From Gemmatales bacterium (GTDB lineage: Bacteria > Planctomycetota > Planctomycetia > Gemmatales > HRBIN36), in NCBI GenBank assembly GCA_035430005.1, contig DAOMFV010000005.1:15196-79195 (forward strand): a stretch of 64,000 nucleotides of DNA, read 5' to 3'. The notes beneath the pieces are model-generated. The model saw only the letters and a list, made by a program, of their open reading frames with translations, made no database searches and was not told the origin of the DNA. Positions 1 to 64,000 of this stretch are shown in pieces. The first letter of the stretch is position 1; every line of letters begins with the position of its first letter. A program made the translations under genes and the position numbers.

Positions 1-338
1 CAGCCGCGCTTCTTGCCCTCCTCACGCAGCCAGTCATACTGAGCATTGGCCAAGTACTGTAACGAGTGTTCAGGAGGACGGAGCAGATAAATATCCAGTC
101 GTTGACAAGCAGCTGCGGCAAATGCGCTACAGTGGGTGTGCGGTTTATTGTCAGTTACAGGCTTGTTCAGCGCCTCACCTGTTTTCCATTCTACATAGTG
201 TCCAGGCAGCCACAACTTTTCAACCTGCATGCTGTCGTAGAATGCAGCGAGGTTTTTACCTTCTGCGGTGATCTCATCGCCTTTTGCATTGAGAGCACAG
301 AGCATCACCACAAAGAAACCTGCAGAATATCGATACAT
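1..338 (-). CDS. hypothetical protein, N-terminal part only (gene runs off the window start)
   Basis: ATG at 338 on the minus strand, preceded by GGGAG. The frame stays open to position 1 with no stop, which explains its absence from the ORF track. Translation is MYRYSAGFFVVMLCALNAKGDEITAEGK...THCSAFAAAACQRLDIYLL...; the N-terminal hydrophobic stretch looks like a signal peptide. No family recognised. Confidence 0.45.
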   Translation of the reverse strand, partial: MYRYSAGFFVVMLCALNAKGDEITAEGKNLAAFYDSMQVEKLWLPGHYVEWKTGEALNKPVTDNKPHTHCSAFAAAACQRLDIYLLRPPEHSLQYLANAQYDWLREEGKKRG

Positions 339-548
339 GGAAGGACTCCCAAGTATGGGTAAGCAATGAAGCCTTGATTGATTTCTCATGCCAGGCTTCT
401 GGTTTTTGCCTCTGAATGATGAGACCTGTGAAAAAGCACTGATACTAAGGGGGCAGACTGATCAAGTGGCAAAGCAAATTCGCTTTCTCGAAGTTGAAAC
501 AAAGGTCCGTGAGTAAACCATTTAGGCCGTTGTACCTAATGCGTCGAA

Positions 549-925
549 CTAGGAGCCCGTTGAACAACCGTTGTTTACGCAGCATGCCATGCTCGACCTC
601 TGGTTGGTATGAAGTACAGGATCACCGTGGTGGTGAGTCGCCACCAGAGCAGAATCGCATGAAGCAGATGGCTCCGCAAGCCTTGGAGGCTCCTGGGGGT
701 ACCCAACTGGAACAACTTTCGCATCACCACTCCCAAATTGAATGCCTTTGACAAGAGCAGATGCCGTTTCTGCACGTTCTCCTTCCCGTGCAGGTACGTT
801 CGTCGGCCGCCACCGGTCTCGCACACATTGGCGAACGAGCGTTCCACCAACTCCCCACGCCGCTTCATCAACTCCTTGCCCTTCGCACTTCTCACACGCT
901 GACGATTGTTGCGGAACCCCAACAC
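549..925 (-). mobile_element. 3' remnant of an IS5/IS1182-like DDE transposase gene with the element terminus
   Basis: ORF 575..925 (RRGELVERSFANVCETGGGRRTYLHGKENVQKRHLLLSKAFNLGVVMRKL) aligns with the C-terminus of ORF 14190..14987. The terminal string CTAGGAGCCCGTTGAA occurs at 549-564 and at 14163-14178. Homology stops at about 925, so the N-terminal two thirds of the transposase are missing. Confidence 0.7.
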
Positions 926-1053
926 TTCAGCAGCGAATAAGCAGGCACAACAACATTAGCGAGTGGCAGGTTCCGTTTTCACAATAGCTCCGGAAAATAG
1001 GCATTTCCGAAAGGCAGTGGCAGGTTTTCCAGAGCCATTATAACTAGTATACA

Positions 1054-1329
1054 TTAGTTCATATTTGTATCGAACTCAGCGCGTAACTGATGCAGATGTC
1101 CATAAACCGTCTCATCGTACCCGATGAAGAGTCCGGTGCTGACTTTCAGTTCATGTTCAATGCTTGACAGCCCAATTGTTGAACCTGAACTTAACTTTAC
1201 TGCACCATTCGTGACAGGCAGACTATGGCAATGAGCTAGATACCACTCTTTGAGTGTTTCCCAGGTTGCTCTGGTTAGAGCAGGTTTTCCGAGAAGGGCC
1301 CGTTCGCTCATACACAGCATCGCCACCAT
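1054..1329 (-). CDS. hypothetical protein
   Basis: 91-aa ORF with no recognisable motif and no clear RBS. Confidence 0.25.
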   Translation of the reverse strand: MVAMLCMSERALLGKPALTRATWETLKEWYLAHCHSLPVTNGAVKLSSGSTIGLSSIEHELKVSTGLFIGYDETVYGHLHQLRAEFDTNMN

Positions 1330-1502
1330 GACTTGATTCAGTTCAGGGAACTTCCGCTCTCTCCATTGGCATCCTCGCTCCGGCTCTCTACTTTGCGGTT
1401 CAGAGTCCGAAGGCGGCCAGCCATAAGACTCCCCATTAGACTTACATCATCGTCTGATATTCAATTGAGAACCCTTTGCCTGGATAGTTTGTTCAATTGC
1501 TG

Positions 1503-1871
1503 TCAAGCGCTATTCGACTTCGAGAAATGGATCATACAGGCGAGCGTGGGAGGATGATCGACTCCAAGCTTACTTTTTTTGAGTCTTAGAGACTTCTCGA
1601 ATAGAGGCAGTGCCAAATCTAACTTGCCGGATTCCGCATAAGCCCCGGCGAGATTTGTCATCCCAATCAAAGTATCAGGATGGTCGTGGCCGATTTTGTT
1701 TTTTTTGAGTTTGAGAGCCTCCTCGTAGAGTGGCACGGCTTTATCAAGTTTCTTGGCCTTTCGATATGCCTCGGCATAATTATTCATGCAGGTTAGAGTG
1801 AGAGGATTGTCTAGCCCCAGTTTGCTTTTTTTGAGTTTGAGAGTTTCCTCGAACGCAAATGACATGCTCAT
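1503..1871 (-). pseudogene. orphan TPR_12-type repeat fragment (kinase-TPR C-terminal-like)
   Basis: Three 42-aa units of the form LGxDHPxTLxxMxNLAxAYxxxGKLDxAxPLxExxLxLKKxK. The same unit is repeated in the kinase at 10799..13996. The ORF starts inside a repeat unit and has no kinase domain. Confidence 0.5.
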
Positions 1872-1882
1872 AACTCATCGAC

Positions 1883-2043
1883 GTGATGGCCACTGAGGGG
1901 TTGTGGACTAGTCCAGGTGGTAAGACGCCAGCGGCTACGTTATATGCGCCCTATCGCGGAGTATCAAAGAGGAGGGGAAGGCGTCCCCGTTCCGGAAGAG
2001 TGAGCGAGGGATGTTTGAGGCGAAGATTGTGCCGAAGCAATAG
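1883..2043 (+). pseudogene. HARE-HTH-like small gene, copy 1, frameshifted
   Basis: DNA-level homolog of 2236..2397. It has a 1-nt deletion after TTATATGCG (about 1950). Read in the restored frame it gives LSRSIKEEGKASPFRKSERGMFEAKIVPKQ*, matching copy 2. Confidence 0.55.
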
Positions 2044-2178
2044 CTTGCAGTTAGTGTTAGGTTGAGACCGCAAAGCGAAAACATCACAAGCCCGGTCCCG
2101 TGCGTGGTCGAGCTTGTGATGCTGCATCGAAACCCCCATGAACCTACATGGCTCAAGGGGATGATAAAAGTAACATGA

Positions 2179-2397
2179 TTGAAATCAGGGTCAAGAAAAA
2201 TACCCACCCGGAAGAGCTGCCCGGAACTCATCGAAATGATGGCCACTGAAGACCTATGGACAAGTCCGGGTGGCAAGACGCCAGCGGCTAAGTTATATGC
2301 GGCCTTGGCGCGGAGTATCAAGGATTTGGGCAAGGCTTCGCCGGTTCGCAAGGCTTGGCGGGGGAAGTTTGAGGCGAAGTTTCTGTCAAAGGAGTAG
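2179..2397 (+). CDS. HARE-HTH-like winged-helix small protein, copy 2 (probably N-terminally truncated)
   Basis: The sequence CPELIEMMATEDLWTSPGGKTPAAKLYAALARSIKDLGKASPVRKAWRGKFEAKF resembles the C-terminal half of HARE-HTH domains (GKTPxATLYxA....RG.F). The first ~25 residues of the domain are not evident. Confidence 0.4.
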   Translation: MKSGSRKIPTRKSCPELIEMMATEDLWTSPGGKTPAAKLYAALARSIKDLGKASPVRKAWRGKFEAKFLSKE

Positions 2398-2489
2398 CTG
2401 GAAAATTGGTGCTGTGACGACGGGCGAGGTTGGCTCGCCCGTTTTTGCTGTTCTATTCCGTTATTTGTGAAACCTAACTTAGAGATCGG

Positions 2490-3254
2490 TCACGGCCTCT
2501 GATTCACAACTTTTTCAATCGCATTGATGACATAGTTTTGCACACCAGTATCATTTGTGATGTTGATATGATTCAGTTCGTGGATTTTGACTGGCGAGCT
2601 TGGTGCATTCAAATCCACATTCTCGATTATTGTCTGAGAACCGATTGTTGGTTTGAGTTTCTCGGCCGGATAAATGCGGTGTTGTGTCATATACAGATTG
2701 AGCGCTTTTCGCACATTGCTTGGGACCGTCGTTGGAGCAGCCACATCTAAGCACACGAGCAGATCAACAATGAAACCAGACTTTTGCAATTCATGGGCTG
2801 CATCAAGAATATGCCGTCCCCCACGTGAGTGGCCTACCATAATGATTGGCCCCTTCAAACGCCCTGCTTTCCGTTCCTCAATCAAATGTTTAACAATCCA
2901 TGACTCACCAGCCGATCCAAGGTCTTCTGCCCAGACTCCATCGCGTCGTAGCCTAGTGCAGATGTCTCCAAAACCCGGACTGAACATCGTTCCGGTCCCA
3001 CGTAAAAGAAACACGTTCGCCCTAGCTTCGCGTTGGCTAGGGTTATGAGCCGAAGCTGTTACCCAACCGAGCCTACTACCCAGTGGAGCCTGCCAAAGTA
3101 AGTCAATCATGTAAGGCACCGACGTAGCAGCCAAAACCATTTGTGTTGCGATTTTCTTGTCTTCCGACATCGGCGTTGCTGTGTTAGGAGATTGGGAATA
3201 AAGAACGTTGGTGATTAGACAAGCAATTGCGATGGTGAGAATGCTTGATTTCAT
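2490..3254 (-). CDS. secreted alpha/beta-hydrolase-like protein
   Basis: Start chosen at MKSSILTIAIACLITNVLYS (signal-like). A GHSRGG nucleophile-elbow (GxSxG) motif is present. No closer family assignment is possible by eye. Confidence 0.6.
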   Translation of the reverse strand: MKSSILTIAIACLITNVLYSQSPNTATPMSEDKKIATQMVLAATSVPYMIDLLWQAPLGSRLGWVTASAHNPSQREARANVFLLRGTGTMFSPGFGDICTRLRRDGVWAEDLGSAGESWIVKHLIEERKAGRLKGPIIMVGHSRGGRHILDAAHELQKSGFIVDLLVCLDVAAPTTVPSNVRKALNLYMTQHRIYPAEKLKPTIGSQTIIENVDLNAPSSPVKIHELNHINITNDTGVQNYVINAIEKVVNQRP

Positions 3255-3603
3255 GTAGAACTCCGATTGCTCAAGACGATTCGCATCATGATGCAAATCG
3301 CAAATCCACAGAACAGCCTTTCTTCTTCAGTTCATCTCGCCAAGTCCAAAACTCTTTTCGTGACATCAGCATCTTCGGTGGAACGACATGGTCTTTTCCA
3401 GTAATGAGCAACAACTGTCTAGGGCCTGCCACTAATTCTGCTGCCGAACTTCTGGTTAGCAAGACCTGGCCATCTTCTGTGTCGCCTATGAAAAACGATT
3501 CGTTCGCTTCGCTGAACAAGATGAATCTCCTTCTGTTAGTGAAGTGAGAACCATAGCCAAGTTCGTAGTTTTGTAAATGCGGGTTAGCCTTGATCGTTAG
3601 CGT

Positions 3604-3706
3604 AAAACGCCAGCGGCTAGGCTCTACGCCGCCATATCGCGGTCTATCAAGACGAGGGTAAGAGTTCACCGTAACGCTAAACGGGGACCGTCGATTCGAG
3701 GAGAAG
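3604..3706 (+). pseudogene. HARE-HTH-like gene, copy 3, degenerate fragment
   Basis: AAAACGCCAGCGGCTAGGCTCTACGCCGCC... is about 75% identical to 2277..2380. It reads KTPAARLYAAISRSIK, but stop codons lie immediately upstream. Confidence 0.4.
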
Positions 3707-3789
3707 TAGTGTGTATTGTCGTTTCTGAAGCACATCCCTTTCGCTTAAGCTAAGACTTTTCTCGTTCCATCAAGATGAACCTTAAGCTC

Positions 3790-4899
3790 TCATTTCATTT
3801 GATTTCTATTGTCCCTTTCACTGTCTGCCTTCGTATCAATAAACACATCCAACAGTTGTCCGACAAGCACCTTTTTTTCGGTCGCTGATTTACTCTTAGG
3901 ATCAAGTGCATAAATGACTTGGACGACTCGTGTATCCACTCGTTCGATATTAGTGCCTGTCAACGATGTCTTAGGGACTATGCTAGGTTCGAGCCTTACA
4001 AACTTGAGCTCCAATTCTTCCTGTTGAAAACTACCTCGTATTTTGGCACGAGCAGGACCATTGAACAACAATCGCGGCAAGTCTTCTTCATCTATATTTA
4101 CTCGAACATGAAGTGGATTAAGATTTCCCATCTGGATTAATGACTGCCCCCCAATGGTTGATATGTATTCTCCCTGCCGAACGTTGATCTGAAGAATCGT
4201 CCCCGAAACCGGAGCCTGTATCTGTAAGATGCGTAACATTGTTTCAGCTTGTGCAACTTGAGCTTTTGCTTGTTCGACGGCAGCACTGGCTATCAGCTTG
4301 TCAGCTTCCCAGGCTCCGGCTTTTATTAAGGCCAAGTTTGCCTTAGCAAATTGAAGCAAGGACTTTGCATTGATATTTGCCTGTTCATGTGCAACACGGT
4401 CCTGCTCTGATAATGCCCCCGTTCCTGCCAAAGTGCGATCACGTTCCATCTGATCCTGCGTTTGGCGAACATTAGTTTCTGCGGCATCGACTTGTGCTTG
4501 ACTGACAGGAACTTCTTCTGGCCGAGGTTGAAGGTTAAGCTTACGTAACTGCGATTCTGCAGCAGTTAATGCAGTCTTGCGAACCGCTAATTCAGCATCG
4601 GCCACACGGCTGTCCAACTCAATAAGCAGGTCTCCTTTTTTTACTTCTTGGCCAATAGATACGTTAATCTTGGATACCACCCCCGCAATTTGCGAACCTA
4701 CGTTAATGACACCGGTGCCGCTGGCTTGGGTATTCGGTTCAACCATGCCAGCCCCAGCCACAGTATTGCCATAAGGGCTTCGTGTTGGAGCAGCAGGCGG
4801 TGGCGTATCCATTTCTGGTCTCTGAACATACAGAGAATATGCAATAGCGAAAATAAAAAGAGCAACAGCCACTATGGGAAGAAACCATTTGCGAATCAT
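3790..4899 (-). CDS. HlyD-family periplasmic adaptor (DevB/MacA-like)
   Basis: N-terminal TM segment, barrel-sandwich motif (KKGDLLIELD), a long coiled-coil middle, and position directly downstream of the ABC ATPase and permease genes. Confidence 0.85.
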   Translation of the reverse strand: MIRKWFLPIVAVALFIFAIAYSLYVQRPEMDTPPPAAPTRSPYGNTVAGAGMVEPNTQASGTGVINVGSQIAGVVSKINVSIGQEVKKGDLLIELDSRVADAELAVRKTALTAAESQLRKLNLQPRPEEVPVSQAQVDAAETNVRQTQDQMERDRTLAGTGALSEQDRVAHEQANINAKSLLQFAKANLALIKAGAWEADKLIASAAVEQAKAQVAQAETMLRILQIQAPVSGTILQINVRQGEYISTIGGQSLIQMGNLNPLHVRVNIDEEDLPRLLFNGPARAKIRGSFQQEELELKFVRLEPSIVPKTSLTGTNIERVDTRVVQVIYALDPKSKSATEKKVLVGQLLDVFIDTKADSERDNRNQMK

Positions 4900-4911
4900 G
4901 ACAGACCTCTC

Positions 4912-5667
4912 TCAGGCTACCTTAGTGTTTTCAGGATTCCTTACATGCTTGTCTTGTGCAACACGACCATCTTCCAAGGTGACAATACGGTCGCCAAATT
5001 CCAATACACGCGGATCGTGTGTCACAATTACAGCGACTCGATCTGGCCTAACTGCTATTTGTTTGATTAATTCCATTATGGTTTGACCTGTCTTTGCATC
5101 GATGCTCGAGGTAGGCTCATCACAAACAAGCAAACTGGGTTGATGTATCAATGCTCGTGCAATAGCAACTCGCTGTTGTTGGCCACCAGAAAGTTGAGCT
5201 GGGAGTGATTGCAGTTTATCTTGCAACCCAACAGCATGCATAACCTCGGCTACTTTCGCCATTGCGTTTCCTCTGGGAAAGCCATTAATGATTAGTGGGA
5301 CGGCGACATTTTCAGCTGCAGTTAACGAGGGCAAGAGGTTGAATTGCTGAAAAACAAAACCCACATGCTTTGCCCTGAAAATGGCTTTCTCATATTTAGA
5401 GAGTTCTTTCAGATCAACGCCCAACACACTGATTTCGCCACTGGTCACATCAAGTGTTCCGGCAAAAATAGAAATCAAAGTCGTCTTACCGCAACCACTT
5501 GGACCTACAAGTAGTGTTAGTTCTCCTGGCGAAATCTCCAGGTTGACTCCTCGCAAGGCTCGAACCTTTGAGTCACCAGTTCCGTAATCTTTGGTAATCT
5601 CACGACAGATGATTCCAGCTATCGCATGTGACGGAACCAGGCTGGGATGAGAAGGAGGCGAGCTCAT
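4912..5667 (-). CDS. ABC transporter ATP-binding protein (DevA/MacB-NBD/LolD-like)
   Basis: Walker A GPSGCGKTT, ABC signature LSGGQQQRVAIARAL, Walker B LLVCDEPTS. The start overlaps the permease stop (ATGA). Confidence 0.9.
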   Translation of the reverse strand: MSSPPSHPSLVPSHAIAGIICREITKDYGTGDSKVRALRGVNLEISPGELTLLVGPSGCGKTTLISIFAGTLDVTSGEISVLGVDLKELSKYEKAIFRAKHVGFVFQQFNLLPSLTAAENVAVPLIINGFPRGNAMAKVAEVMHAVGLQDKLQSLPAQLSGGQQQRVAIARALIHQPSLLVCDEPTSSIDAKTGQTIMELIKQIAVRPDRVAVIVTHDPRVLEFGDRIVTLEDGRVAQDKHVRNPENTKVA

Positions 5668-6809
5668 GCTCCCCCCTGAAATACTGTAGCTGGCTCTAAG
5701 ACTAAGACTCGCTTAATACTGAGCAAGCTGCTTATGAGCGAAATGAACAGGACGCAAATACCACTGATGAGTACAACTTGCCAAGGTAGATAAAAGGCTA
5801 GAAGCTCCATCCGTGCCTGTGCTACGATGCCAAATATGGAGGCTGTTCCAACCCCCAGGCCATATCCAATGCCTCCAACTACCAAAGCTTGAATGAGTAT
5901 CATCGCCACGATACGGCGATCGGTCACCCCCATAGCCTTTAGCGTGCCGAACTGCTTCAGGTTCTCCACGGTGAATAAATAGAAGGTTTGTCCTGCAATT
6001 GCACATCCAACTAGAAACGCCAGAATCACTGTGGTTCCGAAATTAATCGGAATACCAGTATGTTGCAGGTAGTACATCATTGTCATCGTAATGAAACCAT
6101 CCTTGGTTAACGCTTTCAGTTCTGTTTGAGACTCGATTCGTCGCGCAACTTCTTCGGCTGAAACATTAGATCGACACTTCGCAAGGACAAATGACATCAT
6201 TCTTCTGTACTGTGGGACAAAAAGTGTGGCCTGGCTGAAGCGTGTATAGACCATGGGCATAGTCATGAATGTTTGTGCCGAACGGAAGATTCCGACAATC
6301 ACGGCACGGCGATCGTTCATTTCAATTACTTTACCAACTCGAAGCGGTTCTCTTGGCCACATCTGATGGAACCCTGCTTCGTCAACGATAATGGCATCAG
6401 GCATTTGAAGATCGCCAAGTTTGCCAAGAATCATCTGTGTTGGACATCCAGCGAGAGTCGAATCATCCACACCCATAAGAATCACGCCTTGATATTTGCC
6501 ATTCCCTAGTTGAGCTTGCCCTTGGCCTCGATACAAATTCACTGCCCATGCCACTCCAGGAACGCTACGAACACGAAAGACATCGTTATCCGAAATGGCT
6601 TTGAGATCGTCAGCATAACGTACGCCTGAATTCATAGCCCATATATCAACGCCATGGGTATCTCTAATGACACTAGTAGTCCGCAGCATGATACCGCAAA
6701 AGATTGCGCTTTGTTCAGTAATTAAAAAACAGGCAAATGTGACGCCAAAAATGATCGCAAAGTACTTGCTGCGATCTCCAATCAACATTTTGATTGCGAT
6801 CCAAGTCAT
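5664..6809 (-). CDS. ABC transporter permease, FtsX/MacB/DevC-type
   Basis: N-terminal TM, a large periplasmic domain, then a C-terminal 3-TM FtsX-like block (GTLKAMGVTDRRIVAMILIQALVVG). First gene of the three-gene exporter operon. Confidence 0.85.
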   Translation of the reverse strand: MTWIAIKMLIGDRSKYFAIIFGVTFACFLITEQSAIFCGIMLRTTSVIRDTHGVDIWAMNSGVRYADDLKAISDNDVFRVRSVPGVAWAVNLYRGQGQAQLGNGKYQGVILMGVDDSTLAGCPTQMILGKLGDLQMPDAIIVDEAGFHQMWPREPLRVGKVIEMNDRRAVIVGIFRSAQTFMTMPMVYTRFSQATLFVPQYRRMMSFVLAKCRSNVSAEEVARRIESQTELKALTKDGFITMTMMYYLQHTGIPINFGTTVILAFLVGCAIAGQTFYLFTVENLKQFGTLKAMGVTDRRIVAMILIQALVVGGIGYGLGVGTASIFGIVAQARMELLAFYLPWQVVLISGICVLFISLISSLLSIKRVLVLEPATVFQGGA

Positions 6810-7100
6810 GGCGTTATGTTCATGATTCTGCCCCTTTAAGCACTAGAGACGCGACTTAGATGGAGCTCAATAGATAGGCTCATTTGCTTATTCTATTTTT
6901 TTTTTATTCACTGGCTGTGCCGCATATCCCTTCGATTGGCCTAGGCCGTATTGACTGAAGTTGGGCAAGTAGCGATACCACAAGCGAGACTGAAAAGCTA
7001 ATTGGGGTTGATTCCTGAAAGAAACTCATAGCTTGACGACATGGCAACCAGAATCAACCGGCCGGGTCAGGTGCAACGGTTGGTTCGGCGAGGTCTCCTC

Positions 7101-7439
7101 TTACCCGAACAGGCGACGCCACCAACTTACTCGAGCATTATCCAGCACCTCGCGGCAGTCGATCACCTCCGAGATAATCAACTCTCGCTCGAAGCGGCCA
7201 TTCGGTCCATAAAGTCCAGGAGGTCCCAGACGGCCCACGACTCGCATCTTAAAGGCACGTCGAACGGTCATCGTATCATAGGGATGGTTCGTTCCTTCGG
7301 AAGGGAACTGAAAGTCATGTGGGAAACGCGGTACGACGAACCTGCAATTCTGTGGCTTCAGCCACGGAACTTCGATTGAGAAGTGGGTCCCGACCCATCC
7401 GTCCGCGTATTCCCCAACGAACTCCTGTTCCGGTTGCAT
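7101..7439 (-). CDS. hypothetical protein
   Basis: GGAGGAG lies 4 nt upstream of the ATG at 7439. I preferred this ORF over the overlapping + ORF 7041..7379, which lacks an RBS. No family recognised. Confidence 0.5.
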   Translation of the reverse strand: MQPEQEFVGEYADGWVGTHFSIEVPWLKPQNCRFVVPRFPHDFQFPSEGTNHPYDTMTVRRAFKMRVVGRLGPPGLYGPNGRFERELIISEVIDCREVLDNARVSWWRRLFG

Positions 7440-7594
7440 GTCTCCTCCGCCAAACTAGCATTAGACAAAATCGTTTCTGCATAATAATGATACTCAACGA
7501 CTAGTTAGCGGCGTGATATAGTCGCTAGGCTAAACTTTCAAAATCCTACAAGCAACACAGAAACGATCAGAATCCGCCGTTAACTCCTCTGGAA

Positions 7595-7755
7595 CCTCTC
7601 TCCCCCACCCCAGAGAGTATTTCGATCAGCTAGCGACTGTCACGCCCGAATCCATGACGATTCCCCAGCTGTCTCCAATGGCGACAGCCCCCTGTCACAA
7701 CCCTAACAATACTCAAAAACCCGACGACAAAACGCCAGACTCTCTGCCTGGCGTT
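7595..7755 (+). repeat. ~160-bp structured intergenic repeat, copy 1
   Basis: About 85% identical to 9569..9728. It contains the CTCTCT..AGAGAG and GACAG..CTGTC inverted repeats and ends in the hairpin ACGCCAG-N9-CTGGCGT. That hairpin is followed by a T-rich run on the minus strand. Confidence 0.75.
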
Positions 7756-7793
7756 TGCGCGTTGCGAATCATCATTTCAATGCGGTTCAAGCA

Positions 7794-8273
7794 TTACGGT
7801 TCAAGTTGATTCTTCCCGTTATCAAACTGCTTGTGGCAAGCATTGCAGTGATTGAGCATAGATCGATAAGCCTTCATGGCTCTGTCCGCGTCTTTCTTTT
7901 TCGCTGCCTTAAATAGTTCTGCGCCTGCATCTCTTGAAGCTACGCTATACTTCAACCAATCTTCGACATCCTTCTTCGGCTTTCGCAAGAGTAAGAGATT
8001 TCCACCTTCTGCCAGGATCAAAGTTTCGCCACGAATCGCCTTCCAAGTTGCATTAGTCTTATTTTCTGTAGACATCGATTGTTTAAGACGACGATATGGC
8101 CCTTGAAAAACTCCTTCCATGAAGTCATGCATACTTGTGTCAAGAGCCTTCCCTTGTTCAGATGGTTTAGCATCGTCCAAGAGTACTGGTTGACTCAGTG
8201 ACGCATTGCCTGAGGAACTGCATAAACAGCACAGCAAAAAAAGTGCAGCTAGAGATGAGCAGTTACAAAGCAT
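7794..8273 (-). CDS. class II cytochrome c (cytochrome c-prime-like), secreted
   Basis: A single CNACH haem motif lies 13 residues from the C-terminus, which is the hallmark of class II four-helix-bundle cytochromes. Signal/lipobox-like N-terminus MLCNCSSLAALFLLCCLCSSSG. An alternative upstream start is at 8312. Confidence 0.6.
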   Translation of the reverse strand: MLCNCSSLAALFLLCCLCSSSGNASLSQPVLLDDAKPSEQGKALDTSMHDFMEGVFQGPYRRLKQSMSTENKTNATWKAIRGETLILAEGGNLLLLRKPKKDVEDWLKYSVASRDAGAELFKAAKKKDADRAMKAYRSMLNHCNACHKQFDNGKNQLEP

Positions 8274-8478
8274 GGCAGATTCCCATAGGTCGATTGATGT
8301 GTCCGTCAGCATGCTTGTAACACACTATGATCTGCCCTGATAGTGAAATCCAGGCACTGCTCAGCTTTATTAGTCGGTGTGGAGACAGTAGTTGTGCAGA
8401 CCAAGCGGATCAAATGGAGGCGATTAAGATTAACTCTCATTCTTGGTCTGAGAACCAAGGTCTATCTATTGTTCTGCT

Positions 8479-9333
8479 TTAGCCTTTAATCCCTGCCCCT
8501 GTCAATATGCGTACCTGAACTGCTATGCCACACCGCAGTTTCTCTTGTGGATTTGTAAATCGAATCAGGACTGGTATTGGGCCTCCCTCCTTTTCAGCAG
8601 CAAAAGCGATGAACGTGACTTTTCCCAGGATAACTTCACCGGGAGTGAGAAGCGTTCCCTGACGTCGAATCTCCACTTTCTGGCCAACTTCAATTTGGTC
8701 TGCTTGCTCTGACGAAACAAGGCAGCGAACATCCAGTTCTTTCAGATTAAGAATCTCGCCCCAAATGGTTGTTCCTGGCCGAGAGACCATTCCCAAATGG
8801 ACATCAAGCTTGTTAATAACTCCATCGATAGGAGCTGTAACTACATAATGTTCTAACTCGGCCTTGGCTCCATCCAGTGCTGCAACTGCTGCGCGTTCAT
8901 CCATTTCATTCTTGAGCGTTTGTGCGCGTAGGTCATGAAGCTTTTGCTCCGAGACAACACCCATATGGAGAGGCAATTCAATCTTAGCAAGATAGCGTCG
9001 ATTTTCTTTTAAGCTCACTCGAGCATTTTCCAGTATTGCTTGTTTATTTCGTACATCAGCTTGAGGTTCGTCATCATCAAGTTTGACCAAAGGTTGATCT
9101 TTTTTGACACGATCACCTGGTTTTACGAGCACTTCCACAACTGGATGCAGCACAGCCGGAGCAATGATTGCTTTGTTGGAGGGAATACATTGGGTGAATC
9201 CGGTAACCTCAATCACATTACTTCGACGTACAGTCTGAGTTACTGGTTTGATGTCTTCAGCAGACAGATAGGCAGCAGTGCCAGCTGTGATAAGGAAGAA
9301 TGAGAGATAAAAGGGCTGGGTTAGTCTGCTCAT
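8479..9333 (-). CDS. orphan HlyD/RND-type periplasmic adaptor subunit
   Basis: Signal/TM N-terminus, barrel-sandwich motif (VKPGDRVKKDQPLVKLDD), a coiled-coil hairpin and a beta-barrel C-terminus. No transporter gene is adjacent. Confidence 0.75.
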   Translation of the reverse strand: MSRLTQPFYLSFFLITAGTAAYLSAEDIKPVTQTVRRSNVIEVTGFTQCIPSNKAIIAPAVLHPVVEVLVKPGDRVKKDQPLVKLDDDEPQADVRNKQAILENARVSLKENRRYLAKIELPLHMGVVSEQKLHDLRAQTLKNEMDERAAVAALDGAKAELEHYVVTAPIDGVINKLDVHLGMVSRPGTTIWGEILNLKELDVRCLVSSEQADQIEVGQKVEIRRQGTLLTPGEVILGKVTFIAFAAEKEGGPIPVLIRFTNPQEKLRCGIAVQVRILTGAGIKG

Positions 9334-9568
9334 GATACAGTCATAACCTGGTGTAAGAAGAGAATGACATACGCCAAAACAGCTTACACCAAAGAATGAA
9401 TAGCCAAAAGCAAAAATCTAGGAGAACATGTGTTGAGTTGCATCAGTTCATGAAGTGGACCCAATCGGCCGCCAACTTAGAATTGCTGCCCAACTTCGGA
9501 GCCCCAGGAGAGAACCTGAGGCTTTGTGTCCACTCAGCGAAGTGCTCGGAGCGTTAACCCCCTTGTCC

Positions 9569-9728
9569 CCTCTCTCCCCCACCCCAGAGAGTTTTTCGAT
9601 CAGCTTTGGCCAATCACGCTTGACTCCATGACGATTCCCGTGCTCTCTCCCTCAACGACAGCCCCCTGACACAACCCTAACAATACTCAAAACCCAACGA
9701 AGAAACGCCAGACTCTCTGCCTGGCGTT
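9569..9728 (+). repeat. ~160-bp structured intergenic repeat, copy 2
   Basis: See copy 1. Same orientation and the same terminal hairpin ACGCCAGACTCTCTGCCTGGCGT. Confidence 0.75.
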
Positions 9729-10182
9729 CGCTGTAAACCACTCTGTAAAATCGGCCTCGATACTGGGAGGCAAGCTCCCCTTGTACAGCGCGTTTGCGAA
9801 CTGTCTCTGACTCAAGGAGATAGGTTTTCTCATCAGTGGAACATGATGGTGGATAATGGGTTACAGCAAGTGGTTCTGAAAGAGCTGTTAACCGCCACAC
9901 CTATCTCTTTCGGTGAGGGAGAGATGTTTTGCCTCGAAACCTCTTTTGGAAGGGCATCGCTGTTAAGCAGGCTGTATGCGCGATGTTCATTGATACACCC
10001 CGCCTGGGTGGGCTGCTCTAGAGTTACCACCGCCGAGCAGCGTGATCTGGTGCCCGCCCGATCCTCGTAGCCATGTGTAATGTCCTGATTCGCCATCATG
10101 GTAGCCGTCCGGTAACGCTGCTGATGTCCCCAACGACCGCTTTCTCGTTGCCCGTCTTCAGCCCCGTGGTTACACTCAGCCC

Positions 10183-10722
10183 ATGTCCGAAGTGACCCGT
10201 ATTCTCGTAGCTGCCCAGCAGGGAGACCGCCAAGCTGCCGCCAACCTGCTCCCGCTCGTTTACGACGAGTTGCGGAAGCTGGCTGCTGTACGCCTAGCCG
10301 CGGAAGCCCCGGGCCACACCCTAGACGCAACCGCTCTCGTCCATGAGGCGTACGTCAGGCTCGTCGGGGACCAGCAATTCGACGGCCGGGGCCACTTCTT
10401 TGCAGCAGCTGCCGAAGCCATGCGCCGCATTCTGGTCGATCATGCACGACATAAAACCAGACTAAAGCATGGAGGCGGACAGCACCGTGTCGAGATGGGT
10501 GATGTTGCCGCGACAACTGCCGATGATCGGCTTCTGGCACTCGACGAGGCATTAACTTTACTAGCGTCCGAAGATGCCACGATTGCCCGGGTCGTGGAAT
10601 TGCGGCATTTTGGCGGGTTACATCACGAACAGATCGCTGTAGCCATGGGCATTACCGTCTACGAAGCTCGGCAAAAATGGACTTACGCCCGTGCCTGGCT
10701 GCAGGACAAACTCCACGAGTAA
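10183..10722 (+). CDS. ECF-type RNA polymerase sigma factor (TIGR02999-like by recollection)
   Basis: N-terminus ...ILVAAQQGDRQAAANLLPLVYDELRKLAAVRLAAEAPGHTLDATALVHEAYVRLVG...FFAAAAEAMRRILVDHAR, which carries sigma2 and sigma4 features. Confidence 0.9.
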   Translation: MSEVTRILVAAQQGDRQAAANLLPLVYDELRKLAAVRLAAEAPGHTLDATALVHEAYVRLVGDQQFDGRGHFFAAAAEAMRRILVDHARHKTRLKHGGGQHRVEMGDVAATTADDRLLALDEALTLLASEDATIARVVELRHFGGLHHEQIAVAMGITVYEARQKWTYARAWLQDKLHE

Positions 10723-10798
10723 CTTATTTTTGTTATTTTTCGACAGCTGGCCCCGATTTCGACGCATTGCTAGATAGAAGCCCCTTGGGAGCCGTCTG

Positions 10799-13700
10799 AT
10801 GCCCATCGATCCGAAACGTGTTCAGGCTGTTTTTCTTGCAGCAGTTGAACAAACCGAACGGTCTGCTCGTGCTGCCGTGCTGGACCACGAATGCAGCGGC
10901 GACAATGAATTACGCCGCCGTGTTGAAGCACTGTTACGGGCCAATGACGAGCCAGGCAGCTATCTCGATCAGCCAGCGGTGGGGCTTCCCGACAAGCAAG
11001 CAGCGACGGAGGCGACTACTGGGTTTGAAGCCACCCAGAGCTATACCTCGGCTGATCCAACACCGGGTGTGGTCATTGCCGGTCGTTACACGCTCGAACA
11101 GAAGATCGGCGAAGGTGGCATGGGCGAAGTCTGGGTCGCCAAGCAGAGTGAGCCGGTCAAGCGTAAGGTGGCGCTGAAGCTCATTAAGGCAGGAATGGAT
11201 TCCAAGTCCGTCGTGCAGCGATTCGAACAGGAACGGCAGGCTCTGGCGATGATGGATCACCCCAACATTGCCAAGGTTCTGGATGGCGGGCTGAATGCAG
11301 ATCGCCGACCCTTCTTCGTCATGGAACTCGTTAACGGTTTACCCCTCACCAAGTTCTGTGATGAAACCAAGCTGGGTATCAAAGAACGACTGGAGCTCTT
11401 TATTCCAATCTGCCAGGCTGTACAGCATGCCCATCAGAAAGGTATTGTCCACCGCGATCTGAAGCCAAGCAACATTCTCGTCACCATGATCGATGGCAAA
11501 CCCGTTCCCAAGGTGATCGACTTTGGAGTAGCGAAAGCTACTTCGGGCCGGCTGACCGAAGATTCGCTTTCGACCCAATTCGGTGCTGTCGTCGGTACGT
11601 TGGAGTACATGTCCCCCGAACAGGCGGAGTTCTCCGGTGATGATATCGATACCCGCGCTGATATTTATTCGCTGGGGGTCATCCTCTACGAGCTGCTCAC
11701 CGGACTACGTCCGATTGATTCTAAGCGTCTGAAGAAGGCAGCGTTGACGGAGATGATCCGAATCATTCAGAAAGAAGAACCGAGCAAGCCGTCTAGACGT
11801 CTGTCAACGGATGCATCACTACCCTCCATGGCAGCAATCAGGCAGATTGATCCCAGGAAACTGACGAATCTATTGCGTGGTGAACTCGACTGGGTGGTGA
11901 TGAAATGTCTGGAGAAGCAGCGCGATCGTCGCTATGAAACCGCCAATGGCCTGGCCCGGGATATTCAACGTTATCTGGCAGACGAGGTAGTCGAAGCCCG
12001 CCCGCCAAGTCTGGCATATAAGCTACGCAAATTTGCCCTTCGTAATAAGGTGAAAGTAATCGCTGCAGGCCTTGTTTTCTGCACCCTCCTCGCTGGTGTA
12101 CTAGGCACTCTGGCTGGTTTGCTGGAAGCAAGGCGACAGGCTGATGCAAAGGAGTTAGCTAGGCAGGATGAAGCTCGACAACGTGCACTTGCGGAGCAAC
12201 GTGAACGAGAAGCGGTTGGTGAACGGCAAAAAGCTGAAGTAGCCAGAGAGCAAGAGATTGTTGCCAAAAATGATGCAGTGGCGAAGAGGCGAGAGGCAGA
12301 AATCAACTTGGGTTATGCCAGAAAAGGCAATGAAATATTGAGCTCTATTTTTACTGGATTAGATACCAAAACACAGTATGCAGAAGTAGGTGAGTTCCGC
12401 CTGGCATTGAGCAATAATCTGTTAAAAGCTGTTCGCGAACTGGAAGGGTCGTCCATTGGAGATCCTCTGGTTGTTGCGGAGATGCAAATGAATCTGGGTG
12501 AATCATTGCTGGCGCTTGGAGAAGCAAACTTAGCGATTGAAGTATTGGAGAAAGCACATCATACACGCGAAGCCAAATTGGGATTAGACCATCCAGACAC
12601 ATTGGCAAGCATGCATAGCCAAGCAATGAGTTACAGCTTATCCGGTAATCTTGATAAAGCAGTCGCTCTGTTAGAGCAAACTCTTAAACTACGTACCGCA
12701 AAGCTTGGCCCTGATCACCATGAAACCATCAACACAATGTATTCGTTAGCGATCAGTTATGGGGAGAAAGGCAATTTGAATCAGGCATTAGCATTATTAG
12801 AACAAACATGGAAGATGCAGAAAAGTAAGTTAGGTGAAAACCACGTCAAGACGCTAACTACGATGAATAGTTTAGGAACGGCGTATGGTAAAATCGGGAG
12901 GCTAGACGAGGCTCACACTTTACTTGAACAGACACTGAAGTTAATGAGAACCAACCTGGGAACCGATCATCCAGAAACACTTCGTTGCATGAAAAACCTG
13001 GCAGGCAGTTATAACGTCGTGCGGAAGCTTGACCTTGCAATCCCTTTGATGGAACAGATTCTTAAGCATCAGACTGCCAATCTCGGAGCAAATCACCCTA
13101 GTACCCTATCAACCCTGACAAGCTTGGCAGACGGTTACCGTACAGTTGGAAAGCTTGAACAAGCTCTTCCACTGTTAGAACAATCGCTAAAAGTACAGAC
13201 AATGAAGCTTGGGAGCGATCATCCAGAGACTCTGAGAAGTATCAATAATCTTGGTGGATTGTACTACTCGACAGGAAAAACAGACCAAGCGATACCACTA
13301 CTTGAAAAAGCATATTATCTTCGAAAGGCAAAACTAGGAGCTGAACACCCTGATACATTGACCAGTATGAATAATCTTGCAGGCATTTATCAAGTATCCG
13401 GCAAGCCAGAACTAGCACTGCCATTGGTTAAGCAATCGCTTGAACTACGAACAGCTAAGCTTGGCCAGGATCATCCAGATACATTAACTAGCTTAAATAA
13501 CCTGGCAATGGTCTATCGGGAAGCTGGAAAGCTTGACGAAGCGTTGCCATTAATGGAACAAACAGTCAAGCGCCGTACAGCCAAGTTGGGGGCTACTCAC
13601 CCAGATACTCTCAGCAGCTTGGCAAATCTGGGCGTTATACTTCTACGGCAGAAAAAAGGGATAGAAGCAGAGGGTATCTTTCGTGAACACTTGGCATTAC

Positions 13701-13996
13701 GGCTCAAGACAAATCCAAGCGATTGGACGACGTTTGATGCATATTCCCTTCTCGGTGATTCATTGCTGACTCAGAAGAAATACGCAGAAGCGGAATCAAA
13801 CTTACTAAAGAGTTACCAAGGATTGAAGGAACAAATAAACTCCATCCCAAAGCGATACATTATTCGCGTGTCCGATACTCTTGACCGCATGATTCAACTC
13901 TACTCGGAGATCGACAAAGCAGATGAAGTCAAGAAGTGGCAGGCAGAGAGGGCAAAGTACCCGAAAGCAAAAGACCTGCCTCCCAAGCCTAAATAG
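10799..13996 (+). CDS. Ser/Thr protein kinase with TM segment, coiled coil and ~10 TPR_12 repeats
   Basis: GEGGMGEVW...VALKLIK, HRDLKPSNILV, DFGVAK, MSPEQ. A TM segment (VIAAGLVFCTLLAGVLGTLAGLL), a charged coiled coil, then repeated LGxDHPDTLxSMNNLAxxY units. Confidence 0.9.
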   Translation: MPIDPKRVQAVFLAAVEQTERSARAAVLDHECSGDNELRRRVEALLRANDEPGSYLDQPAVGLPDKQAATEATTGFEATQSYTSADPTPGVVIAGRYTLEQKIGEGGMGEVWVAKQSEPVKRKVALKLIKAGMDSKSVVQRFEQERQALAMMDHPNIAKVLDGGLNADRRPFFVMELVNGLPLTKFCDETKLGIKERLELFIPICQAVQHAHQKGIVHRDLKPSNILVTMIDGKPVPKVIDFGVAKATSGRLTEDSLSTQFGAVVGTLEYMSPEQAEFSGDDIDTRADIYSLGVILYELLTGLRPIDSKRLKKAALTEMIRIIQKEEPSKPSRRLSTDASLPSMAAIRQIDPRKLTNLLRGELDWVVMKCLEKQRDRRYETANGLARDIQRYLADEVVEARPPSLAYKLRKFALRNKVKVIAAGLVFCTLLAGVLGTLAGLLEARRQADAKELARQDEARQRALAEQREREAVGERQKAEVAREQEIVAKNDAVAKRREAEINLGYARKGNEILSSIFTGLDTKTQYAEVGEFRLALSNNLLKAVRELEGSSIGDPLVVAEMQMNLGESLLALGEANLAIEVLEKAHHTREAKLGLDHPDTLASMHSQAMSYSLSGNLDKAVALLEQTLKLRTAKLGPDHHETINTMYSLAISYGEKGNLNQALALLEQTWKMQKSKLGENHVKTLTTMNSLGTAYGKIGRLDEAHTLLEQTLKLMRTNLGTDHPETLRCMKNLAGSYNVVRKLDLAIPLMEQILKHQTANLGANHPSTLSTLTSLADGYRTVGKLEQALPLLEQSLKVQTMKLGSDHPETLRSINNLGGLYYSTGKTDQAIPLLEKAYYLRKAKLGAEHPDTLTSMNNLAGIYQVSGKPELALPLVKQSLELRTAKLGQDHPDTLTSLNNLAMVYREAGKLDEALPLMEQTVKRRTAKLGATHPDTLSSLANLGVILLRQKKGIEAEGIFREHLALRLKTNPSDWTTFDAYSLLGDSLLTQKKYAEAESNLLKSYQGLKEQINSIPKRYIIRVSDTLDRMIQLYSEIDKADEVKKWQAERAKYPKAKDLPPKPK

Positions 13997-14162
13997 GACT
14001 TACGCTGTAGACCAAAGGCGATCTCCTCAAGTTGCGCAAGAGTCGCAAGAGTCGCGGGATGAGCTTAACCTAAGTCACTTCCACTGATTATTTGATTCCC
14101 AATAGTCAGCCAGTGTCAGCGATGACGGCGGAGCGGACTCAGCTTAAAGCCAAGGTTCCAAG

Positions 14163-14905
14163 CTAGGAGCCCGTTGAATAACGGGTATTTTACGCAGCAT
14201 GAGATGACGCACTTCGGTATGTCATGAAGGAGCAGTAGCTGGGGATAGTGAACCGCCACCAGAGGAGAATGATGTGAAGCAGACGGCCCCATCCGTCTTG
14301 CAGGCTTCGGGGAGTGCCTGTCTTGAACAGCTTCCGCATCATGACGCCCAAGTTGAACGCCATGGAAAAGAGCAGGTGCCGCAGTTGCACTTTCGCCAGG
14401 CCACGCAGCCAGGTTCGTCTGCCGGCGCCCGTCTCGCACACGTGAGCGAACGACCGTTCCACCAACTCGCCTCGCTTCTTCATCAGTGACTTACCATTGT
14501 CACTCCGCACGTGCCGACGGTTGTTGCGGAACCGCCTCTCCTGATCCAAATCCTTGTCTACCCACTTGAACGTCCTCCGCCTGCCGCCGGGCTTCTTCTC
14601 CGAGATGAACGTCCGCACTTCCAGTTCCTCGCACTCCTCCAGCGTATCGATGGCGAAGTAACCCTTGTCTGCCACCACTTCCTCAATGTCACTGTCGCTG
14701 CCGCCTCGCACCAGATTGATCTGAGCATCCTCCAGCGTCGTCGCCAGCGTGGCGCTGTCGTGCTTTGTCGCTCGATACACTGGCGACGCCACGATCAAAC
14801 TCGATTCCACGTCCACCGCGTGCTCCACCTTGTACGCCAGGTGCGTCGTGCCGTCCTTCATCTTCGTGATCCGCGCCTCGGGATCGCTCGGCGACTGCCA
14901 ATCGG
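14163..14905 (-). mobile_element. 5'-truncated IS5/IS1182-like DDE transposase remnant, second copy
   Basis: ORF 14190..14987. The transposase-like sequence begins at about SPSDPEARITKMKDGTTHLAYKVEHAVD and runs through ...DKGY...RRGELVERSFAHVCETGAGRRTWLRG. The N-terminal DNA-binding part is missing. Same terminus string as at 549. Confidence 0.75.
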
Positions 14906-15048
14906 CGAGTTCTAAAAAATGGACAATCATCACGTAATCGTGGCGGATGACTGATAGCAATCCTGCTCCTGAGTGTGAACCAGTCACCAGCCCTTGCCTG
15001 TGCCAGGCAAGTCAGCCCCGTTGGCGACCACATTTTGAGGAGTTTCCC

Positions 15049-15381
15049 ATGTTTCGAGTGTTGATGAGTCGTTCGTTGGTACTGGCTCTCTTGAGCCTGT
15101 TTGTCGTCACAGCCGTGCTGCAAGCTGATCAAAAAGGCAAGAAGCCCAAGCCTGGCGCTAGCGCCAGCGTGGAAGGCACCATTAGCGCGGTTGGGGCTGC
15201 ATCTGTCACCATTACCAAACGCAACGGTGTCAGTGTCACAGTCGCGATAGATGCCACGACCAAGATTGAGCGGAATGATCGCCACGTGGCGCTCTCTTCC
15301 ATTCTCGTCGGCGACCGGGGCGAGGCCAAGTATAACCCCGCCACTTTGCTCGCCGGCAAGGTCGAAGCGACTGGGCCATAA
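15049..15381 (+). CDS. small secreted protein (DUF5666-like beta-rich domain, tentative)
   Basis: GAGGAG lies 7 nt upstream of the ATG at 15049. Signal peptide MFRVLMSRSLVLALLSLFVVTAVLQA. The pattern VEGTISAV...VTITKRNG..VTVAIDATTKIERN is present. Confidence 0.55.
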   Translation: MFRVLMSRSLVLALLSLFVVTAVLQADQKGKKPKPGASASVEGTISAVGAASVTITKRNGVSVTVAIDATTKIERNDRHVALSSILVGDRGEAKYNPATLLAGKVEATGP

Positions 15382-15469
15382 GCGTGTTCAGCTTCATCAT
15401 CCCTTTCGATGAGTAGAGAGGGATGATGATAGCAAGCTGACTTCCTTCTGCTGGTGCTATAATGATAAG

Positions 15470-16108
15470 GTGGAGACACGCATCGTGGTCACCCAGGCAC
15501 GCTGGAGCAGATACATGTCGCAAGAAGGGGCGGGCAATTCGGGCTACCACGCCTCGGATCGCTCCCTGCTTGTCGAACTGCATAAAGGCCAGGATGATGC
15601 CGCCACTCAACTATACCTGCGCTATGCGGATCGCCTGAGATCCCTGGCAAGCAAACAAACCGCGGGTGACTTGCGGGCACGCGTCGATCCGGAAGACATC
15701 GTGCAGTCGGTCTTTCGGACGTTTTTTCGTCGCGCCTCTGAGGGACATTACCAGGTGCCCGAAGGCGAGGAGCTCTGGAAGCTCTTCCTGGTGATTGCCT
15801 TAAACAAGATCCGAACCACGGGAGCTTGGCACCATGCCGCCAAGCGGGACAGCCGAGCTACCGTCGGCAACGATGCGATAGCGGAAGGACAGACGGAGGA
15901 CGAAACCCCGCTGACGATCTTGAACATGGTGATCGAAGAGATGCTGGCCGAGATGTCTGAATCCACTCGTGAGATTATCAAGCAGCGTATCGCCGGGCAC
16001 GAAGTCAGCGACATAGCCTCACAGTCAGGTCGGTCTAAACGGTCGGTTGAACGAGTGTTGCAGGAGTTCCGGGCCAGGCTCGGAGCCAGTTTGATGGAAC
16101 CTCAATGA
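15470..16108 (+). CDS. ECF-type sigma factor (second pair)
   Basis: Sigma2-like DPEDIVQSVFRTFFRR and sigma4-like HTH SDIASQSGRSKRSVERVL. The start is uncertain (GTG 15470, GTG 15485 or ATG 15515). An AAGGTGGAG SD-like string sits at 15467-15475 and TATAAT at 15458-15463. Confidence 0.8.
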   Translation: METRIVVTQARWSRYMSQEGAGNSGYHASDRSLLVELHKGQDDAATQLYLRYADRLRSLASKQTAGDLRARVDPEDIVQSVFRTFFRRASEGHYQVPEGEELWKLFLVIALNKIRTTGAWHHAAKRDSRATVGNDAIAEGQTEDETPLTILNMVIEEMLAEMSESTREIIKQRIAGHEVSDIASQSGRSKRSVERVLQEFRARLGASLMEPQ

Positions 16109-16153
16109 CAGGTTGAATTAATCAACAAGTGTCATGTTAATGGAGCGAGTGCT

Positions 16154-19100
16154 ATGAACGCTGCCCTGATGATCGACAGCGTCATTGAGTCATTCGAGCG
16201 TCAGCGTTCGCACAATCGCGGCACGTCTTTGAGCGATTTCCTGCCCTCGGAAAACTCTGCTGAATTCAACATCATCCTGACCGAACTGGTGCGAGTCGAT
16301 CTCGAATTCAGCTGGGAAGAAGGCAAGCCGAATCGACTGGAAGAGTATCTCGATAGTTATCCACAATTAAAAGACGATCCATCCTCTTTGGGCGCCGTTG
16401 CCTTTGAAGAATATCGGCAGCGGCAACGGGCCGGGGAAACGCCCTCGGCAGCCGAGTATCATCGTCGTTATCGGATTGATACCCGCCAATGGCCGGTTTC
16501 CATGCCTCCTGACGATGCCATTCACGACACCCCGCTGGCAGGTGAAGATCAGCCCACGCTCAGGCGTACACCTACCCAACCTGTTGCCGGTTCAGAGATA
16601 TCATCGCAGCTCTCTTATCTTCTGGATGGCACCGCGCAGAAGTTGCCGCACGTAGGCAGTCATTTCCTTGATTTCATTCTTGAGGCCGAACTGGGGCAGG
16701 GGGCTTTCGGCAAAGTCTATCTCGCTCGACAAATCAGCCTGGCGAAGCGGCAGGTCGCTCTCAAGATTACTGCCCGTAAGCAGCACGAGCCGCAAACCCT
16801 GGCCCGGCTTCGGCACACAAATATCATGCCGATCTATTCAGTGCATAATGCGGGTTCCTGCCAGGCCATTTGCATGCCTTTCCTGGGCCGTACCACGTTG
16901 GCCGACATCCTGCTCGCCTTACGTCAAGAAGCACGCATGCCAGTTTCAGGTTTGTGGTGGTCCCTGTTGATTGAAGGCAACGAGGCGGCGGCACTTGCCT
17001 CTCAATGGAAGCAATCGAGCTATGGCGAAGTGGCGCTTTGTCTGGCGGAGAAGATGGTAGCCGGTTTGGCACATGCCCATGCAGCCGGCATTATTCATCG
17101 TGATATCAAACCCGCCAATATTCTCTTCAGCCAGGATGGCGAGCCGTTGTTGCTCGATTTCAATTTGGCCATCATTCTCGATAACGGCGGCGCGCTAGCG
17201 GAGATGGCGGGCACGTTGCCTTACCTGGCTCCGGAACAACTCGAATCGCTTGTCAAAGGACAGGGCACGACAGGTTCTAAAGCGGCTGACATCTATGCGA
17301 TGGGCCTCATCTTTTATGAACTGTTGACGGGGAAACCTGCATACTCCGGCATCAAGCGTGATTCACTGTTGAGTTATCTGGCTGACCTGGCCAAGCAACG
17401 CCGTGTGCCTGCGGGCCTGGTGCGAACCATCAGTCCTGCCCTGGCGGCCATACTTGCCCGATGCCTGGCTGTCTCGCCAGAAGATCGTTATGCCGATGCT
17501 CAAGAATTGCTTGAGGACCTTCAGCGGCAACGCCGAAATCAGGTGCTGCGTTATGCCCCTGATCGTTCACTGGCGGAACGCTGGTCGAAATGGAACAGGC
17601 GGCATCCCAAGTTCCTCCGCTACGGGCTGATCCTGGGCGTCGCTCTTTTGCTTGTCGCCGGCGGGGTGACCTACTCGCAGTATCGTGAATCGGAGCAGCG
17701 GCTCAACTCTCGAACGCAATTCACTCGTTCTGTGAAAGACTTGCAGCGTGCCGAACGGTTGGCCACCACCATCTGGCCGACCGAGTTAGCGGAAGCTGAG
17801 GCGTTAGTCAAAGAGTTCATCAGCAAGACGCTGGGGATCAATCTGGCGACGCCGGCAACGCTCTTGAATGCGGCGGGTGTGCGCTATCTCACGGAGCAGG
17901 ATCAGCAGCGACTTCCAGCTCTCACTGCCAATGCCCTACTGCTGCAGGCTCATATCTATCGATTGCAGGAACACCGAGCCAAAACTGCCCAGGAGAAGGA
18001 AAAGCTTCGTCAACAATCGCTTCATGCCAACGAACTGGCCCAGCCCTGGTGCCAGGCAGCAGGCTTTGCTTCGGTATGCTCCTGGCAACGTAAGCTGCTC
18101 TTGAACGAGAGTTGGGCCGATGACTGGAAGGCTTTGATTCAGTCGCCACGAGATGCCTTACCCGCAAAACAGTTGGCGGGAATAGCGCATACACTCCTTG
18201 CTCAGCAACATTGGTCCGAAGCAGCGGCGCTGGCCCGGCAAGTGATTGACCGTGAACCGGGTTGGAGCGGCGGATGGTACCTTTATGGCGAAGTCCATGC
18301 CCGTGGAGGCCAACTCCTTCAAGCCTTGCATGGCTTCGATACCGCGCTTGCCTTAGAGCCTGATGTCGCTGTGGCACTTCATTTCCGTGGTCAATTGCGC
18401 ATGCAACTAGGCGATGAAGAAGGCGCTCTGGCTGATTTCGACAAGGCTCTGGCACTCGGCGCCCGGCCGGCATTAGTGCTTGCTGATCGCGCACTGGTCT
18501 TCCTCAACAAACAAAAGCCGAAAGAGGCACTCGATGCCCTGGATCAGGCATTGGCCGCCGACGACACTCAGGTACGCCTCTATTTTCAGCGTGCCAGGGC
18601 TAAGGCTTTGCTTGGCGATAAGAAAGGCGCTGCGGAAGATCGCCGACTTGGCCTGGCGGTAACACCGCTCAATGAACTCGATTTTGTCACTCGTGGCATC
18701 GCCCGCCGGGATGTCGGTGATTGGAAGGGCGCTCTCGATGAATTCAAGAAAGCTGAAGAAGTGGCACCTGCCTATTTGCCGGCCCTGGAGAATCAGTCTG
18801 AAATCCTGGGCGAACAACTACAGAAACCAGCCGAGGCGCTGGCTGTGCTCAATCGTGCCATCGAACGTATTCCGGAATCGACATTGCTCTACGCTTCTCG
18901 GGCCGTCTACCATGCCCGCCTGGGACATCGGGCTGATGCCCTCAGCGATGTGAATTCCGCTCTCAAGCATGATGCTATGCCCAAGCCGTTGACGCTGTAT
19001 CAGATCGGCTGCGTGTATGCTCTGACCAGCAAGAGTCATCCTCCCGATCTATTTCAGGCGATAGCATATCTTTCCATCGCACTAGAGCAACACTTTGGCA

Positions 19101-19186
19101 AAGAGTATTTGGCCATCGATACTGATCTCAACCCTATTCGATCACGACCAGAGTTCCAGGAGCTGATCAAGCGATACCCGAAATAA
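16154..19186 (+). CDS. Ser/Thr protein kinase with TM segment and C-terminal TPR domain
   Basis: GQGAFGKVY...VALKI, HRDIKPANILF, DFN (in place of DFG), LAPEQ. TM segment LILGVALLLVAGGV, then TPR-like repeats in the C-terminal 350 aa. Confidence 0.85.
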   Translation: MNAALMIDSVIESFERQRSHNRGTSLSDFLPSENSAEFNIILTELVRVDLEFSWEEGKPNRLEEYLDSYPQLKDDPSSLGAVAFEEYRQRQRAGETPSAAEYHRRYRIDTRQWPVSMPPDDAIHDTPLAGEDQPTLRRTPTQPVAGSEISSQLSYLLDGTAQKLPHVGSHFLDFILEAELGQGAFGKVYLARQISLAKRQVALKITARKQHEPQTLARLRHTNIMPIYSVHNAGSCQAICMPFLGRTTLADILLALRQEARMPVSGLWWSLLIEGNEAAALASQWKQSSYGEVALCLAEKMVAGLAHAHAAGIIHRDIKPANILFSQDGEPLLLDFNLAIILDNGGALAEMAGTLPYLAPEQLESLVKGQGTTGSKAADIYAMGLIFYELLTGKPAYSGIKRDSLLSYLADLAKQRRVPAGLVRTISPALAAILARCLAVSPEDRYADAQELLEDLQRQRRNQVLRYAPDRSLAERWSKWNRRHPKFLRYGLILGVALLLVAGGVTYSQYRESEQRLNSRTQFTRSVKDLQRAERLATTIWPTELAEAEALVKEFISKTLGINLATPATLLNAAGVRYLTEQDQQRLPALTANALLLQAHIYRLQEHRAKTAQEKEKLRQQSLHANELAQPWCQAAGFASVCSWQRKLLLNESWADDWKALIQSPRDALPAKQLAGIAHTLLAQQHWSEAAALARQVIDREPGWSGGWYLYGEVHARGGQLLQALHGFDTALALEPDVAVALHFRGQLRMQLGDEEGALADFDKALALGARPALVLADRALVFLNKQKPKEALDALDQALAADDTQVRLYFQRARAKALLGDKKGAAEDRRLGLAVTPLNELDFVTRGIARRDVGDWKGALDEFKKAEEVAPAYLPALENQSEILGEQLQKPAEALAVLNRAIERIPESTLLYASRAVYHARLGHRADALSDVNSALKHDAMPKPLTLYQIGCVYALTSKSHPPDLFQAIAYLSIALEQHFGKEYLAIDTDLNPIRSRPEFQELIKRYPK

Positions 19187-19349
19187 CTTCTACGAGAGGA
19201 AATAGGTGGTTTTGGTGGCGTTCTCCAGACGTGTGCAGCCAGAAAGCCTATAGTTATCTTTTCGTTGGCGGATCGGGGCATGTATTCCGACTACTCGCTG
19301 TAGCAGTGAGATGTGCATGTATTTTTGCTATTCTGCAGGTTGAGGTATT

Positions 19350-21308
19350 GTGATGAAGCGATCTGCGCGTTTGACAATCGAATCCCTGGAAGATCGCAAC
19401 ACGCCGGCTACTTTTGGCATTCCGCAAAGCGATCCGTTGCATCTGACCATTAGCTTCGTTCCTGATGGCACCAATGTCGCTGGCACACCCAGTGCCTTGT
19501 TTCAAACGCTGAACGCACTCTCTTCGACCAGCGCGTGGCAGAACGAAATCCTTCGTGCCGCCGGGGCTTGGGCGAATGTGGCCAACATCAACTTTGGCGT
19601 CGTCAGCGACAATGGCGTTCCGCTTGGCGCAGCGACACCAATTGACGGCAACGCCTCCTTTGGCGTGATTCGCATTGCCGCCAAGCCCTTAGCCAACAAT
19701 GTGCTGGCGGTAGGCATTCCTCCCAATGAGTTTGGCGCCGGCACCTGGGCGGGTGACATTATCTTCAACACCAACACCAACCTGGCGAAGCAGAAGACCG
19801 ATCTCTACACCGTGTTCCTGCATGAAATCGGCCATGCATTGGGCTTGCCTGGTTCAGCCGACCCCCGTTCGGTGATGTATCAAAAGATCGCCGGGAAACG
19901 CATCGGCCTGGCACTCAGCGATGTGGTTACGGTTGATAATCTCTATGGCACGAGGTTGCCGGATCAGAACGAAACGCCTGGTAAAGGCAACGACACGCTC
20001 AAGCTGGCGACACGCATGAAGTATGAAGACACAGGACTGGAAGCGTGGACAGGCACGGTTCCCCTGGTTTCCTTTGGCGATATTACCCGGAGCACCGATG
20101 TAGACGTTTTTTCTTTCCAGAACCTTCTTGATTACCATGGGCCGATCAGCTTCCGTCTGCTCACGCAGGGCATTAGCCTGCTGAATCCCAAAATCAGCGT
20201 ACTCGATGCTCAGGGAAAAGTCATTGACTCCCGGCTCAGCCAGCAGACAGCCGGCGCCGACCTTGTGGTGACGTTGCCCGCCAGTACGGCAGGCGCTAAG
20301 TATTTCATTCGCGTGGAAGCCGAGAGCATCAGTGGTTTTTTCAGCGTTGGTCGTTATGCTCTGTCGCTGACTCTCGATCAACGACTCACCACCCCGGCAT
20401 CGACCATCACCAGCGTCCTGCGTGGCCCGTTCGACGCTTTTCCGGCCGGCGATCTGGAGTCGCTCTTCAGCCAAAATCCGGAAGACGCCCTTTTCCACCA
20501 GGATGATTCCAGCGATGACACGGCTAAGAATGCCGGTCGTCTTACCAGCAATAATGCCGTGGGCTCCACGTTCGATGTGGTGGGCAGCCTGCAATCAGCG
20601 GACGATGTGGATTTCTATCGTGTCCGAGTACCTCGGCTCAACGTCGATCCTGTATCGAACATGACCGTTACGATAACGCCCTATTCCATTCACGGCGTGA
20701 TGCCTGATGTTCAGCTCTTTGACAAGAACCAGAAACCGGTAGCCTTCAATGTGCTCAGCAATGGCAACGGCGTGTTAGTCATCCAGTCGGTCGGCCTCAA
20801 GGTCAACGATGACTATTTCATTCGCATCGCCAACGCACCGGGGCAGGCGAGCACGGGAAACTATCATGCCAACTTTCGCTTTGGCAGGACAGCAACCACA
20901 CTCGAGACGTTCTTTTCCGGCTCCGTAGCAGCCACAGGCGCCACGTCCAAGGTCTATGTCGCCGAGCCACAGCTTTTCCACTTGTTGCTGTCATCCAATA
21001 ACGGCGTCGCTTTGACAATGACCATCGAAGATACGGCAGGCAACACATTGTTTACTTTGACCAGCAACGGTCCTCCGGCAAGCGGCCAGCCGTTGCTGCT
21101 TCAGCCTGGCGAATATCACATCCGTTTGAGCAGCAATGGCCAACCGACCAGGGCGACGCTTCGCGGCGATTTGATCAGCGACCCCATCGGTTCCGTGGTC
21201 GTCGATCCTAACTCGACTCCGCCATACACCAACCCCGATGGCACCAATACCTATCCCAATGGGACGAAAACGACCAAGCCTTTCCTGTGGCTGGCGTTGA
21301 CTGTTTGA
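19350..21308 (+). CDS. metzincin-like zinc metalloprotease with PPC-like domains (paralog 1)
   Basis: HEIGHALGLPGSADPRSVMY (HExxHxxG plus a Met-turn-like SVMY). DVDVFSF and DVDFYRV pre-peptidase-C-terminal-like motifs. N-terminus MMKRSARLTIESLEDRNTPA has no hydrophobic signal peptide. Confidence 0.75.
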   Translation: MMKRSARLTIESLEDRNTPATFGIPQSDPLHLTISFVPDGTNVAGTPSALFQTLNALSSTSAWQNEILRAAGAWANVANINFGVVSDNGVPLGAATPIDGNASFGVIRIAAKPLANNVLAVGIPPNEFGAGTWAGDIIFNTNTNLAKQKTDLYTVFLHEIGHALGLPGSADPRSVMYQKIAGKRIGLALSDVVTVDNLYGTRLPDQNETPGKGNDTLKLATRMKYEDTGLEAWTGTVPLVSFGDITRSTDVDVFSFQNLLDYHGPISFRLLTQGISLLNPKISVLDAQGKVIDSRLSQQTAGADLVVTLPASTAGAKYFIRVEAESISGFFSVGRYALSLTLDQRLTTPASTITSVLRGPFDAFPAGDLESLFSQNPEDALFHQDDSSDDTAKNAGRLTSNNAVGSTFDVVGSLQSADDVDFYRVRVPRLNVDPVSNMTVTITPYSIHGVMPDVQLFDKNQKPVAFNVLSNGNGVLVIQSVGLKVNDDYFIRIANAPGQASTGNYHANFRFGRTATTLETFFSGSVAATGATSKVYVAEPQLFHLLLSSNNGVALTMTIEDTAGNTLFTLTSNGPPASGQPLLLQPGEYHIRLSSNGQPTRATLRGDLISDPIGSVVVDPNSTPPYTNPDGTNTYPNGTKTTKPFLWLALTV

Positions 21309-21354
21309 TGCCTAACCAAGAGCAAGCAGCGTGTTGAAGAATAATATAGTCGTG

Positions 21355-21387
21355 GCAGGGGCACGATGTACTCATCGTGCCCCCTGC
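21355..21387 (+). terminator. stem-loop downstream of protease 1
   Basis: GCAGGGGCACGATG-TACT-CATCGTGCCCCCTGC, a ~14-bp stem with one bulge. It is followed by AAAACA, not a T-run, so its terminator function is uncertain. Confidence 0.4.
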
Positions 21388-21676
21388 AAAACAGCCAGGA
21401 TGATGCGCATTCAGCAGCCAAGTTGGGGGCGAGCGCTAAAGTACTATGTGATGTGCGCTCTCGCGGCGCTAAGCTCGTCCCACTTATTGCTTCAGCCCAC
21501 CAATTGAATTGCGCTAGCCGATGCCCGGCACGTTGAACGAAAAAGTTTTCCAAATTAGTGGCGGATGAAGCAGCGAGATACTGCTACTTGTCTACAGCGG
21601 ATGGTCACGACTGTCGACTTAAGACAACTCTGCTCATCCATTATTCTGTTCTTCTTATCATGTTCGGAGTTGTCTT

Positions 21677-24600
21677 ATGTCGCTCTCATGGTTTCGTCGG
21701 CTTGCGAAGCAGCCAAAAGTAAACCGTCCTGTTCAAACCCCACGTCGGAAACCTTACCGTCTGATGATGGAAGCACTCGAAGACCGAACGGTGCCGGCCT
21801 ACCTGGCCCCCGTAACCTTCGCTGCCGGACTGAACCCGGTAGGTGTTGCTGTTGGTGATTACAATGGCGACGGCAAGTCCGACATGGCTGTTGCCAACAA
21901 TGCTGCCGTGGGAATGGTCAGTATTCTCCTCAGCAATGGGGACGGCACTTTTGGAACTCCAGTCTCCTACCCTGCCGGTGCCTATCCGATTGATGCCGTC
22001 GCTGGTGATCTCAATGGTGATGGAAAGATCGATCTCGCCGTCGCCGACACCTCCGGTACGGTCAATGTTCTTCTAGGCAACGGCGATGGCACCTTTGGTG
22101 CAGCTGCCTCCTATGCTGCCGGTCTCAATGCCCACTCGATCAAAGTCGGCGACTTCAATAATGATGCCGTTCCTGACATCGCCACCATGAATTACGGCTC
22201 TGCCAGTGTCCTGATAGGCAATGGCGATGGGACCTTCCAACCTGCTTTAACTACTTCCCTTCCTGGCAACAACATCAACATGGTCGTTGGAGACTTCAAC
22301 CGAGATGGCAATCTTGATATGGCCACCTCGAACACCACGAGCATCGGTGCTATCTCCGTTCTCAGCGGGCATGGCGATGGTTCATTCGGCCCAGCGACCA
22401 GCTACTATGCCTACTCAGCACCAGTCTATCTGGCTTGTGGCGATTTCAACCATGATGGCTACGACGATTTCTGCGTCGCCAATTCCTACGCTGCAACGGC
22501 GATGAGCGTCGTCATGAACAAGGGGGATGGCACTTACGCTCCTCCCGTCACATACAACATCGCCCAGACCGGTTGGGAGATCGAGGTGGCCGACTTCAAC
22601 AATGATGGCAACCAGGATTTTGCTGTCCGTGGCTCCTCGCAATACATGGTCGGGCTGGGCAAAGGTGACGGCACCTTCTTCGCACCTGTGAGCTACCCCA
22701 CCTCAGCCGGTCGCTTTGAAATGGGCACGCATGGCGACTTCAATGCTGATGGAGCTGTCGACTTCGCCTACCCTGCCACCAATGGCGTGACCGTATTGAT
22801 GAACGCCAACACCGACATGGGGAACACCGCTGTCGGGTTCCAAGTTACCATGCCGAGCTCTACTACTGCCGGCTCGTCGCTGCCGATTACAGTGACAGCT
22901 ATCGATAAGGATGGAAACAAGGCGAGCGGGTTTTACGGCAACGTTTACATCACCAGTAGCGATCCGGGTGCAACGCTGGCTGTCCCATACACATTCACTC
23001 CTGCTGATAATGGCACACACACTTTTGATGGATCAGTGCGCCTGGTCACTCTGGGTGATCAAACCGTAACCATCGCATCACCCATGATGACAGCCTTCAC
23101 AGGCACGGTCCACGTGACACCTGCTGTGACACGGTTTGGCGTCTCTGCACCGGTAGCTTCAGCCGCTGGTGACGTTTTTAATGTAACTGTCACAGCCTAC
23201 GATGCGTTGGGCAATGTCGGTACAGGCTACACCAGCACGGTTCATTTCGCCAGTACCGATGGACAGGCTGGGCTGCCTGCTGATTACACGTTCACCCCAG
23301 AGGACGCTGGCGTTCACACATTCTCGGTCACGCTCAAGACCGCTGGTTTCAAGTACATCAGTGCCACCGAGATCAGCTCAACGAAGACTGGCGGGGCGTT
23401 CGTAAATGTCACCCCCATCGCTGCCTCGAGTCTTACGCTGGCTGGTGCCGGTGGCGCCATTGGTGTAGCTCGCCCGGTTACGGTCGTGGCCCGCGACATC
23501 TATGGCAACCTTGCTGCCAGCTACACTGGCACGGTACACTTCACCAGTTCGGATCCACAGGCGGTCTTGCCTGCGGATGTCGCTTTGGTGAACGGCACTG
23601 CCACGGCTAATGTGACGCTGTATACCATCGGAACTCAGACGATCACCGCTACCGATGTGGCCGTATCCTCTATCAATGGCACCCTATCGAGTGCGGCCAC
23701 AGCACCAATTGCCAAACTCTTTGTCGTCACAGGTTATCCAGCCAGCACAGCGGGTGTCGCACAGACATTCACCGTCACGGTCATTGATACCATTGATCAG
23801 ATCGCCGCAGGGTATGCCGGGACAATTTACTTCTCCAGTTCCGATGTCCAGGCCGGGCTGCCCGCGAGCTATACGTTTACACCTGGGCCAGGAGGTGGCC
23901 GAGCTTCTTTTACTGCTGCACTGAAGACTGCTGGAACCCAATCGATCACGGTTCGAGATGCCAACGGCGTTGTCGGTTCGCAAATGGGCATCAATATCAA
24001 TGCCGCAGCATTCTCCGGCTTCCGACTTTCCGTTCCTAATCCGACGGATAGTCATGGCCATATGCTGGTGACAGCCGGAGATGTTACCACCTTGACTGTC
24101 AAGGCTTCAGATGCCTTTGGCAACAGTGTTTCAGGCTACAAGGGTAAGGTCAAGTTCAGCAGTACGGATACCCTGGCCAGTGTACCTGTAGATTACAACT
24201 TCACCGCAGCAGACGCAGGAACACACACGTTCAATGTGGTTCTTAAAACAGCGACAGCGAACGGCGTGGTATGGTCGTTCAATGCCGTCGATGCGTCGAA
24301 TGCAACCACGTTAACAACAATCACGAACTTTGAGGTGATCAACGCAGCTGCCTCAAAGTTCGTCCTGAATGTCCCTTCGAATATCACAGCTGGGTCTCCA
24401 TTCGCCCTCAAAGTCTCCGTCCTGGATGCTTACGGGAACCGGGTGAAAAACTACTTTGGCAAGATCCACTTCAGCAACACTGCCGGGGCTGTTGGACTCC
24501 CTGCAGACTACACCTTTGACAGCATCGATGCCGGGGTTCACAGCTTTATGATCACGCTGAACACTATCGGCAATCAGACCATCAGCATTACCGATGTAGC

Positions 24601-24706
24601 CAACGCGCTATTGAGTGCCAGCACGACAGTCAGTGTGAAAGCCGGCACAGGAACAGGTGGCGGTGGCGGCGGTGGTGGCGGTGGTGGCGGCGGCAAGCCA
24701 GTTTAA
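21677..24706 (+). CDS. FG-GAP seven-repeat beta-propeller protein with six tandem Ig-like modules and a poly-Gly tail
   Basis: Seven GDxNxDGxxDxxxxN repeats within aa ~55-385. Six ~95-aa modules of the form Y.G.VHF.S.D..A.LPADYTFT..D.G.H.F.V.L.T.G.Q.I. Ends in G13-KPV. N-terminus ...RLMMEALEDRTVPA. Confidence 0.8.
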   Translation: MSLSWFRRLAKQPKVNRPVQTPRRKPYRLMMEALEDRTVPAYLAPVTFAAGLNPVGVAVGDYNGDGKSDMAVANNAAVGMVSILLSNGDGTFGTPVSYPAGAYPIDAVAGDLNGDGKIDLAVADTSGTVNVLLGNGDGTFGAAASYAAGLNAHSIKVGDFNNDAVPDIATMNYGSASVLIGNGDGTFQPALTTSLPGNNINMVVGDFNRDGNLDMATSNTTSIGAISVLSGHGDGSFGPATSYYAYSAPVYLACGDFNHDGYDDFCVANSYAATAMSVVMNKGDGTYAPPVTYNIAQTGWEIEVADFNNDGNQDFAVRGSSQYMVGLGKGDGTFFAPVSYPTSAGRFEMGTHGDFNADGAVDFAYPATNGVTVLMNANTDMGNTAVGFQVTMPSSTTAGSSLPITVTAIDKDGNKASGFYGNVYITSSDPGATLAVPYTFTPADNGTHTFDGSVRLVTLGDQTVTIASPMMTAFTGTVHVTPAVTRFGVSAPVASAAGDVFNVTVTAYDALGNVGTGYTSTVHFASTDGQAGLPADYTFTPEDAGVHTFSVTLKTAGFKYISATEISSTKTGGAFVNVTPIAASSLTLAGAGGAIGVARPVTVVARDIYGNLAASYTGTVHFTSSDPQAVLPADVALVNGTATANVTLYTIGTQTITATDVAVSSINGTLSSAATAPIAKLFVVTGYPASTAGVAQTFTVTVIDTIDQIAAGYAGTIYFSSSDVQAGLPASYTFTPGPGGGRASFTAALKTAGTQSITVRDANGVVGSQMGININAAAFSGFRLSVPNPTDSHGHMLVTAGDVTTLTVKASDAFGNSVSGYKGKVKFSSTDTLASVPVDYNFTAADAGTHTFNVVLKTATANGVVWSFNAVDASNATTLTTITNFEVINAAASKFVLNVPSNITAGSPFALKVSVLDAYGNRVKNYFGKIHFSNTAGAVGLPADYTFDSIDAGVHSFMITLNTIGNQTISITDVANALLSASTTVSVKAGTGTGGGGGGGGGGGGGKPV
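24656..24694 (+). repeat. (GGY)13 trinucleotide microsatellite encoding 13 glycines
   Basis: GGTGGCGGTGGCGGCGGTGGTGGCGGTGGTGGCGGCGGC, located 3 codons before the stop. Confidence 0.9.
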
Positions 24707-24730
24707 ACGACTCTTTTATGAAAATTACTG

Positions 24731-24768
24731 CCAAGGAGATTCTCATGGTCTCCTTGGCTCATCTTTTT
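24731..24768 (+). terminator. rho-independent terminator after the FG-GAP gene
   Basis: CCAAGGAGA-TTCTCATGG-TCTCCTTGG (9-bp stem) followed by CTCATCTTTTT. Confidence 0.6.
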
Positions 24769-24949
24769 GACTATTTTTTAGCAGTTTGGAATAGATCGCA
24801 AGCACATCAGGTCAAATGAGTTACGTCACATGGTCAACCAAGGATGACAACTCGTTTTATGAAACGATAATAATTTGTGGCGGTTAGGAGGAGACGATCC
24901 CGCTCTTCATGGCGTAGCTGAAGTATTGTTTCGAGCGAACAGGTGAGAT

Positions 24950-26875
24950 ATGCGACGTACCCTTTTGCAAATCGACAGCCTTGAAGACCGTTGCGTACCT
25001 GCGACTTTCGGTGTGCCCTGGACAGATCCGCGCCATTTGACGCTCAGTTTTGTACCCGATGGCACGGATGTGGGTGGGGTTCCCAGCAGCCTGTTCAGTA
25101 CCTTGGATAGCCTCGCTCCGCGAGCCACCTGGCAGAGCGATATATTACGTGCAGTACAGTCATGGGTCGCACCAGGCAATTTGAATGTCGGAGTAGTATC
25201 TGACAATGGCGATGCGATGGGCATCTCCGGCTTGGCTCAAAATGATTCTCGTTTCGGCACCATCCGCATCGCCGCGAAACCGATGGCCAACAACGTATTA
25301 GCCATCGGCATACCTCCTGATCCGTATTTCTCAGGTACCTGGTCCGGCGATATTGTCTTCAATACGAATACCAACCTCTCCAGTCAGAACACCGACCTCT
25401 ATTCCATCTTTCTTCACGAAGTAGGGCATGCGTTAGGGCTGCCCGATTCAGATGATCCATCCTCTGCGCTGTTTGAATCTGCCGGCGGCTATAGGTCTGG
25501 GATCAGCGCTGCTGATTTTTCGGCGTTGACCGCTCTCTATGGAGCGCGCACTTCAGATTCACATGAATTCAATGACACGTTGTCTGCCGCGACCAGACTG
25601 CAAGCATCCAATGGCTGGACGGGGACGACCCCTGTTGTGGGCTTTGGAGAAATCAGCACGAGTCAGGATGTAGACTATTATCAGTATCAGGCCCCCTCAG
25701 GCTATTCCGGCGCTACTACCTTTCGTGTGCAATCCAGCGGGCTTAGTTTGCTGACAGCCAAAGTCAGCCTGGTTGATAACAAGGGCCATGACATCGTCAG
25801 TCCCGTGACATCCAATTTGCTGGGCGATACCTTGTTCCTGCGAGTGCCCCAGTCAACGCCGGGCGCTAACTATTATTTGCGCATTGAACGGGGCCCGGGC
25901 GATGGCAGTCGAATCGGTCGATATGCCGTAGCCATCACATTGGATAGCAGATTGACCACGACAGAATCCACGTTGGATTCCATTCTACGCGGGCCGTACG
26001 ACACGCTCTCGTCTAGCGATCTGGATAAGTTGTTGATTGATGGCCCCAGCGCTTTCATCTCGAACGATGCTCATTCTGATGATAGCCTGGGAACAGCCAA
26101 GTCGCTTCAGCCTGCTCCTGGAGTGGTCGGCGGAACCGCTTACAAGACCTTCGGATCATTCAGTGACAGCGCCGATGTCGATGTCTATCGTGTTCGAGCT
26201 CCTCGAACAGACAACGGATCAACCATCAACATGACGATTAATGTCACGCCGATGATGGTTCACGGCGTGGTTCCGAAGATTCAGGTGTATGATCGCAATT
26301 CTAACCTGGTCAACAGCGATATTCTGGCGAGTGACGACGGTCTCTTCGTCGTGCAGGCCATCGGGCTGCAAGGCAATGTCGATTACTTCGTTCGTTTGGA
26401 AAGCGCTGCTAATTCACCAGCCGGCAACTATTCACTGAATATTCTATTTGGCGCACAGTCAGCAACTCTTGAGACTTTTGTGGATGGCACTGTCCCAGCA
26501 GCGGGCACAACTACTTCGGTGTTTATCGCAAAGCCACAATTGTTTCACCTGCTTCTTTCGAGCATTGATGGCGGAGTATCGGTCGTTATTCAAGGCAACA
26601 ACTCTTCGTTCACACTCACCAGCACTGATGGCGGTGCCGTTAGTTCTTCCATCTTATTGCAGCCTGGCGAGTACAGCGTTACCTTCGTGCCGACAAATCC
26701 ATCAGCAGGCTCGATCAATTTCAGCTTGCGTGGGGCGCTATTGTCAGACCCTATCGGTTCCGTGGTGGTTGATCCGAACTCGACGCCTCCATTCACCAAT
26801 CCTGATGGGACAAACACCTATCCGAATGGGACCACAACGAAAAAAAGCTACTTGTGGCTTTCGCTGGTGGCTTGA
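24950..26875 (+). CDS. metzincin-like zinc metalloprotease with PPC-like domains (paralog 2)
   Basis: HEVGHALGLPDSDD (HExxHxxGxxD, snapalysin-like third-ligand position). Collinear with 19350..21308. N-terminus MRRTLLQIDSLEDRCVPA. The C-terminal 32 aa are nearly identical to paralog 1. Confidence 0.75.
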   Translation: MRRTLLQIDSLEDRCVPATFGVPWTDPRHLTLSFVPDGTDVGGVPSSLFSTLDSLAPRATWQSDILRAVQSWVAPGNLNVGVVSDNGDAMGISGLAQNDSRFGTIRIAAKPMANNVLAIGIPPDPYFSGTWSGDIVFNTNTNLSSQNTDLYSIFLHEVGHALGLPDSDDPSSALFESAGGYRSGISAADFSALTALYGARTSDSHEFNDTLSAATRLQASNGWTGTTPVVGFGEISTSQDVDYYQYQAPSGYSGATTFRVQSSGLSLLTAKVSLVDNKGHDIVSPVTSNLLGDTLFLRVPQSTPGANYYLRIERGPGDGSRIGRYAVAITLDSRLTTTESTLDSILRGPYDTLSSSDLDKLLIDGPSAFISNDAHSDDSLGTAKSLQPAPGVVGGTAYKTFGSFSDSADVDVYRVRAPRTDNGSTINMTINVTPMMVHGVVPKIQVYDRNSNLVNSDILASDDGLFVVQAIGLQGNVDYFVRLESAANSPAGNYSLNILFGAQSATLETFVDGTVPAAGTTTSVFIAKPQLFHLLLSSIDGGVSVVIQGNNSSFTLTSTDGGAVSSSILLQPGEYSVTFVPTNPSAGSINFSLRGALLSDPIGSVVVDPNSTPPFTNPDGTNTYPNGTTTKKSYLWLSLVA

Positions 26876-27075
26876 TCATTTAGGTTCTTGCCTCACCAAG
26901 TCTATTCAAGATGCGGGAGATAACGACCAGCGAAGGCTGTTAACCCCTGTCCCTACCGAAAATGCCATAAAAGGCAGTAAACGCTTATTTTATGTGAGCG
27001 TCGAAGTTTCGGTACGCACCGAGCGGTACCCCATTCTGCATGTTTTCATTTCTACTGCAAAACCGATGGCCAGCC

Positions 27076-27258
27076 TCACGTAACCCAATCGGGGAGTTGC
27101 GGCTTGGCATTTCCCAAGCCCGCGATGAACCGCAGGCCAAGTAGTACGACAAACGTAATACCGGCAAACTGTATTGACTTCCAAAAGCTGTTGTTGTCCG
27201 ATTGTCGAAAAGTCTCTCGACGATACGGACGAGGTTCAGTCCATTTGATTTGATTCAT
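27076..27258 (-). CDS. small hypothetical membrane protein
   Basis: 60 aa from MNQIKW with one hydrophobic helix (FAGITFVVLLGLRFIAGL). No RBS. Weak call. Confidence 0.25.
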   Translation of the reverse strand: MNQIKWTEPRPYRRETFRQSDNNSFWKSIQFAGITFVVLLGLRFIAGLGNAKPQLPDWVT

Positions 27259-27400
27259 GTTTGCATTGTAACAGCTATGGGTGCCAACAAACACTATCTC
27301 CAAACGCAAGTGTAACACACAGTTGGCAGTCAGCACGAGCCATGGCTATTGACTCTGCATGTGATCGATAGCAGTTGTCACGTAAGAAACCAAGAATCAT

Positions 27401-27480
27401 ACATATTCCTGCTTATCCCTCCTCCATTCATCCCCACCGCACTGTAACTGTCATCCTGCGTAAGCCGCATCACGGCGCAA
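27401..27480 (+). repeat. dispersed repeat family, copy A
   Basis: Core CTGTAACTGTCATCCTGCGTAAGCCGCATCA at 27442-27472. The upstream CCTCC-rich part is shared with copies B and D. Confidence 0.65.
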
Positions 27481-27879
27481 CCATCCTTTCGCGCGAGGAA
27501 CGATCATTGTTATCGCCGCAGCGATGAGCAGGCAAATGATGATATTGAAAAGCAATGGCAGCACGCTGAACCATGTGACGCCACGAAGCACAGCCCAGGA
27601 TCGCTCGTCCACTGGGTTATAGGTAGGATCGAGAGTGCCATCTGGAAACTCGATGTGAAACTTGGTGAAGCGGGTAAGGAAACGCAACGGCCAACCATGG
27701 ACCCAATTGACTTGGTGCCAATTGACACGGTACATCTCACTTGCAAAGCTTCGACCGGAGAAATCTGTGACGGCTATGTCGGTAGTGCCGTGATTTTCCT
27801 CCCTTCCACATAACTGTAGCCAGATGAGCAGTAAAGCGGTAATGAGAAGAACCACGAAACCATAAGTTAGCCGAGACAT
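27451..27879 (-). CDS. hypothetical membrane protein
   Basis: Start chosen at MSRLTYGFVVLLITALLLIWL. A second TM lies near the C-terminus (VLPLLFNIIICLLIAAAITMIV). The 3' end runs into repeat copy A. Confidence 0.4.
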   Translation of the reverse strand: MSRLTYGFVVLLITALLLIWLQLCGREENHGTTDIAVTDFSGRSFASEMYRVNWHQVNWVHGWPLRFLTRFTKFHIEFPDGTLDPTYNPVDERSWAVLRGVTWFSVLPLLFNIIICLLIAAAITMIVPRAKGWLRRDAAYAG

Positions 27880-27964
27880 TCTGTGGCCCCCATCTTGTCG
27901 GGTAAAGCATACTATCAATTAGTGCGATATTACCCCGAAATTCGTTGAAACATTCAGCAAAACC

Positions 27965-28050
27965 TCCCACATTCCAACTGAATCCCACCTCCCTTTTTCC
28001 CACATCCCTGTAACTGTCATCCTGCGTAAGCAGCATCATATCGACGCGGC
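27965..28050 (+). repeat. dispersed repeat family, copy B
   Basis: Core CTGTAACTGTCATCCTGCGTAAGCAGCATCA at 28008-28038. Confidence 0.65.
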
Positions 28051-28124
28051 CAAAAGTAGGGCTTCGAACTCCTAACACGGCTAATCTCAAGAAACGGACA
28101 TAGCGTGAGTTTAGGATTTGAAGT

Positions 28125-29603
28125 ATGTTATCGCTGTACCCCGCCAGTCCTACCACCATGAATCCTCGACACAATCATAGCCACGCTTTCGATTTGTTCC
28201 ATCCTCATTCACGGGAAGGAGTTTCCGTAGTCACCAGACGAAACTTCCTCAAAGCGAGCTTGGCTGGAATGGGAGCGTTAAGTGTCCCAGCACTCCTACA
28301 ACAGCGTGCCTTGGCAACGGAACGAGGCAAGTCGATCTCTAGCCATAAGAGTGTGATTCTTCTGTGGATGTCAGGCGGACCAAGCCAAATCGATACCTGG
28401 GACCCAAAGCCAACACGACCACTGCAAAATCGTGGGCCGTTCGGGGTCATCCGGACGAAGTTGCCTGGAGTGTTCGTCTGCGAGCACCTTCCCAAGCAGG
28501 CGGCGATGCTCGATAAGTTCACCATCATTCGTTCTGTTGATGCTGAAAAAAGCAATCATGAACCGAATCGAGTCTTTCAGACAGGAAATTTAGAAGCGGA
28601 GCCACGCCTCAATCCTATCGGCCATCTCTACCCAGGCATTGGCTCCATTGTCTCGAAGTATCACGGAGCCAATCAACCAGGCATGCCACCATACGTCTCA
28701 TTCCATCGATCCCGCGATCACGTTGCCTTCGCCGGTTACCTCGGCATGGAGTACGACCCTTTTCCAGGTAACCTCGCCTGCAATCTGCCGATCTACGACA
28801 ACGTGGGCAAGGACACGGGACGTATTTCAAGGACAAACCTCTTCCAGGCTGTGAAGGGGATGACCTCTAGAGAGATGAGTCAGCGACTGACATTGACGCA
28901 ACAACTCGATCATCTGCGGCGAGACATCGATGCTAGCGGGGCGATGGCAGCGATGGATCGCTATCAGCAGCAGGCCGTCGAACTGGTACTGGGCGGTAAG
29001 GCAAGAACAGCTTTTAGCTTAACTGATGAGCCAGCCAAGAATCGTGAACGATATGGAATGCACCTCTGGTGCCAACAGGCCCTCATCGCCCGGCGATTGG
29101 TGCAAGCAGGCGTCGCCTTTGTCACCATTGATCTCAATTACCATCCAGCTTCGGGAACTTGGGATACACATGGCGACAACATCCCTCCCTATGGCGGTAT
29201 CAGTAAGGGCTTGAAGCCGCTGCTGCCCCTATTCGATCACTTGATAACCACTCTAGTGAGCGATCTCCAGGAGCATGATCTTCTCAATGATGTCCTGGTT
29301 ATTGCCATGGGAGAGTTTGGTCGCACACCGCAGATGGGCACGCAGGACAGCACCGATGGGCGGAACCATTGGCCGAACATTATGTCAATGTGCCTCGCGG
29401 GGGGCGGTCTGCGGCATGGACAGGTCATCGGTGAATCGGAGCAGGATGGCGGAGCGATCAAATCGAACCCTGTCACTCCCAGCGATCTGGCTGCTACGAT
29501 CTATCGCCACATGGAGGTGCCGCTTGACACGACGTACCTTGATACTATAGGTCGGCCGAGGGCGATTGTTGATGCTGGGAAGCCGATTGCGGAATTGTTT
29601 TGA
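28125..29603 (+). CDS. DUF1501 domain protein (sulfatase-fold, Tat signal)
   Basis: Tat-like TRRNFLKASLAGMGALSV, SVILLWMSGGPSQIDTWDPKP, ...GEFGRTP...DGRNHWP. This is typical of planctomycete DUF1501. An alternative start is at 28158. Confidence 0.85.
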   Translation: MLSLYPASPTTMNPRHNHSHAFDLFHPHSREGVSVVTRRNFLKASLAGMGALSVPALLQQRALATERGKSISSHKSVILLWMSGGPSQIDTWDPKPTRPLQNRGPFGVIRTKLPGVFVCEHLPKQAAMLDKFTIIRSVDAEKSNHEPNRVFQTGNLEAEPRLNPIGHLYPGIGSIVSKYHGANQPGMPPYVSFHRSRDHVAFAGYLGMEYDPFPGNLACNLPIYDNVGKDTGRISRTNLFQAVKGMTSREMSQRLTLTQQLDHLRRDIDASGAMAAMDRYQQQAVELVLGGKARTAFSLTDEPAKNRERYGMHLWCQQALIARRLVQAGVAFVTIDLNYHPASGTWDTHGDNIPPYGGISKGLKPLLPLFDHLITTLVSDLQEHDLLNDVLVIAMGEFGRTPQMGTQDSTDGRNHWPNIMSMCLAGGGLRHGQVIGESEQDGGAIKSNPVTPSDLAATIYRHMEVPLDTTYLDTIGRPRAIVDAGKPIAELF

Positions 29604-29794
29604 TCTCCCAGGAGAACATGATGAAGCATCGTCGTCATTTCATCACCACGGCTGCTCTTGGCTTTGCCGCCATGGCAGCACTGGTGTACGGTCGCATTGT
29701 TGGAGCCAATGAAACGTCAAGCTCGGAATTAAGGGGAAGAGCCGGGGTAGAAACCTGGCAAGCAGTTTCTCCAAAACGTCTCATGCAGAGATAG
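29600..29794 (+). pseudogene. possible remnant of a Tat-signal oxidoreductase N-terminus
   Basis: MMKHRRHFITTAALGFAAMAAL..RIVGAN resembles the Tat signal plus the start of the Rossmann fold of Gfo/Idh/MocA proteins, then terminates early. ATGA overlap with the DUF1501 stop. Confidence 0.25.
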
Positions 29795-29999
29795 TGACCA
29801 TTAGTGATGTCTATCAAGAACGGCTCACCTTTGCTGCATCGGTAGTCATGATCTGATTAAACTCAGGCACTTGCAGGCGTTGGCGCTGCAGAGGGAATGG
29901 GGGAGGCAGAGGGAAAGGTGGAATACTGTTTTCGTTGATCGTTGCTTCTAGGTTATATTGTAGTTGATCCTAACTCCTGCTTCTTCACCAGGCCAATCC

Positions 30000-31319
30000 A
30001 TGAAGACACAATCCATTTCTCGTCGCCAAGCCATGAAGGCGATTGCTGCAGGACTAACTGCACCGATGGTCTTTCGCTCATTTGCGCACGCCACTCCATC
30101 TGAAACGGTACTCCATGTCAGTGTGGGATCAGGTGGAATGGCTGCCTCAGACATTGGGTCGCTAACCGCCAGTAAGAATCTAAGATTGGTTGCCATTGCT
30201 GACGTGGATTCGATCAAGGCAGCAGAAATGGCCAAGAAGCATCCGGGTGTCAAAATATACCAGGACTGGCGAGTCATGTTCGAAAAGGAAACTTTTGATT
30301 CAGTAAATGTCTCGACACCTGACCATATGCATGCTGCTCCAACCATGCGTGCTATTCGTATGGGCAAGGCTGTATATACCCAGAAGCCACTCACTCAGAC
30401 CATTTATGAAGCGCGGCAACTTGCGAACGCTGCAGCTGGGAAGAATACGATTTCTCAAATGGGGATTCAAATTCATTCGGCAAGCGAGCATAAGACAGCT
30501 GTCGCAACAATTCAGTCTGGAGCTATCGGCAAAGTAAAAGAAGTACACAGCTGGAGTGGCAAAGACTGGGGTGACCCCCGTCCACGACCCGATCGGCACG
30601 ATCCTATCCCACCTACGTTCAATTGGGACCTATGGTTGGGCATAGCGGACGAAAGGCCCTTCCTTGGAAATGGATATTACCATCCTGGCAACTGGCGTAA
30701 ACGACTCGACTTTGGCACGGGAACTTTTGGTGACATGGGATGTCACATTCTAGACCCAGTGTTTGGCTCACTCGGCGTGAAATATGCCAATGCAGTCAAA
30801 TCGATTGGTGAAGCACCTAACGAACACAATTGGCCACTACACTGTGAAGTAATCTTTACCTTTCCAGGCAGCCAATTCACAACAGACTCGGTTACCGTAC
30901 ATTGGTACAACGGCAACCGGCGACCCTCTGAGGAAATTGTGAAACTTATCGAACCGCACAAACTACCTGGGCAAGGTTCTATCTATCTCGGCACAGATGG
31001 CGTGATGTTCTCGCCTTACATTGGTATGCCTGTACTCCTTGGGAGCGCTTCGGCCAAGAAAGTAACTCCGATTCCCTCAAACAATCACTATCTACAGTTT
31101 GTTGACGCAGTCCGTGGCAAGGAAAAGACTTCAGCACCTTTCTCGTATGCCGGACCGCTTTCTGAAATGGTGCTGCTCGGCTGCCTTGCGACGCGGTTTC
31201 CCCAACAGATGATTGAATGGGATGCAGCTAAAATGCAATCATCGAACTTTGCTAAGGCAAATGACTTCGTTCAGCGCCGGTATCGCAAAGGGTGGGAAGA
31301 ACAAGGGATTTCAAGATAA
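30000..31319 (+). CDS. Gfo/Idh/MocA-family oxidoreductase with Tat signal
   Basis: MKTQSISRRQAMKAIAAGLTAPMVF (twin-arginine), a Rossmann-like VSVGSGGMAASD...LVAIADVD, and DSVNVSTPDHMHA. Confidence 0.85.
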   Translation: MKTQSISRRQAMKAIAAGLTAPMVFRSFAHATPSETVLHVSVGSGGMAASDIGSLTASKNLRLVAIADVDSIKAAEMAKKHPGVKIYQDWRVMFEKETFDSVNVSTPDHMHAAPTMRAIRMGKAVYTQKPLTQTIYEARQLANAAAGKNTISQMGIQIHSASEHKTAVATIQSGAIGKVKEVHSWSGKDWGDPRPRPDRHDPIPPTFNWDLWLGIADERPFLGNGYYHPGNWRKRLDFGTGTFGDMGCHILDPVFGSLGVKYANAVKSIGEAPNEHNWPLHCEVIFTFPGSQFTTDSVTVHWYNGNRRPSEEIVKLIEPHKLPGQGSIYLGTDGVMFSPYIGMPVLLGSASAKKVTPIPSNNHYLQFVDAVRGKEKTSAPFSYAGPLSEMVLLGCLATRFPQQMIEWDAAKMQSSNFAKANDFVQRRYRKGWEEQGISR

Positions 31320-31339
31320 GTCTTAATCCTTACTAAACG

Positions 31340-31408
31340 CCTTCCCTTCTCCGCACCATGCTCTAACTCACTGTCGCGTCAGCAGCATCACAGCGATGCC
31401 GCACGCAG
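31340..31408 (+). repeat. dispersed repeat family, copy C (degenerate)
   Basis: CTCTAACTCACTGTCGCGTCAGCAGCATCACAGCGATGCCGCACGCAG. The 3' half matches copy D (GCATCACATCGATGCCGCACGCAC). Confidence 0.45.
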
Positions 31409-31495
31409 ATAAGAATCGTGTGCAAAAAAAAACGCAAGCCTACGGAATCACCGTAGGCTGTTGTCTTGTTCGAGGAAGGAAGTCGCTCCGTTGAT

Positions 31496-32275
31496 CTAAA
31501 CCCGGAGTTGCGCCATACTTGCTTTTATGGCTAATTGCCTCTTTCTCCAAGCGACTACGCCTGCTCCCAGGGTTCCAACACCTATCAATGCCCAGGTAGT
31601 TGGTTCAGGGACGGCAAACGTAAACTGCGTTACCAGACCAAGGGTATCAGTATTGCCTGTGGCATCATTCACGCTATCCGGCGGAACGCTATAAAGACGA
31701 GAGACAGAATCCCCCAGAGTGTTTTCAGCATCAAATTGAGTAGTGGTGCCAGCGCCGAAATTTCTTACATCCATGAGCAAGTTTCCCAAAGCTGGATCAT
31801 ACAGGAAGGGTGTTTGGAGCGTGATTACAATATCAAAGTTATGTGGCGGGCCGCCTGTATTTGTTGAGGACAGGGTCAAGGCACCGTTATAAACCATGCT
31901 GTCATCACTGCCCACATTGCTGGCAAACGTTGAGCTGAGGCCGTCTGGTAATGCGGAAGTAGTAGAGAGATTGATCTGCATACTCGGTAAGGTGGTACTG
32001 AAGGCGGAACCAAATGTAATGTCAGTGCGAAAACTGATAGCAGTAATGAGAGCTGGCCCACCGAAAGAACTGAATTGCGAGGATGCGTATACCTGTTGAA
32101 CGCGTTGACTGGTACGCCCAAAATCACTGATGTTAAATGGCGCACCGTTATTGAGATTTCCCTCAACGTTAGCCAGGGCATTGGGCACTACCACATTTTG
32201 GGCGGGAGCTAGGCCCGGCATGCTAACAAGCGCCAGGCAGCCTAACATTCCTACCAACTTTCTTCGCAGCTTCAT
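31496..32275 (-). CDS. PEP-CTERM sorting-domain protein
   Basis: Signal peptide MKLRRKLVGMLGCLALVSMPGLAPA. C-terminus VPEPTTWALIGVGTLGAGVVAWRKRQ, i.e. PEP motif + TM + basic tail. Confidence 0.8.
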   Translation of the reverse strand: MKLRRKLVGMLGCLALVSMPGLAPAQNVVVPNALANVEGNLNNGAPFNISDFGRTSQRVQQVYASSQFSSFGGPALITAISFRTDITFGSAFSTTLPSMQINLSTTSALPDGLSSTFASNVGSDDSMVYNGALTLSSTNTGGPPHNFDIVITLQTPFLYDPALGNLLMDVRNFGAGTTTQFDAENTLGDSVSRLYSVPPDSVNDATGNTDTLGLVTQFTFAVPEPTTWALIGVGTLGAGVVAWRKRQLAIKASMAQLRV

Positions 32276-32442
32276 TTGATTGCAAGCTTGGATGACTAGG
32301 TGTGTAACATGGAGGAGTGTCGATTTAAGCATGTGAACAAAACAGAGTCAAACTTATTCTTAAAGCTTCGTGTTTCTGAAGCTCCGAGCACATCATAACT
32401 GAGTGCCTAACCGTTTATGAATCTGACACTACCCCGCAGAAC

Positions 32443-32540
32443 CTTCCACATTCCTGCCAATTCCCTCCTCCTTATTCCACACAGCCCTGTAACTGTCATC
32501 CTACGTAAGCTGCATCACATCGATGCCGCACGCACCTGGA
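32443..32540 (+). repeat. dispersed repeat family, copy D
   Basis: Core CTGTAACTGTCATCCTACGTAAGCTGCATCA at 32487-32517. It abuts the truncated helicase reading frame, which stays open back through the repeat. Confidence 0.65.
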
Positions 32541-32547
32541 CCTAGCT

Positions 32548-33027
32548 TTGGTAACCGATTGTTCAAGAAATGACTTGATATTCAACGATCTGTTGAAAGC
32601 GATTAAAGCTGGCAAATCACCAATATTGCTGACTGAACGCACTGGTCATCTTGATGAGTTTGCAACACGCTTGAATGGACTTGTGAAAAATGTAATCGTC
32701 ATGAAGGGGGGCATGGGAGTCAAGCAAAGACGTTCTATCGCTGAGCAACGGGTGTCAATTCCTGATGTTGAGGAAAGAGTGCTGCTGGCTACCGGTCGTT
32801 ACATAGGTGAGGGGTTCGACGATGCCAGGCTTGGTACCTTGTTCCTAGCGCTACCAATATCATGGCGTGGAACTCTCCAGCAATACTTTGGGCGATTACA
32901 CCGTTTACATGACAACAAGCGAGAAGTGATTGTCTACGACTATTTGGACACCTTTTCCCCTGTATTGAAGAGCATGTACCGGAAGCGAGTCAAAGGCTAT
33001 CAGGCCATTGGTTACGAAGTTCAGTAA
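32548..33027 (+). pseudogene. C-terminal fragment of an SF2 (DEAD/DEAH, restriction-Res-like) helicase
   Basis: Only the helicase C-terminal lobe is present (...VLLATGRYIGEGFDDARLGTLFLALPISWRGTLQQYFGRLHR = motifs V-VI, QxxGRxxR). There is no ATPase N-lobe, and the 5' end is replaced by repeat D. Confidence 0.7.
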
Positions 33028-34090
33028 TCAGGAGTCTTTGCGGTTGCTTACCTTGGTGATCTGTGATTGTGCAAAACTCACTGCTTGGTGCAGTCGTTTT
33101 TCTAAGACTGGACGAGGCGGCAGTTCGGTGAGGTACGTCGCTATTCGAATGCCGCTCTTATCCAGTTGCAACAACTCGATTTGTTCCGCCTTCTTGTCTG
33201 AGCAGATTGAAGCCCAAGGGACGTTCTTCACCTGGCTGCATTTCGTGTTTTTCCAGCCACCTCAAGTAGAGTTCCATTTGTCCCTTATCACCGGCCTGTA
33301 GTTTCCCCAATTTCAGCTCAACAGCAACCAAGCGGCGAATTATGCGATGGTAAAATAGTAAATCGAGATAATAGTCCTCTCCATCAATCACAATTCTCTT
33401 TTGTCGAGCGACAAAACTAAAGCCAGCACCAAGTTCAAGCATGAACTGTTCAATCTCTCGGAGTATTGCTGACTCTAAATCGGCTTCGGTGTATGCTCCC
33501 TTCAATCCCAGAAAATGGAGCAAGTATTGATCACGAAACACGAGGTCTGCTGACAACAGATCATCATGGCGAAGCTTTGAGAGTTCCTGTTTAGCCAATG
33601 CTTCTGGCTTCTTTGAGAGCGCTGTTCGCTCGAAAAGCATGCCCTGTATTTTGGCTCGAAGTGTTCGGACGCTCCACCGTTCAACTCGACAAAGCTCTGC
33701 GTAAAACTCACGTTTCAACGGATCATCGATTGGGTTGATTTCAACAAAGTGGCTCCATCCTAATTGTCTCGACAGTGTCGAGACAATTCGATGATCCGGA
33801 AACATCTCGGCAAATCGAACCATGCGGAAAAGGTTAGGTCTGGAAAAACCGTCACCGAATTCAGAAGTTAAAGCAGTGGCCAACGTTGGGATCACTGCCT
33901 CACCATAGTCTGCTCTTTTGGGCATTGAGTATTTCGGTGTGAATGCGTCTACCAATTTCCCAATACAGCATCACCAGCGTCGAGTTTACTGCTTGTGCGA
34001 CCCGTTCTTTAGTTTCTCGGATCAGAGACTGAATATCGGTCAACAACGAGCCACTCTTTGTAGCTGTCAGCTGGTGTCAGTAATAGAACC
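33028..34090 (-). pseudogene. DUF1016 (YhcG-like PD-(D/E)xK nuclease) gene broken by two frameshifts
   Basis: Three consecutive frames carry consecutive parts of the protein. Frame 1 (~34075-33920): SLLTDIQSLIRETKERVAQAVNSTLVMLYWEIGRRIHTEIL. Frame 2 (ORF 33158..33955): KRADYGEAVIPTLATALTSEFGDGF...YYLDLLFYHRIIRRLVAVELKLGK. Frame 3 (ORF 33028..33231): ICSDKKAEQIELLQLDKSGIRIATYLTELPP. No start codon is evident. Confidence 0.75.
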
Positions 34091-34352
34091 CTTCTGTTTT
34101 GATGTTTTTCTAGCGATGGCAATGCCCCCAAACTGAGTACGAAAATAGAAAGTGAACGGCGGGATCAAGCCATTCTACTAACGGCAAACAGCACTGCAGA
34201 TTCCAAAATTTGTAGGCATCCACCATTGATGAGCGATGGAGATTAGCAAGGAAGTATCATTCTACTGTTCAAAAGGCTACTACCGTCGACTACCGTTTTT
34301 CAAACTGCAATACCGCTAATACACGCTTGTTTTTGCATTTCTTTGCATCAGT

Positions 34353-34381
34353 TTGCAATGCTTATTTTCAATCGCTATAAT
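34353..34381 (+). promoter_or_regulatory. orphan sigma70-like promoter
   Basis: TTGCAA (34353-34358), a 17-nt spacer, then a perfect TATAAT (34376-34381), in an AT-rich tract. It is preceded by three phased TTTGCA motifs. There is no protein-coding ORF downstream on this strand. Confidence 0.4.
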
Positions 34382-34451
34382 GCGTAAAATCACTGGTTTT
34401 CAGGTTGAAATTACGTTTTTAACGTGGAGCCTTTTGAGCGTTTCGTAAAGC

Positions 34452-34483
34452 GGGGGTCGTGGGTTCAAATCCCACGGGCGGCT
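34452..34483 (+). other. tRNA 3'-half-like fragment (T-arm + acceptor 3' strand), not a complete tRNA
   Basis: GTGGG-TTCAAAT-CCCAC T-arm, followed by GGGCGGC and T. No complementary GCCGCCC 5' acceptor strand, D-arm or anticodon stem can be built from the 100 nt upstream. Confidence 0.5.
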
Positions 34484-34512
34484 TTGGTCCTAACTGATCA
34501 AATCACAATATG

Positions 34513-34833
34513 TTACGATTTCAACAGCAACAGCAGCATGCAAACTGGTGTTTGAGCGAGAATACTGTGAGGTAGTCGCACTGGCATGTGTATCCAAGTG
34601 CCAACTGATGCCGTTACCTTATCCTGGCCAAGGACGACATCGGCGTTGCCTTTGAGAAAATGAATGATCGCCGGCGTCGATGCAGTATGTTCTGAAAGTT
34701 CCTGGCCAGCAGCAAATCCAAATAACACTGCCTTCAGACGCTCATCCTGATATATCGTGTGGCTGAGTATTCCGTTTACCGGAGGTTCGATCTCGACATC
34801 CAGATTCTTCAAAAGGGTGTATGCGTTCATCAT
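34513..34833 (-). CDS. cupin-domain protein
   Basis: AGGAGA lies 5 nt upstream of the ATG at 34833. Cupin-like G.ELSEHTAS....IHFLKG.A.V..G......V..G.WIHMP. Confidence 0.7.
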   Translation of the reverse strand: MMNAYTLLKNLDVEIEPPVNGILSHTIYQDERLKAVLFGFAAGQELSEHTASTPAIIHFLKGNADVVLGQDKVTASVGTWIHMPVRLPHSILAQTPVCMLLLLLKS

Positions 34834-34890
34834 TTCGTCTCCTGGTGTCTGGTGGCAATGGTATGGCATCATCACTTTCGGTATATCTCG

Positions 34891-35211
34891 TTAGATCAAA
34901 CAGGCCCGATCGAGAGATCTCTGCATCATGCGAACCAACTTTACTCCCAAGGCCTGATGCAATAACGTGTCGCACCATTCCTGGTCTTCAAAGCGATAGC
35001 GTATCTGAACTGCACGCACCTCACCCGTCATCATCTTCTCGCGTGCGAGAGGCAGATCTATGGGGTTTTCGCCTACATGATCACTCGGTGATTGTTTCTC
35101 ATGCACACTGATAATCTCGGCATATGTCGCCAGATCCTTGAAGTACTGATCCAGCGTAGCTGAGTCTAACAGTTTGTCCCAGATGGCCGGCAACGGTTCC
35201 AATTGGTTCAT
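34891..35211 (-). CDS. hypothetical protein translationally coupled to napB
   Basis: ATGA start/stop overlap with the upstream tetrahaem gene. 106 aa with no Cys motifs, TM or signal peptide. No family recognised. Confidence 0.55.
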   Translation of the reverse strand: MNQLEPLPAIWDKLLDSATLDQYFKDLATYAEIISVHEKQSPSDHVGENPIDLPLAREKMMTGEVRAVQIRYRFEDQEWCDTLLHQALGVKLVRMMQRSLDRACLI

Positions 35212-36011
35212 GGCTGCCCTTTCTGAAAATCAACTTGATCCAAGGCGGCAGAGGGTGCATGGCACTGGGTACAGTTGGTGAGCCAGGGATGTGTTGTGCG
35301 AATGCCGGCCCGGGCGACTAAGCCATGGCAACTGGTGCAATCCTGCCGCATCCAGGTAGTGTGCGGTATGGTCGGCGGCGCTCCGGGCCAGGCGCGAGTG
35401 CCCGGACCGGCGCGTTTCGTGCCTTCGAAGTCATTCTCACTGAGGAAATGCCTAACGAGTGCAGATTCTGAACGGTTCTCTTCGACATGACATTGGGTGC
35501 AATTGGTGTAATGCGGATGACTGACTTTGGTAGCAATCCGATCACCCACTTTGATGCCTTCCGCATGACAAGCCAGGCAGTTAGAGACCTGTGGTTGGTT
35601 AATAGCATGGGGAATCACTGGAGGGGCTGAGTCATAGGCTCGATTGCGAGTTCGATCAGCCAATGCCACTTGCTTCATTTCATCGGTACGAATGACAGGA
35701 TCGAAAGGGCCTGGCTTGGCGAAACTCAACTTGCTGAGATCGGAGGACCAGCCACTATTGGCCTTGAGTTTGGCATTCGGCAACTCACTGTACGTGACAG
35801 CCTCTGGCACGTCACTCAAATTGATGCTCGCTTCAGCTCGTGTTTTCTCCAGCGGCAAAGGCTCGTTGATGCCTCGAAGAAAGCCCACGAGAGTAATGCC
35901 CAACGCGATCACGACGAACAGAACCACATACCGTTGCAGGATACCCGGCATGATCGCCGTGGCATCTCGTGGCAAGGCCTCATGAGAATCAGGCGGATGG
36001 GAGTGTTGCAT
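35208..36011 (-). CDS. napB: membrane-anchored tetrahaem cytochrome c made of two NapB-like dihaem units
   Basis: Two copies of the NapB signature: APPVIPH..(N9)..CLACH...SHPHYTNCTQCH and APPTIPH..(N7)..CTSCH...THPWLTNCTQCH. TM helix YVVLFVVIALGITLVGFL. GGAGG lies 6 nt before the ATG at 36011, directly after the napA stop. Confidence 0.8.
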   Translation of the reverse strand: MQHSHPPDSHEALPRDATAIMPGILQRYVVLFVVIALGITLVGFLRGINEPLPLEKTRAEASINLSDVPEAVTYSELPNAKLKANSGWSSDLSKLSFAKPGPFDPVIRTDEMKQVALADRTRNRAYDSAPPVIPHAINQPQVSNCLACHAEGIKVGDRIATKVSHPHYTNCTQCHVEENRSESALVRHFLSENDFEGTKRAGPGTRAWPGAPPTIPHTTWMRQDCTSCHGLVARAGIRTTHPWLTNCTQCHAPSAALDQVDFQKGQP

Positions 36012-36013
36012 GA

Positions 36014-38488
36014 TTAGCCTCCGCTGACCGGTGTCGTTTGATTCGCCTTGACCATACGCACCGCACACTTCTTGTAATCAGGCTGCTTGCTGTAAGGACA
36101 ATGTGCTTCCAGCGTCAGCAGGTTGCAGAGCAGCTTTTCATCAAAGAACGGGATGAAGAGATGCCCTGGCGGGCACTTGCCACGCCCATCGACCCAAGCT
36201 GGCAGCGTCAACGTGCCACGCCGGGTTTCGAGGCGAACGTGATCGCCCGTCTTGATGCCCAGTTGCCCTGCATCTTCCCGGCTGACTTCGACGTAGGAAC
36301 CAGGCATCGCTCTTCGCAATTGTGGTATCCGCATGGTCATGGTGCCAGTATGCCAATGTTCAAGTACACGGCCGGTATCAAGCCAAAGCGGATAGTCCTT
36401 GTCAGGCACTTCAGGTGGTGCCAGGTAAGGCCGGAACCAGATCAGCGCCTTGTCGTCCTTAGTGACAGAGTGATAAAACTGGATACCTTTTCCCTTCTCG
36501 ACATAGCTGTCGTAGCCTTCGATGAAGCGATAGCGGGTCTCCTGCCAGTCGCCGTTAGGCTTTTGAATCACGGGCCAGCGTAGCCCTCGAGCCTTGACCA
36601 GCTCAGCATACGGTGCCACATCCTTGTGCTTGATCTTGGTGAATTGTCGGTACTCGGTGAAGAGCTTTTCATCGACGTTGACTTTGCCATAGTAGTTCTC
36701 CCATTTCCAGATCTCGACGGGTTCACCCTTTTGATCTGTGACATGGAAGAGGAACTTGCCATCCTTGTCCTTCATACCGGGATGTCCCAGTTCGAGCAGC
36801 CGGTGGGCGACGGCGATCGTTTGCCAGCAGTCATCACGTGCCTGGCCGGGGGGAGGAACCATCTTGAACCACTGATGGGTTCGACGTTCGGAGTTACCAA
36901 ACACGCCATTCTTCTCGACCCACAGGGCTGAGGGTAAAATCAGGTCAGCCAGTTCAGTGGTGGCTGTCGGATAGACATCGGAGACGATGAGGAACTTGTT
37001 TTCCAGCCCTTTTTTGCTCCGGAACAACTTGTTGATGTTCGGCAGCGACTGGCCCGGATTGGTCACCTGCACCCAGATGGTATCAATATCACCGCCTTTG
37101 TCGGAAGGGGTGCAGAACTTCTCCCACATCAGCACGGTATGGTAGCCGATCTTGGGATTGATCCGGCCAGCGGGGAGGTTCCACAGATGTTCAGCCTTGG
37201 CACGCTGAACATCATCATCGACTTTGAGATCACCCGGAAGCGCATGGCACAGTGTCCCCACTTCTCGAACGGTACCACAGGCAGAAGGTTGCCCGGTCAA
37301 ACTTTGCGGTCCATCACCGGGTCTTCCAAAGTGCCCACTGAGCAAATGAATGCCATGTACCAGGTTATTAATGGCCGTACCCATGGTGTGCTGGTTCATG
37401 CCCATGCACCAGAGGCTGACGATCTTGAGCTGCGGATTACCAAACAACTTACCCAGCAGCTTCAGGTCATCTACGGAAAGCCCACTTAGTTCGCTGGCTT
37501 TCTCCGGGGTGTAGGTCGCCACCATCTGCTGAAATTGCTCAAAGGTAATCGGCTTGCCCATCAGGGTGCCAAACGTCTTGTATTCATCCCAATTCTTGAG
37601 CGTGTCGTAACGGGCAGGCTCCGCATCAGCACGGAAGTTGCAGTACTTTGTGACAAACTCAGCGTTGTAGGTCTTGTTAGCGATGAGTTGCTGAGCGATG
37701 CAATTCGCAATAGCCAGGTCGCCATTCGGCTTCATCGTCATGACGTGGTTGGCTTGCTCCGAAGTACGAGTGCGACGCTGGCTGATGTCCACCAGAACCA
37801 CTTTGTCGCCACGTAACCGACGGTCGATGATTCGGCTGAAGAGGACGGGGTGCATCTCGGCTGGGTTGTTGCCCCAGAGGATGACCACATCCGCCTGGTC
37901 GAGATCGTCGTAACAGTTGTACGGCTCATCCACGCCATAGGTACTGATGTATCCTGTGACGGCGGAGGCCATGCAGAGGCGGGCGTTAGGCTCGATCTGA
38001 TTACTTGCCAAGCCACCCTTCATGAACTTGTTGGCAGCATAGCCTTCTGGCACCGTCCACTGCCCCGAGCCATAAAAGGCAAAGCGATTGGGAGCACGCA
38101 TCACTCTTTGAGCAATGGTATTGATCGCTTCCTCCCAACTGATCGGCTCCATCTTGCCATTCTTGCGAAGCAGGGGAGTGGTCAGGCGATCTTTGCCATA
38201 AAGCACTGAGCCAACGTGATAGCCTTTGACGCAGAGCAAGCCTTTGTTAACCTCAGCTTGCCGATCCCCAGCGATAGCAACGACTCGGTTATCCTTGACC
38301 GCTACCTGTACGTGGCAGCCTGTACCGCAGAAACGGCATGGCGCTTTGTTCCAGGTAACATCGGGAATGACTGGCAGTTCCGTGCGTGGTGGCTGCCCGG
38401 CTGGAGCATTCTGTTCCATGGCCAGGGCGGTAGCAGCAGCCATGGCGCTGGTTCTGACAAAATCACGCCGGCTCAGTTCGTTAGTCAT
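36014..38488 (-). CDS. napA: periplasmic nitrate reductase catalytic subunit
   Basis: Tat signal SRRDFVRTSAMAAATALA. 4Fe-4S motif CRFCGTGC...C. ARLCMASAV (region of the Mo-ligand Cys). 824 aa. Flanked by napD and napB. Confidence 0.95.
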   Translation of the reverse strand: MTNELSRRDFVRTSAMAAATALAMEQNAPAGQPPRTELPVIPDVTWNKAPCRFCGTGCHVQVAVKDNRVVAIAGDRQAEVNKGLLCVKGYHVGSVLYGKDRLTTPLLRKNGKMEPISWEEAINTIAQRVMRAPNRFAFYGSGQWTVPEGYAANKFMKGGLASNQIEPNARLCMASAVTGYISTYGVDEPYNCYDDLDQADVVILWGNNPAEMHPVLFSRIIDRRLRGDKVVLVDISQRRTRTSEQANHVMTMKPNGDLAIANCIAQQLIANKTYNAEFVTKYCNFRADAEPARYDTLKNWDEYKTFGTLMGKPITFEQFQQMVATYTPEKASELSGLSVDDLKLLGKLFGNPQLKIVSLWCMGMNQHTMGTAINNLVHGIHLLSGHFGRPGDGPQSLTGQPSACGTVREVGTLCHALPGDLKVDDDVQRAKAEHLWNLPAGRINPKIGYHTVLMWEKFCTPSDKGGDIDTIWVQVTNPGQSLPNINKLFRSKKGLENKFLIVSDVYPTATTELADLILPSALWVEKNGVFGNSERRTHQWFKMVPPPGQARDDCWQTIAVAHRLLELGHPGMKDKDGKFLFHVTDQKGEPVEIWKWENYYGKVNVDEKLFTEYRQFTKIKHKDVAPYAELVKARGLRWPVIQKPNGDWQETRYRFIEGYDSYVEKGKGIQFYHSVTKDDKALIWFRPYLAPPEVPDKDYPLWLDTGRVLEHWHTGTMTMRIPQLRRAMPGSYVEVSREDAGQLGIKTGDHVRLETRRGTLTLPAWVDGRGKCPPGHLFIPFFDEKLLCNLLTLEAHCPYSKQPDYKKCAVRMVKANQTTPVSGG

Positions 38489-38754
38489 GACTGTGCTCCC
38501 TGGGCCAGTACCTCGGGTTCGTGATCAGCAACGGAAACGTAGGCAACATGGACATCGAGTACGCCGGGCAACTCGCTGAGCCAGCGATGCCAGCGTAGCG
38601 AATCCTCCGGTGCTGTCACCTCCATCACAACTGACAGGCGTTGACCAGCCAACTCACCGACAGTAAATGGGCCAGCTTGCTGAATAGCTGCCATGGCTGA
38701 TTGGATAACGTCAACTTCTGGTTCGAATGCCACTACTAAACCGGAGATGTACAT
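38485..38754 (-). CDS. napD: NapD chaperone
   Basis: MYISGLVVAFEPE... (the NapD-type H/YISSLVV start). ~89 aa. The stop overlaps the napA start (ATGA). An alternative upstream start is at 38787. Confidence 0.8.
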   Translation of the reverse strand: MYISGLVVAFEPEVDVIQSAMAAIQQAGPFTVGELAGQRLSVVMEVTAPEDSLRWHRWLSELPGVLDVHVAYVSVADHEPEVLAQGAQS

Positions 38755-38813
38755 GGCGCTCTCACTCCGTTCGAGAAGAACTCCCAAGGTAATCTAGCAG
38801 AGCCATCGTCTAT

Positions 38814-38843
38814 ATCAAGAATAAAAGAATGATTATTCTTGAT
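38814..38843. promoter_or_regulatory. operator-like inverted repeat in the divergent napD / cytochrome c promoter region
   Basis: ATCAAGAATA-N10-TATTCTTGAT, with perfect 10-bp arms; the hexamer AAGAAT also recurs in the spacer. Each arm contains a TTGAT(A/T) -35-like hexamer. On the + strand: TTGATT 38839-44, 17 nt, TAAGTT. On the - strand: TTGATA, 16 nt, TAGATT. Confidence 0.5.
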
Positions 38844-38892
38844 TTAATCCTCTATCCCGTGTAAGTTGACGATGTACCTCGGGGAGATGCTT

Positions 38893-39570
38893 ATGCCACA
38901 CGCCCCTGAACCTGTGCCGTCCTTCGCACGATCTAGAATGGTCAAAGGACTAAGCTTTGTCTTGGTGATTGCTCTATTAGCAGTACTATTGCTGTTCCCC
39001 AAGCCTCAAAGTGTGGTCGTACCTGAGAAAGTTCAAACCGCATCTGCTGTTAATGAAGAACGCCATTTCGAAACCTTCATCCGCAAACCTGCTGGACCAC
39101 CTTCGGTTAAGACTGGCCTGCTTGATCCCCATGGGCAGCCGGTCAGTGTAGCTTGCAATACCTGTCATGCCACCAGGTCGCCCAATGCCGAACTGCGTGT
39201 CGGTGGAAATCTTTCGACATTTCATCAAGGTCTGAAGGGCAATCACGGCAACTTGACTTGTGTCTCCTGTCACAATGGTAACGAAGGCTATCAGACCCTT
39301 CGCCTTGCCGACGGTAAGTCATTGCCCTTCACCGAAGTGATGCAACTCTGTGCCCAGTGCCATGGCCCGCAGTTTCGTGATTATTCCCACGGAGCCCATG
39401 GCGGCATGACAGGTTACTGGGATCTCACCCAGGGGCCACGGCAACGCAACAACTGCATTGATTGCCACGATCCACATTTCCCCAAGTATCCCACCGTGCG
39501 TCCCGCTCAAGGGCCTCACGACCGTTTTCAGTCCTCCCCTCATGACCAGAAAGGAACAGGCCATGAGTAA
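38893..39570 (+). CDS. membrane-anchored tetrahaem cytochrome c (c3/ActA-like)
   Basis: CNTCH, CVSCH, CAQCH and CIDCH at ~35-aa spacing. TM helix LSFVLVIALLAVLLLF. Start set at ATG 38893 (GGGGAG 6 nt upstream). The ORF track begins at TTG 38866, which would overlap the predicted -10. Confidence 0.8.
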   Translation: MPHAPEPVPSFARSRMVKGLSFVLVIALLAVLLLFPKPQSVVVPEKVQTASAVNEERHFETFIRKPAGPPSVKTGLLDPHGQPVSVACNTCHATRSPNAELRVGGNLSTFHQGLKGNHGNLTCVSCHNGNEGYQTLRLADGKSLPFTEVMQLCAQCHGPQFRDYSHGAHGGMTGYWDLTQGPRQRNNCIDCHDPHFPKYPTVRPAQGPHDRFQSSPHDQKGTGHE

Positions 39571-40495
39571 CAAGAAATTCTCGCTTCCTGTTCTCGGCGA
39601 GGTAGACCGTCGCACTGCTGTCAAAGCGGGAGCTGTCACCCTGGGCCTGGCCATGCTGGCCAAGGCGATTCAACCCGTGATGGAGTGGAGTTCCAATCTC
39701 ACCGCCGACGAGTTCCTGCAGAAGCACTACAAGGAACTGAAACCCAAGGAACTTGATGTTGTCATCAAACGACTTCAGGAAGAAGCACTGCATGAATATG
39801 GGCGTGAGGTGAAGATCAAGAACCCGCAGGCTAAGTCTGGTGTGAAGTATGCTTACGCTCTCAATCTCAGCATCTGTATCGGGTGCCGCAAGTGTGCGGA
39901 AGCCTGTCACCTCGAAAACAATCACGACCGGGCAACACATAACAGCTACATCCGCGTCTTTGAAATGCAGAAGGGTGGCATCGATTTCGAGAAGGGCAAC
40001 TGCACCTACGATAATCCGGTGCCTGCTCCTGACAAGTTCTACATGCCCGTCCAATGTCAGCAGTGCGATAACCCTCCCTGTGTGAGTGTTTGCCCGGTCG
40101 AAGCCACCTGGAAAGAAAAGGATGGCCTTGTCGTCGTCGATTACAACTGGTGCATTGGCTGCAGATATTGCGAAGCAGCCTGCCCTTACCATGCCCGCCG
40201 ATTTAACTGGACTAAGCCCGAGATCAGCCCGAAAGAAATCAATCCGAACCAGGGGTATCTCTCCAATCGTGTCAGGCCTCAGGGCGTGATGGAGAAATGC
40301 ACGTTCTGCCTGCATCGGGTACGGGAAGGGCGACTGCCCGCCTGTTTGGAAGCCTGCCCCACGGGTGCCCGTGTCTTTGGGAATATCCTCGATCCCAAAT
40401 CGGAGATACGCTGGGTGCTGGAAAACAAGCGAGTCTTCGTTCTCAAGGAAGAACTCGGTACCAAACCTAACTTCTTCTACTTCTTTGACAAGTAA
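39563..40495 (+). CDS. periplasmic 4x[4Fe-4S] ferredoxin-type subunit (NrfC/PsrB/HybA-like)
   Basis: Tat-like DRRTAVKAGAVTLGLAML. Four Cys clusters: CIGCRKCAEAC, CQQCDNPPCVSVCP, CIGCRYCEAACP, CTFCLHR...CLEACP. The ATG overlaps the upstream stop. Confidence 0.85.
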   Translation: MSNKKFSLPVLGEVDRRTAVKAGAVTLGLAMLAKAIQPVMEWSSNLTADEFLQKHYKELKPKELDVVIKRLQEEALHEYGREVKIKNPQAKSGVKYAYALNLSICIGCRKCAEACHLENNHDRATHNSYIRVFEMQKGGIDFEKGNCTYDNPVPAPDKFYMPVQCQQCDNPPCVSVCPVEATWKEKDGLVVVDYNWCIGCRYCEAACPYHARRFNWTKPEISPKEINPNQGYLSNRVRPQGVMEKCTFCLHRVREGRLPACLEACPTGARVFGNILDPKSEIRWVLENKRVFVLKEELGTKPNFFYFFDK

Positions 40496-40506
40496 GGGAG
40501 GTACTC

Positions 40507-41781
40507 ATGAGTTCCCTTGCTACACCATCGAAAGAGCCTTCCTCGGCACTACTCAGCTATCCACGCTTCCTGCGACAAGCACTTCATGTCTCAACAGAAG
40601 GCACTTGGGTCTTCTATCTCTGGATGACCGTGCTGACTGCGGTATCGCTCGTGGGCGCCAACGCCTGGGCTGTCCAGGTGCGAGACGGCATGGCCCGAAC
40701 CGGGATGTCCGACCATGTTAGCTGGGGGCTTTACATCGCCAACTTCACCTTTTGCGTCGGGCTGGCTGCCGGCGGTGTGATGATGGTGATTCCTGCCTAT
40801 CTCTACCACGATGAAGAAATGCATGATGTGGTCATTGTCGGCGAAATCGTCGCCATTGCTGCCATCATCATGAGTACCTTATCGGTCGTCGTCGATCTGG
40901 GCCGTCCCGATCGTTTCTGGCATCTCATGCCCGGTATCGGTCGATTCAATTGGCCCATTTCGATGCTGACCTGGGATATCATTGTTCTAAACGGCTACCT
41001 GCTCATCAATCTGCACATCGTTGGCTACCTGCTCTACATGCGTTTTCTCGGTCGCAAGCCTAACCCGAAGTGGTACATGCCTTTTGTGTTTCTCTCCATT
41101 ATCTGGGCTATCAGCATTCATACGGTAACTGCTTTTCTTTACTGTGGCCTGGGTGGTCGTCCCTTCTGGAACACGGCACTGCTGGCCCCACGCTTCCTGG
41201 CTTCGGCTTTTGTCTCGGGACCATGCTTTATCATCCTGTTGCTACAACTCATTCGTGCCACCAGCCGTTTCAACATCGGTGAAGCGCCCATCCGCACGTT
41301 GATACAGATCATTCGGGTGGCTATCTGCATTAATCTGCTGATGACAGTCTCGGAGTTGTTCACCCTTTTTTACACGGGCGGAGGACATGCTGCAGCAGGA
41401 CAGTACCTTTTCTTTGGTTCTCACGGAAAGACAGGTCTTGTTCCCTGGATATGGACATCCTTGATACTCAGTATCCTCGGTTGCCTGCTCTTCTTGTCTC
41501 CCGGAGTGATGAAGAAAGGCTGGCTGTTAACCCTGGCCTGCATCATCTGCTTTGTGGCCATATGGATCGAAAAAGGCATGGGGCTGATCATCCCCGGCTT
41601 TATTCCATCCACCCTGCATGAGGTAGTAGAGTACGTTCCTAGCCTGACAGAGTGGAAGATAACGGTGGGTATCTGGGCTTTTGGTATGGTAGTCTTAACC
41701 GTCATCTTGAAGATTGCTATAGCCGTCTTCAACAACGAGATGAAACTCAACGGCAACACTATCCAGCAAGAAGCAGTATGA
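40507..41781 (+). CDS. NrfD/PsrC-family integral membrane quinol-interacting subunit
   Basis: 424 aa, ~10 TM helices, NrfD-like sequence (WGLYIANFTFCVGLAAGG...RPDRFWH...). It follows the FeS subunit after an 11-nt gap. Confidence 0.85.
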   Translation: MSSLATPSKEPSSALLSYPRFLRQALHVSTEGTWVFYLWMTVLTAVSLVGANAWAVQVRDGMARTGMSDHVSWGLYIANFTFCVGLAAGGVMMVIPAYLYHDEEMHDVVIVGEIVAIAAIIMSTLSVVVDLGRPDRFWHLMPGIGRFNWPISMLTWDIIVLNGYLLINLHIVGYLLYMRFLGRKPNPKWYMPFVFLSIIWAISIHTVTAFLYCGLGGRPFWNTALLAPRFLASAFVSGPCFIILLLQLIRATSRFNIGEAPIRTLIQIIRVAICINLLMTVSELFTLFYTGGGHAAAGQYLFFGSHGKTGLVPWIWTSLILSILGCLLFLSPGVMKKGWLLTLACIICFVAIWIEKGMGLIIPGFIPSTLHEVVEYVPSLTEWKITVGIWAFGMVVLTVILKIAIAVFNNEMKLNGNTIQQEAV

Positions 41782-42224
41782 CTCCCTACGGTAAGACAGC
41801 ACAGCATGCCATCGCCGCAGTCAGCCTGCTGGCCCAGGTCTATTCTCAGAATAAGAAACTGAGTTCGATCGATATCGCCAAAGAACGTGGATTGCCCAAG
41901 CCAGTCGTCGCCAAGGTGTTGACTGTCTTATCGCAAGCCGGCATCGTTGCCGGCGCTCCGGGACCTGGAGGCGGCTACTGCCTGGCCAAGCCTCCTGAGA
42001 AAATCACCCTGGCTGATGTGGCTGAGTGCTTCGACCGCCAGAAGGAAACTGTCTGCTGTCCCTTTGGACCTACCTATTGTGGAACGGGGAATCCCTGTCC
42101 ATTGCATCATCAACTAACTGCTATTCGTGATCGGTTAGTTCATTTCTTGAATACGAATACGCTTGCATCCTTCACGAAAGTTGCCAGACTGAAGAAAATC
42201 CCTGCCTCAGACGCCGAGGAATAG
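41778..42224 (+). CDS. Rrf2-family transcriptional regulator (NsrR/IscR-like)
   Basis: [20 protein letters not shown]...[28 protein letters not shown]...[10 protein letters not shown] (Rrf2 wHTH). Cys cluster [23 protein letters not shown] overlap with the nrfD-like stop, and the gene ends 2 nt before the nrfH ATG. Confidence 0.85.
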
Positions 42225-42226
42225 GC

Positions 42227-42706
42227 ATGAAAGTACTCAAGTGGTTGATTGGTGGCAGCCTGGCGAGTCTTCTCGTCTGGATCATGCTGGGTCTGTGTGT
42301 CGGTTCGGGTACCTATACCGTCTACTATGGCGAAGGTCTTTCTTATCTCAGCAGCAATCCCAAAGCCTGCGTCAACTGCCACATCATGCGTGAGCAATAT
42401 GATGGATGGCAAAAGTCGAGTCATCACGCTGCTGCCACCTGCGTCGATTGCCATCTACCCCATGAGTTCGTCGGCAAATGGATAGCCAAAGCTGAGAATG
42501 GCTTCTGGCATTCCAAGGGCTTCACTCTGCAGGACTTTCACGAACCGATCCGCATTCATCAGAAGAACGCCAATATTCTGCAGGCGAACTGCGTTCAGTG
42601 CCATCAGGATTTCGTCCATGATGTGGCAGTTACTTCCACAGCCAACCATGAAAGTCTGAAGTGCACCCATTGTCACATGCATGTGGGTCATGGTCCCACT
42701 CGCTGA
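42227..42706 (+). CDS. nrfH: NrfH, membrane tetrahaem quinol dehydrogenase (NapC/NirT family)
   Basis: N-terminal TM. CVNCH, CVDCH, CVQCH, CTHCH. 159 aa. Directly upstream of nrfA. Confidence 0.9.
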
Positions 42707-42741
42707 CCTGATTATTCGCTGTAACTCTTTGCCTTTGAGGA

Positions 42742-44187
42742 TTGATCGTGTCTAACCAAGCAACTACGAAACCACGAAGCTGGCTGGGACAACTCGTTCT
42801 CTGCCTGATCATCGCCGGCGTTACCTTTGGTGTCATGCTGCTCTGGCAGAACATTGCAGAGCGAAAGCAGGAATCCAGGCACCAGGTTTTCAAGGTCACT
42901 GATGTTTCAGAAGAGACTATCGACCCCAGCATCTGGGGGAAGAATTACCCTCGGCAATACGACAGCTACTTGCGCACCGTCGATATCGAACGCACCAAGC
43001 ATGGCGGTTCCGAAGCCTTCCAGAAGCTCGATGAAGATCCGCGCTGGCGAACGCTGTTTAAAGGCTACGCCTTTGGAGTGGATTACCGCGAAGAGCGTGG
43101 CCACGCTTACATGCTGTCTGACCAGGATCAAACAGAACGAGTCAAGCAGTTCAAACAACCGGGAGCCTGCCTGCACTGCCATGCTTCGATCATTCCCGCC
43201 TACAGAGAACAAGGAGTCAAAGCAGGCATTCCTAAGGATGAAGCTCATCGCCAGGAAGCCATCATGAAAGGATTCGAAACAGTCTGTGCCATGCCCTATG
43301 CCGAAGGACGCAAGCTCGTTTCGCATCCAGTGAGTTGTGTCGATTGTCACCATCCCGATACCATGGCACTTCGTGTGACCCGCCCCGGGTTTCTCAATGG
43401 CGTCAAAGCGCTTGCGGAATCGAACGACCCAACGCCCCATCTCCCCAGCATCGAACGCTGGCGCAAAGGTTCTCGCAAAACACCCTACGACCCCAACACG
43501 GAGGCCAGCCGGCAGGAGATGCGTTCGATGGCCTGTGGGCAGTGTCACGTCGAATACTATTTCAAGGGCGAAGGCAAACTGCTGACCTACCCTTGGCAGA
43601 AGGGCCTCAAGGCTGATCAAATCGAGAGTTACTACGACGAGGTGGGCTGGAAGGATTGGGTTCATGCTGACTCAGGTGCCCCGGCGCTGAAGGCGCAGCA
43701 TCCGGAGTTTGAAATGTGGTCGCAGGGTATTCATGCCCGTTCAGGTGTCTCCTGTGCCGATTGCCACATGCCGTACAAGCGGGAAGGAGCCATCAAAGTC
43801 AGCGATCACCATGTTCGCAGTCCCATGCTCAATATCTCCCGGGCCTGCCAGACCTGTCACCACTATCCCGAACAGGAGATCTTGAATCGTGTCACTGCCA
43901 TTCAGGACCGCACCAAGGCACTCATGTTACGGGCGGAAGACGCAACGGTAGATCTAATCAAGAACTTAGCTGCTGCAAAATTGGAAGGCATGAATGATGA
44001 GCAATTGAAAGCTGCCCGTGCTCTACACCGCAAGGCCCAATGGCGGCTCGATTTCGTCGCCGCTGAGAACTCGATGGGTTTCCATGCACCTCAGGAAGCA
44101 GCACGGCTACTCGGTGAAGCCATCGATTACGCCCGACAAGGGCAAGTGAAGGTACTGGAACTCAGCAAGCCCAAGCCAGGCAAGTAA
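42742..44187 (+). CDS. nrfA: pentahaem cytochrome c nitrite reductase (ammonia-forming)
   Basis: NrfA-like blocks: YPRQYDSY, GYAFGVDYREERGH, CGQCHVEYYF, KAQHPEFEMW, CADCHMPY, CQTCHH. Five haem motifs: CLHCH, CVDCH, CGQCH, CADCH, CQTCH. The start may be TTG 42742 or GTG 42748 (GAGGA upstream). Confidence 0.9.
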   Translation: MIVSNQATTKPRSWLGQLVLCLIIAGVTFGVMLLWQNIAERKQESRHQVFKVTDVSEETIDPSIWGKNYPRQYDSYLRTVDIERTKHGGSEAFQKLDEDPRWRTLFKGYAFGVDYREERGHAYMLSDQDQTERVKQFKQPGACLHCHASIIPAYREQGVKAGIPKDEAHRQEAIMKGFETVCAMPYAEGRKLVSHPVSCVDCHHPDTMALRVTRPGFLNGVKALAESNDPTPHLPSIERWRKGSRKTPYDPNTEASRQEMRSMACGQCHVEYYFKGEGKLLTYPWQKGLKADQIESYYDEVGWKDWVHADSGAPALKAQHPEFEMWSQGIHARSGVSCADCHMPYKREGAIKVSDHHVRSPMLNISRACQTCHHYPEQEILNRVTAIQDRTKALMLRAEDATVDLIKNLAAAKLEGMNDEQLKAARALHRKAQWRLDFVAAENSMGFHAPQEAARLLGEAIDYARQGQVKVLELSKPKPGK

Positions 44188-44204
44188 CGAACCAGGCAAA
44201 AACC

Positions 44205-44232
44205 AAAAGGGGCAGACAATGTCTGCCCCTTC
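44205..44232. terminator. bidirectional stem-loop between convergent nrfA and the outer-membrane protein gene
   Basis: AAAA-GGGGCAGACA-A-TGTCTGCCCC-TT. 10-nt complementary arms, an A-run on one side and TT on the other. Confidence 0.6.
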
Positions 44233-44254
44233 TGCAGGTGTGATCAATAGATCA

Positions 44255-45898
44255 TTACCAGCGATAGCCATAAATGATGTAAAGCAAGTCTGAGTCAACC
44301 GCTTTGTTTGGCCCAGCGGTGTTCTCCAGGAAGCTGCCGCCGAAAAGTTTGCTGTAGCCCACCATCAAGTCCGAATGCTTGGTCAGATGGAAGTTGGCGG
44401 TGAAATCAAGTTCGGTACCCACATCACGCCCGGCTGATCCATTGGGAGAACGGCGATAGGCGCTGCCTGCTGCGTTGTAAAGGGCGTCCTCACTCTCAGC
44501 CAGCCAGAAATGATGGGCCTGGAACCAGAGTGTCATCCAGTTGACGGGGTACAGGAATAAGTGAGCATTTAGATCCTGGATATTCTGCCTGCCTACCAGG
44601 TCAGCCCAACCCAGGTAGTAGTGGCCAAAAGGAAAGAGCTGATTGAAAGTGTTGTAGTTACCAGAGTTGGGATTCGAATCACCACTGGCATAGTCGTAGT
44701 AGAGCCAGAAGGTCGGATTCATAGGCAACTGATCAAAGTGATAGCCAGCACCTGCGGTAGCCATGCCGGCAACGATGCTTTCTTTGCCTCGTTCACCGAG
44801 TTGCAGTGCGACTTCGCCATCCCATAAGAAGTTGTACTTATCGCCAGAGTAACGAGTGCCCAGGGTATGAGCCTGGAAGGGGGCACGAGCAATACCTTGT
44901 TGGACAACGGTGTTCTCGTTATCGAGATAGAGATAATAGAAATCGACAGACTGCCCTTTTTCTGGTCGATACGTTGTCCAGAGACCGGCAAAGTTCTGCT
45001 TCTCATCCCATGAATCGAGCTTGTTGGCATCGGGAATGACAGGCCTGACCCAGAACGCGGTGACATCCCAATCCTCACCCTGCCTGAAAGCTGACACACC
45101 CTGGAACGTACGGCGAGTATTAGCCCAATCCAGCGATGAGATCAGTCGCTGGGAGCCAAGGAGCATTTCCTGACGACCGACTCGCACATAGACGGGTTTA
45201 CCATCGACTTCGCCCAGTTTCATGTCCATGAACAAGTTGAGGAAGTCAGCCCGGTTAACATCATTAGGCAGGGGAGGTAGATCATATCCTGTGATATCGG
45301 CTGAGATAAACTCGGTGTAGATTCGGAACTTGTCTTGGTACCAGAGGTCGCCATAAGCACGAACTCGTTCAACGGTGTATGTATTATTCACCTCGGTCAG
45401 TCGGCTGTTGCCTTCGTTCATATTGCGAATCCAGGCTTGGCCACCTGTAGAAAAGAGCCAATTGTCGCCAATACGAATTCGCTTGAGGGGATCAAAGAAA
45501 TCGTGACTGGTGTTATTTGGATCATCCAAATATCGGAAATCAGCGTTGAAGAGGCCGGGCTGCATCAAAGCAAAGGGCGGGTAACCATACTTGGGCGGAC
45601 TCTCTCTCCATTCGCCACGAAGTTCATCCAGCACCGAATAGTAGCCAGGTCCCTTGGGAGGGTTAGGAAAATTGCCGGTCCGTGGCGTGGGCCAGATGGG
45701 TGGCACGTTTTTGAAGTCAAATGCTCCATTCCCTGAGCATGTGTCACAGGGTGCAACGACAACTACAGGAGCTGCGATTTCCTTAACTGGTGCTTCTTGA
45801 GCACATATAGTAGGTGATTCTGCCAAAAAAGCGCTGATACACCCCACCATCAGAACGTGGCACCAGGGCCAATGGTTTCGGACCATGACACCCTCCAT
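44255..45898 (-). CDS. putative outer-membrane beta-barrel protein (alginate-export/porin-like, tentative)
   Basis: Signal-like N-terminus, alternating beta-strand pattern with aromatic girdles, and a C-terminal ...LLYIIYGYRW ending in an aromatic residue, as in OMP beta-signals. Confidence 0.45.
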   Translation of the reverse strand: MEGVMVRNHWPWCHVLMVGCISAFLAESPTICAQEAPVKEIAAPVVVVAPCDTCSGNGAFDFKNVPPIWPTPRTGNFPNPPKGPGYYSVLDELRGEWRESPPKYGYPPFALMQPGLFNADFRYLDDPNNTSHDFFDPLKRIRIGDNWLFSTGGQAWIRNMNEGNSRLTEVNNTYTVERVRAYGDLWYQDKFRIYTEFISADITGYDLPPLPNDVNRADFLNLFMDMKLGEVDGKPVYVRVGRQEMLLGSQRLISSLDWANTRRTFQGVSAFRQGEDWDVTAFWVRPVIPDANKLDSWDEKQNFAGLWTTYRPEKGQSVDFYYLYLDNENTVVQQGIARAPFQAHTLGTRYSGDKYNFLWDGEVALQLGERGKESIVAGMATAGAGYHFDQLPMNPTFWLYYDYASGDSNPNSGNYNTFNQLFPFGHYYLGWADLVGRQNIQDLNAHLFLYPVNWMTLWFQAHHFWLAESEDALYNAAGSAYRRSPNGSAGRDVGTELDFTANFHLTKHSDLMVGYSKLFGGSFLENTAGPNKAVDSDLLYIIYGYRW

Positions 45899-46200
45899 GA
45901 TAGTCTGTCGTGCTCAGCTTCCTGCTGAGATCTCAGGTTCAGCATCGACACTTTCAAAGTGGATAGTTGCATCTTATTAGACAGACTTCTGCCTTTTTTG
46001 GCAGGAGCCAACATAAGCACGCAGATTCGCTACAGATTAACAGGGTTTGTAATCTGAACATTGGTGACAATGCGAAGGACCAGAGAAAATGACCTTAATT
46101 AACGAAACAATGGTAGTTTATTCTCTATATTATCGATAACTGCCCTGTTCACCCTTATGATAGGCTATTCCGCCCATCAGATTGCACGAACCGGTGACTT

Positions 46201-47493
46201 ATGTTTGCCATTCGTTTCTACGCAGTCCTGCTGCTCTACATTCTCGGTCTACCATCACTCCGTGCCGATGATATCGAACACGATCCCATCAATTACTCCA
46301 AAGCAACACCGAACAACATCATCACTCAACTCCAGGAACGCCTGAATGGTGGAAAAACTTCAATTCATTATGACGATGACACCGGCTATTTGAAAGGTGT
46401 TCTCAAAGAACTGAAGATTCCCCTTTCTTCTCAGGTTCTGGTTTTCTCCAAGACCAGCATGCAACGACCACGCATCAATCCCAAGACTCCTCGAGCGCTC
46501 TACTTCAACGATGACACCTATATAGGGTTTTGCCTGCATGGTTCCGTGCTGGAAGTTTCTACTACGGACTCCACTTTAGGCACCGTGTTCTACACCGTCG
46601 ATCAGGAGCGTCACAACAAACCAGTCATCACAAGGCAGACCGATAGTTGTCTCATTTGTCATGCCTCATCGTACAATCACGGCCTACCAGGACACCTCGT
46701 CCGATCAGTTTATCCTGATCGGAACGGAGAGCCATTGCTCGCTTCTGGTTCCTATCGAACGGATCAGACCAGCCCCTTCTCCGAACGTTGGGGCGGCTGG
46801 TATGTCACTGGAACGCATGGCAAACAGGAACACCTCGGTAATCGCTTCTATCACAAACGAAATGAAGCGATCGATGATTCTCTTCGTACTCAGAACGTCA
46901 CTGATCTTTCACAACACTTTACCGTAGGCCTCTATCCTTCGCCTCACAGCGATCTCGTCGCTCTCATGGTGCTGGAACATCAAACAGCGATGCATAATCG
47001 AATCACCAGGGCAACGCTCGATACCCGATTGGCGCTCTACTACCAGGATGACATGAATAAATCGTTCAACGAAAAGCCTGGAACGGTCTTTGATTCGACT
47101 AAAAGACGTATCCAAAGTGTCAGCGATGAACTGGTTAGATATCTACTTTTTAGCGGCGAAGCCAGACTGACTGATCCCATTGCAGGCTCATCTACTTTTG
47201 CCCAGGAGTTCAGTCAGCGTGGGCCCTTAGACAAGCAAGGCCGATCGCTTCGACAGTTTGATCTGAAGACCAGGCTGTTTCGCTATCCATGCAGCTATCT
47301 TATCTATTCGGAATCCTTTGACGGCATGCCTGTCGCTGTTCGTGAAGTAGTTCTAAAACAACTGTTCGATACTTTGACCGGCAAAGATCAATCAGCTGCC
47401 TACGCCCATCTTAGCCCAGCCGACCGCAAGGCTATTCTGGAGATTTTGCGAGAGACCAAGCCAAATCTGCCTGATTACTGGAGAATGAAATAG
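46201..47493 (+). CDS. secreted mono-haem (single CxxCH) protein of unknown function
   Basis: Signal peptide MFAIRFYAVLLLYILGLPSLRA. A single CLICH. Conserved-looking blocks VLVFSKTSMQ, PRALYFNDD, RWGGWYVTGTHG, RYPCSYLIYS. Confidence 0.55.
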   Translation: MFAIRFYAVLLLYILGLPSLRADDIEHDPINYSKATPNNIITQLQERLNGGKTSIHYDDDTGYLKGVLKELKIPLSSQVLVFSKTSMQRPRINPKTPRALYFNDDTYIGFCLHGSVLEVSTTDSTLGTVFYTVDQERHNKPVITRQTDSCLICHASSYNHGLPGHLVRSVYPDRNGEPLLASGSYRTDQTSPFSERWGGWYVTGTHGKQEHLGNRFYHKRNEAIDDSLRTQNVTDLSQHFTVGLYPSPHSDLVALMVLEHQTAMHNRITRATLDTRLALYYQDDMNKSFNEKPGTVFDSTKRRIQSVSDELVRYLLFSGEARLTDPIAGSSTFAQEFSQRGPLDKQGRSLRQFDLKTRLFRYPCSYLIYSESFDGMPVAVREVVLKQLFDTLTGKDQSAAYAHLSPADRKAILEILRETKPNLPDYWRMK

Positions 47494-47522
47494 GAATTAC
47501 GATACTACCATTCTAAGTTCTC

Positions 47523-47608
47523 CTACATAGGTAGTTGTGCGGTGGGCCAGACATTCTTGTCTGGCCTGCACAGACAAGAATGTCTGTGCCACCTAATCTC
47601 ATATGTAG
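47523..47608. repeat. 86-nt imperfect palindrome with a 15-bp perfect central stem
   Basis: AGACATTCTTGTCTG (47549-47563), loop GCCTGCA, then CAGACAAGAATGTCT (47571-47585). Outer arms CTACATA (47523-29) and TATGTAG (47602-08). Confidence 0.6.
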
Positions 47609-47620
47609 AGGCGCTTAGGA

Positions 47621-47636
47621 TGGCGTTCTTGTTGCA
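47621..47636 (+). promoter_or_regulatory. sigma54 (-24/-12) type promoter upstream of the sensor-kinase operon
   Basis: TGGCGTTCTTGTTGCA against the consensus TGGCACG-N4-TTGCW. The GG and GC dinucleotides have the canonical spacing. It lies 26 nt upstream of the ATG at 47662. Confidence 0.5.
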
Positions 47637-47661
47637 GATCATGCCCTTCTTCATCCTGTGA

Positions 47662-48888
47662 ATGAGAATGCTGCAAACCATCAACGAGAAGTTTGGCCAT
47701 CTGCGCCAGTATTTGAATTGGTCTGTAGAAGATGACAGGCATATTACGCAAATTCGCTCACTCTTGCTTCCCTTTGCTCCAGTCTTCATTGAAGACTTTT
47801 ATGCAGAGATTGTGCGGCACCCGACGATTGCACGTGTCATCACCGGCGGTGATCAGCAGATCGCCCGGCTGCAACAGAGCCTGCTCCGCTGGATCGATGA
47901 GCTGCTCTCCGGTCGGTACGATGTGGAGTATGTGCAGCGGCGCTGGAAAGTCGGCTATCGGCACGTGGAAATCGGGCTGGATCAAACCTACGTCAACATC
48001 GCCCATGCCCGATTGCGGATGCAAATGCAGTGCATCCTGCTCGAAGAGCTGAAGAAGGCGCCGGATCAACTTCGTGACTGTGAGATTACTCTCCACAAAC
48101 TGCTTGATCTGGATCTGGCCCTGATCTCAGCGGCCTACGCCGCGGAATTGCAGGAACGACAACACAAGCAGGCCAAGCAGGATGAGCGCCTGGCAACGAT
48201 AGGGCAGATGATTACCGGGCTGGCCCATGAAGCCCGCAATGCACTGCAGCGGATGCGGGCTTCGACGGAGAGCCTGGAACTGGATCTGGAAGAACAACCC
48301 AATCTGCATCCCGATCTGCACAGGCTGGGTGTTGCCCAGGATGATCTCACCAGGCTCTTTACGGAGGTGCAGAACTATGCCGCCCCGCTTGCCCTGGAAC
48401 GGGAGTGGGTTGCTATCAGTCATATCGCCCAGCAGGCCTGGGAGAGCCTGACTCGGCAACGCCAGGGGCGAGACGCTCAACTGAAAATGATCATCCCAGC
48501 TGATCTCAATCATGGAAATCATGATGCCTTCCGGCTGCAACAGGTCTTCCGTAACTTCTTTGAAAACTCGCTAGCTGCCTGCAAAGATCCGGCCATCCTC
48601 GAAGTAACTGCCCAGCCACAAAGCATTGACGGACAAAGCTTCGCCGAGTTCCGTGTGCAGGATAACGGACCAGGACTGAGCGAATCCGCACGGTTGCATG
48701 TCTTCGACCCCTTTTTTACGACGAAAACCAAGGGAACTGGCTTAGGCATGGCAATTGCACTACGTATTGTCGATGCTCATGGTGGCCGCTTACAACTGGG
48801 CCCTGTTGGATCGACAGGAGCCGATTTCCGATTGCTTTTGCCTCGAGTGGAACATGTCCCCTCCGCTAAGGATCGCCATCGCGGATGA
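47662..48888 (+). CDS. globin-coupled (protoglobin-domain) sensor histidine kinase, cytoplasmic
   Basis: N-terminal ~150 aa are protoglobin/GCS-like (..DFYAEIVRHP...RWKVGYRHVEIGLDQTYV, with a candidate proximal His in the H-V-E-I-G block). H-box LAHEARNAL, N-box FRNFFENS, G1 QDNGPGL, G2 GTGLGMA. No TM segment. Confidence 0.85.
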   Translation: MRMLQTINEKFGHLRQYLNWSVEDDRHITQIRSLLLPFAPVFIEDFYAEIVRHPTIARVITGGDQQIARLQQSLLRWIDELLSGRYDVEYVQRRWKVGYRHVEIGLDQTYVNIAHARLRMQMQCILLEELKKAPDQLRDCEITLHKLLDLDLALISAAYAAELQERQHKQAKQDERLATIGQMITGLAHEARNALQRMRASTESLELDLEEQPNLHPDLHRLGVAQDDLTRLFTEVQNYAAPLALEREWVAISHIAQQAWESLTRQRQGRDAQLKMIIPADLNHGNHDAFRLQQVFRNFFENSLAACKDPAILEVTAQPQSIDGQSFAEFRVQDNGPGLSESARLHVFDPFFTTKTKGTGLGMAIALRIVDAHGGRLQLGPVGSTGADFRLLLPRVEHVPSAKDRHRG

Positions 48889-49234
48889 TGAATCCGAGAT
48901 TCGCGATCACTACAGCAAGATCATCAAACGGCTCGGTCATGAAGTAGTGGCTGCGGTCGATACGGGGAATGCGCTCATCGAAGTCTGCCAACGTCTGCAT
49001 CCTGATCTGATCATCACCGATGTCCACATGCCTGGACTCGATGGGGATCAAGCGGTACGGGAAGTGTGGAAGTGCGAGACCATCCCGACAATTCTGATCT
49101 CTGCCTATGATCAACCCAAGGACTTTCCGCCGGCTGGTATCAACGTAGCCTGGGCCTATCTGAGCAAGCCCGTCAAAAGGCTCGACTTTGAAGCAGCCAT
49201 TCGTGCTACAATGAATACAGCAACTTTCGAATGA
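48854..49234 (+). CDS. single-domain response regulator (REC only)
   Basis: RIAIADDE...DLIITDVHMPGLDG...LSKP. It overlaps the kinase 3' end by 35 nt. Confidence 0.8.
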   Translation: MSPPLRIAIADDESEIRDHYSKIIKRLGHEVVAAVDTGNALIEVCQRLHPDLIITDVHMPGLDGDQAVREVWKCETIPTILISAYDQPKDFPPAGINVAWAYLSKPVKRLDFEAAIRATMNTATFE

Positions 49235-49256
49235 GAAGCTCCCGCTCAGGGTAGAT

Positions 49257-50591
49257 ATGTCGTCTCACGAGATCCTTCTGGTTGATGATGAACAGGATTT
49301 GCGGGAACCAATGGCCCGCAACCTGGAGCGCTGCGGCTATCATGTCAAACAAGCGGCAAATGTCAAAACTGCCTTAGCTCTCCTGGAACAGCACGACATC
49401 GCCTGTGCGGTGGTAGATCACTTCATGCCCGAAGCAACGGGGATGGAGTTTCTCGAAAGTCTCCAAAAGCTGGGGCATGATTGTGGCGTGATCATGATGT
49501 CAGGCCAGGGGACGGTGCCTCTGGCTGTGGAAGCCATGAAGAAGGGGGCGGTGGACTTCCTGGTAAAGCCGGTGCGGTTACCTGAGTTGCAGGCTGCCAT
49601 CGAAAGGCAGATCAATCATCTCCGGCTGCAACGGGAAAATGCTCATCTGAAGGGACTCCTGCGTCAGCAACGGCAGTCAGTACAGCTCATTGGTGAGTCT
49701 TCGGTCATATTGGAAGTGGAGCGGCTGATCGCCCGTATGGGCCCGACGAAGATGCCGGTCTTGATTCAGGGCGAAAGCGGCACGGGAAAAGAACTGGTTG
49801 CACGAGCATTGGTAGAGCACAGCGAACTCATTGACCAGCCGATGGTTACGATCAACTGTGCAGCATTACCCGAACCGTTACTGGAGAGCGAGCTGTTTGG
49901 GCATGAAAAAGGGGCGTTTACCGGTGCTGCCTCCGCCAAGCCAGGGCTGTTTGAAGTGGCTGATGGGGGGACGCTGTTCATCGATGAAATCGGCGAACTG
50001 GCTCCATCTCTTCAACCCAAGTTGTTGCGTGTCCTGGAAGATGGAAGCCTGAGACGGGTCGGTTCCATCAAGGAACGTCGAGTGAAGGTACGGCTCATAG
50101 CAGCCACCAATCGTGACCTGGCTCTGGAAGTCAAACAGGGTCGGTTCCGTGAAGACTTGTTCTATCGCATCAACATGCTGACACTTGATCTGCCGCCGCT
50201 GCGTGAACGGGGCAACGATATCGTTCAACTGGTTCATCATTTTGTTGGCCCTGGCTGGCAGATCGCTGATGGCGTGCTGAAAGCACTGCAACAGTATGAT
50301 TGGCCGGGCAATGTTCGTCAGTTGCGCAATGCCATCGACCGATCCAAAGTCCTGGCTGATGAGAATGTGATCGAACTTCGCAACTTCCCCGCTGAGATTG
50401 TGGAGACAAATCAATCGGCTATCAGTGAATCGGCTCAAGAAACCCAGGCACTAAGTGTGGTGACCAGACAGCATCTGATGGAAGTAATGCAGCGGGCGGG
50501 CAACAATAAGTCTCATGCAGCCAAGCTGGTGGGCGTGACGAGGCGGTCGCTCTACCGGCTGCTGGAAAAGTACGGAATAGGGACGAATTAG
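49257..50591 (+). CDS. sigma54-dependent response regulator (NtrC-type: REC + AAA+ + Fis-HTH)
   Basis: REC domain (ILLVDDE...[11 protein letters not shown]). Walker [15 protein letters not shown] sigma54-contact motif (EKGAFTGAA). C-terminal [24 protein letters not shown]. Confidence 0.9.
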
Positions 50592-50613
50592 TTCCATACC
50601 CGCCTCTCACACC

Positions 50614-50629
50614 TGTGCGGCTCCGCACA
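50614..50629. promoter_or_regulatory. candidate enhancer (UAS) palindrome upstream of ccoNO
   Basis: TGTGCGG-CT-CCGCACA (7-bp perfect arms). An extra CCGCACA half-site sits at 50642-50648. The palindrome lies ~100 nt upstream of the -24 element. Confidence 0.45.
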
Positions 50630-50725
50630 CTTTGAGGTCGACCGCACACCAAAACCGAAACGCTAGTGTTGGTATTTCCTGCTTTTTTTGCAGACCATTC
50701 GTGAAACTGCTGTACCCGTTTCCTT

Positions 50726-50742
50726 CGGTACGGCACTTGCTT
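50726..50742 (+). promoter_or_regulatory. sigma54 (-24/-12) type promoter upstream of ccoNO
   Basis: CGGTACGGCACTTGCTT against TGGCACG-N4-TTGCW. GG at 50727-28 and GC at 50739-40 (canonical spacing). 10 of 12 consensus positions match. ~45 nt upstream of the ATG at 50785. Confidence 0.6.
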
Positions 50743-50784
50743 GACTCGATGTTGAACTGTCTCGACTTCGAGGAAGTGCCTTTC

Positions 50785-53079
50785 ATGAGTAATGCAGCGG
50801 GTCTAATGCCGGGCGTACAGCTCGAAGAATACAAATACGACGACAAGATTGTCCGGGCCTTCGCGCTGGTCACGGTCATCTGGGCTTTGGTTGCCATGCT
50901 GGCCGGTGTCCTTATCGCGCTGCAGATGGTGATCCCCGGATTGAACCTGGGACTGACTTATACCTCCTTTGGCAGATTGCGGCCACTGCATACCAATGCG
51001 GCCATCTTTGCTTTTGGTGGCAATGCCATCTTTGCGGCAGTCTATTACTCCACCCAGCGATTGTGCAAGGCTCGGATGTGGAGTGACCGGTTGAGCTGGC
51101 TGCACTTCTGGGGCTGGCAGGCGATCATCGTCTCAGCAGCCATCACCTTACCCCTGGGTTTCACACAGGGTAAGGAATACGCCGAGCTGGAATGGCCCAT
51201 TGATATTGCCATTGCCGTGGTCTGGGTGGCTTTCTTTGGCGTCAACTTCTTCATGACACTTGCTTGCCGCCGGGAACGCCACATGTATGTCGCTCTCTGG
51301 TTTTACATAGCCACCATTGTGACCGTGGCGGTGTTGCATGTGTTCAACAGCCTTGTCATTCCGGTCGGCTTGTTCAAAAGCTATTCGATTTATGCCGGGG
51401 TACAGGATGCCTTCATGCAGTGGTGGTATGGCCACAATGCGGTAGCATTCTTTCTGACGACACCGTTTCTGGGTCTGATGTACTACTTCCTGCCGAAGGC
51501 GGCGGAACGGCCCATCTTCTCGTATCGGTTGAGCATTATTCACTTCTGGTCGCTGGTCTTCATTTACATCTGGGCTGGTCCGCACCATCTGCACTACACC
51601 GCGATGCCGGAATGGTCGACAACGCTGGGCATGCTCTTTTCCCTGATGCTCTGGATGCCTTCGTGGGGCGGCATGATCAATGGACTGCTTACCCTGCGTG
51701 GAGCCTGGCGGAAAGTGACCGAAGACCCCGTGCTGAAGTTCTTTGTCGTCGGTATCACCTTTTATGGCATGGCGACGTTCGAAGGGCCGGTGCTTTCCAT
51801 CAAATCGGTCAATGCCCTGTCCCACTACACAGACTGGACGATTGCCCACGTGCATGGGGGAGCGCTTGGCTGGAACGGCATGATGACCTTCGGCATGATC
51901 TACTGGTTGCTGCCCCGACTCTTCCAGACCAAACTCTACAGCAAGAAGCTGGCCGAGTGGCACTTCTGGCTCGGCACGATTGGCATCCTGCTGTATATCG
52001 TCCCCATCTATGTCGCCGGGCTTACTCAAGGCCTGATGTGGCGAGCTATCGATAATCAGGGTAACCTGATGTATCCGAAGTTCATCGAAACCGTGATGGT
52101 ACTCGCCCCCATGTACTGGATTCGAGTCTTCGGAGGCTTGCTCTTCGTCAGCGGCGTGTTCCTCTTGCTCTATAATTTCATCCGCACCTGGATGACCCGA
52201 CCAGCTGTGTACGAAGAGCCTGTCTACACTGCACCGGCACTGTCGGCTGAGTATCAGGATGCCCCAGCACCTGTCTCGAAACTGGAAAACGTGACTGAAT
52301 TCGGGAAATCGGTCGATGTCTGGTCAACCTTCTGGTGGCACCGGGTGTGGGAACGGATGCCGCTCAAGTTCACCGTGTGGGTGATTATTGCTGTGGTTTC
52401 TGCGACGCTGTTTGAACTGATCCCGACGTTTCTGATTCGTTCCAACATCCCTGCGTTGCCGGGCGTGAAGCCTTACACTCCGCTGGAACTCGCCGGGCGT
52501 GATCTCTACATCGCCAACGGCTGTTACAACTGCCATTCGCAGATGATCCGCCCGATTCTGTCGGAAACGAAGAGGTATGGTCCCTATTCAAAGCCGGGCG
52601 AGTTTGTCTTCGACCACCCATTCCAATGGGGATCACGGCGCATCGGCCCTGACCTGGCACGTGAAGGCGGAGCTCAGAATGCCCTTTGGCACACGACTCA
52701 CTTCCGTGATCCGACCAATACCAGCCCAGGCTCCATCATGCCGGCTTACCCTTCATTCGAGCAGACGGAACTAAACTTCCGTACCATTCCGGAACGGGTG
52801 CAGGCCAACAACTTCCTTGCTGGTGGCCAGGCCTATTCACCTTCCGAACTCGAGAATGCCGAGAAACTGGCTCATGAGCAGGCCAGGAAGATCGCCACGG
52901 ATATCGTCCAGCAGAACGGCAGCCAGGGCAGCCTTCCTGCCAACCTGGATCAGACGCAACTGGTGGCGCTCATTGCCTACCTGCAACGGTTAGGCGTCGA
53001 ACAGGCCGATGCACCGCCAAGCAAGCCTGTCACTGCCCCTGTAGATGCAGGCAAGCCTGCAGCAACCCCGGTCAAATAA
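50785..53079 (+). CDS. ccoN: cbb3-type cytochrome c oxidase, fused subunits I and II (CcoN-CcoO)
   Basis: CcoN blocks [13 protein letters not shown] and GPHHLHYT. C-terminal CcoO block [16 protein letters not shown]. Start set at ATG 50785 (GAGGAAG upstream, downstream of the sigma54 promoter), not at ORF-track position 50632. Confidence 0.9.
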
Positions 53080-53091
53080 ACGGAGGCGCCT

Positions 53092-53268
53092 GTGATTCGC
53101 GAGTTGATGAAGTATCTGGATGCGTCATTCTGTGCGGAAGCGGCACTGGTGCTCTTCCTCGGGGCGTTCTTCGCCGTCACCCTGCGTGCCCTGCTGACAC
53201 AGGGATACCTCGCCAGGAAACAGGCAGCCATCCCACTTTCGGACGGTCAGGAGGTTACACGATCATGA
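53092..53268 (+). CDS. CcoQ/FixQ-like small membrane protein (58 aa, below the ORF-track size cut-off)
   Basis: GGAGG lies 5 nt upstream of GTG 53092. VIRELMKYLDASFCAEAALVLFLGAFFAVTLRALL... contains one TM helix. The stop overlaps the ccoP ATG (ATGA). Position between ccoO and ccoP is as in ccoNOQP operons. Confidence 0.5.
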   Translation: MIRELMKYLDASFCAEAALVLFLGAFFAVTLRALLTQGYLARKQAAIPLSDGQEVTRS

Positions 53269-53834
53269 GCGAGAAGAAGGCTGAACTTCTGGATCACATG
53301 TACGACGGCATCCAGGAGTATGACAATCCGCTGCCTGGCTGGTGGTCGTGGCTGTTTATCGGAAGCATCGTCTTCAGCATTGGCTATTGGCTCTACTACC
53401 AGACCAACGTCGAGGGGCGGTCCAGCATGGAAGAGTATACCCGAGACGTGGCAGACGATCTACGAATACGATTCTCAGAGATCGGTACCCTGTCTCCCGA
53501 CCGTGCCACCATGCTTAAGTATCTCGATGATCCCAAGTGGCGCGTCGTCGGCGAGATCGTCTTCAAAACCAATTGCGTCTCCTGCCATGGCGACAAGGCC
53601 GAAGGCAAAGTTGGCCCCAATCTGTGTGACGACAACTGGAAGAACGTCAAGAAGCTCGAAGACATCCCCACCGTGGTCGCCAACGGGGCTAATGGCCAGG
53701 CGATGCCGGCGTGGAAAAACCGTCTGCATCCTAACGAACTGGTTCTGGTAAGTTGTTATGTCGCCTCGCTAAGGGGTTCCAAGCCGGCTGGAGGCAAGGC
53801 TCCGGAAGGCGACATCATTCCGCCATGGAAGTAA
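53265..53834 (+). CDS. ccoP: cbb3 oxidase subunit III, mono-haem form
   Basis: FixP N-terminal motif DGIQEYDNPLPGWWSWLF + TM. A single CVSCH with a downstream GQAMPAW. 189 aa, whereas classical CcoP is dihaem and ~290 aa. Confidence 0.8.
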   Translation: MSEKKAELLDHMYDGIQEYDNPLPGWWSWLFIGSIVFSIGYWLYYQTNVEGRSSMEEYTRDVADDLRIRFSEIGTLSPDRATMLKYLDDPKWRVVGEIVFKTNCVSCHGDKAEGKVGPNLCDDNWKNVKKLEDIPTVVANGANGQAMPAWKNRLHPNELVLVSCYVASLRGSKPAGGKAPEGDIIPPWK

Positions 53835-53854
53835 TTATCTCACGAGCCTGATTT

Positions 53855-55252
53855 ATGTCCTCGCTGCTGATGCCTGAAGAACATGTGCTCTCGACTCTGG
53901 AGAAAGACGGATCGCGGCGCTGGCTCTTTCCACGACTGTCGCCTGGAGTTTTCTGGAAAGTTCGATGGGTGGTGGCGTATGGCCTGATTCTGCTGTTCGT
54001 CCTGCTGCCTCATTGGCGAATTGGGGGCAAGCCGGCCATCCTGCTCGACCTCATCAACCGCCAGTTCTCCTTTTTCGGATTGACGCTGCTTCCGACCGAT
54101 ACCTTGTTGCTGGCCTTGTTCATGGTCTCGGTGTTTCTCACCATCTTTCTGCTAACAGCCCTCTTTGGCCGGGTCTGGTGTGGCTGGGCCTGTCCGCAGA
54201 CGGTGTACATGGAGTATGTTTTCCGGCCTATCGAACGACTCTTTGATGGGACCAGGGGCAAAGGCGGGCGTCCTTCTTCTCAGACGCCGTTCTGGCGGCG
54301 CAGCCTGAAGTATGTGGCTTATCTTCTGATAGCCATGCTCCTGGCTCATACGTTCCTGGCTTACTTCGTGGGTGTCGAACAACTGTCGCACTGGATCAGA
54401 CGATCTCCCGTCGAACATCCTGCGGCCTTCATTGTGATGGCTGTCGTAACAGGATTGATGCTCTTTGACTTCTGTTACTTTCGTGAACAATTGTGCCTGG
54501 TGGCCTGCCCCTACGGACGGCTCCAATCGGTGCTGCTCGATAAGCAGTCACTGATTGTCGCCTACGATGTCAAACGGGGCGAACCACGTGGCAAGTTCAC
54601 CAAAGAACTACCGATGGCGGAAAGTCATCAAGGTGATTGCATCGATTGCAAGCTGTGTGTCCGTACTTGCCCAACGGGAATCGACATTCGCAACGGCTTG
54701 CAGATGGAATGCATCCACTGCACCCAGTGCATCGATGCCTGCGATGAGATCATGGACAAGATCAGCAAGCCGCGCGGCCTCATCCGTTACTCGTGCCAGG
54801 AAGCTATTGAAGGTTTGCCCCATCAGGGGTTTCGGCCAAGGCTTGTTATCTATCCGCTTCTGCTCCTCGTGGCGATCTCCGCCTTCATCATCGTGCTGAT
54901 CAATCGTGCACCGGTAGATGTGACGGTGTTACGCAACATAGGCAGCCCCTTTAACCTGACTCCCGATGGCCAGGTGCAGAACACCATGCTCATCAAGCTG
55001 GTAAACAGGCAGACCGAGAGCAAAGACTACACCATTGAACTGCTGGACACCGGGGCCACTCCACGTGACCAGGTGAAACTGGTAGTGGAAGGGTTGCCCT
55101 GGCGGCTGGAGCCACTGCAACTGACGACCCATTCAATTCTGATTACCGTCCCTCCATCAGCCTTCACTTTTGGACACTATGACCTCAAGCTGGCAGTGAA
55201 AGAAGGCAACACTCTCAGGAAGGAAATTACATGTCGTCTCCTGGGACCTTAG
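53855..55252 (+). CDS. ccoG: cbb3 oxidase accessory protein CcoG/FixG (4Fe-4S)
   Basis: CGWACPQT, CPYGRLQS, CIDCKLCVRTCPTGIDIR, CIHCTQCIDAC. Confidence 0.9.
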   Translation: MSSLLMPEEHVLSTLEKDGSRRWLFPRLSPGVFWKVRWVVAYGLILLFVLLPHWRIGGKPAILLDLINRQFSFFGLTLLPTDTLLLALFMVSVFLTIFLLTALFGRVWCGWACPQTVYMEYVFRPIERLFDGTRGKGGRPSSQTPFWRRSLKYVAYLLIAMLLAHTFLAYFVGVEQLSHWIRRSPVEHPAAFIVMAVVTGLMLFDFCYFREQLCLVACPYGRLQSVLLDKQSLIVAYDVKRGEPRGKFTKELPMAESHQGDCIDCKLCVRTCPTGIDIRNGLQMECIHCTQCIDACDEIMDKISKPRGLIRYSCQEAIEGLPHQGFRPRLVIYPLLLLVAISAFIIVLINRAPVDVTVLRNIGSPFNLTPDGQVQNTMLIKLVNRQTESKDYTIELLDTGATPRDQVKLVVEGLPWRLEPLQLTTHSILITVPPSAFTFGHYDLKLAVKEGNTLRKEITCRLLGP

Positions 55253-55266
55253 AACCTGAAGCCAGC

Positions 55267-55776
55267 ATGGAGAATCGTGAACTCTTCGCCAAGTGGAAAT
55301 GGGTGGGCCTGATCGTAGGTCTCCTGGCTATCCAGGTGGTGGTGGGCGGCATGGCTATCTTCCTTGCCAACATCGATCCGGCCCATTCGGTTGTCCCAAA
55401 CTACCACCAGCAGGCGATGGAATATGACAAAGTGCTGGCAGCTCGGCAGGTCAGCCATCAGCTGGGCTGGACTTGGACGATTGTTCTCGGCCAGCAGATC
55501 GACAGTACTGGCAAACGGCAACTGATGATTCAGCTTCAGGATGGAAAGGTACAACCCATTTCTGAGGCCCATGTGGCTATCCAATTGTGGCATCATGCTC
55601 GGGGTAACTCTCGGCAGAACATCGCTCTCACACCCATACTACACAAGCCAGGTTGGTACCAGGGAGAAGCGGTCGTAGATCGTACGGGCCTCTGGCAAGT
55701 CGACCTGAGTGTTGATCGGCTGAAGGACCATTTCGTTGACCGCCGGGAGAACTACTGGAGCCTGACCAAGCCATGA
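55267..55776 (+). CDS. FixH-family protein
   Basis: N-terminal TM (WKWVGLIVGLLAIQVVVGGMAIF) plus a periplasmic Ig-like domain. Its position after ccoG fits a FixH/CcoH-type accessory protein. Confidence 0.65.
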   Translation: MENRELFAKWKWVGLIVGLLAIQVVVGGMAIFLANIDPAHSVVPNYHQQAMEYDKVLAARQVSHQLGWTWTIVLGQQIDSTGKRQLMIQLQDGKVQPISEAHVAIQLWHHARGNSRQNIALTPILHKPGWYQGEAVVDRTGLWQVDLSVDRLKDHFVDRRENYWSLTKP

Positions 55777-56558
55777 GCGCGGAGTTGGTGCTTACCATTG
55801 TGTCAGCCAGTCTGCTGGGCAGCACGCACTGTGCCGGGATGTGTGGGCCTATTGTCCTTTTGATGTTGGGCCGTGGCACAACAACGCAACCTGCTGCATC
55901 AACACAGAACGTGGCGGGACGCTTGCTCTTCTATCATCTCGGTCGATTAACCACATATGTCACTCTCGGCATGCTGGCCGGCACGCTGGGGATGACCCTC
56001 AACAAGACAGGTTCTTTGCTGGGCTGGCAACGACTGGCTGCTTACCTGGCTGGCATCACCATGCTGGTGAGCGCAGCAGTGTTGCTGTTGCGTCAACTGG
56101 GTGTCAGGCTACAACATCTGCCAGTGCCACAGCGCTGGGTGAAGGGCATCTATGCCGGCTTCCGATGGGCAAAGCAATGGCCGGTGCTGTTACGTTCCTG
56201 GTGGATCGGGCTGCTGACCACCTGGATTCCCTGTGGCTGGCTCTATGCTTTTGTCATTGTGGCGGCTGGTGCGAGCGATCCTCTTATCGGCGGTGTGGTC
56301 ATGCTGGCCTTCTGGCTGGGCACCGTCCCCATGCTGAGCTTGTTCGGACTGGGTGTCGTCCACCTGTCTCCTCTCTGGCGGCAGGCGACGCCGTGGATCG
56401 CCATCGCCGCATGTCTCCTTCTGGGTTGGAACATGCTCTTCCATCGTTCGGTGTTAAACCTCGAATCACTCCATCGACAACTCGATGGGGGCAAGCTAAC
56501 CACCAGCACAATACTACAACTCAACGAAACCAAACTACCTTGCTGCCATGACGACTAG
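55773..56558 (+). CDS. TauE/SafE- or DsbD_2-like membrane protein
   Basis: LLGSTHCAGMCGPIV motif, ~7 TM helices, ends in CCHDD. Start/stop overlaps with both neighbouring genes. Confidence 0.6.
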   Translation: MSAELVLTIVSASLLGSTHCAGMCGPIVLLMLGRGTTTQPAASTQNVAGRLLFYHLGRLTTYVTLGMLAGTLGMTLNKTGSLLGWQRLAAYLAGITMLVSAAVLLLRQLGVRLQHLPVPQRWVKGIYAGFRWAKQWPVLLRSWWIGLLTTWIPCGWLYAFVIVAAGASDPLIGGVVMLAFWLGTVPMLSLFGLGVVHLSPLWRQATPWIAIAACLLLGWNMLFHRSVLNLESLHRQLDGGKLTTSTILQLNETKLPCCHDD

Positions 56559-59046
56559 CCTGCTGTTACCTTCCCCTGTTTCTCGTCCAACTTCTCAGTC
56601 ACAGAAGAAGGTCGTGGTAGCCTGCACCCATTGCCAGTTGCCCGTTCCGAGCGGTCTGCTGGTGCAGGGCGTCTCTGAGCAGTTCTGCTGCACCGGTTGC
56701 CAAACCGTCTCGAGGTTGCTCCATGCTGAGGGGTTGGAGGCGTTCTATGCTATCTGTGATCAGGTTGCGTCAAAGCCACTCCAGGCCCGTTCTATCAACG
56801 ATGATTTCACCGAATTCGATGACGCAGGATTCCATGCCAGTTACGTCCGTGACCTTGGCCAGAATATCAAAGAAGTAAAGATCATCCTGGAAGGCATTCA
56901 CTGTGCTGCCTGTGTCTGGCTGATCGAAAAGCTGCCAGTCCTCTGTCACGGTGTGCTGGATGCTCGGGTGCAATTGATGGGGCAGCAGGCTACCATCCGC
57001 TGGAACCCTGAACAGACTCGGCTATCACTCGTCGCCAAGTCACTGGCTCAGCTTGGCTACTTGGCACATCCCGCAACGGATGAACGACGCGTGGCAGTAC
57101 AACAACGCGAGAATCATAGCCACCTGCTCAATCTCGGTATCGCCGGATTGTGCGCCGGCAACGCTATGCTCCTGGCGTTTGCGTTGTACGGTGGCCTGTT
57201 CGATGGCATTTCACCTGAGCATGCGACGTTGCTGCGCTGGGTCAGCGCCTTCCTGGGAATCATCGCACTCGTTTGGCCCGGCTCCACATTCTTCCGGGGG
57301 GCCTGGCAGGCGCTGCGCACCAGAACGCCCCACATGGATGTCTCGCTCTCCATCGGCCTGGCCGCTGGAGCCATCATGGGCGTAATCAACACGGTGCTGG
57401 GCACTGGTGAAATCTACTTCGATTCTTTATGTATGCTGATCTTTGTGCTGCTCATTGGTCGTTACCTGCAGTTTCGTCAACAGCGGCGAGCCGCGGAGAG
57501 TCTTTCACTTCTACGCAGTCTGACGCCAAGGATAGCCCAGAGAGTGCAGCCTGACGGTCAGATCGTTCGGGTTCCCACCAGTTCACTGCGACCGGGTGAT
57601 GAAGTCGAAGTACGTGTCGGCGACCTGGTGCCCGCTGATGGCATCATCCTTACCGGGCGTTCCACGCTGGATCAATCATTGCTTACTGGCGAATCAGTGG
57701 GCGTGGTGATTGAGCCCGGGCAGATCGTCACCGCAGGCGCAACTAATCTCTCGGCGGCGCTGCGCGTCCGGGTGGCGGCGATTGGCAAGTCGAGTCGCAT
57801 AGGTCGCTTGATGGATCTGGTAGAGTCGGTGTCGCTGGCTCGCGCGCCAATCATCGAACTGGCCAATCGCATTTCGGGAGTGTTCCTGTATGTGGTGCTC
57901 TTCCTGGCCTGTTGCACCCTGGCACTCTGGTGGAGCGCCGGCCCAGAAACAGCGTTGAACCACGTCATCGCTTTGCTCATCGTGGCTTGCCCTTGTGCCC
58001 TGGGGTTGGCCACGCCGATGACCATTGCTATCGCTCAGGGACGCGCTGCCCGGCAAAAGATCCTCATACGTCAGTCTGATGTCTTTGAACGACTGCAAGA
58101 CAAGGGCATGCTCTGGCTCGATAAAACCGGCACACTCACCGAAGGGAAAGTGAAGATGAAAGCCTGGCATGGCAACAAAGAGATCATGCCGCATGTTATC
58201 GCACTGGAAACAGGCATTGTTCATCCACTTGCTCAGGCTTTGTGTCAGTCACTTCGTGAACGTCTGGGTGAACAAGTTGCTGTTCCAACGGTGCAGGAGC
58301 AAACATACGAAGCCGGCATGGGGGTGCATGGGAAAATTAATCATCTTACTCTTCATGTGGGCACCCAAGCCTTCCTCATCAAACACGGCATCGAGATAGG
58401 TATGGAACATACCGGCCAAGTGGAAGAATACCTCGAACAAGGTTGGACACCTGTTTACCTGGCCTCACAGGGGAAGCTCCTTGCTGTCGCTGCTTTAGGT
58501 GATACCCTTCGACCTGAGGCATATAGCTCTCTCGAAACGCTTCGTAAACAAGGCTGGCAGATCGGCATCCTCTCCGGAGATCATCAAGCGGTGGTGTCAC
58601 ACATCGCCCGGCAATTAGACGTACCTGCTGAGTTAGCTCGTGGTGATGTCTTACCAGAAGAAAAAATGACTATCGTGAAGAACTTCCTGCCCCAGGGACA
58701 AAAGGTTGTCATGGTGGGTGATGGTGTCAACGATGCCGCTGCATTGGCTGCTGCTTCAGTGGGTATTGCAGTGCATGGTGGTGCCGAAGCAGCATTGCAG
58801 GCTGCACCTGTCTATCTGGGCCGACCCGGTCTCGAACCCCTCGTCGAACTATTCGATGGCAGCAAACGTACGCTGAACGCCATTCGTCGTGGCTTGATCG
58901 TCTCACTGGCATACAACCTCACCGCCATCGGCCTGGCGATCGCCGGTTGCATCACGCCTTTGGTGGCAGCTATCCTGATGCCGATCAGTTCACTGACAGT
59001 GACATTATTGGCCATCAGGCAGCACACTTTTACGAGGAAGCCATGA
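56548..59046 (+). CDS. ccoI: copper-translocating P1B-type ATPase (CcoI/FixI)
   Basis: N-terminal Cys pairs (CTHCQ, CCTGCQ), HMA-like [13 protein letters not shown] motif ([11 protein letters not shown]), [17 protein letters not shown]. Confidence 0.9.
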
Positions 59047-59222
59047 GCGTGATGTATCTCGCTTTGCCCATTGCTTTGTTACTGGTGGGAGCAGCATTCA
59101 TGGCGTTCCGCTGGACGGTTCGCAGCGGTCAACTCGATGACCTGGACACGCCTGCTTATCGTGCACTCTTTGATGACGAATCAGCTTCACCAAAACAGAA
59201 AGACTCTGGCGATCCATTTTGA
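59043..59222 (+). CDS. ccoS: CcoS/FixS cbb3 assembly protein
   Basis: [46 protein letters not shown] is typical CcoS. The ATG overlaps the ccoI stop. Confidence 0.75.
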
Positions 59223-59287
59223 ACACGACGAATAGGAGCTCCTACACCGAAGCATTTTGTTCCCTTTGCCAGCAACTACATCCTCGA

Positions 59288-60712
59288 TTATCCCAGCAAT
59301 TCCGCAATCGCCTTGCCGTGATCGACAATCGCCGTGGGGCGGCCGTTGAAGTCTTTGATGAAGGTCTTGGCGTAATCGATTCCGAGGTGGTGGTAGATGG
59401 TGGCCAGAAAGTCGCCAGGGCCGCAGACACGGTCGATAGCGTTTTCACCACGTTTATCGGTGGCACCCACGAAGCGACCGGTGGTAATGCCACCACCGGC
59501 CCAGATATTGGAGAAACCGGCGGGCCAATGGTCGCGGCCAGGCTGGGTGGTGCCGGCTGGGGCGCTGGCGACCCCGGCACCAGTGCTGGGGGCGTAACTG
59601 ATCCTGGGCGTGCGGCCGAACTCGCCGGTGAAGACGACCAGCACACGCTTGTCGAGGCCGCGGAGGTAGATGTCCTCAATCAATGCCGAGACAGCCTGAT
59701 CGTAGGTCGGCATGCGGAATTTCATGGCATCGAAAACATGTTGATTGACGGCGTGATCATCCCAGTTCCCCACTCGTCCACACAAAGGGCCGCTGAGACT
59801 GGTCGTCAGCACATCGACCCCGGCTTCGATGAGACGCCGTGCCAGCAGCAACTGTTGCCCCCAGGCGTTGCGGCCATAACGATCACGGGTGCGCGGATCT
59901 TCGAGGTTCAGATCAAAAGCAATCTTCGTCTGCGGGTTCGTGAGCAGGGTCATCGCCTGGGATTCGAACTCATCTAGTGCTGACAGTTCGCGGGCATGAT
60001 CAAAGCTGCGTTCAAGAGTGTCGAGCTTTTGACGCAGCGAGGCCCGGCGACCCAGTCGGCGAACTTCATCAGCATCGGTCAACCCGATATTTGGCACCGA
60101 GAACGTTGGTGCGCTCGGATCACCTGAAACGACAAAGGGCGAATAGGTATCACCCAGGTAGGCCGGGCCGTTGTATTCCAGCGGCGGGTTGATGCCGACG
60201 TAGGAAGGCAGCGGATTCTGTCGTTGCTCCCGTTGGGCCAGCAGGTAGTTGGAAACCGTCATCCAGTCGGGGTACTTGGGCTTTGGTTTGTCGCGCGTGT
60301 CAGGGTCGCCCGAGAGCAACTGCATCGAACCGGCAGGGTGACCGCCCGCGGACTGCCTCATCGACCGTAGCACCACCATCTTGTCGGCGATGGCTGCCTG
60401 CCGGGGCATCAGTTCGGTGAACTGCAGTCCGGGTACTTTCGTGGGAATCAGTTTGAACGGCCCACGATACTCGCTTCCTGCGTTCGGCTTCGGGTCGTAC
60501 GAATCCAGGTGCGAGAGCCCGCCTGGCAGCCAGACCATGATGACCGCTTTCTTCTCGGTCTTGGCACTCGCTGGTGCTATGGCACTGCTCTGCAATTTCA
60601 GAATGTTCGGCAAGCTCAGCGAGGCGAACCCCGCCAGGCCCGCTTGCAGAAACGCTCGGCGTCCGGTGGCACCAAACTGAATCGGTCCATGGCAATGGTA
60701 GTTGGAAGCCAT
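59288..60712 (-). CDS. DUF1501 domain protein (Tat signal)
   Basis: GRRAFLQAGLAGFASLSL, AVIMVWLPGGLSHLDSYDPKP, GEFGRTPR...GRDHWP. Start set at ATG 60712, which overlaps the upstream stop (TGATG). Confidence 0.85.
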   Translation of the reverse strand: MASNYHCHGPIQFGATGRRAFLQAGLAGFASLSLPNILKLQSSAIAPASAKTEKKAVIMVWLPGGLSHLDSYDPKPNAGSEYRGPFKLIPTKVPGLQFTELMPRQAAIADKMVVLRSMRQSAGGHPAGSMQLLSGDPDTRDKPKPKYPDWMTVSNYLLAQREQRQNPLPSYVGINPPLEYNGPAYLGDTYSPFVVSGDPSAPTFSVPNIGLTDADEVRRLGRRASLRQKLDTLERSFDHARELSALDEFESQAMTLLTNPQTKIAFDLNLEDPRTRDRYGRNAWGQQLLLARRLIEAGVDVLTTSLSGPLCGRVGNWDDHAVNQHVFDAMKFRMPTYDQAVSALIEDIYLRGLDKRVLVVFTGEFGRTPRISYAPSTGAGVASAPAGTTQPGRDHWPAGFSNIWAGGGITTGRFVGATDKRGENAIDRVCGPGDFLATIYHHLGIDYAKTFIKDFNGRPTAIVDHGKAIAELLG

Positions 60713-62979
60713 CACTTCTTCTCCACGGGCTTGACACGGATCGTAATAGGCTCGCACACCACAATATCGACGATATCTCTGGGCTCGGCTGCCGCCTTCA
60801 CCTGATTGAGCTGCTGCTTGGTAGCATTCAGAGCATCACTGGCTGCTTTCATCCTGGCGTTCATCGATGCCAGAGTCTTGGTCATTTGTTCTTTCTTGGG
60901 AGGTGGAGCGTTTTGGGCCTCAGTGGAGACCTTCTTCAGTTCCGTTTCCAATGTCTTCACCTCTAGCTGCTTTTTCTGGGAATCCGCTTCGACAGTTGCC
61001 ACCAGTTCTGGTCGATGGCGATACTTGGCCACGCCGCCTCCCAGGAATGACACATGGTACTCACCAGGAGGAATCTTCAGCGTCTTTAGGTCAAGTACCA
61101 CCTGCGAACTGTTCGCTTTGATCGGAAGATCGAACCCAGGCGCTTTTTCAAAACCAGTACCGATCACTCTCATCTGGATCGTATCGCCGGAAAAGTCACT
61201 GGTGCGTTTGTGTATCAGCGGGATGGTCAGCTTTTCACCTGCCTTGGCTTCCACGACCGGAGTCTTGGCAGCAATCGTCAGCGGGGCCCGATCACTGCCA
61301 CTCACCGAGACCGGCACATCGGCCAGCAGCCGGGGGCTGGGAATCTCACCCCACGAATCGGGGATAGGCCAGGCGACTGAGGCCAGGCGGCAGGGACGGG
61401 TTACCGATTTGCCGGCGATGGTGGAACGTCCCACGAACGTGGCGTTGGCATAGCCCCGGGGAGCATCGGCCTGGGCGGTGATGAGCATCATCCCCCTCGA
61501 CTGCCCGGCTGGAATTTTGAGCCCCTGAGCAGTCACCCCTTTAGGCAACCCTTCCATCGCCAGCTCAATCTCGCCATCAAAACCATCTCGGCGGAAGGCG
61601 ACGACTTCCAGTGCCATCGTCGTGCCGCCTCGCAATGAGATTGGCTTCGACAGGGCGTTGCGGTCGCCATTGCGTAACTCCATGTGCAGCGCCCAGGCCA
61701 CCAGAGCAAAGTCAGGAGCGGCGCGACGAATCACCAGACGATAGTTATTACCCGGATCACTCCGTGTGCCTCCGAAGAGATCGGTGAGCTGCATGCGATA
61801 GAGGCCATCTTCCTTGATCGTCAGCTTGCCGAGAATGTCCGAAGTGCCGGCGTTGTAGGGAGGGCCATCGTAGGCATAGCCGTTGCTCGATACTTTCATC
61901 GGACTGGGGATATCGGAAAGTTCGAGGACATCAATCAGCTTATCGGGACTTCCTTTTTCGCCTTTGACCACCTGCTGCACGACGAGGGAGGGATCTGTCC
62001 GCAACCCCAGCCGCTCGGAGGCTACTTCGATCCACCACTCCTCGCCCTTCTTGGCGTTGAACTCGAAGACATCCACATCAGCAGCTGGATAGAATCGGCC
62101 GGCGATGTCGCAAGGCAGGGTGATTCGCTGAGCATGTCCACCATCGTTGTTCGGCTCCACTTCTTTTTGTGCAGCTTGTATCGGCAGTCCCTGGGGTGGC
62201 CAGGAGAATGAATGGACCGGCTTTGTGGACGGTTGCCGAATAATGGGCGTTCCAGCAGGCTGCTCCCAGAGGCCCAGTCGATAGTAAAAGGCCGGGCCAC
62301 CCTTGAACGTCAGTTCGTGGACCTTGATGACATAAGTGCCGTCTTTGGGTACTGAGAAGTCGATCACTCCGGCACGTCGTTCGACCAGCAGATCGCGCCC
62401 TGCCTCATCGCCAAGAATCACGGTGGCGTTGAGTTTGGAATCGATGCCGACCGTGGCACAATCGATAACGAGCCGCTGACCCTTCCTTGCATGGAACTTG
62501 TAGAAGTCAATCGATCGGTCAGCGGTAACGCCGTTGCACACGCAGTTGAGTGGCAGTTCCGGGGCGGCAGCCAGCGTTCTGTTGGGCTTGATCTGCACAA
62601 TCTCGTTCAGAGTACCCACAGCGAAGATGCGTGAGGACGAGATACCGAGCCGCGTCATGACACGCGCTTCGTAGAGGCCAACCGGGCAATCTGATCCGAT
62701 GGTCACCACATACATATTGGCGATGGGCGCACCGGCTGCATCAAGCTTACGCTCGGCAGTAATGCGGGGGTCGGAAAAGATCAAGTCGCCGACCTCTTCG
62801 AGATGCTCACCCGTGATGGTGACTTCCAGCTCGGTGCCCACTTTGCCACCCATGGGCATAGTCGTCAGCAGCCGTGGCGAGGGCAGCCCCACCGATTGTG
62901 CCACCACCAGGGAAGCACAACTCAGGAGCACCACCCAGGCAACCGCCGTCCCAGAGATATGTCGTTTGGTATTCACCAT
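60712..62979 (-). CDS. secreted protein with PPC (pre-peptidase C-terminal)-like domains and a C-terminal coiled coil
   Basis: Signal peptide ...AVAWVVLLSCASLVVAQS. DFYKFHARKGQRLVIDC and DVDVFEFNAKKGEEWWIEV motifs. Coiled-coil tail KKQLEVKTLETELKKV...NATKQQLNQVKAA. Confidence 0.6.
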   Translation of the reverse strand: MVNTKRHISGTAVAWVVLLSCASLVVAQSVGLPSPRLLTTMPMGGKVGTELEVTITGEHLEEVGDLIFSDPRITAERKLDAAGAPIANMYVVTIGSDCPVGLYEARVMTRLGISSSRIFAVGTLNEIVQIKPNRTLAAAPELPLNCVCNGVTADRSIDFYKFHARKGQRLVIDCATVGIDSKLNATVILGDEAGRDLLVERRAGVIDFSVPKDGTYVIKVHELTFKGGPAFYYRLGLWEQPAGTPIIRQPSTKPVHSFSWPPQGLPIQAAQKEVEPNNDGGHAQRITLPCDIAGRFYPAADVDVFEFNAKKGEEWWIEVASERLGLRTDPSLVVQQVVKGEKGSPDKLIDVLELSDIPSPMKVSSNGYAYDGPPYNAGTSDILGKLTIKEDGLYRMQLTDLFGGTRSDPGNNYRLVIRRAAPDFALVAWALHMELRNGDRNALSKPISLRGGTTMALEVVAFRRDGFDGEIELAMEGLPKGVTAQGLKIPAGQSRGMMLITAQADAPRGYANATFVGRSTIAGKSVTRPCRLASVAWPIPDSWGEIPSPRLLADVPVSVSGSDRAPLTIAAKTPVVEAKAGEKLTIPLIHKRTSDFSGDTIQMRVIGTGFEKAPGFDLPIKANSSQVVLDLKTLKIPPGEYHVSFLGGGVAKYRHRPELVATVEADSQKKQLEVKTLETELKKVSTEAQNAPPPKKEQMTKTLASMNARMKAASDALNATKQQLNQVKAAAEPRDIVDIVVCEPITIRVKPVEKK

Positions 62980-62988
62980 GTCTGTGCT

Positions 62989-64000
62989 CTAGTGATTGAA
63001 CAGGAACTCTTTAGCCGACATCATGGCCCAAAGAAGATCCTGGAAATTCTCTCGGGCGGCCTTCTGTGCATCGAGCTTCTGACCAGCAGCATTGACTCGT
63101 GGCTCTGCGAGGTAGCTGAGTGCCGCTTTCATTTCATCGGAGCGTGGCTCTCGGGCGAATGCCAGCAGGTACAACTCTTTGACCTTAGCTTCGGATGGGC
63201 GTGGGTCTTTGGCTAACTGCTCCGCTCGACCATTCGCATGAGCCAGCTTACCCCGAATATCCGAGGCGTTGATCATGTGCAGGCTCTGAGCCAGGTTTGA
63301 TGATTGCACTCGTTCACATTCACAGACACTTTCTCCTTCCGGCCGACCGAAGACCCGCAGAAACGGCGACGCGCGGTTATAACTGTTGTCGGGCAAGGCC
63401 ACCGCACGGGTGCCGGCAGGCAAGTTGGCGAAGTCAGTCTGAGTGCCAGCCAACTGATCGATGGCATCCAGCATCACTTCAGCAGACAGTCGACGGGGAT
63501 AGTACCGTGAATAGTTCTGACGGTCGCCGACGTTGTACTGGTTGGGAATGGCACTCAACTGGTAGGCATTGGATCGAGTGATGGCACGCACCAGTTCCTT
63601 CAGATCGTAACCACTCTTGATGAAGTGCTGTTCGAGCGCAGCCAGCAGTTCGGGGTTCGAGGGCGGGTTTGAGTCTCGAATGTCATCTTCGGGCTCGATC
63701 AGGCCACGCTGGAAGAAGTGCTTCCAGTAGCGGTTGACGAGCACCTTGGCGAAGAAAGGGTTCTTCGGCGACTTGAGCCAGTCTGCCAGACGAAGGCGGG
63801 GGTCTTCATCGGGTGCGATGGTCGGGACCTGGTCGCCGAACGCCGCCGGCTTGAGCGGCTTGCGGGTACGGGTATTGATAGCTGTCGGCATACCGCGCTT
63901 GTGGAAGATCAAATCTTCGCCACGAGTGCCGGAGGGCTTGCGACCAACCTGACCGAAGAAGGCGGCCAGCGCGTAGTAATCGTCCTGGCTCCAGCGTTCA
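62989..64000 (-). CDS. DUF1553 (PSD1) domain protein, C-terminal part (gene continues beyond the window end)
   Basis: ...ERWSQDDYYALAAFFGQV...VNRYWKHFFQRGLIEPEDDIRDSNPPSNPELL...CECER...LWAMMSAKEFLFNH*. The frame is open to position 64000. Confidence 0.85.
   Translation of the reverse strand, partial: ERWSQDDYYALAAFFGQVGRKPSGTRGEDLIFHKRGMPTAINTRTRKPLKPAAFGDQVPTIAPDEDPRLRLADWLKSPKNPFFAKVLVNRYWKHFFQRGLIEPEDDIRDSNPPSNPELLAALEQHFIKSGYDLKELVRAITRSNAYQLSAIPNQYNVGDRQNYSRYYPRRLSAEVMLDAIDQLAGTQTDFANLPAGTRAVALPDNSYNRASPFLRVFGRPEGESVCECERVQSSNLAQSLHMINASDIRGKLAHANGRAEQLAKDPRPSEAKVKELYLLAFAREPRSDEMKAALSYLAEPRVNAAGQKLDAQKAARENFQDLLWAMMSAKEFLFNH

Follow-up and report, generated by a model that had tools for sequence, protein, structure and literature searches.

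A putative oxygen-responsive globin kinase and sigma54 activator module serving the neighbouring cbb3 oxidase operon of a Gemmatales bacterium

The 64-kb window, that is, the whole stretch of 64,000 nucleotides that was analysed, carries on its plus strand (to which all coordinates below refer) three regulatory genes directly followed by a cbb3 oxidase operon, and this arrangement raises the question of whether the former control the latter, in response to which signal and from which promoters. The preferred reading, to which a probability of about 0.72 is given from the sequence comparisons described here, is that the three genes make up a two-component module which responds to oxygen, is dedicated to the neighbouring operon and acts through two sigma54 promoters. 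The operon begins with ccoNO (50785..53079), encoding fused cbb3 oxidase subunits I and II in 764 residues (PF00115, E 5e-125; PF02433, E 4e-80), which scores 1195 bits against the NCBIfam model of the bifunctional subunit I/II (NF011053; cut-off 1080). It continues with an ORF for a small membrane protein of 58 residues (53092..53268) that overlaps the start of ccoP by 4 nt and that, having no Pfam match, is labelled ccoQ by position only; genes of 58-59 aa are called at this position in L080, the closest relative, and in L081 and L083. There follow ccoP (53265..53834; subunit III, 189 aa, PF14715 FixP_N and PF13442), a ccoG/fixG-type ferredoxin gene (53855..55252; 465 aa, 93% identical in L003, with Fer4_5, Fer4_18 and FixG_C in the orthologues) and four maturation genes recognized by their Pfam domains (55231..59222), namely a fixH-like gene (55231-55776; PF05751 FixH), a gene for a DsbD_2-type membrane protein (55773-56558; PF13386), ccoI for a copper P-type ATPase (56548-59046; E1-E2_ATPase, HMA and ATPase-cat_bd) and ccoS (59043-59222; PF03597 FixS).

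The first gene of the module (47662..48888) encodes a soluble, globin-coupled histidine kinase of 408 residues, or 406 from the second ATG (47668), at which its orthologues begin. Residues 9-164 are assigned to Protoglobin (PF11563, E 1.9e-29) and are matched by the globin structure of AfGcHK (PDB 5OHE; E 4.9e-22), with HATPase_c (PF02518) placed C-terminal to His189. His101, within RHVEIGL, aligns with the proximal His99 of AfGcHK and Tyr47 with its distal Tyr45, and these two residues together with the phospho-acceptor His189 are invariant in an alignment of 12 sequences. The two halves of the protein have different affinities. In the NmpRSTU system of M. xanthus, the protoglobin kinase NmpU, which needs haem, acts through NmpS on the NtrC-like regulator NmpR (PMC11841059), and homologues of nmpSTU have previously been noted in Planctomycetes (PMC6211767). 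The globin of the Gemmatales kinase is 45-52% identical to those of planctomycete NmpU-like kinases, whereas its kinase core shares 42-52% identity with NmpS-like REC-PAS kinases but only 27-30% with NmpU-like cores. By these comparisons the kinase is a mosaic protein, and it looks like an NmpU-type globin fused to an NmpS-type kinase core; if so, the two-kinase Nmp cascade would have been collapsed into a single protein.

The second gene (48854..49234) overlaps the kinase gene by 35 nt, an overlap that suggests translational coupling, and encodes a single-domain receiver (REC-only) protein of 126 residues (PF00072, E 1.8e-19) found in all orthologous loci. Its product is 41-49% identical to the protein encoded after the second, NmpS-like kinase of other Planctomycetota, which is a REC-ANTAR protein in both loci scanned (L036 and L029). 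The third gene (49257..50591) encodes an NtrC-class enhancer-binding protein of 444 residues bearing REC (PF00072), Sigma54_activat (PF00158, E 2e-66), AAA_lid (PF25601) and Fis-type HTH_8 (PF02954) domains, the AAA+ domain having both Walker A and the GAFTGA motif (at nt 49911). The order kinase, REC, activator, ccoNO is kept in nine loci, the upstream flank differing in each.

The spacer between the activator gene and ccoNO has diverged among the orthologous loci except for two conserved islands. The first, a predicted upstream activator sequence (50614..50649), is comprised of the perfect palindrome TGTGCGGCTCCGCACA (50614-50629) and an extra CGCACA half-site (about 50642-50648), and a palindrome of the form TG(T/A)GCG-N4-CGCAC(A/G) with an additional half-site is found in 9/9 orthologous spacers. 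The second, CGGTACGGCACTTGCT (50726..50741; GG at 50727-8, GC at 50739-40), is a predicted sigma54-type promoter whose -12 C lies 44 nt upstream of ccoNO and whose transcription start is predicted near 50752; the motif YGGTAY-N5-TTGCTT recurs in all nine spacers, 43-48 nt upstream of the ATG, within diverged flanking sequence. Taken singly, a -24/-12 match of this kind carries little weight, since in the 64-kb window such matches are about as common as chance predicts (62 with at most two mismatches, 44 +/- 6.5 expected), but the promoter motif and the palindrome recur together in every orthologous spacer. The expectation by chance is about 1-2e-3 per locus for the promoter motif and 2-7e-5 for the palindrome. 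Distances from palindrome to GG fall into three classes (68/69, 79/80 and 112/113 nt), and the differences between 68, 79 and 113 nt (11, 34 and 45 nt) would amount to whole helical turns only if a turn took about 11.2 bp, which leaves helical phasing of the two elements suggestive at best. The palindrome is the predicted binding site of the phosphorylated activator. Neither a terminator between the activator gene and ccoNO nor a conserved FNR/FixK box was found.

A second pair of such elements appears to lie inside the kinase gene. Among 11 kinase orthologues of 66-92% protein identity, two nucleotide blocks near the 3' end, TGAGCGAATCCGCACG and TTAGGCATGGCAATTGC, are identical in 11/11, at synonymous positions too. 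Their lengths are 16 and 17 nt, TGAGCGAATCCGCACG being the second-longest invariant run of the gene, where the next longest is 5 nt; the corresponding maximum is 6 nt for the REC gene and 8 nt for the activator gene. A degenerate amino acid is invariant in 192 codon columns; only 16 of these use one codon throughout, and eight of the 16 fall within the two blocks. The first block (48677..48692; codons L-S-E-S-A-R) is a predicted activator site, a single imperfect palindrome in which 4 of 6 positions pair, without a second site, and both of its half-site variants recur in sites upstream of cco (TGAGCG in L081, CGCACG in L090). The second block, the 17-nt run, contributes a predicted sigma54-type -24/-12 element, TTAGGCATGGCAATTGCA (48742..48759; GG at 48745-6, GC at 48757-8), set in the codons for L-G-M-A-I-A of the kinase G2 box, about 95 nt upstream of the REC gene ATG. 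It stands 68 nt from the palindrome, a spacing equal to that of the cco promoters in L083, L086 and L087. Codon choice in the G2 box is biased towards the sigma54 motif across the kinase family (full pattern in 27/41 against 3% expected, with control G2 boxes; ATT usage 83% against 26% gene-wide), and in Pirellulaceae a similar palindrome lies between the kinase and activator genes in 3/4 loci and a sigma54 motif in 4/4. The two blocks thus look like an activator site and a sigma54 promoter ahead of the REC and activator genes, although some other constraint on the codons of the G2 box is conceivable.

With these elements a circuit may be proposed. The kinase, by homology, would bind haem in its N-terminal sensor globin and autophosphorylate on His189, and would pass phosphate to both the activator and the REC-only protein, as their conserved linkage suggests. 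The phosphorylated activator, on the palindrome, would remodel sigma54-RNA polymerase at two promoters, of which the one before ccoNO would drive ccoNO-Q-P-G-H-x-I-S and the one in the G2-box codons would drive the REC-only and activator genes; because of the latter, activation would raise the level of the activator, a positive feedback. The co-induced REC-only protein would most likely compete for phosphate, and it is reasonable to regard it as a sink or brake exerting negative feedback. The kinase gene itself would be served by a separate, sigma54-independent promoter with read-through giving basal levels of the regulators, and since the second promoter that is conserved falls within the kinase coding sequence (48677-48758), any feedback would act on the two response regulators and not on the kinase. 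There is a slight lean, from the physiological logic of FixL and Nmp, towards a kinase that is on at low oxygen; the opposite sign, a kinase switched on with O2 bound as in AfGcHK, is almost as probable. No rpoN gene was found within the 64-kb window. Much of this was anticipated by the first-pass annotation of this DNA. Its globin-sensor kinase is confirmed by the domain, structure and ligand-residue matches, its overlapping REC-only gene and its NtrC-type activator with REC and GAFTGA are likewise as described, and its -24/-12 element, palindrome and third half-site before ccoNO recur in every orthologous spacer. The comparative survey that it called for, of globin-kinase/activator pairs beside cco genes, finds the linkage kept amid differing upstream flanks, and this linkage and the conserved spacer islands support its core idea, in which a globin kinase and a sigma54 activator work on a sigma54 promoter before ccoNO.

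That annotation had also placed a sigma54 promoter at 47621-47636, from which the whole kinase-REC-activator operon would drive itself, bringing the kinase too into positive feedback. The element, TGGCGTTCTTGTTGCA, is indeed in the sequence, 25 nt upstream of the kinase ATG, with a single TGTGCG half-site 127 nt upstream of that ATG, and L086 has TGGAACGTGTATTGCA 29 nt upstream of its kinase start. Against this, matches of similar quality occur in the 64-kb window at a rate graded as chance (62 with at most two mismatches, 44 +/- 6.5 expected). The kinase-upstream regions of orthologous loci are not alignable, no GG-N10-GC occurs within the 350 nt scanned in L080, L081, L083, L087 and L090 (295 nt in L087, up to the contig end), no palindrome is seen there in any locus scanned, and the TGG of TGGCGTTCTTGTTGCA belongs to a 115-nt hairpin found only in the 64-kb window. 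A functional promoter at this position is not supported, and an operon driven from it as a whole is very improbable, the conserved second promoter lying inside the kinase gene and not in front of it. It is just as hard to credit that the palindrome serves a CRP/FNR-family or other regulator at a sigma70-type cco promoter, the -24/-12 element being incidental and the intragenic blocks serving some other end, for instance in RNA structure, in the control of translation or as a site of recombination. TGTGC-N6-GCACA is the outline of CRP-family sites, and as the palindrome fits the pattern TGTGN-N6-NCACA of CRP/FNR-family sites a second regulator may also act there; for the blocks, similarity between the window and L003 breaks at the kinase 3' end, near them, and a small hairpin could form in the first. 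Yet GG-N10-GC with TTGCTT keeps its distance from the ATG in 9/9 spacers, beside the gene for the enhancer-binding protein that such a promoter requires, and the promoter scan returned no sigma70-like promoter on the plus strand. The palindrome, moreover, accompanies the same activator subfamily in unrelated contexts: similar palindromes adjoin related activator genes in L005, L007, L009, L035, L061, L067 and L072, a 10-residue HTH motif of the activator is kept in relatives with the palindrome nearby, and the pairing with activators bearing this motif is found in seven further contexts. The two blocks reproduce both motif types and the 68-nt spacing exactly. A comparison with Rfam gave no match.

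The remaining alternatives accept the promoters and differ on what reaches them. The kinase may signal mainly or only to the REC-only protein, which would be its ancestral partner and to which its gene overlap would tie it, another, unlinked kinase serving the activator, so that the globin would not be the input to cbb3 expression. Kinases of the same core type followed by a homologous REC gene are found in many Planctomycetota loci, with no activator gene in the available sequence; on this evidence the kinase/REC-only pairing is older and wider in evolution than the kinase/activator pairing, which is why the activator might have a different kinase. This is nevertheless rather improbable, as kinase and activator genes are adjacent in 11/11 orthologous loci and also in Pirellulaceae loci that have no REC-only gene (L005, L006, L007 and L009); no second kinase occurs within 4-10 kb in any orthologous locus. 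It is also unlikely, if somewhat less so, that the globin senses NO, CO or redox state instead of O2, the oxidase being tied to nitrite or NO metabolism. Sensor globins are established to bind O2, NO and CO, and nrfHA lies shortly upstream of the module (NrfA at 42742-44187), as NrfA, an Rrf2 regulator and an NrfH-type (Cytochrom_NNT) gene do in L080. The nrf linkage, however, is confined to the 64-kb window and L080, the upstream genes of the other loci being unrelated, while the linkage to cco is found in every locus; the distal Tyr and proximal His are those of the O2 sensor AfGcHK, and Nmp, a homologous system, is responsive to hypoxia (PMC11841059).

Among known systems, the FixLJ-FixK(-FixT) pathway of fixNOQP likewise places cbb3 oxidase expression under a haem-based kinase. 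FixT is a pathway-induced small inhibitor, receiver-like in Caulobacter, that provides negative feedback, as is proposed for the Gemmatales REC-only protein. In contrast, FixL senses through a haem-PAS domain in place of a globin, FixJ belongs to the LuxR type of regulators, and the sigma70 promoters at which FixK acts carry TTGAT-N4-ATCAA boxes, of which the Gemmatales locus has no conserved example. In NtrYX of Brucella and Neisseria, a haem-containing sensor kinase is partnered with an NtrC-family regulator and influences cbb3 and denitrification genes, but NtrY is a membrane PAS-haem kinase, the system has no globin, and NtrX, in which a functional GAFTGA is generally missing, does not work via sigma54. 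AfGcHK of Anaeromyxobacter sp. Fw109-5 (PDB 5OHE; PMC8697598) resembles the Gemmatales kinase in being soluble, about 400 residues long and bearing its sensor globin directly on the kinase, with the proximal His and distal Tyr in equivalent positions. The Gemmatales core is closest to another kinase subfamily, and AfGcHK is partnered by a two-receiver protein and not by a sigma54 activator; O2 binding turns AfGcHK on (PMC8697598), whereas the sign in Gemmatales is only a slight lean.

The closest parallel is NmpRSTU, which largely anticipates the wiring that the first-pass annotation put forward as new for a high-affinity oxidase (PMC11841059). Oxygen input is through a protoglobin histidine kinase homologous to AfGcHK (PMC11841059, PMC6211767), and output is through an NtrC-like sigma54 activator, a likeness at the level of class and not a claim of orthology to NmpR. 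A cbb3 operon, together with its copper P-type ATPase, belongs to the regulon; NmpR activates sigma54 promoters of this operon, of its own operon and upstream of nmpU (PMC11841059). One Nmp target promoter, pilR, also sits inside the preceding kinase gene, and a phosphate-sink role has been proposed for the receiver-only protein. Nmp differs in using two kinases where the Gemmatales locus has one, with no REC-kinase hybrid in the locus or the 64-kb window, in the two receiver domains of NmpT where the Gemmatales protein has only one, akin to the REC of REC-ANTAR proteins, and in the NmpR site, GCGCA-N5-TGCGC as against a predicted TGTGCG-N4-CGCACA; only the Gemmatales module is physically joined to the cco operon. 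On sequence comparison, the Gemmatales locus is a streamlined variant of this published circuit type, with a single mosaic kinase, no inverter kinase, one REC protein and a different predicted DNA site.

The gene content proposed in the first-pass annotation, which was made from the sequence alone, is borne out by open reading frames and domain scans. A soluble globin kinase encoded on the forward strand of the window (47662-48888) carries an N-terminal Protoglobin domain (PF11563, residues 9-164, E 1.9e-29) and HATPase_c (PF02518, E 1.8e-18). Its gene overlaps by 35 nt that of a single-domain, 126-aa REC-only protein (48854-49234, forward strand), which is followed by an activator gene (49257-50591, forward strand) whose product is comprised of REC, sigma54-interaction AAA+ (PF00158) and Fis-type HTH (HTH_8) domains, with GAFTGA encoded at nt 49911. 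Directly downstream lies the fused cbb3 oxidase gene ccoNO (50785-53079, forward strand; 1195 bits to the NCBIfam bifunctional subunit I/II model) and then, in order, a 58-aa ORF in the ccoQ position, ccoP, ccoG, a fixH-like gene, a gene for a DsbD_2-type membrane protein, the copper ATPase gene ccoI and ccoS. Neither rpoN nor a second activator was found in the 64-kb window by motif search of the six-frame translation. Among solved structures, the kinase N-terminal domain finds a match in the AfGcHK globin (5OHE; E 4.9e-22), in an alignment that pairs H101 with the proximal His99 and Y47 with the distal Tyr45; together with the PF11563 match, this upholds the proposed protoglobin and its proximal His within RHVEIGL. 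H101, Y47 and the phospho-acceptor H189, located within the motif GLAHEARNAL, are all invariant in a 12-member family alignment, and the globin would be expected to bind haem. The DHp region appears atypical, as a Pfam scan returned no HisKA match. The nearest database relatives are annotated as Gemmatales/Planctomycetia MAGs.

The comparative survey of globin-kinase/activator pairs beside cco operons, as the first-pass annotation had suggested, reveals a firm linkage. The order kinase, REC, activator, ccoNO, small ORF, ccoP and ccoG is complete in nine non-redundant loci (the window and the related database loci L003, L080, L081, L083, L086, L087, L088 and L090) and is consistent in two truncated ones (L001 and L084), with the orthologous kinases sharing 66-92% protein identity with that of the window. 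The upstream neighbours of the kinase vary in nearly every locus: the window and L080 have an nrf cluster there, L081 has gatC/ribosomal genes, L083 glycosidases, L086 a lipase and L088 a methyltransferase, and L084 and L090 have DUF1501 genes. Since these left flanks differ while cco is constant, the regulatory genes travel with the cco operon and not with their left-hand neighbours. The stretch before the module in the window (42742-47493) holds the gene for the cytochrome c552 nitrite reductase NrfA, a divergent one on the minus strand for an outer-membrane porin of the alginate-export type (44255-45898), and one for a 430-aa protein that has no Pfam match and bears a CxxCH haem-c motif (CLICH). 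The same trio occurs in L080, preceded there by NrfD, Rrf2 and NrfH-type genes.

A lone -24/-12 match with two mismatches carries no weight in this window, which contains 62 of them against 44 +/- 6.5 expected, and it is comparison across loci that decides. All nine spacers between the activator gene and ccoNO contain a 16-bp palindrome, TG(T/A)GCG-N4-CGCAC(A/G), which is perfect in the window (50614-50629) and is the predicted site of the activator. An extra CGCACA-type half-site lies about 20 nt past it in all nine (GTGCACA in L090). All nine also carry a sigma54 motif, YGGTAY-N5-TTGCTT, whose -12 C sits 43-48 nt ahead of the ATG; MAFFT misplaced this promoter in the two most distant loci, where the element is still present (TGGTATATGAATTGCT in L081 and TGGTACACAAGTTGCT in L083). 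The remaining spacer sequence is unconserved among distant loci. By mononucleotide shuffling, the promoter pattern would arise by chance with a per-locus probability of 1-2e-3, and the palindrome with one of 2-7e-5. The distance from palindrome to GG falls into three classes (68/69, 79/80 and 112/113 nt), so that the palindrome centre precedes the predicted start by about 85, 96 or 130 nt; sites of enhancer-binding proteins typically lie some 80-150 bp upstream. The classes differ by 11, 34 and 45 nt, and only a pitch of about 11.2 bp would bring these differences near whole turns of the helix, which makes phasing at most suggestive. Unlike operons under FixLJ-FixK or FNR control, cco has no conserved TTGAT-N4-ATCAA box upstream of ccoN, the best matches carrying 2-4 mismatches in 10 at non-homologous positions. 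A terminator scan found none between the activator gene and ccoNO, and no known RNA families occur in 46000-52000; two terminator-like matches inside the kinase gene are weak and were dismissed as chance-level. The motifs in 9/9 loci strongly support control of the cbb3 operon by a predicted sigma54 promoter of the activator, and the proposed promoter match, palindrome and third half-site before ccoNO all hold up as sequence elements.

Two further features of cco regions were observed. A short inverted repeat, CTGC-TTTTTTT-GCAG, lies between palindrome and promoter in the window (50682-50696) and is roughly kept in the long-spacer loci, clearly in L003 and L088 and weakly in L080; it might be a bend or IHF-type site, or reflect mere shared ancestry. 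A more distant planctomycete MAG (L008) encodes a globin kinase 6.5 kb from a divergent ccoNO, with TGGCATTGGTTTTGCC about 200 nt ahead of the cco ATG (3400-3900, minus strand) and TGTGCG and TGAGCG half-sites about 155-190 nt further upstream, which hints weakly that cbb3 may be under sigma54 control beyond the Gemmatales clade as well.

The -24/-12 promoter that had been placed before the kinase (TGGCGTTCTTGTTGCA, 47621-47636) fared otherwise and is rejected as a chance-level, unconserved match. The kinase-upstream regions of orthologous loci are unalignable, GG-N10-GC is absent before the kinase in five orthologues, including the closest, L080 (350 nt scanned; 295 nt in L087), and no locus has the palindrome upstream of the kinase. 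The match owes its TGG to the 3' end of a 115-nt hairpin (47508-47623; -63 kcal/mol, z = -8; core arms 47541-47563 and 47571-47593) between the genes for the 430-aa protein and the kinase. This hairpin is unique to the window and missing from the closest orthologous locus; it may act as a terminator or be what is left of an inserted element.

Searching the window with the palindrome and sigma54 motifs of the cco spacers revealed one extra co-occurrence, within the kinase gene itself and about 95 nt ahead of the REC gene ATG: a palindrome, TGAGCGAATCCGCACG (48677-48692), and a -24/-12 element, GGCATGGCAATTGCA (48745-48759), 68 nt apart, which is the shortest cco distance class. As these elements encode L-S-E-S-A-R and the G2-box L-G-M-A-I-A, respectively, protein conservation alone could mimic conservation of the DNA, and synonymous sites were therefore examined. 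When 11 orthologues were aligned by codon, precisely these blocks, of 17 nt (TTAGGCATGGCAATTGC) and 16 nt, emerged as the two longest runs of invariant nucleotides in the kinase gene; no other run there exceeds 5 nt, and those in the REC and activator genes reach at most 6 and 8 nt, respectively. Of the 192 alignment positions at which a degenerate amino acid is invariant, only 16 use an identical codon throughout, and half of those 16 lie inside the two blocks, the rare Leu codon TTA among them. Variation returns at the first base beyond each motif, as exemplified by the last Ala codon, where GCA/GCT corresponds to the W of TTGCW. The GG/GC pair is conserved at exact spacing in 11/11 loci at this site, as it is in 9/9 at cco, and each half of the intragenic palindrome is found at a cco site (TGAGCG in L081, CGCACG in L090). 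We conclude that the block pair, although part of coding sequence, is a predicted sigma54 promoter that depends on the activator and serves the REC and activator genes. The feedback loop proposed earlier thus retains a conserved second promoter, but one inside the kinase gene and not before it. Other matches in the window were set aside: a third exact GGYAY-N5-TTGCW match at 61873 is antisense in a 755-aa gene, has no palindrome and is attributed to chance, and a palindrome-like match at 17878 (two mismatches) has no sigma54 motif near it.

Nucleotide identity between the window and L003 (10000-11250) is 57-71% over the kinase gene (window 47700-48900) and 85-91% from about 48900 onward, across REC, activator and cco; the corresponding protein identities are 68% for the kinase, 89% for REC, 92% for the activator and 95% for CcoNO. 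This jump indicates a putative recombination breakpoint at the kinase 3' end, beside the intragenic promoter. No such step occurs in L080 or L088.

Wider comparisons extend this picture to other planctomycetes. Four Pirellulaceae loci (L005, L006, L007 and L009) encode the same kinase type and then an activator, with no REC-only gene between, and a sigma54 motif separates the two genes in 4/4 (e.g. CGGCATAGCGTTTGCT in L005 and TGGTACGGAAGTTGCA in L009). Three of these loci also have a similar palindrome beside the motif, namely L005 (TGTGCGTATTCGCTCG and CGTGCGTTAACGCACA), L007 (TGTGCGAAATCGCACG) and L009; L006 has no palindrome half-sites between these genes. A short ORF stands between sigma54 motif and activator gene in L006 (1716-2300), L007 (11190-11840) and L009 (11313-12020), and by eye its product looks like a universal stress protein (MSFQ.ILCPVDLS...). 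In seven further contexts, such palindromes lie within 4 kb of activators sharing one HTH motif; an estimate from base composition expects a chance palindrome in no more than a few per cent of stretches of that length (8 kb). The LGMAIA G2 box is written as GGYATGGCNATTGCW in 27 of 41 other planctomycete kinases (mean GC 62%), whose own codon usage predicts 3%; ATT makes up 83% versus 26% gene-wide, and GCW 78% versus 18%, although the 41 kinases come from related species and a p-value for this bias overstates their independence. Other G2 boxes of the same loci, serving as a control, use ATC in 48 of 60 cases, which argues for selection on the putative DNA motif itself. Its family-wide form, GGCATGGC[A/G]ATTGC[T/A], is found at 48742-48759 in the window and in the second kinase of L011, L012, L017, L018, L021, L024, L027, L028, L030 and others, and suggests that a possibly old promoter lies within a catalytic motif, ahead of a REC or REC-ANTAR gene. 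No motif resembling the upstream site was apparent by eye at the equivalent coding position in this wider kinase family.

The kinase itself is best understood against the Nmp pathway of Myxococcus xanthus, in which NmpU, a haem-requiring protoglobin kinase homologous to AfGcHK, phosphorylates the two-receiver NmpT, a presumed sink, and NmpS, a hybrid REC-kinase, phosphorylates the NtrC-like NmpR at low oxygen (PMC11841059; PMC6211767). A canonical Nmp-like layout is found in L029 (10001-13968), comprised of globin kinase, REC-REC (253 aa), REC-PAS-HisKA-HATPase and REC-ANTAR genes; L036 (3034-7819) and L061 (10001-17548) have the same layout plus an activator, and L061 a P-type ATPase as well. 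The ANTAR domain is an RNA-binding antiterminator output, and we know of no report of such an output for M. xanthus Nmp. In L036, a palindrome and sigma54 motif stand ahead of the entire Nmp-like operon. With these planctomycete proteins as the only proxies for the M. xanthus ones, the globin of the window kinase shares 45-52% identity with NmpU-like globins, whereas the kinase core shares only 27-30% with NmpU-like cores and 42-52% with the REC-PAS (NmpS-like) cores of the same loci; by this proxy comparison, the core is not akin to NmpU-type kinases. The REC-only protein shares 41-49% identity with the REC gene product that follows the NmpS-like kinase, REC-ANTAR in L036 and L029. Relative to canonical planctomycete Nmp-like clusters, the window kinase is a predicted mosaic, and the simplest reading of the identity levels is a fusion that would have placed the globin straight on the output kinase, with the inverter step lost.

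Domains, ligand residues, conserved linkage and two conserved palindrome-plus-promoter pairs are seen directly in the sequence, while haem binding, phosphate transfer from the kinase to each of the two receivers, recognition of the palindrome by the activator and dependence on sigma54 are predicted. Activation would raise both the activator, as a positive loop, and the REC-only competitor, as a negative loop, the latter most plausibly draining phosphate from the kinase once induced, by analogy with NmpT and FixT. The oxygen response could take either sign. AfGcHK is active with O2 bound (PMC8697598), and a kinase of that kind would therefore form an anoxia-to-microoxia ON switch; if the globin stands in functionally for the phospho-receiver that inhibits an NmpS-type kinase, the kinase would be turned off by O2, giving the usual hypoxia-ON logic. 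We lean slightly towards hypoxia-ON. The boldest combination would hold that G-M-A-I-A, encoded as GGCATGGCNATTGCW, is an old sequence of planctomycete kinases that doubles family-wide as catalytic motif and downstream response-regulator promoter, that the fusion removed the NmpS-type inverter, and that the O2-bound globin turns the oxidase on, so that induction would run from anoxia to microoxia, the reverse of the hypoxia-on Fix, FNR and Nmp systems; taken jointly, these are unlikely to be all correct, at roughly one chance in four.

The wiring was thought possibly new at first pass, but NmpRSTU provides a precedent for a globin kinase acting on a sigma54-driven cbb3 operon. The first-pass observation largely stands and gains from the comparative data; its interpretation was right in outline, with its feedback promoter misplaced and its novelty overstated. 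NmpR activates sigma54 promoters through the site GCGCA-N5-TGCGC, and among its targets are hemN/hemerythrin and a cbb3 operon together with the P-type ATPase of that operon; NmpR also binds promoters ahead of its own operon (mxan_4236) and of nmpU, and a pilR promoter located within pilS (PMC11841059). Homologues of nmpSTU with shared synteny were already recorded in Planctomycetes by Bretl et al. (PMC6211767). Sigma54 regulons are predicted for Planctomycetia in a paper that leaves oxidases unmentioned (PMC12316311), Francke et al. (2011; PMC3162934) mention neither Planctomycetes nor oxidases under sigma54, and a literature search found no study on oxygen regulation of a terminal oxidase in Planctomycetota, to which the present predictions would extend sigma54 control of such an enzyme. 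The predicted promoter in catalytic-motif codons offers a clear, testable overlap of protein-coding and regulatory constraint, to which both the synonymous sites frozen in 11/11 orthologues and the family-wide codon bias point, and promoter scans limited to intergenic DNA would miss such a feedback loop. The locus shares with Nmp an NtrC-like activator with GAFTGA as output, but lacks an NmpS-like inverter kinase, there being no second kinase within 4-10 kb of any orthologous locus; it also has a single-REC 126-aa protein in contrast to the two-receiver NmpT, and conserves TG(T/A)GCG-N4-CGCAC(A/G) in contrast to the NmpR site. The predicted minimal one-kinase circuit from globin to sigma54 to cbb3, joined to its target operon, would be cleaner than the four-protein Nmp for studying how oxidase induction gets its sign and threshold from a sensor globin. 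The locus is best filed as a probable streamlined variant of the Nmp-type oxygen circuit, with the predicted coding-embedded promoter as its most unusual feature.
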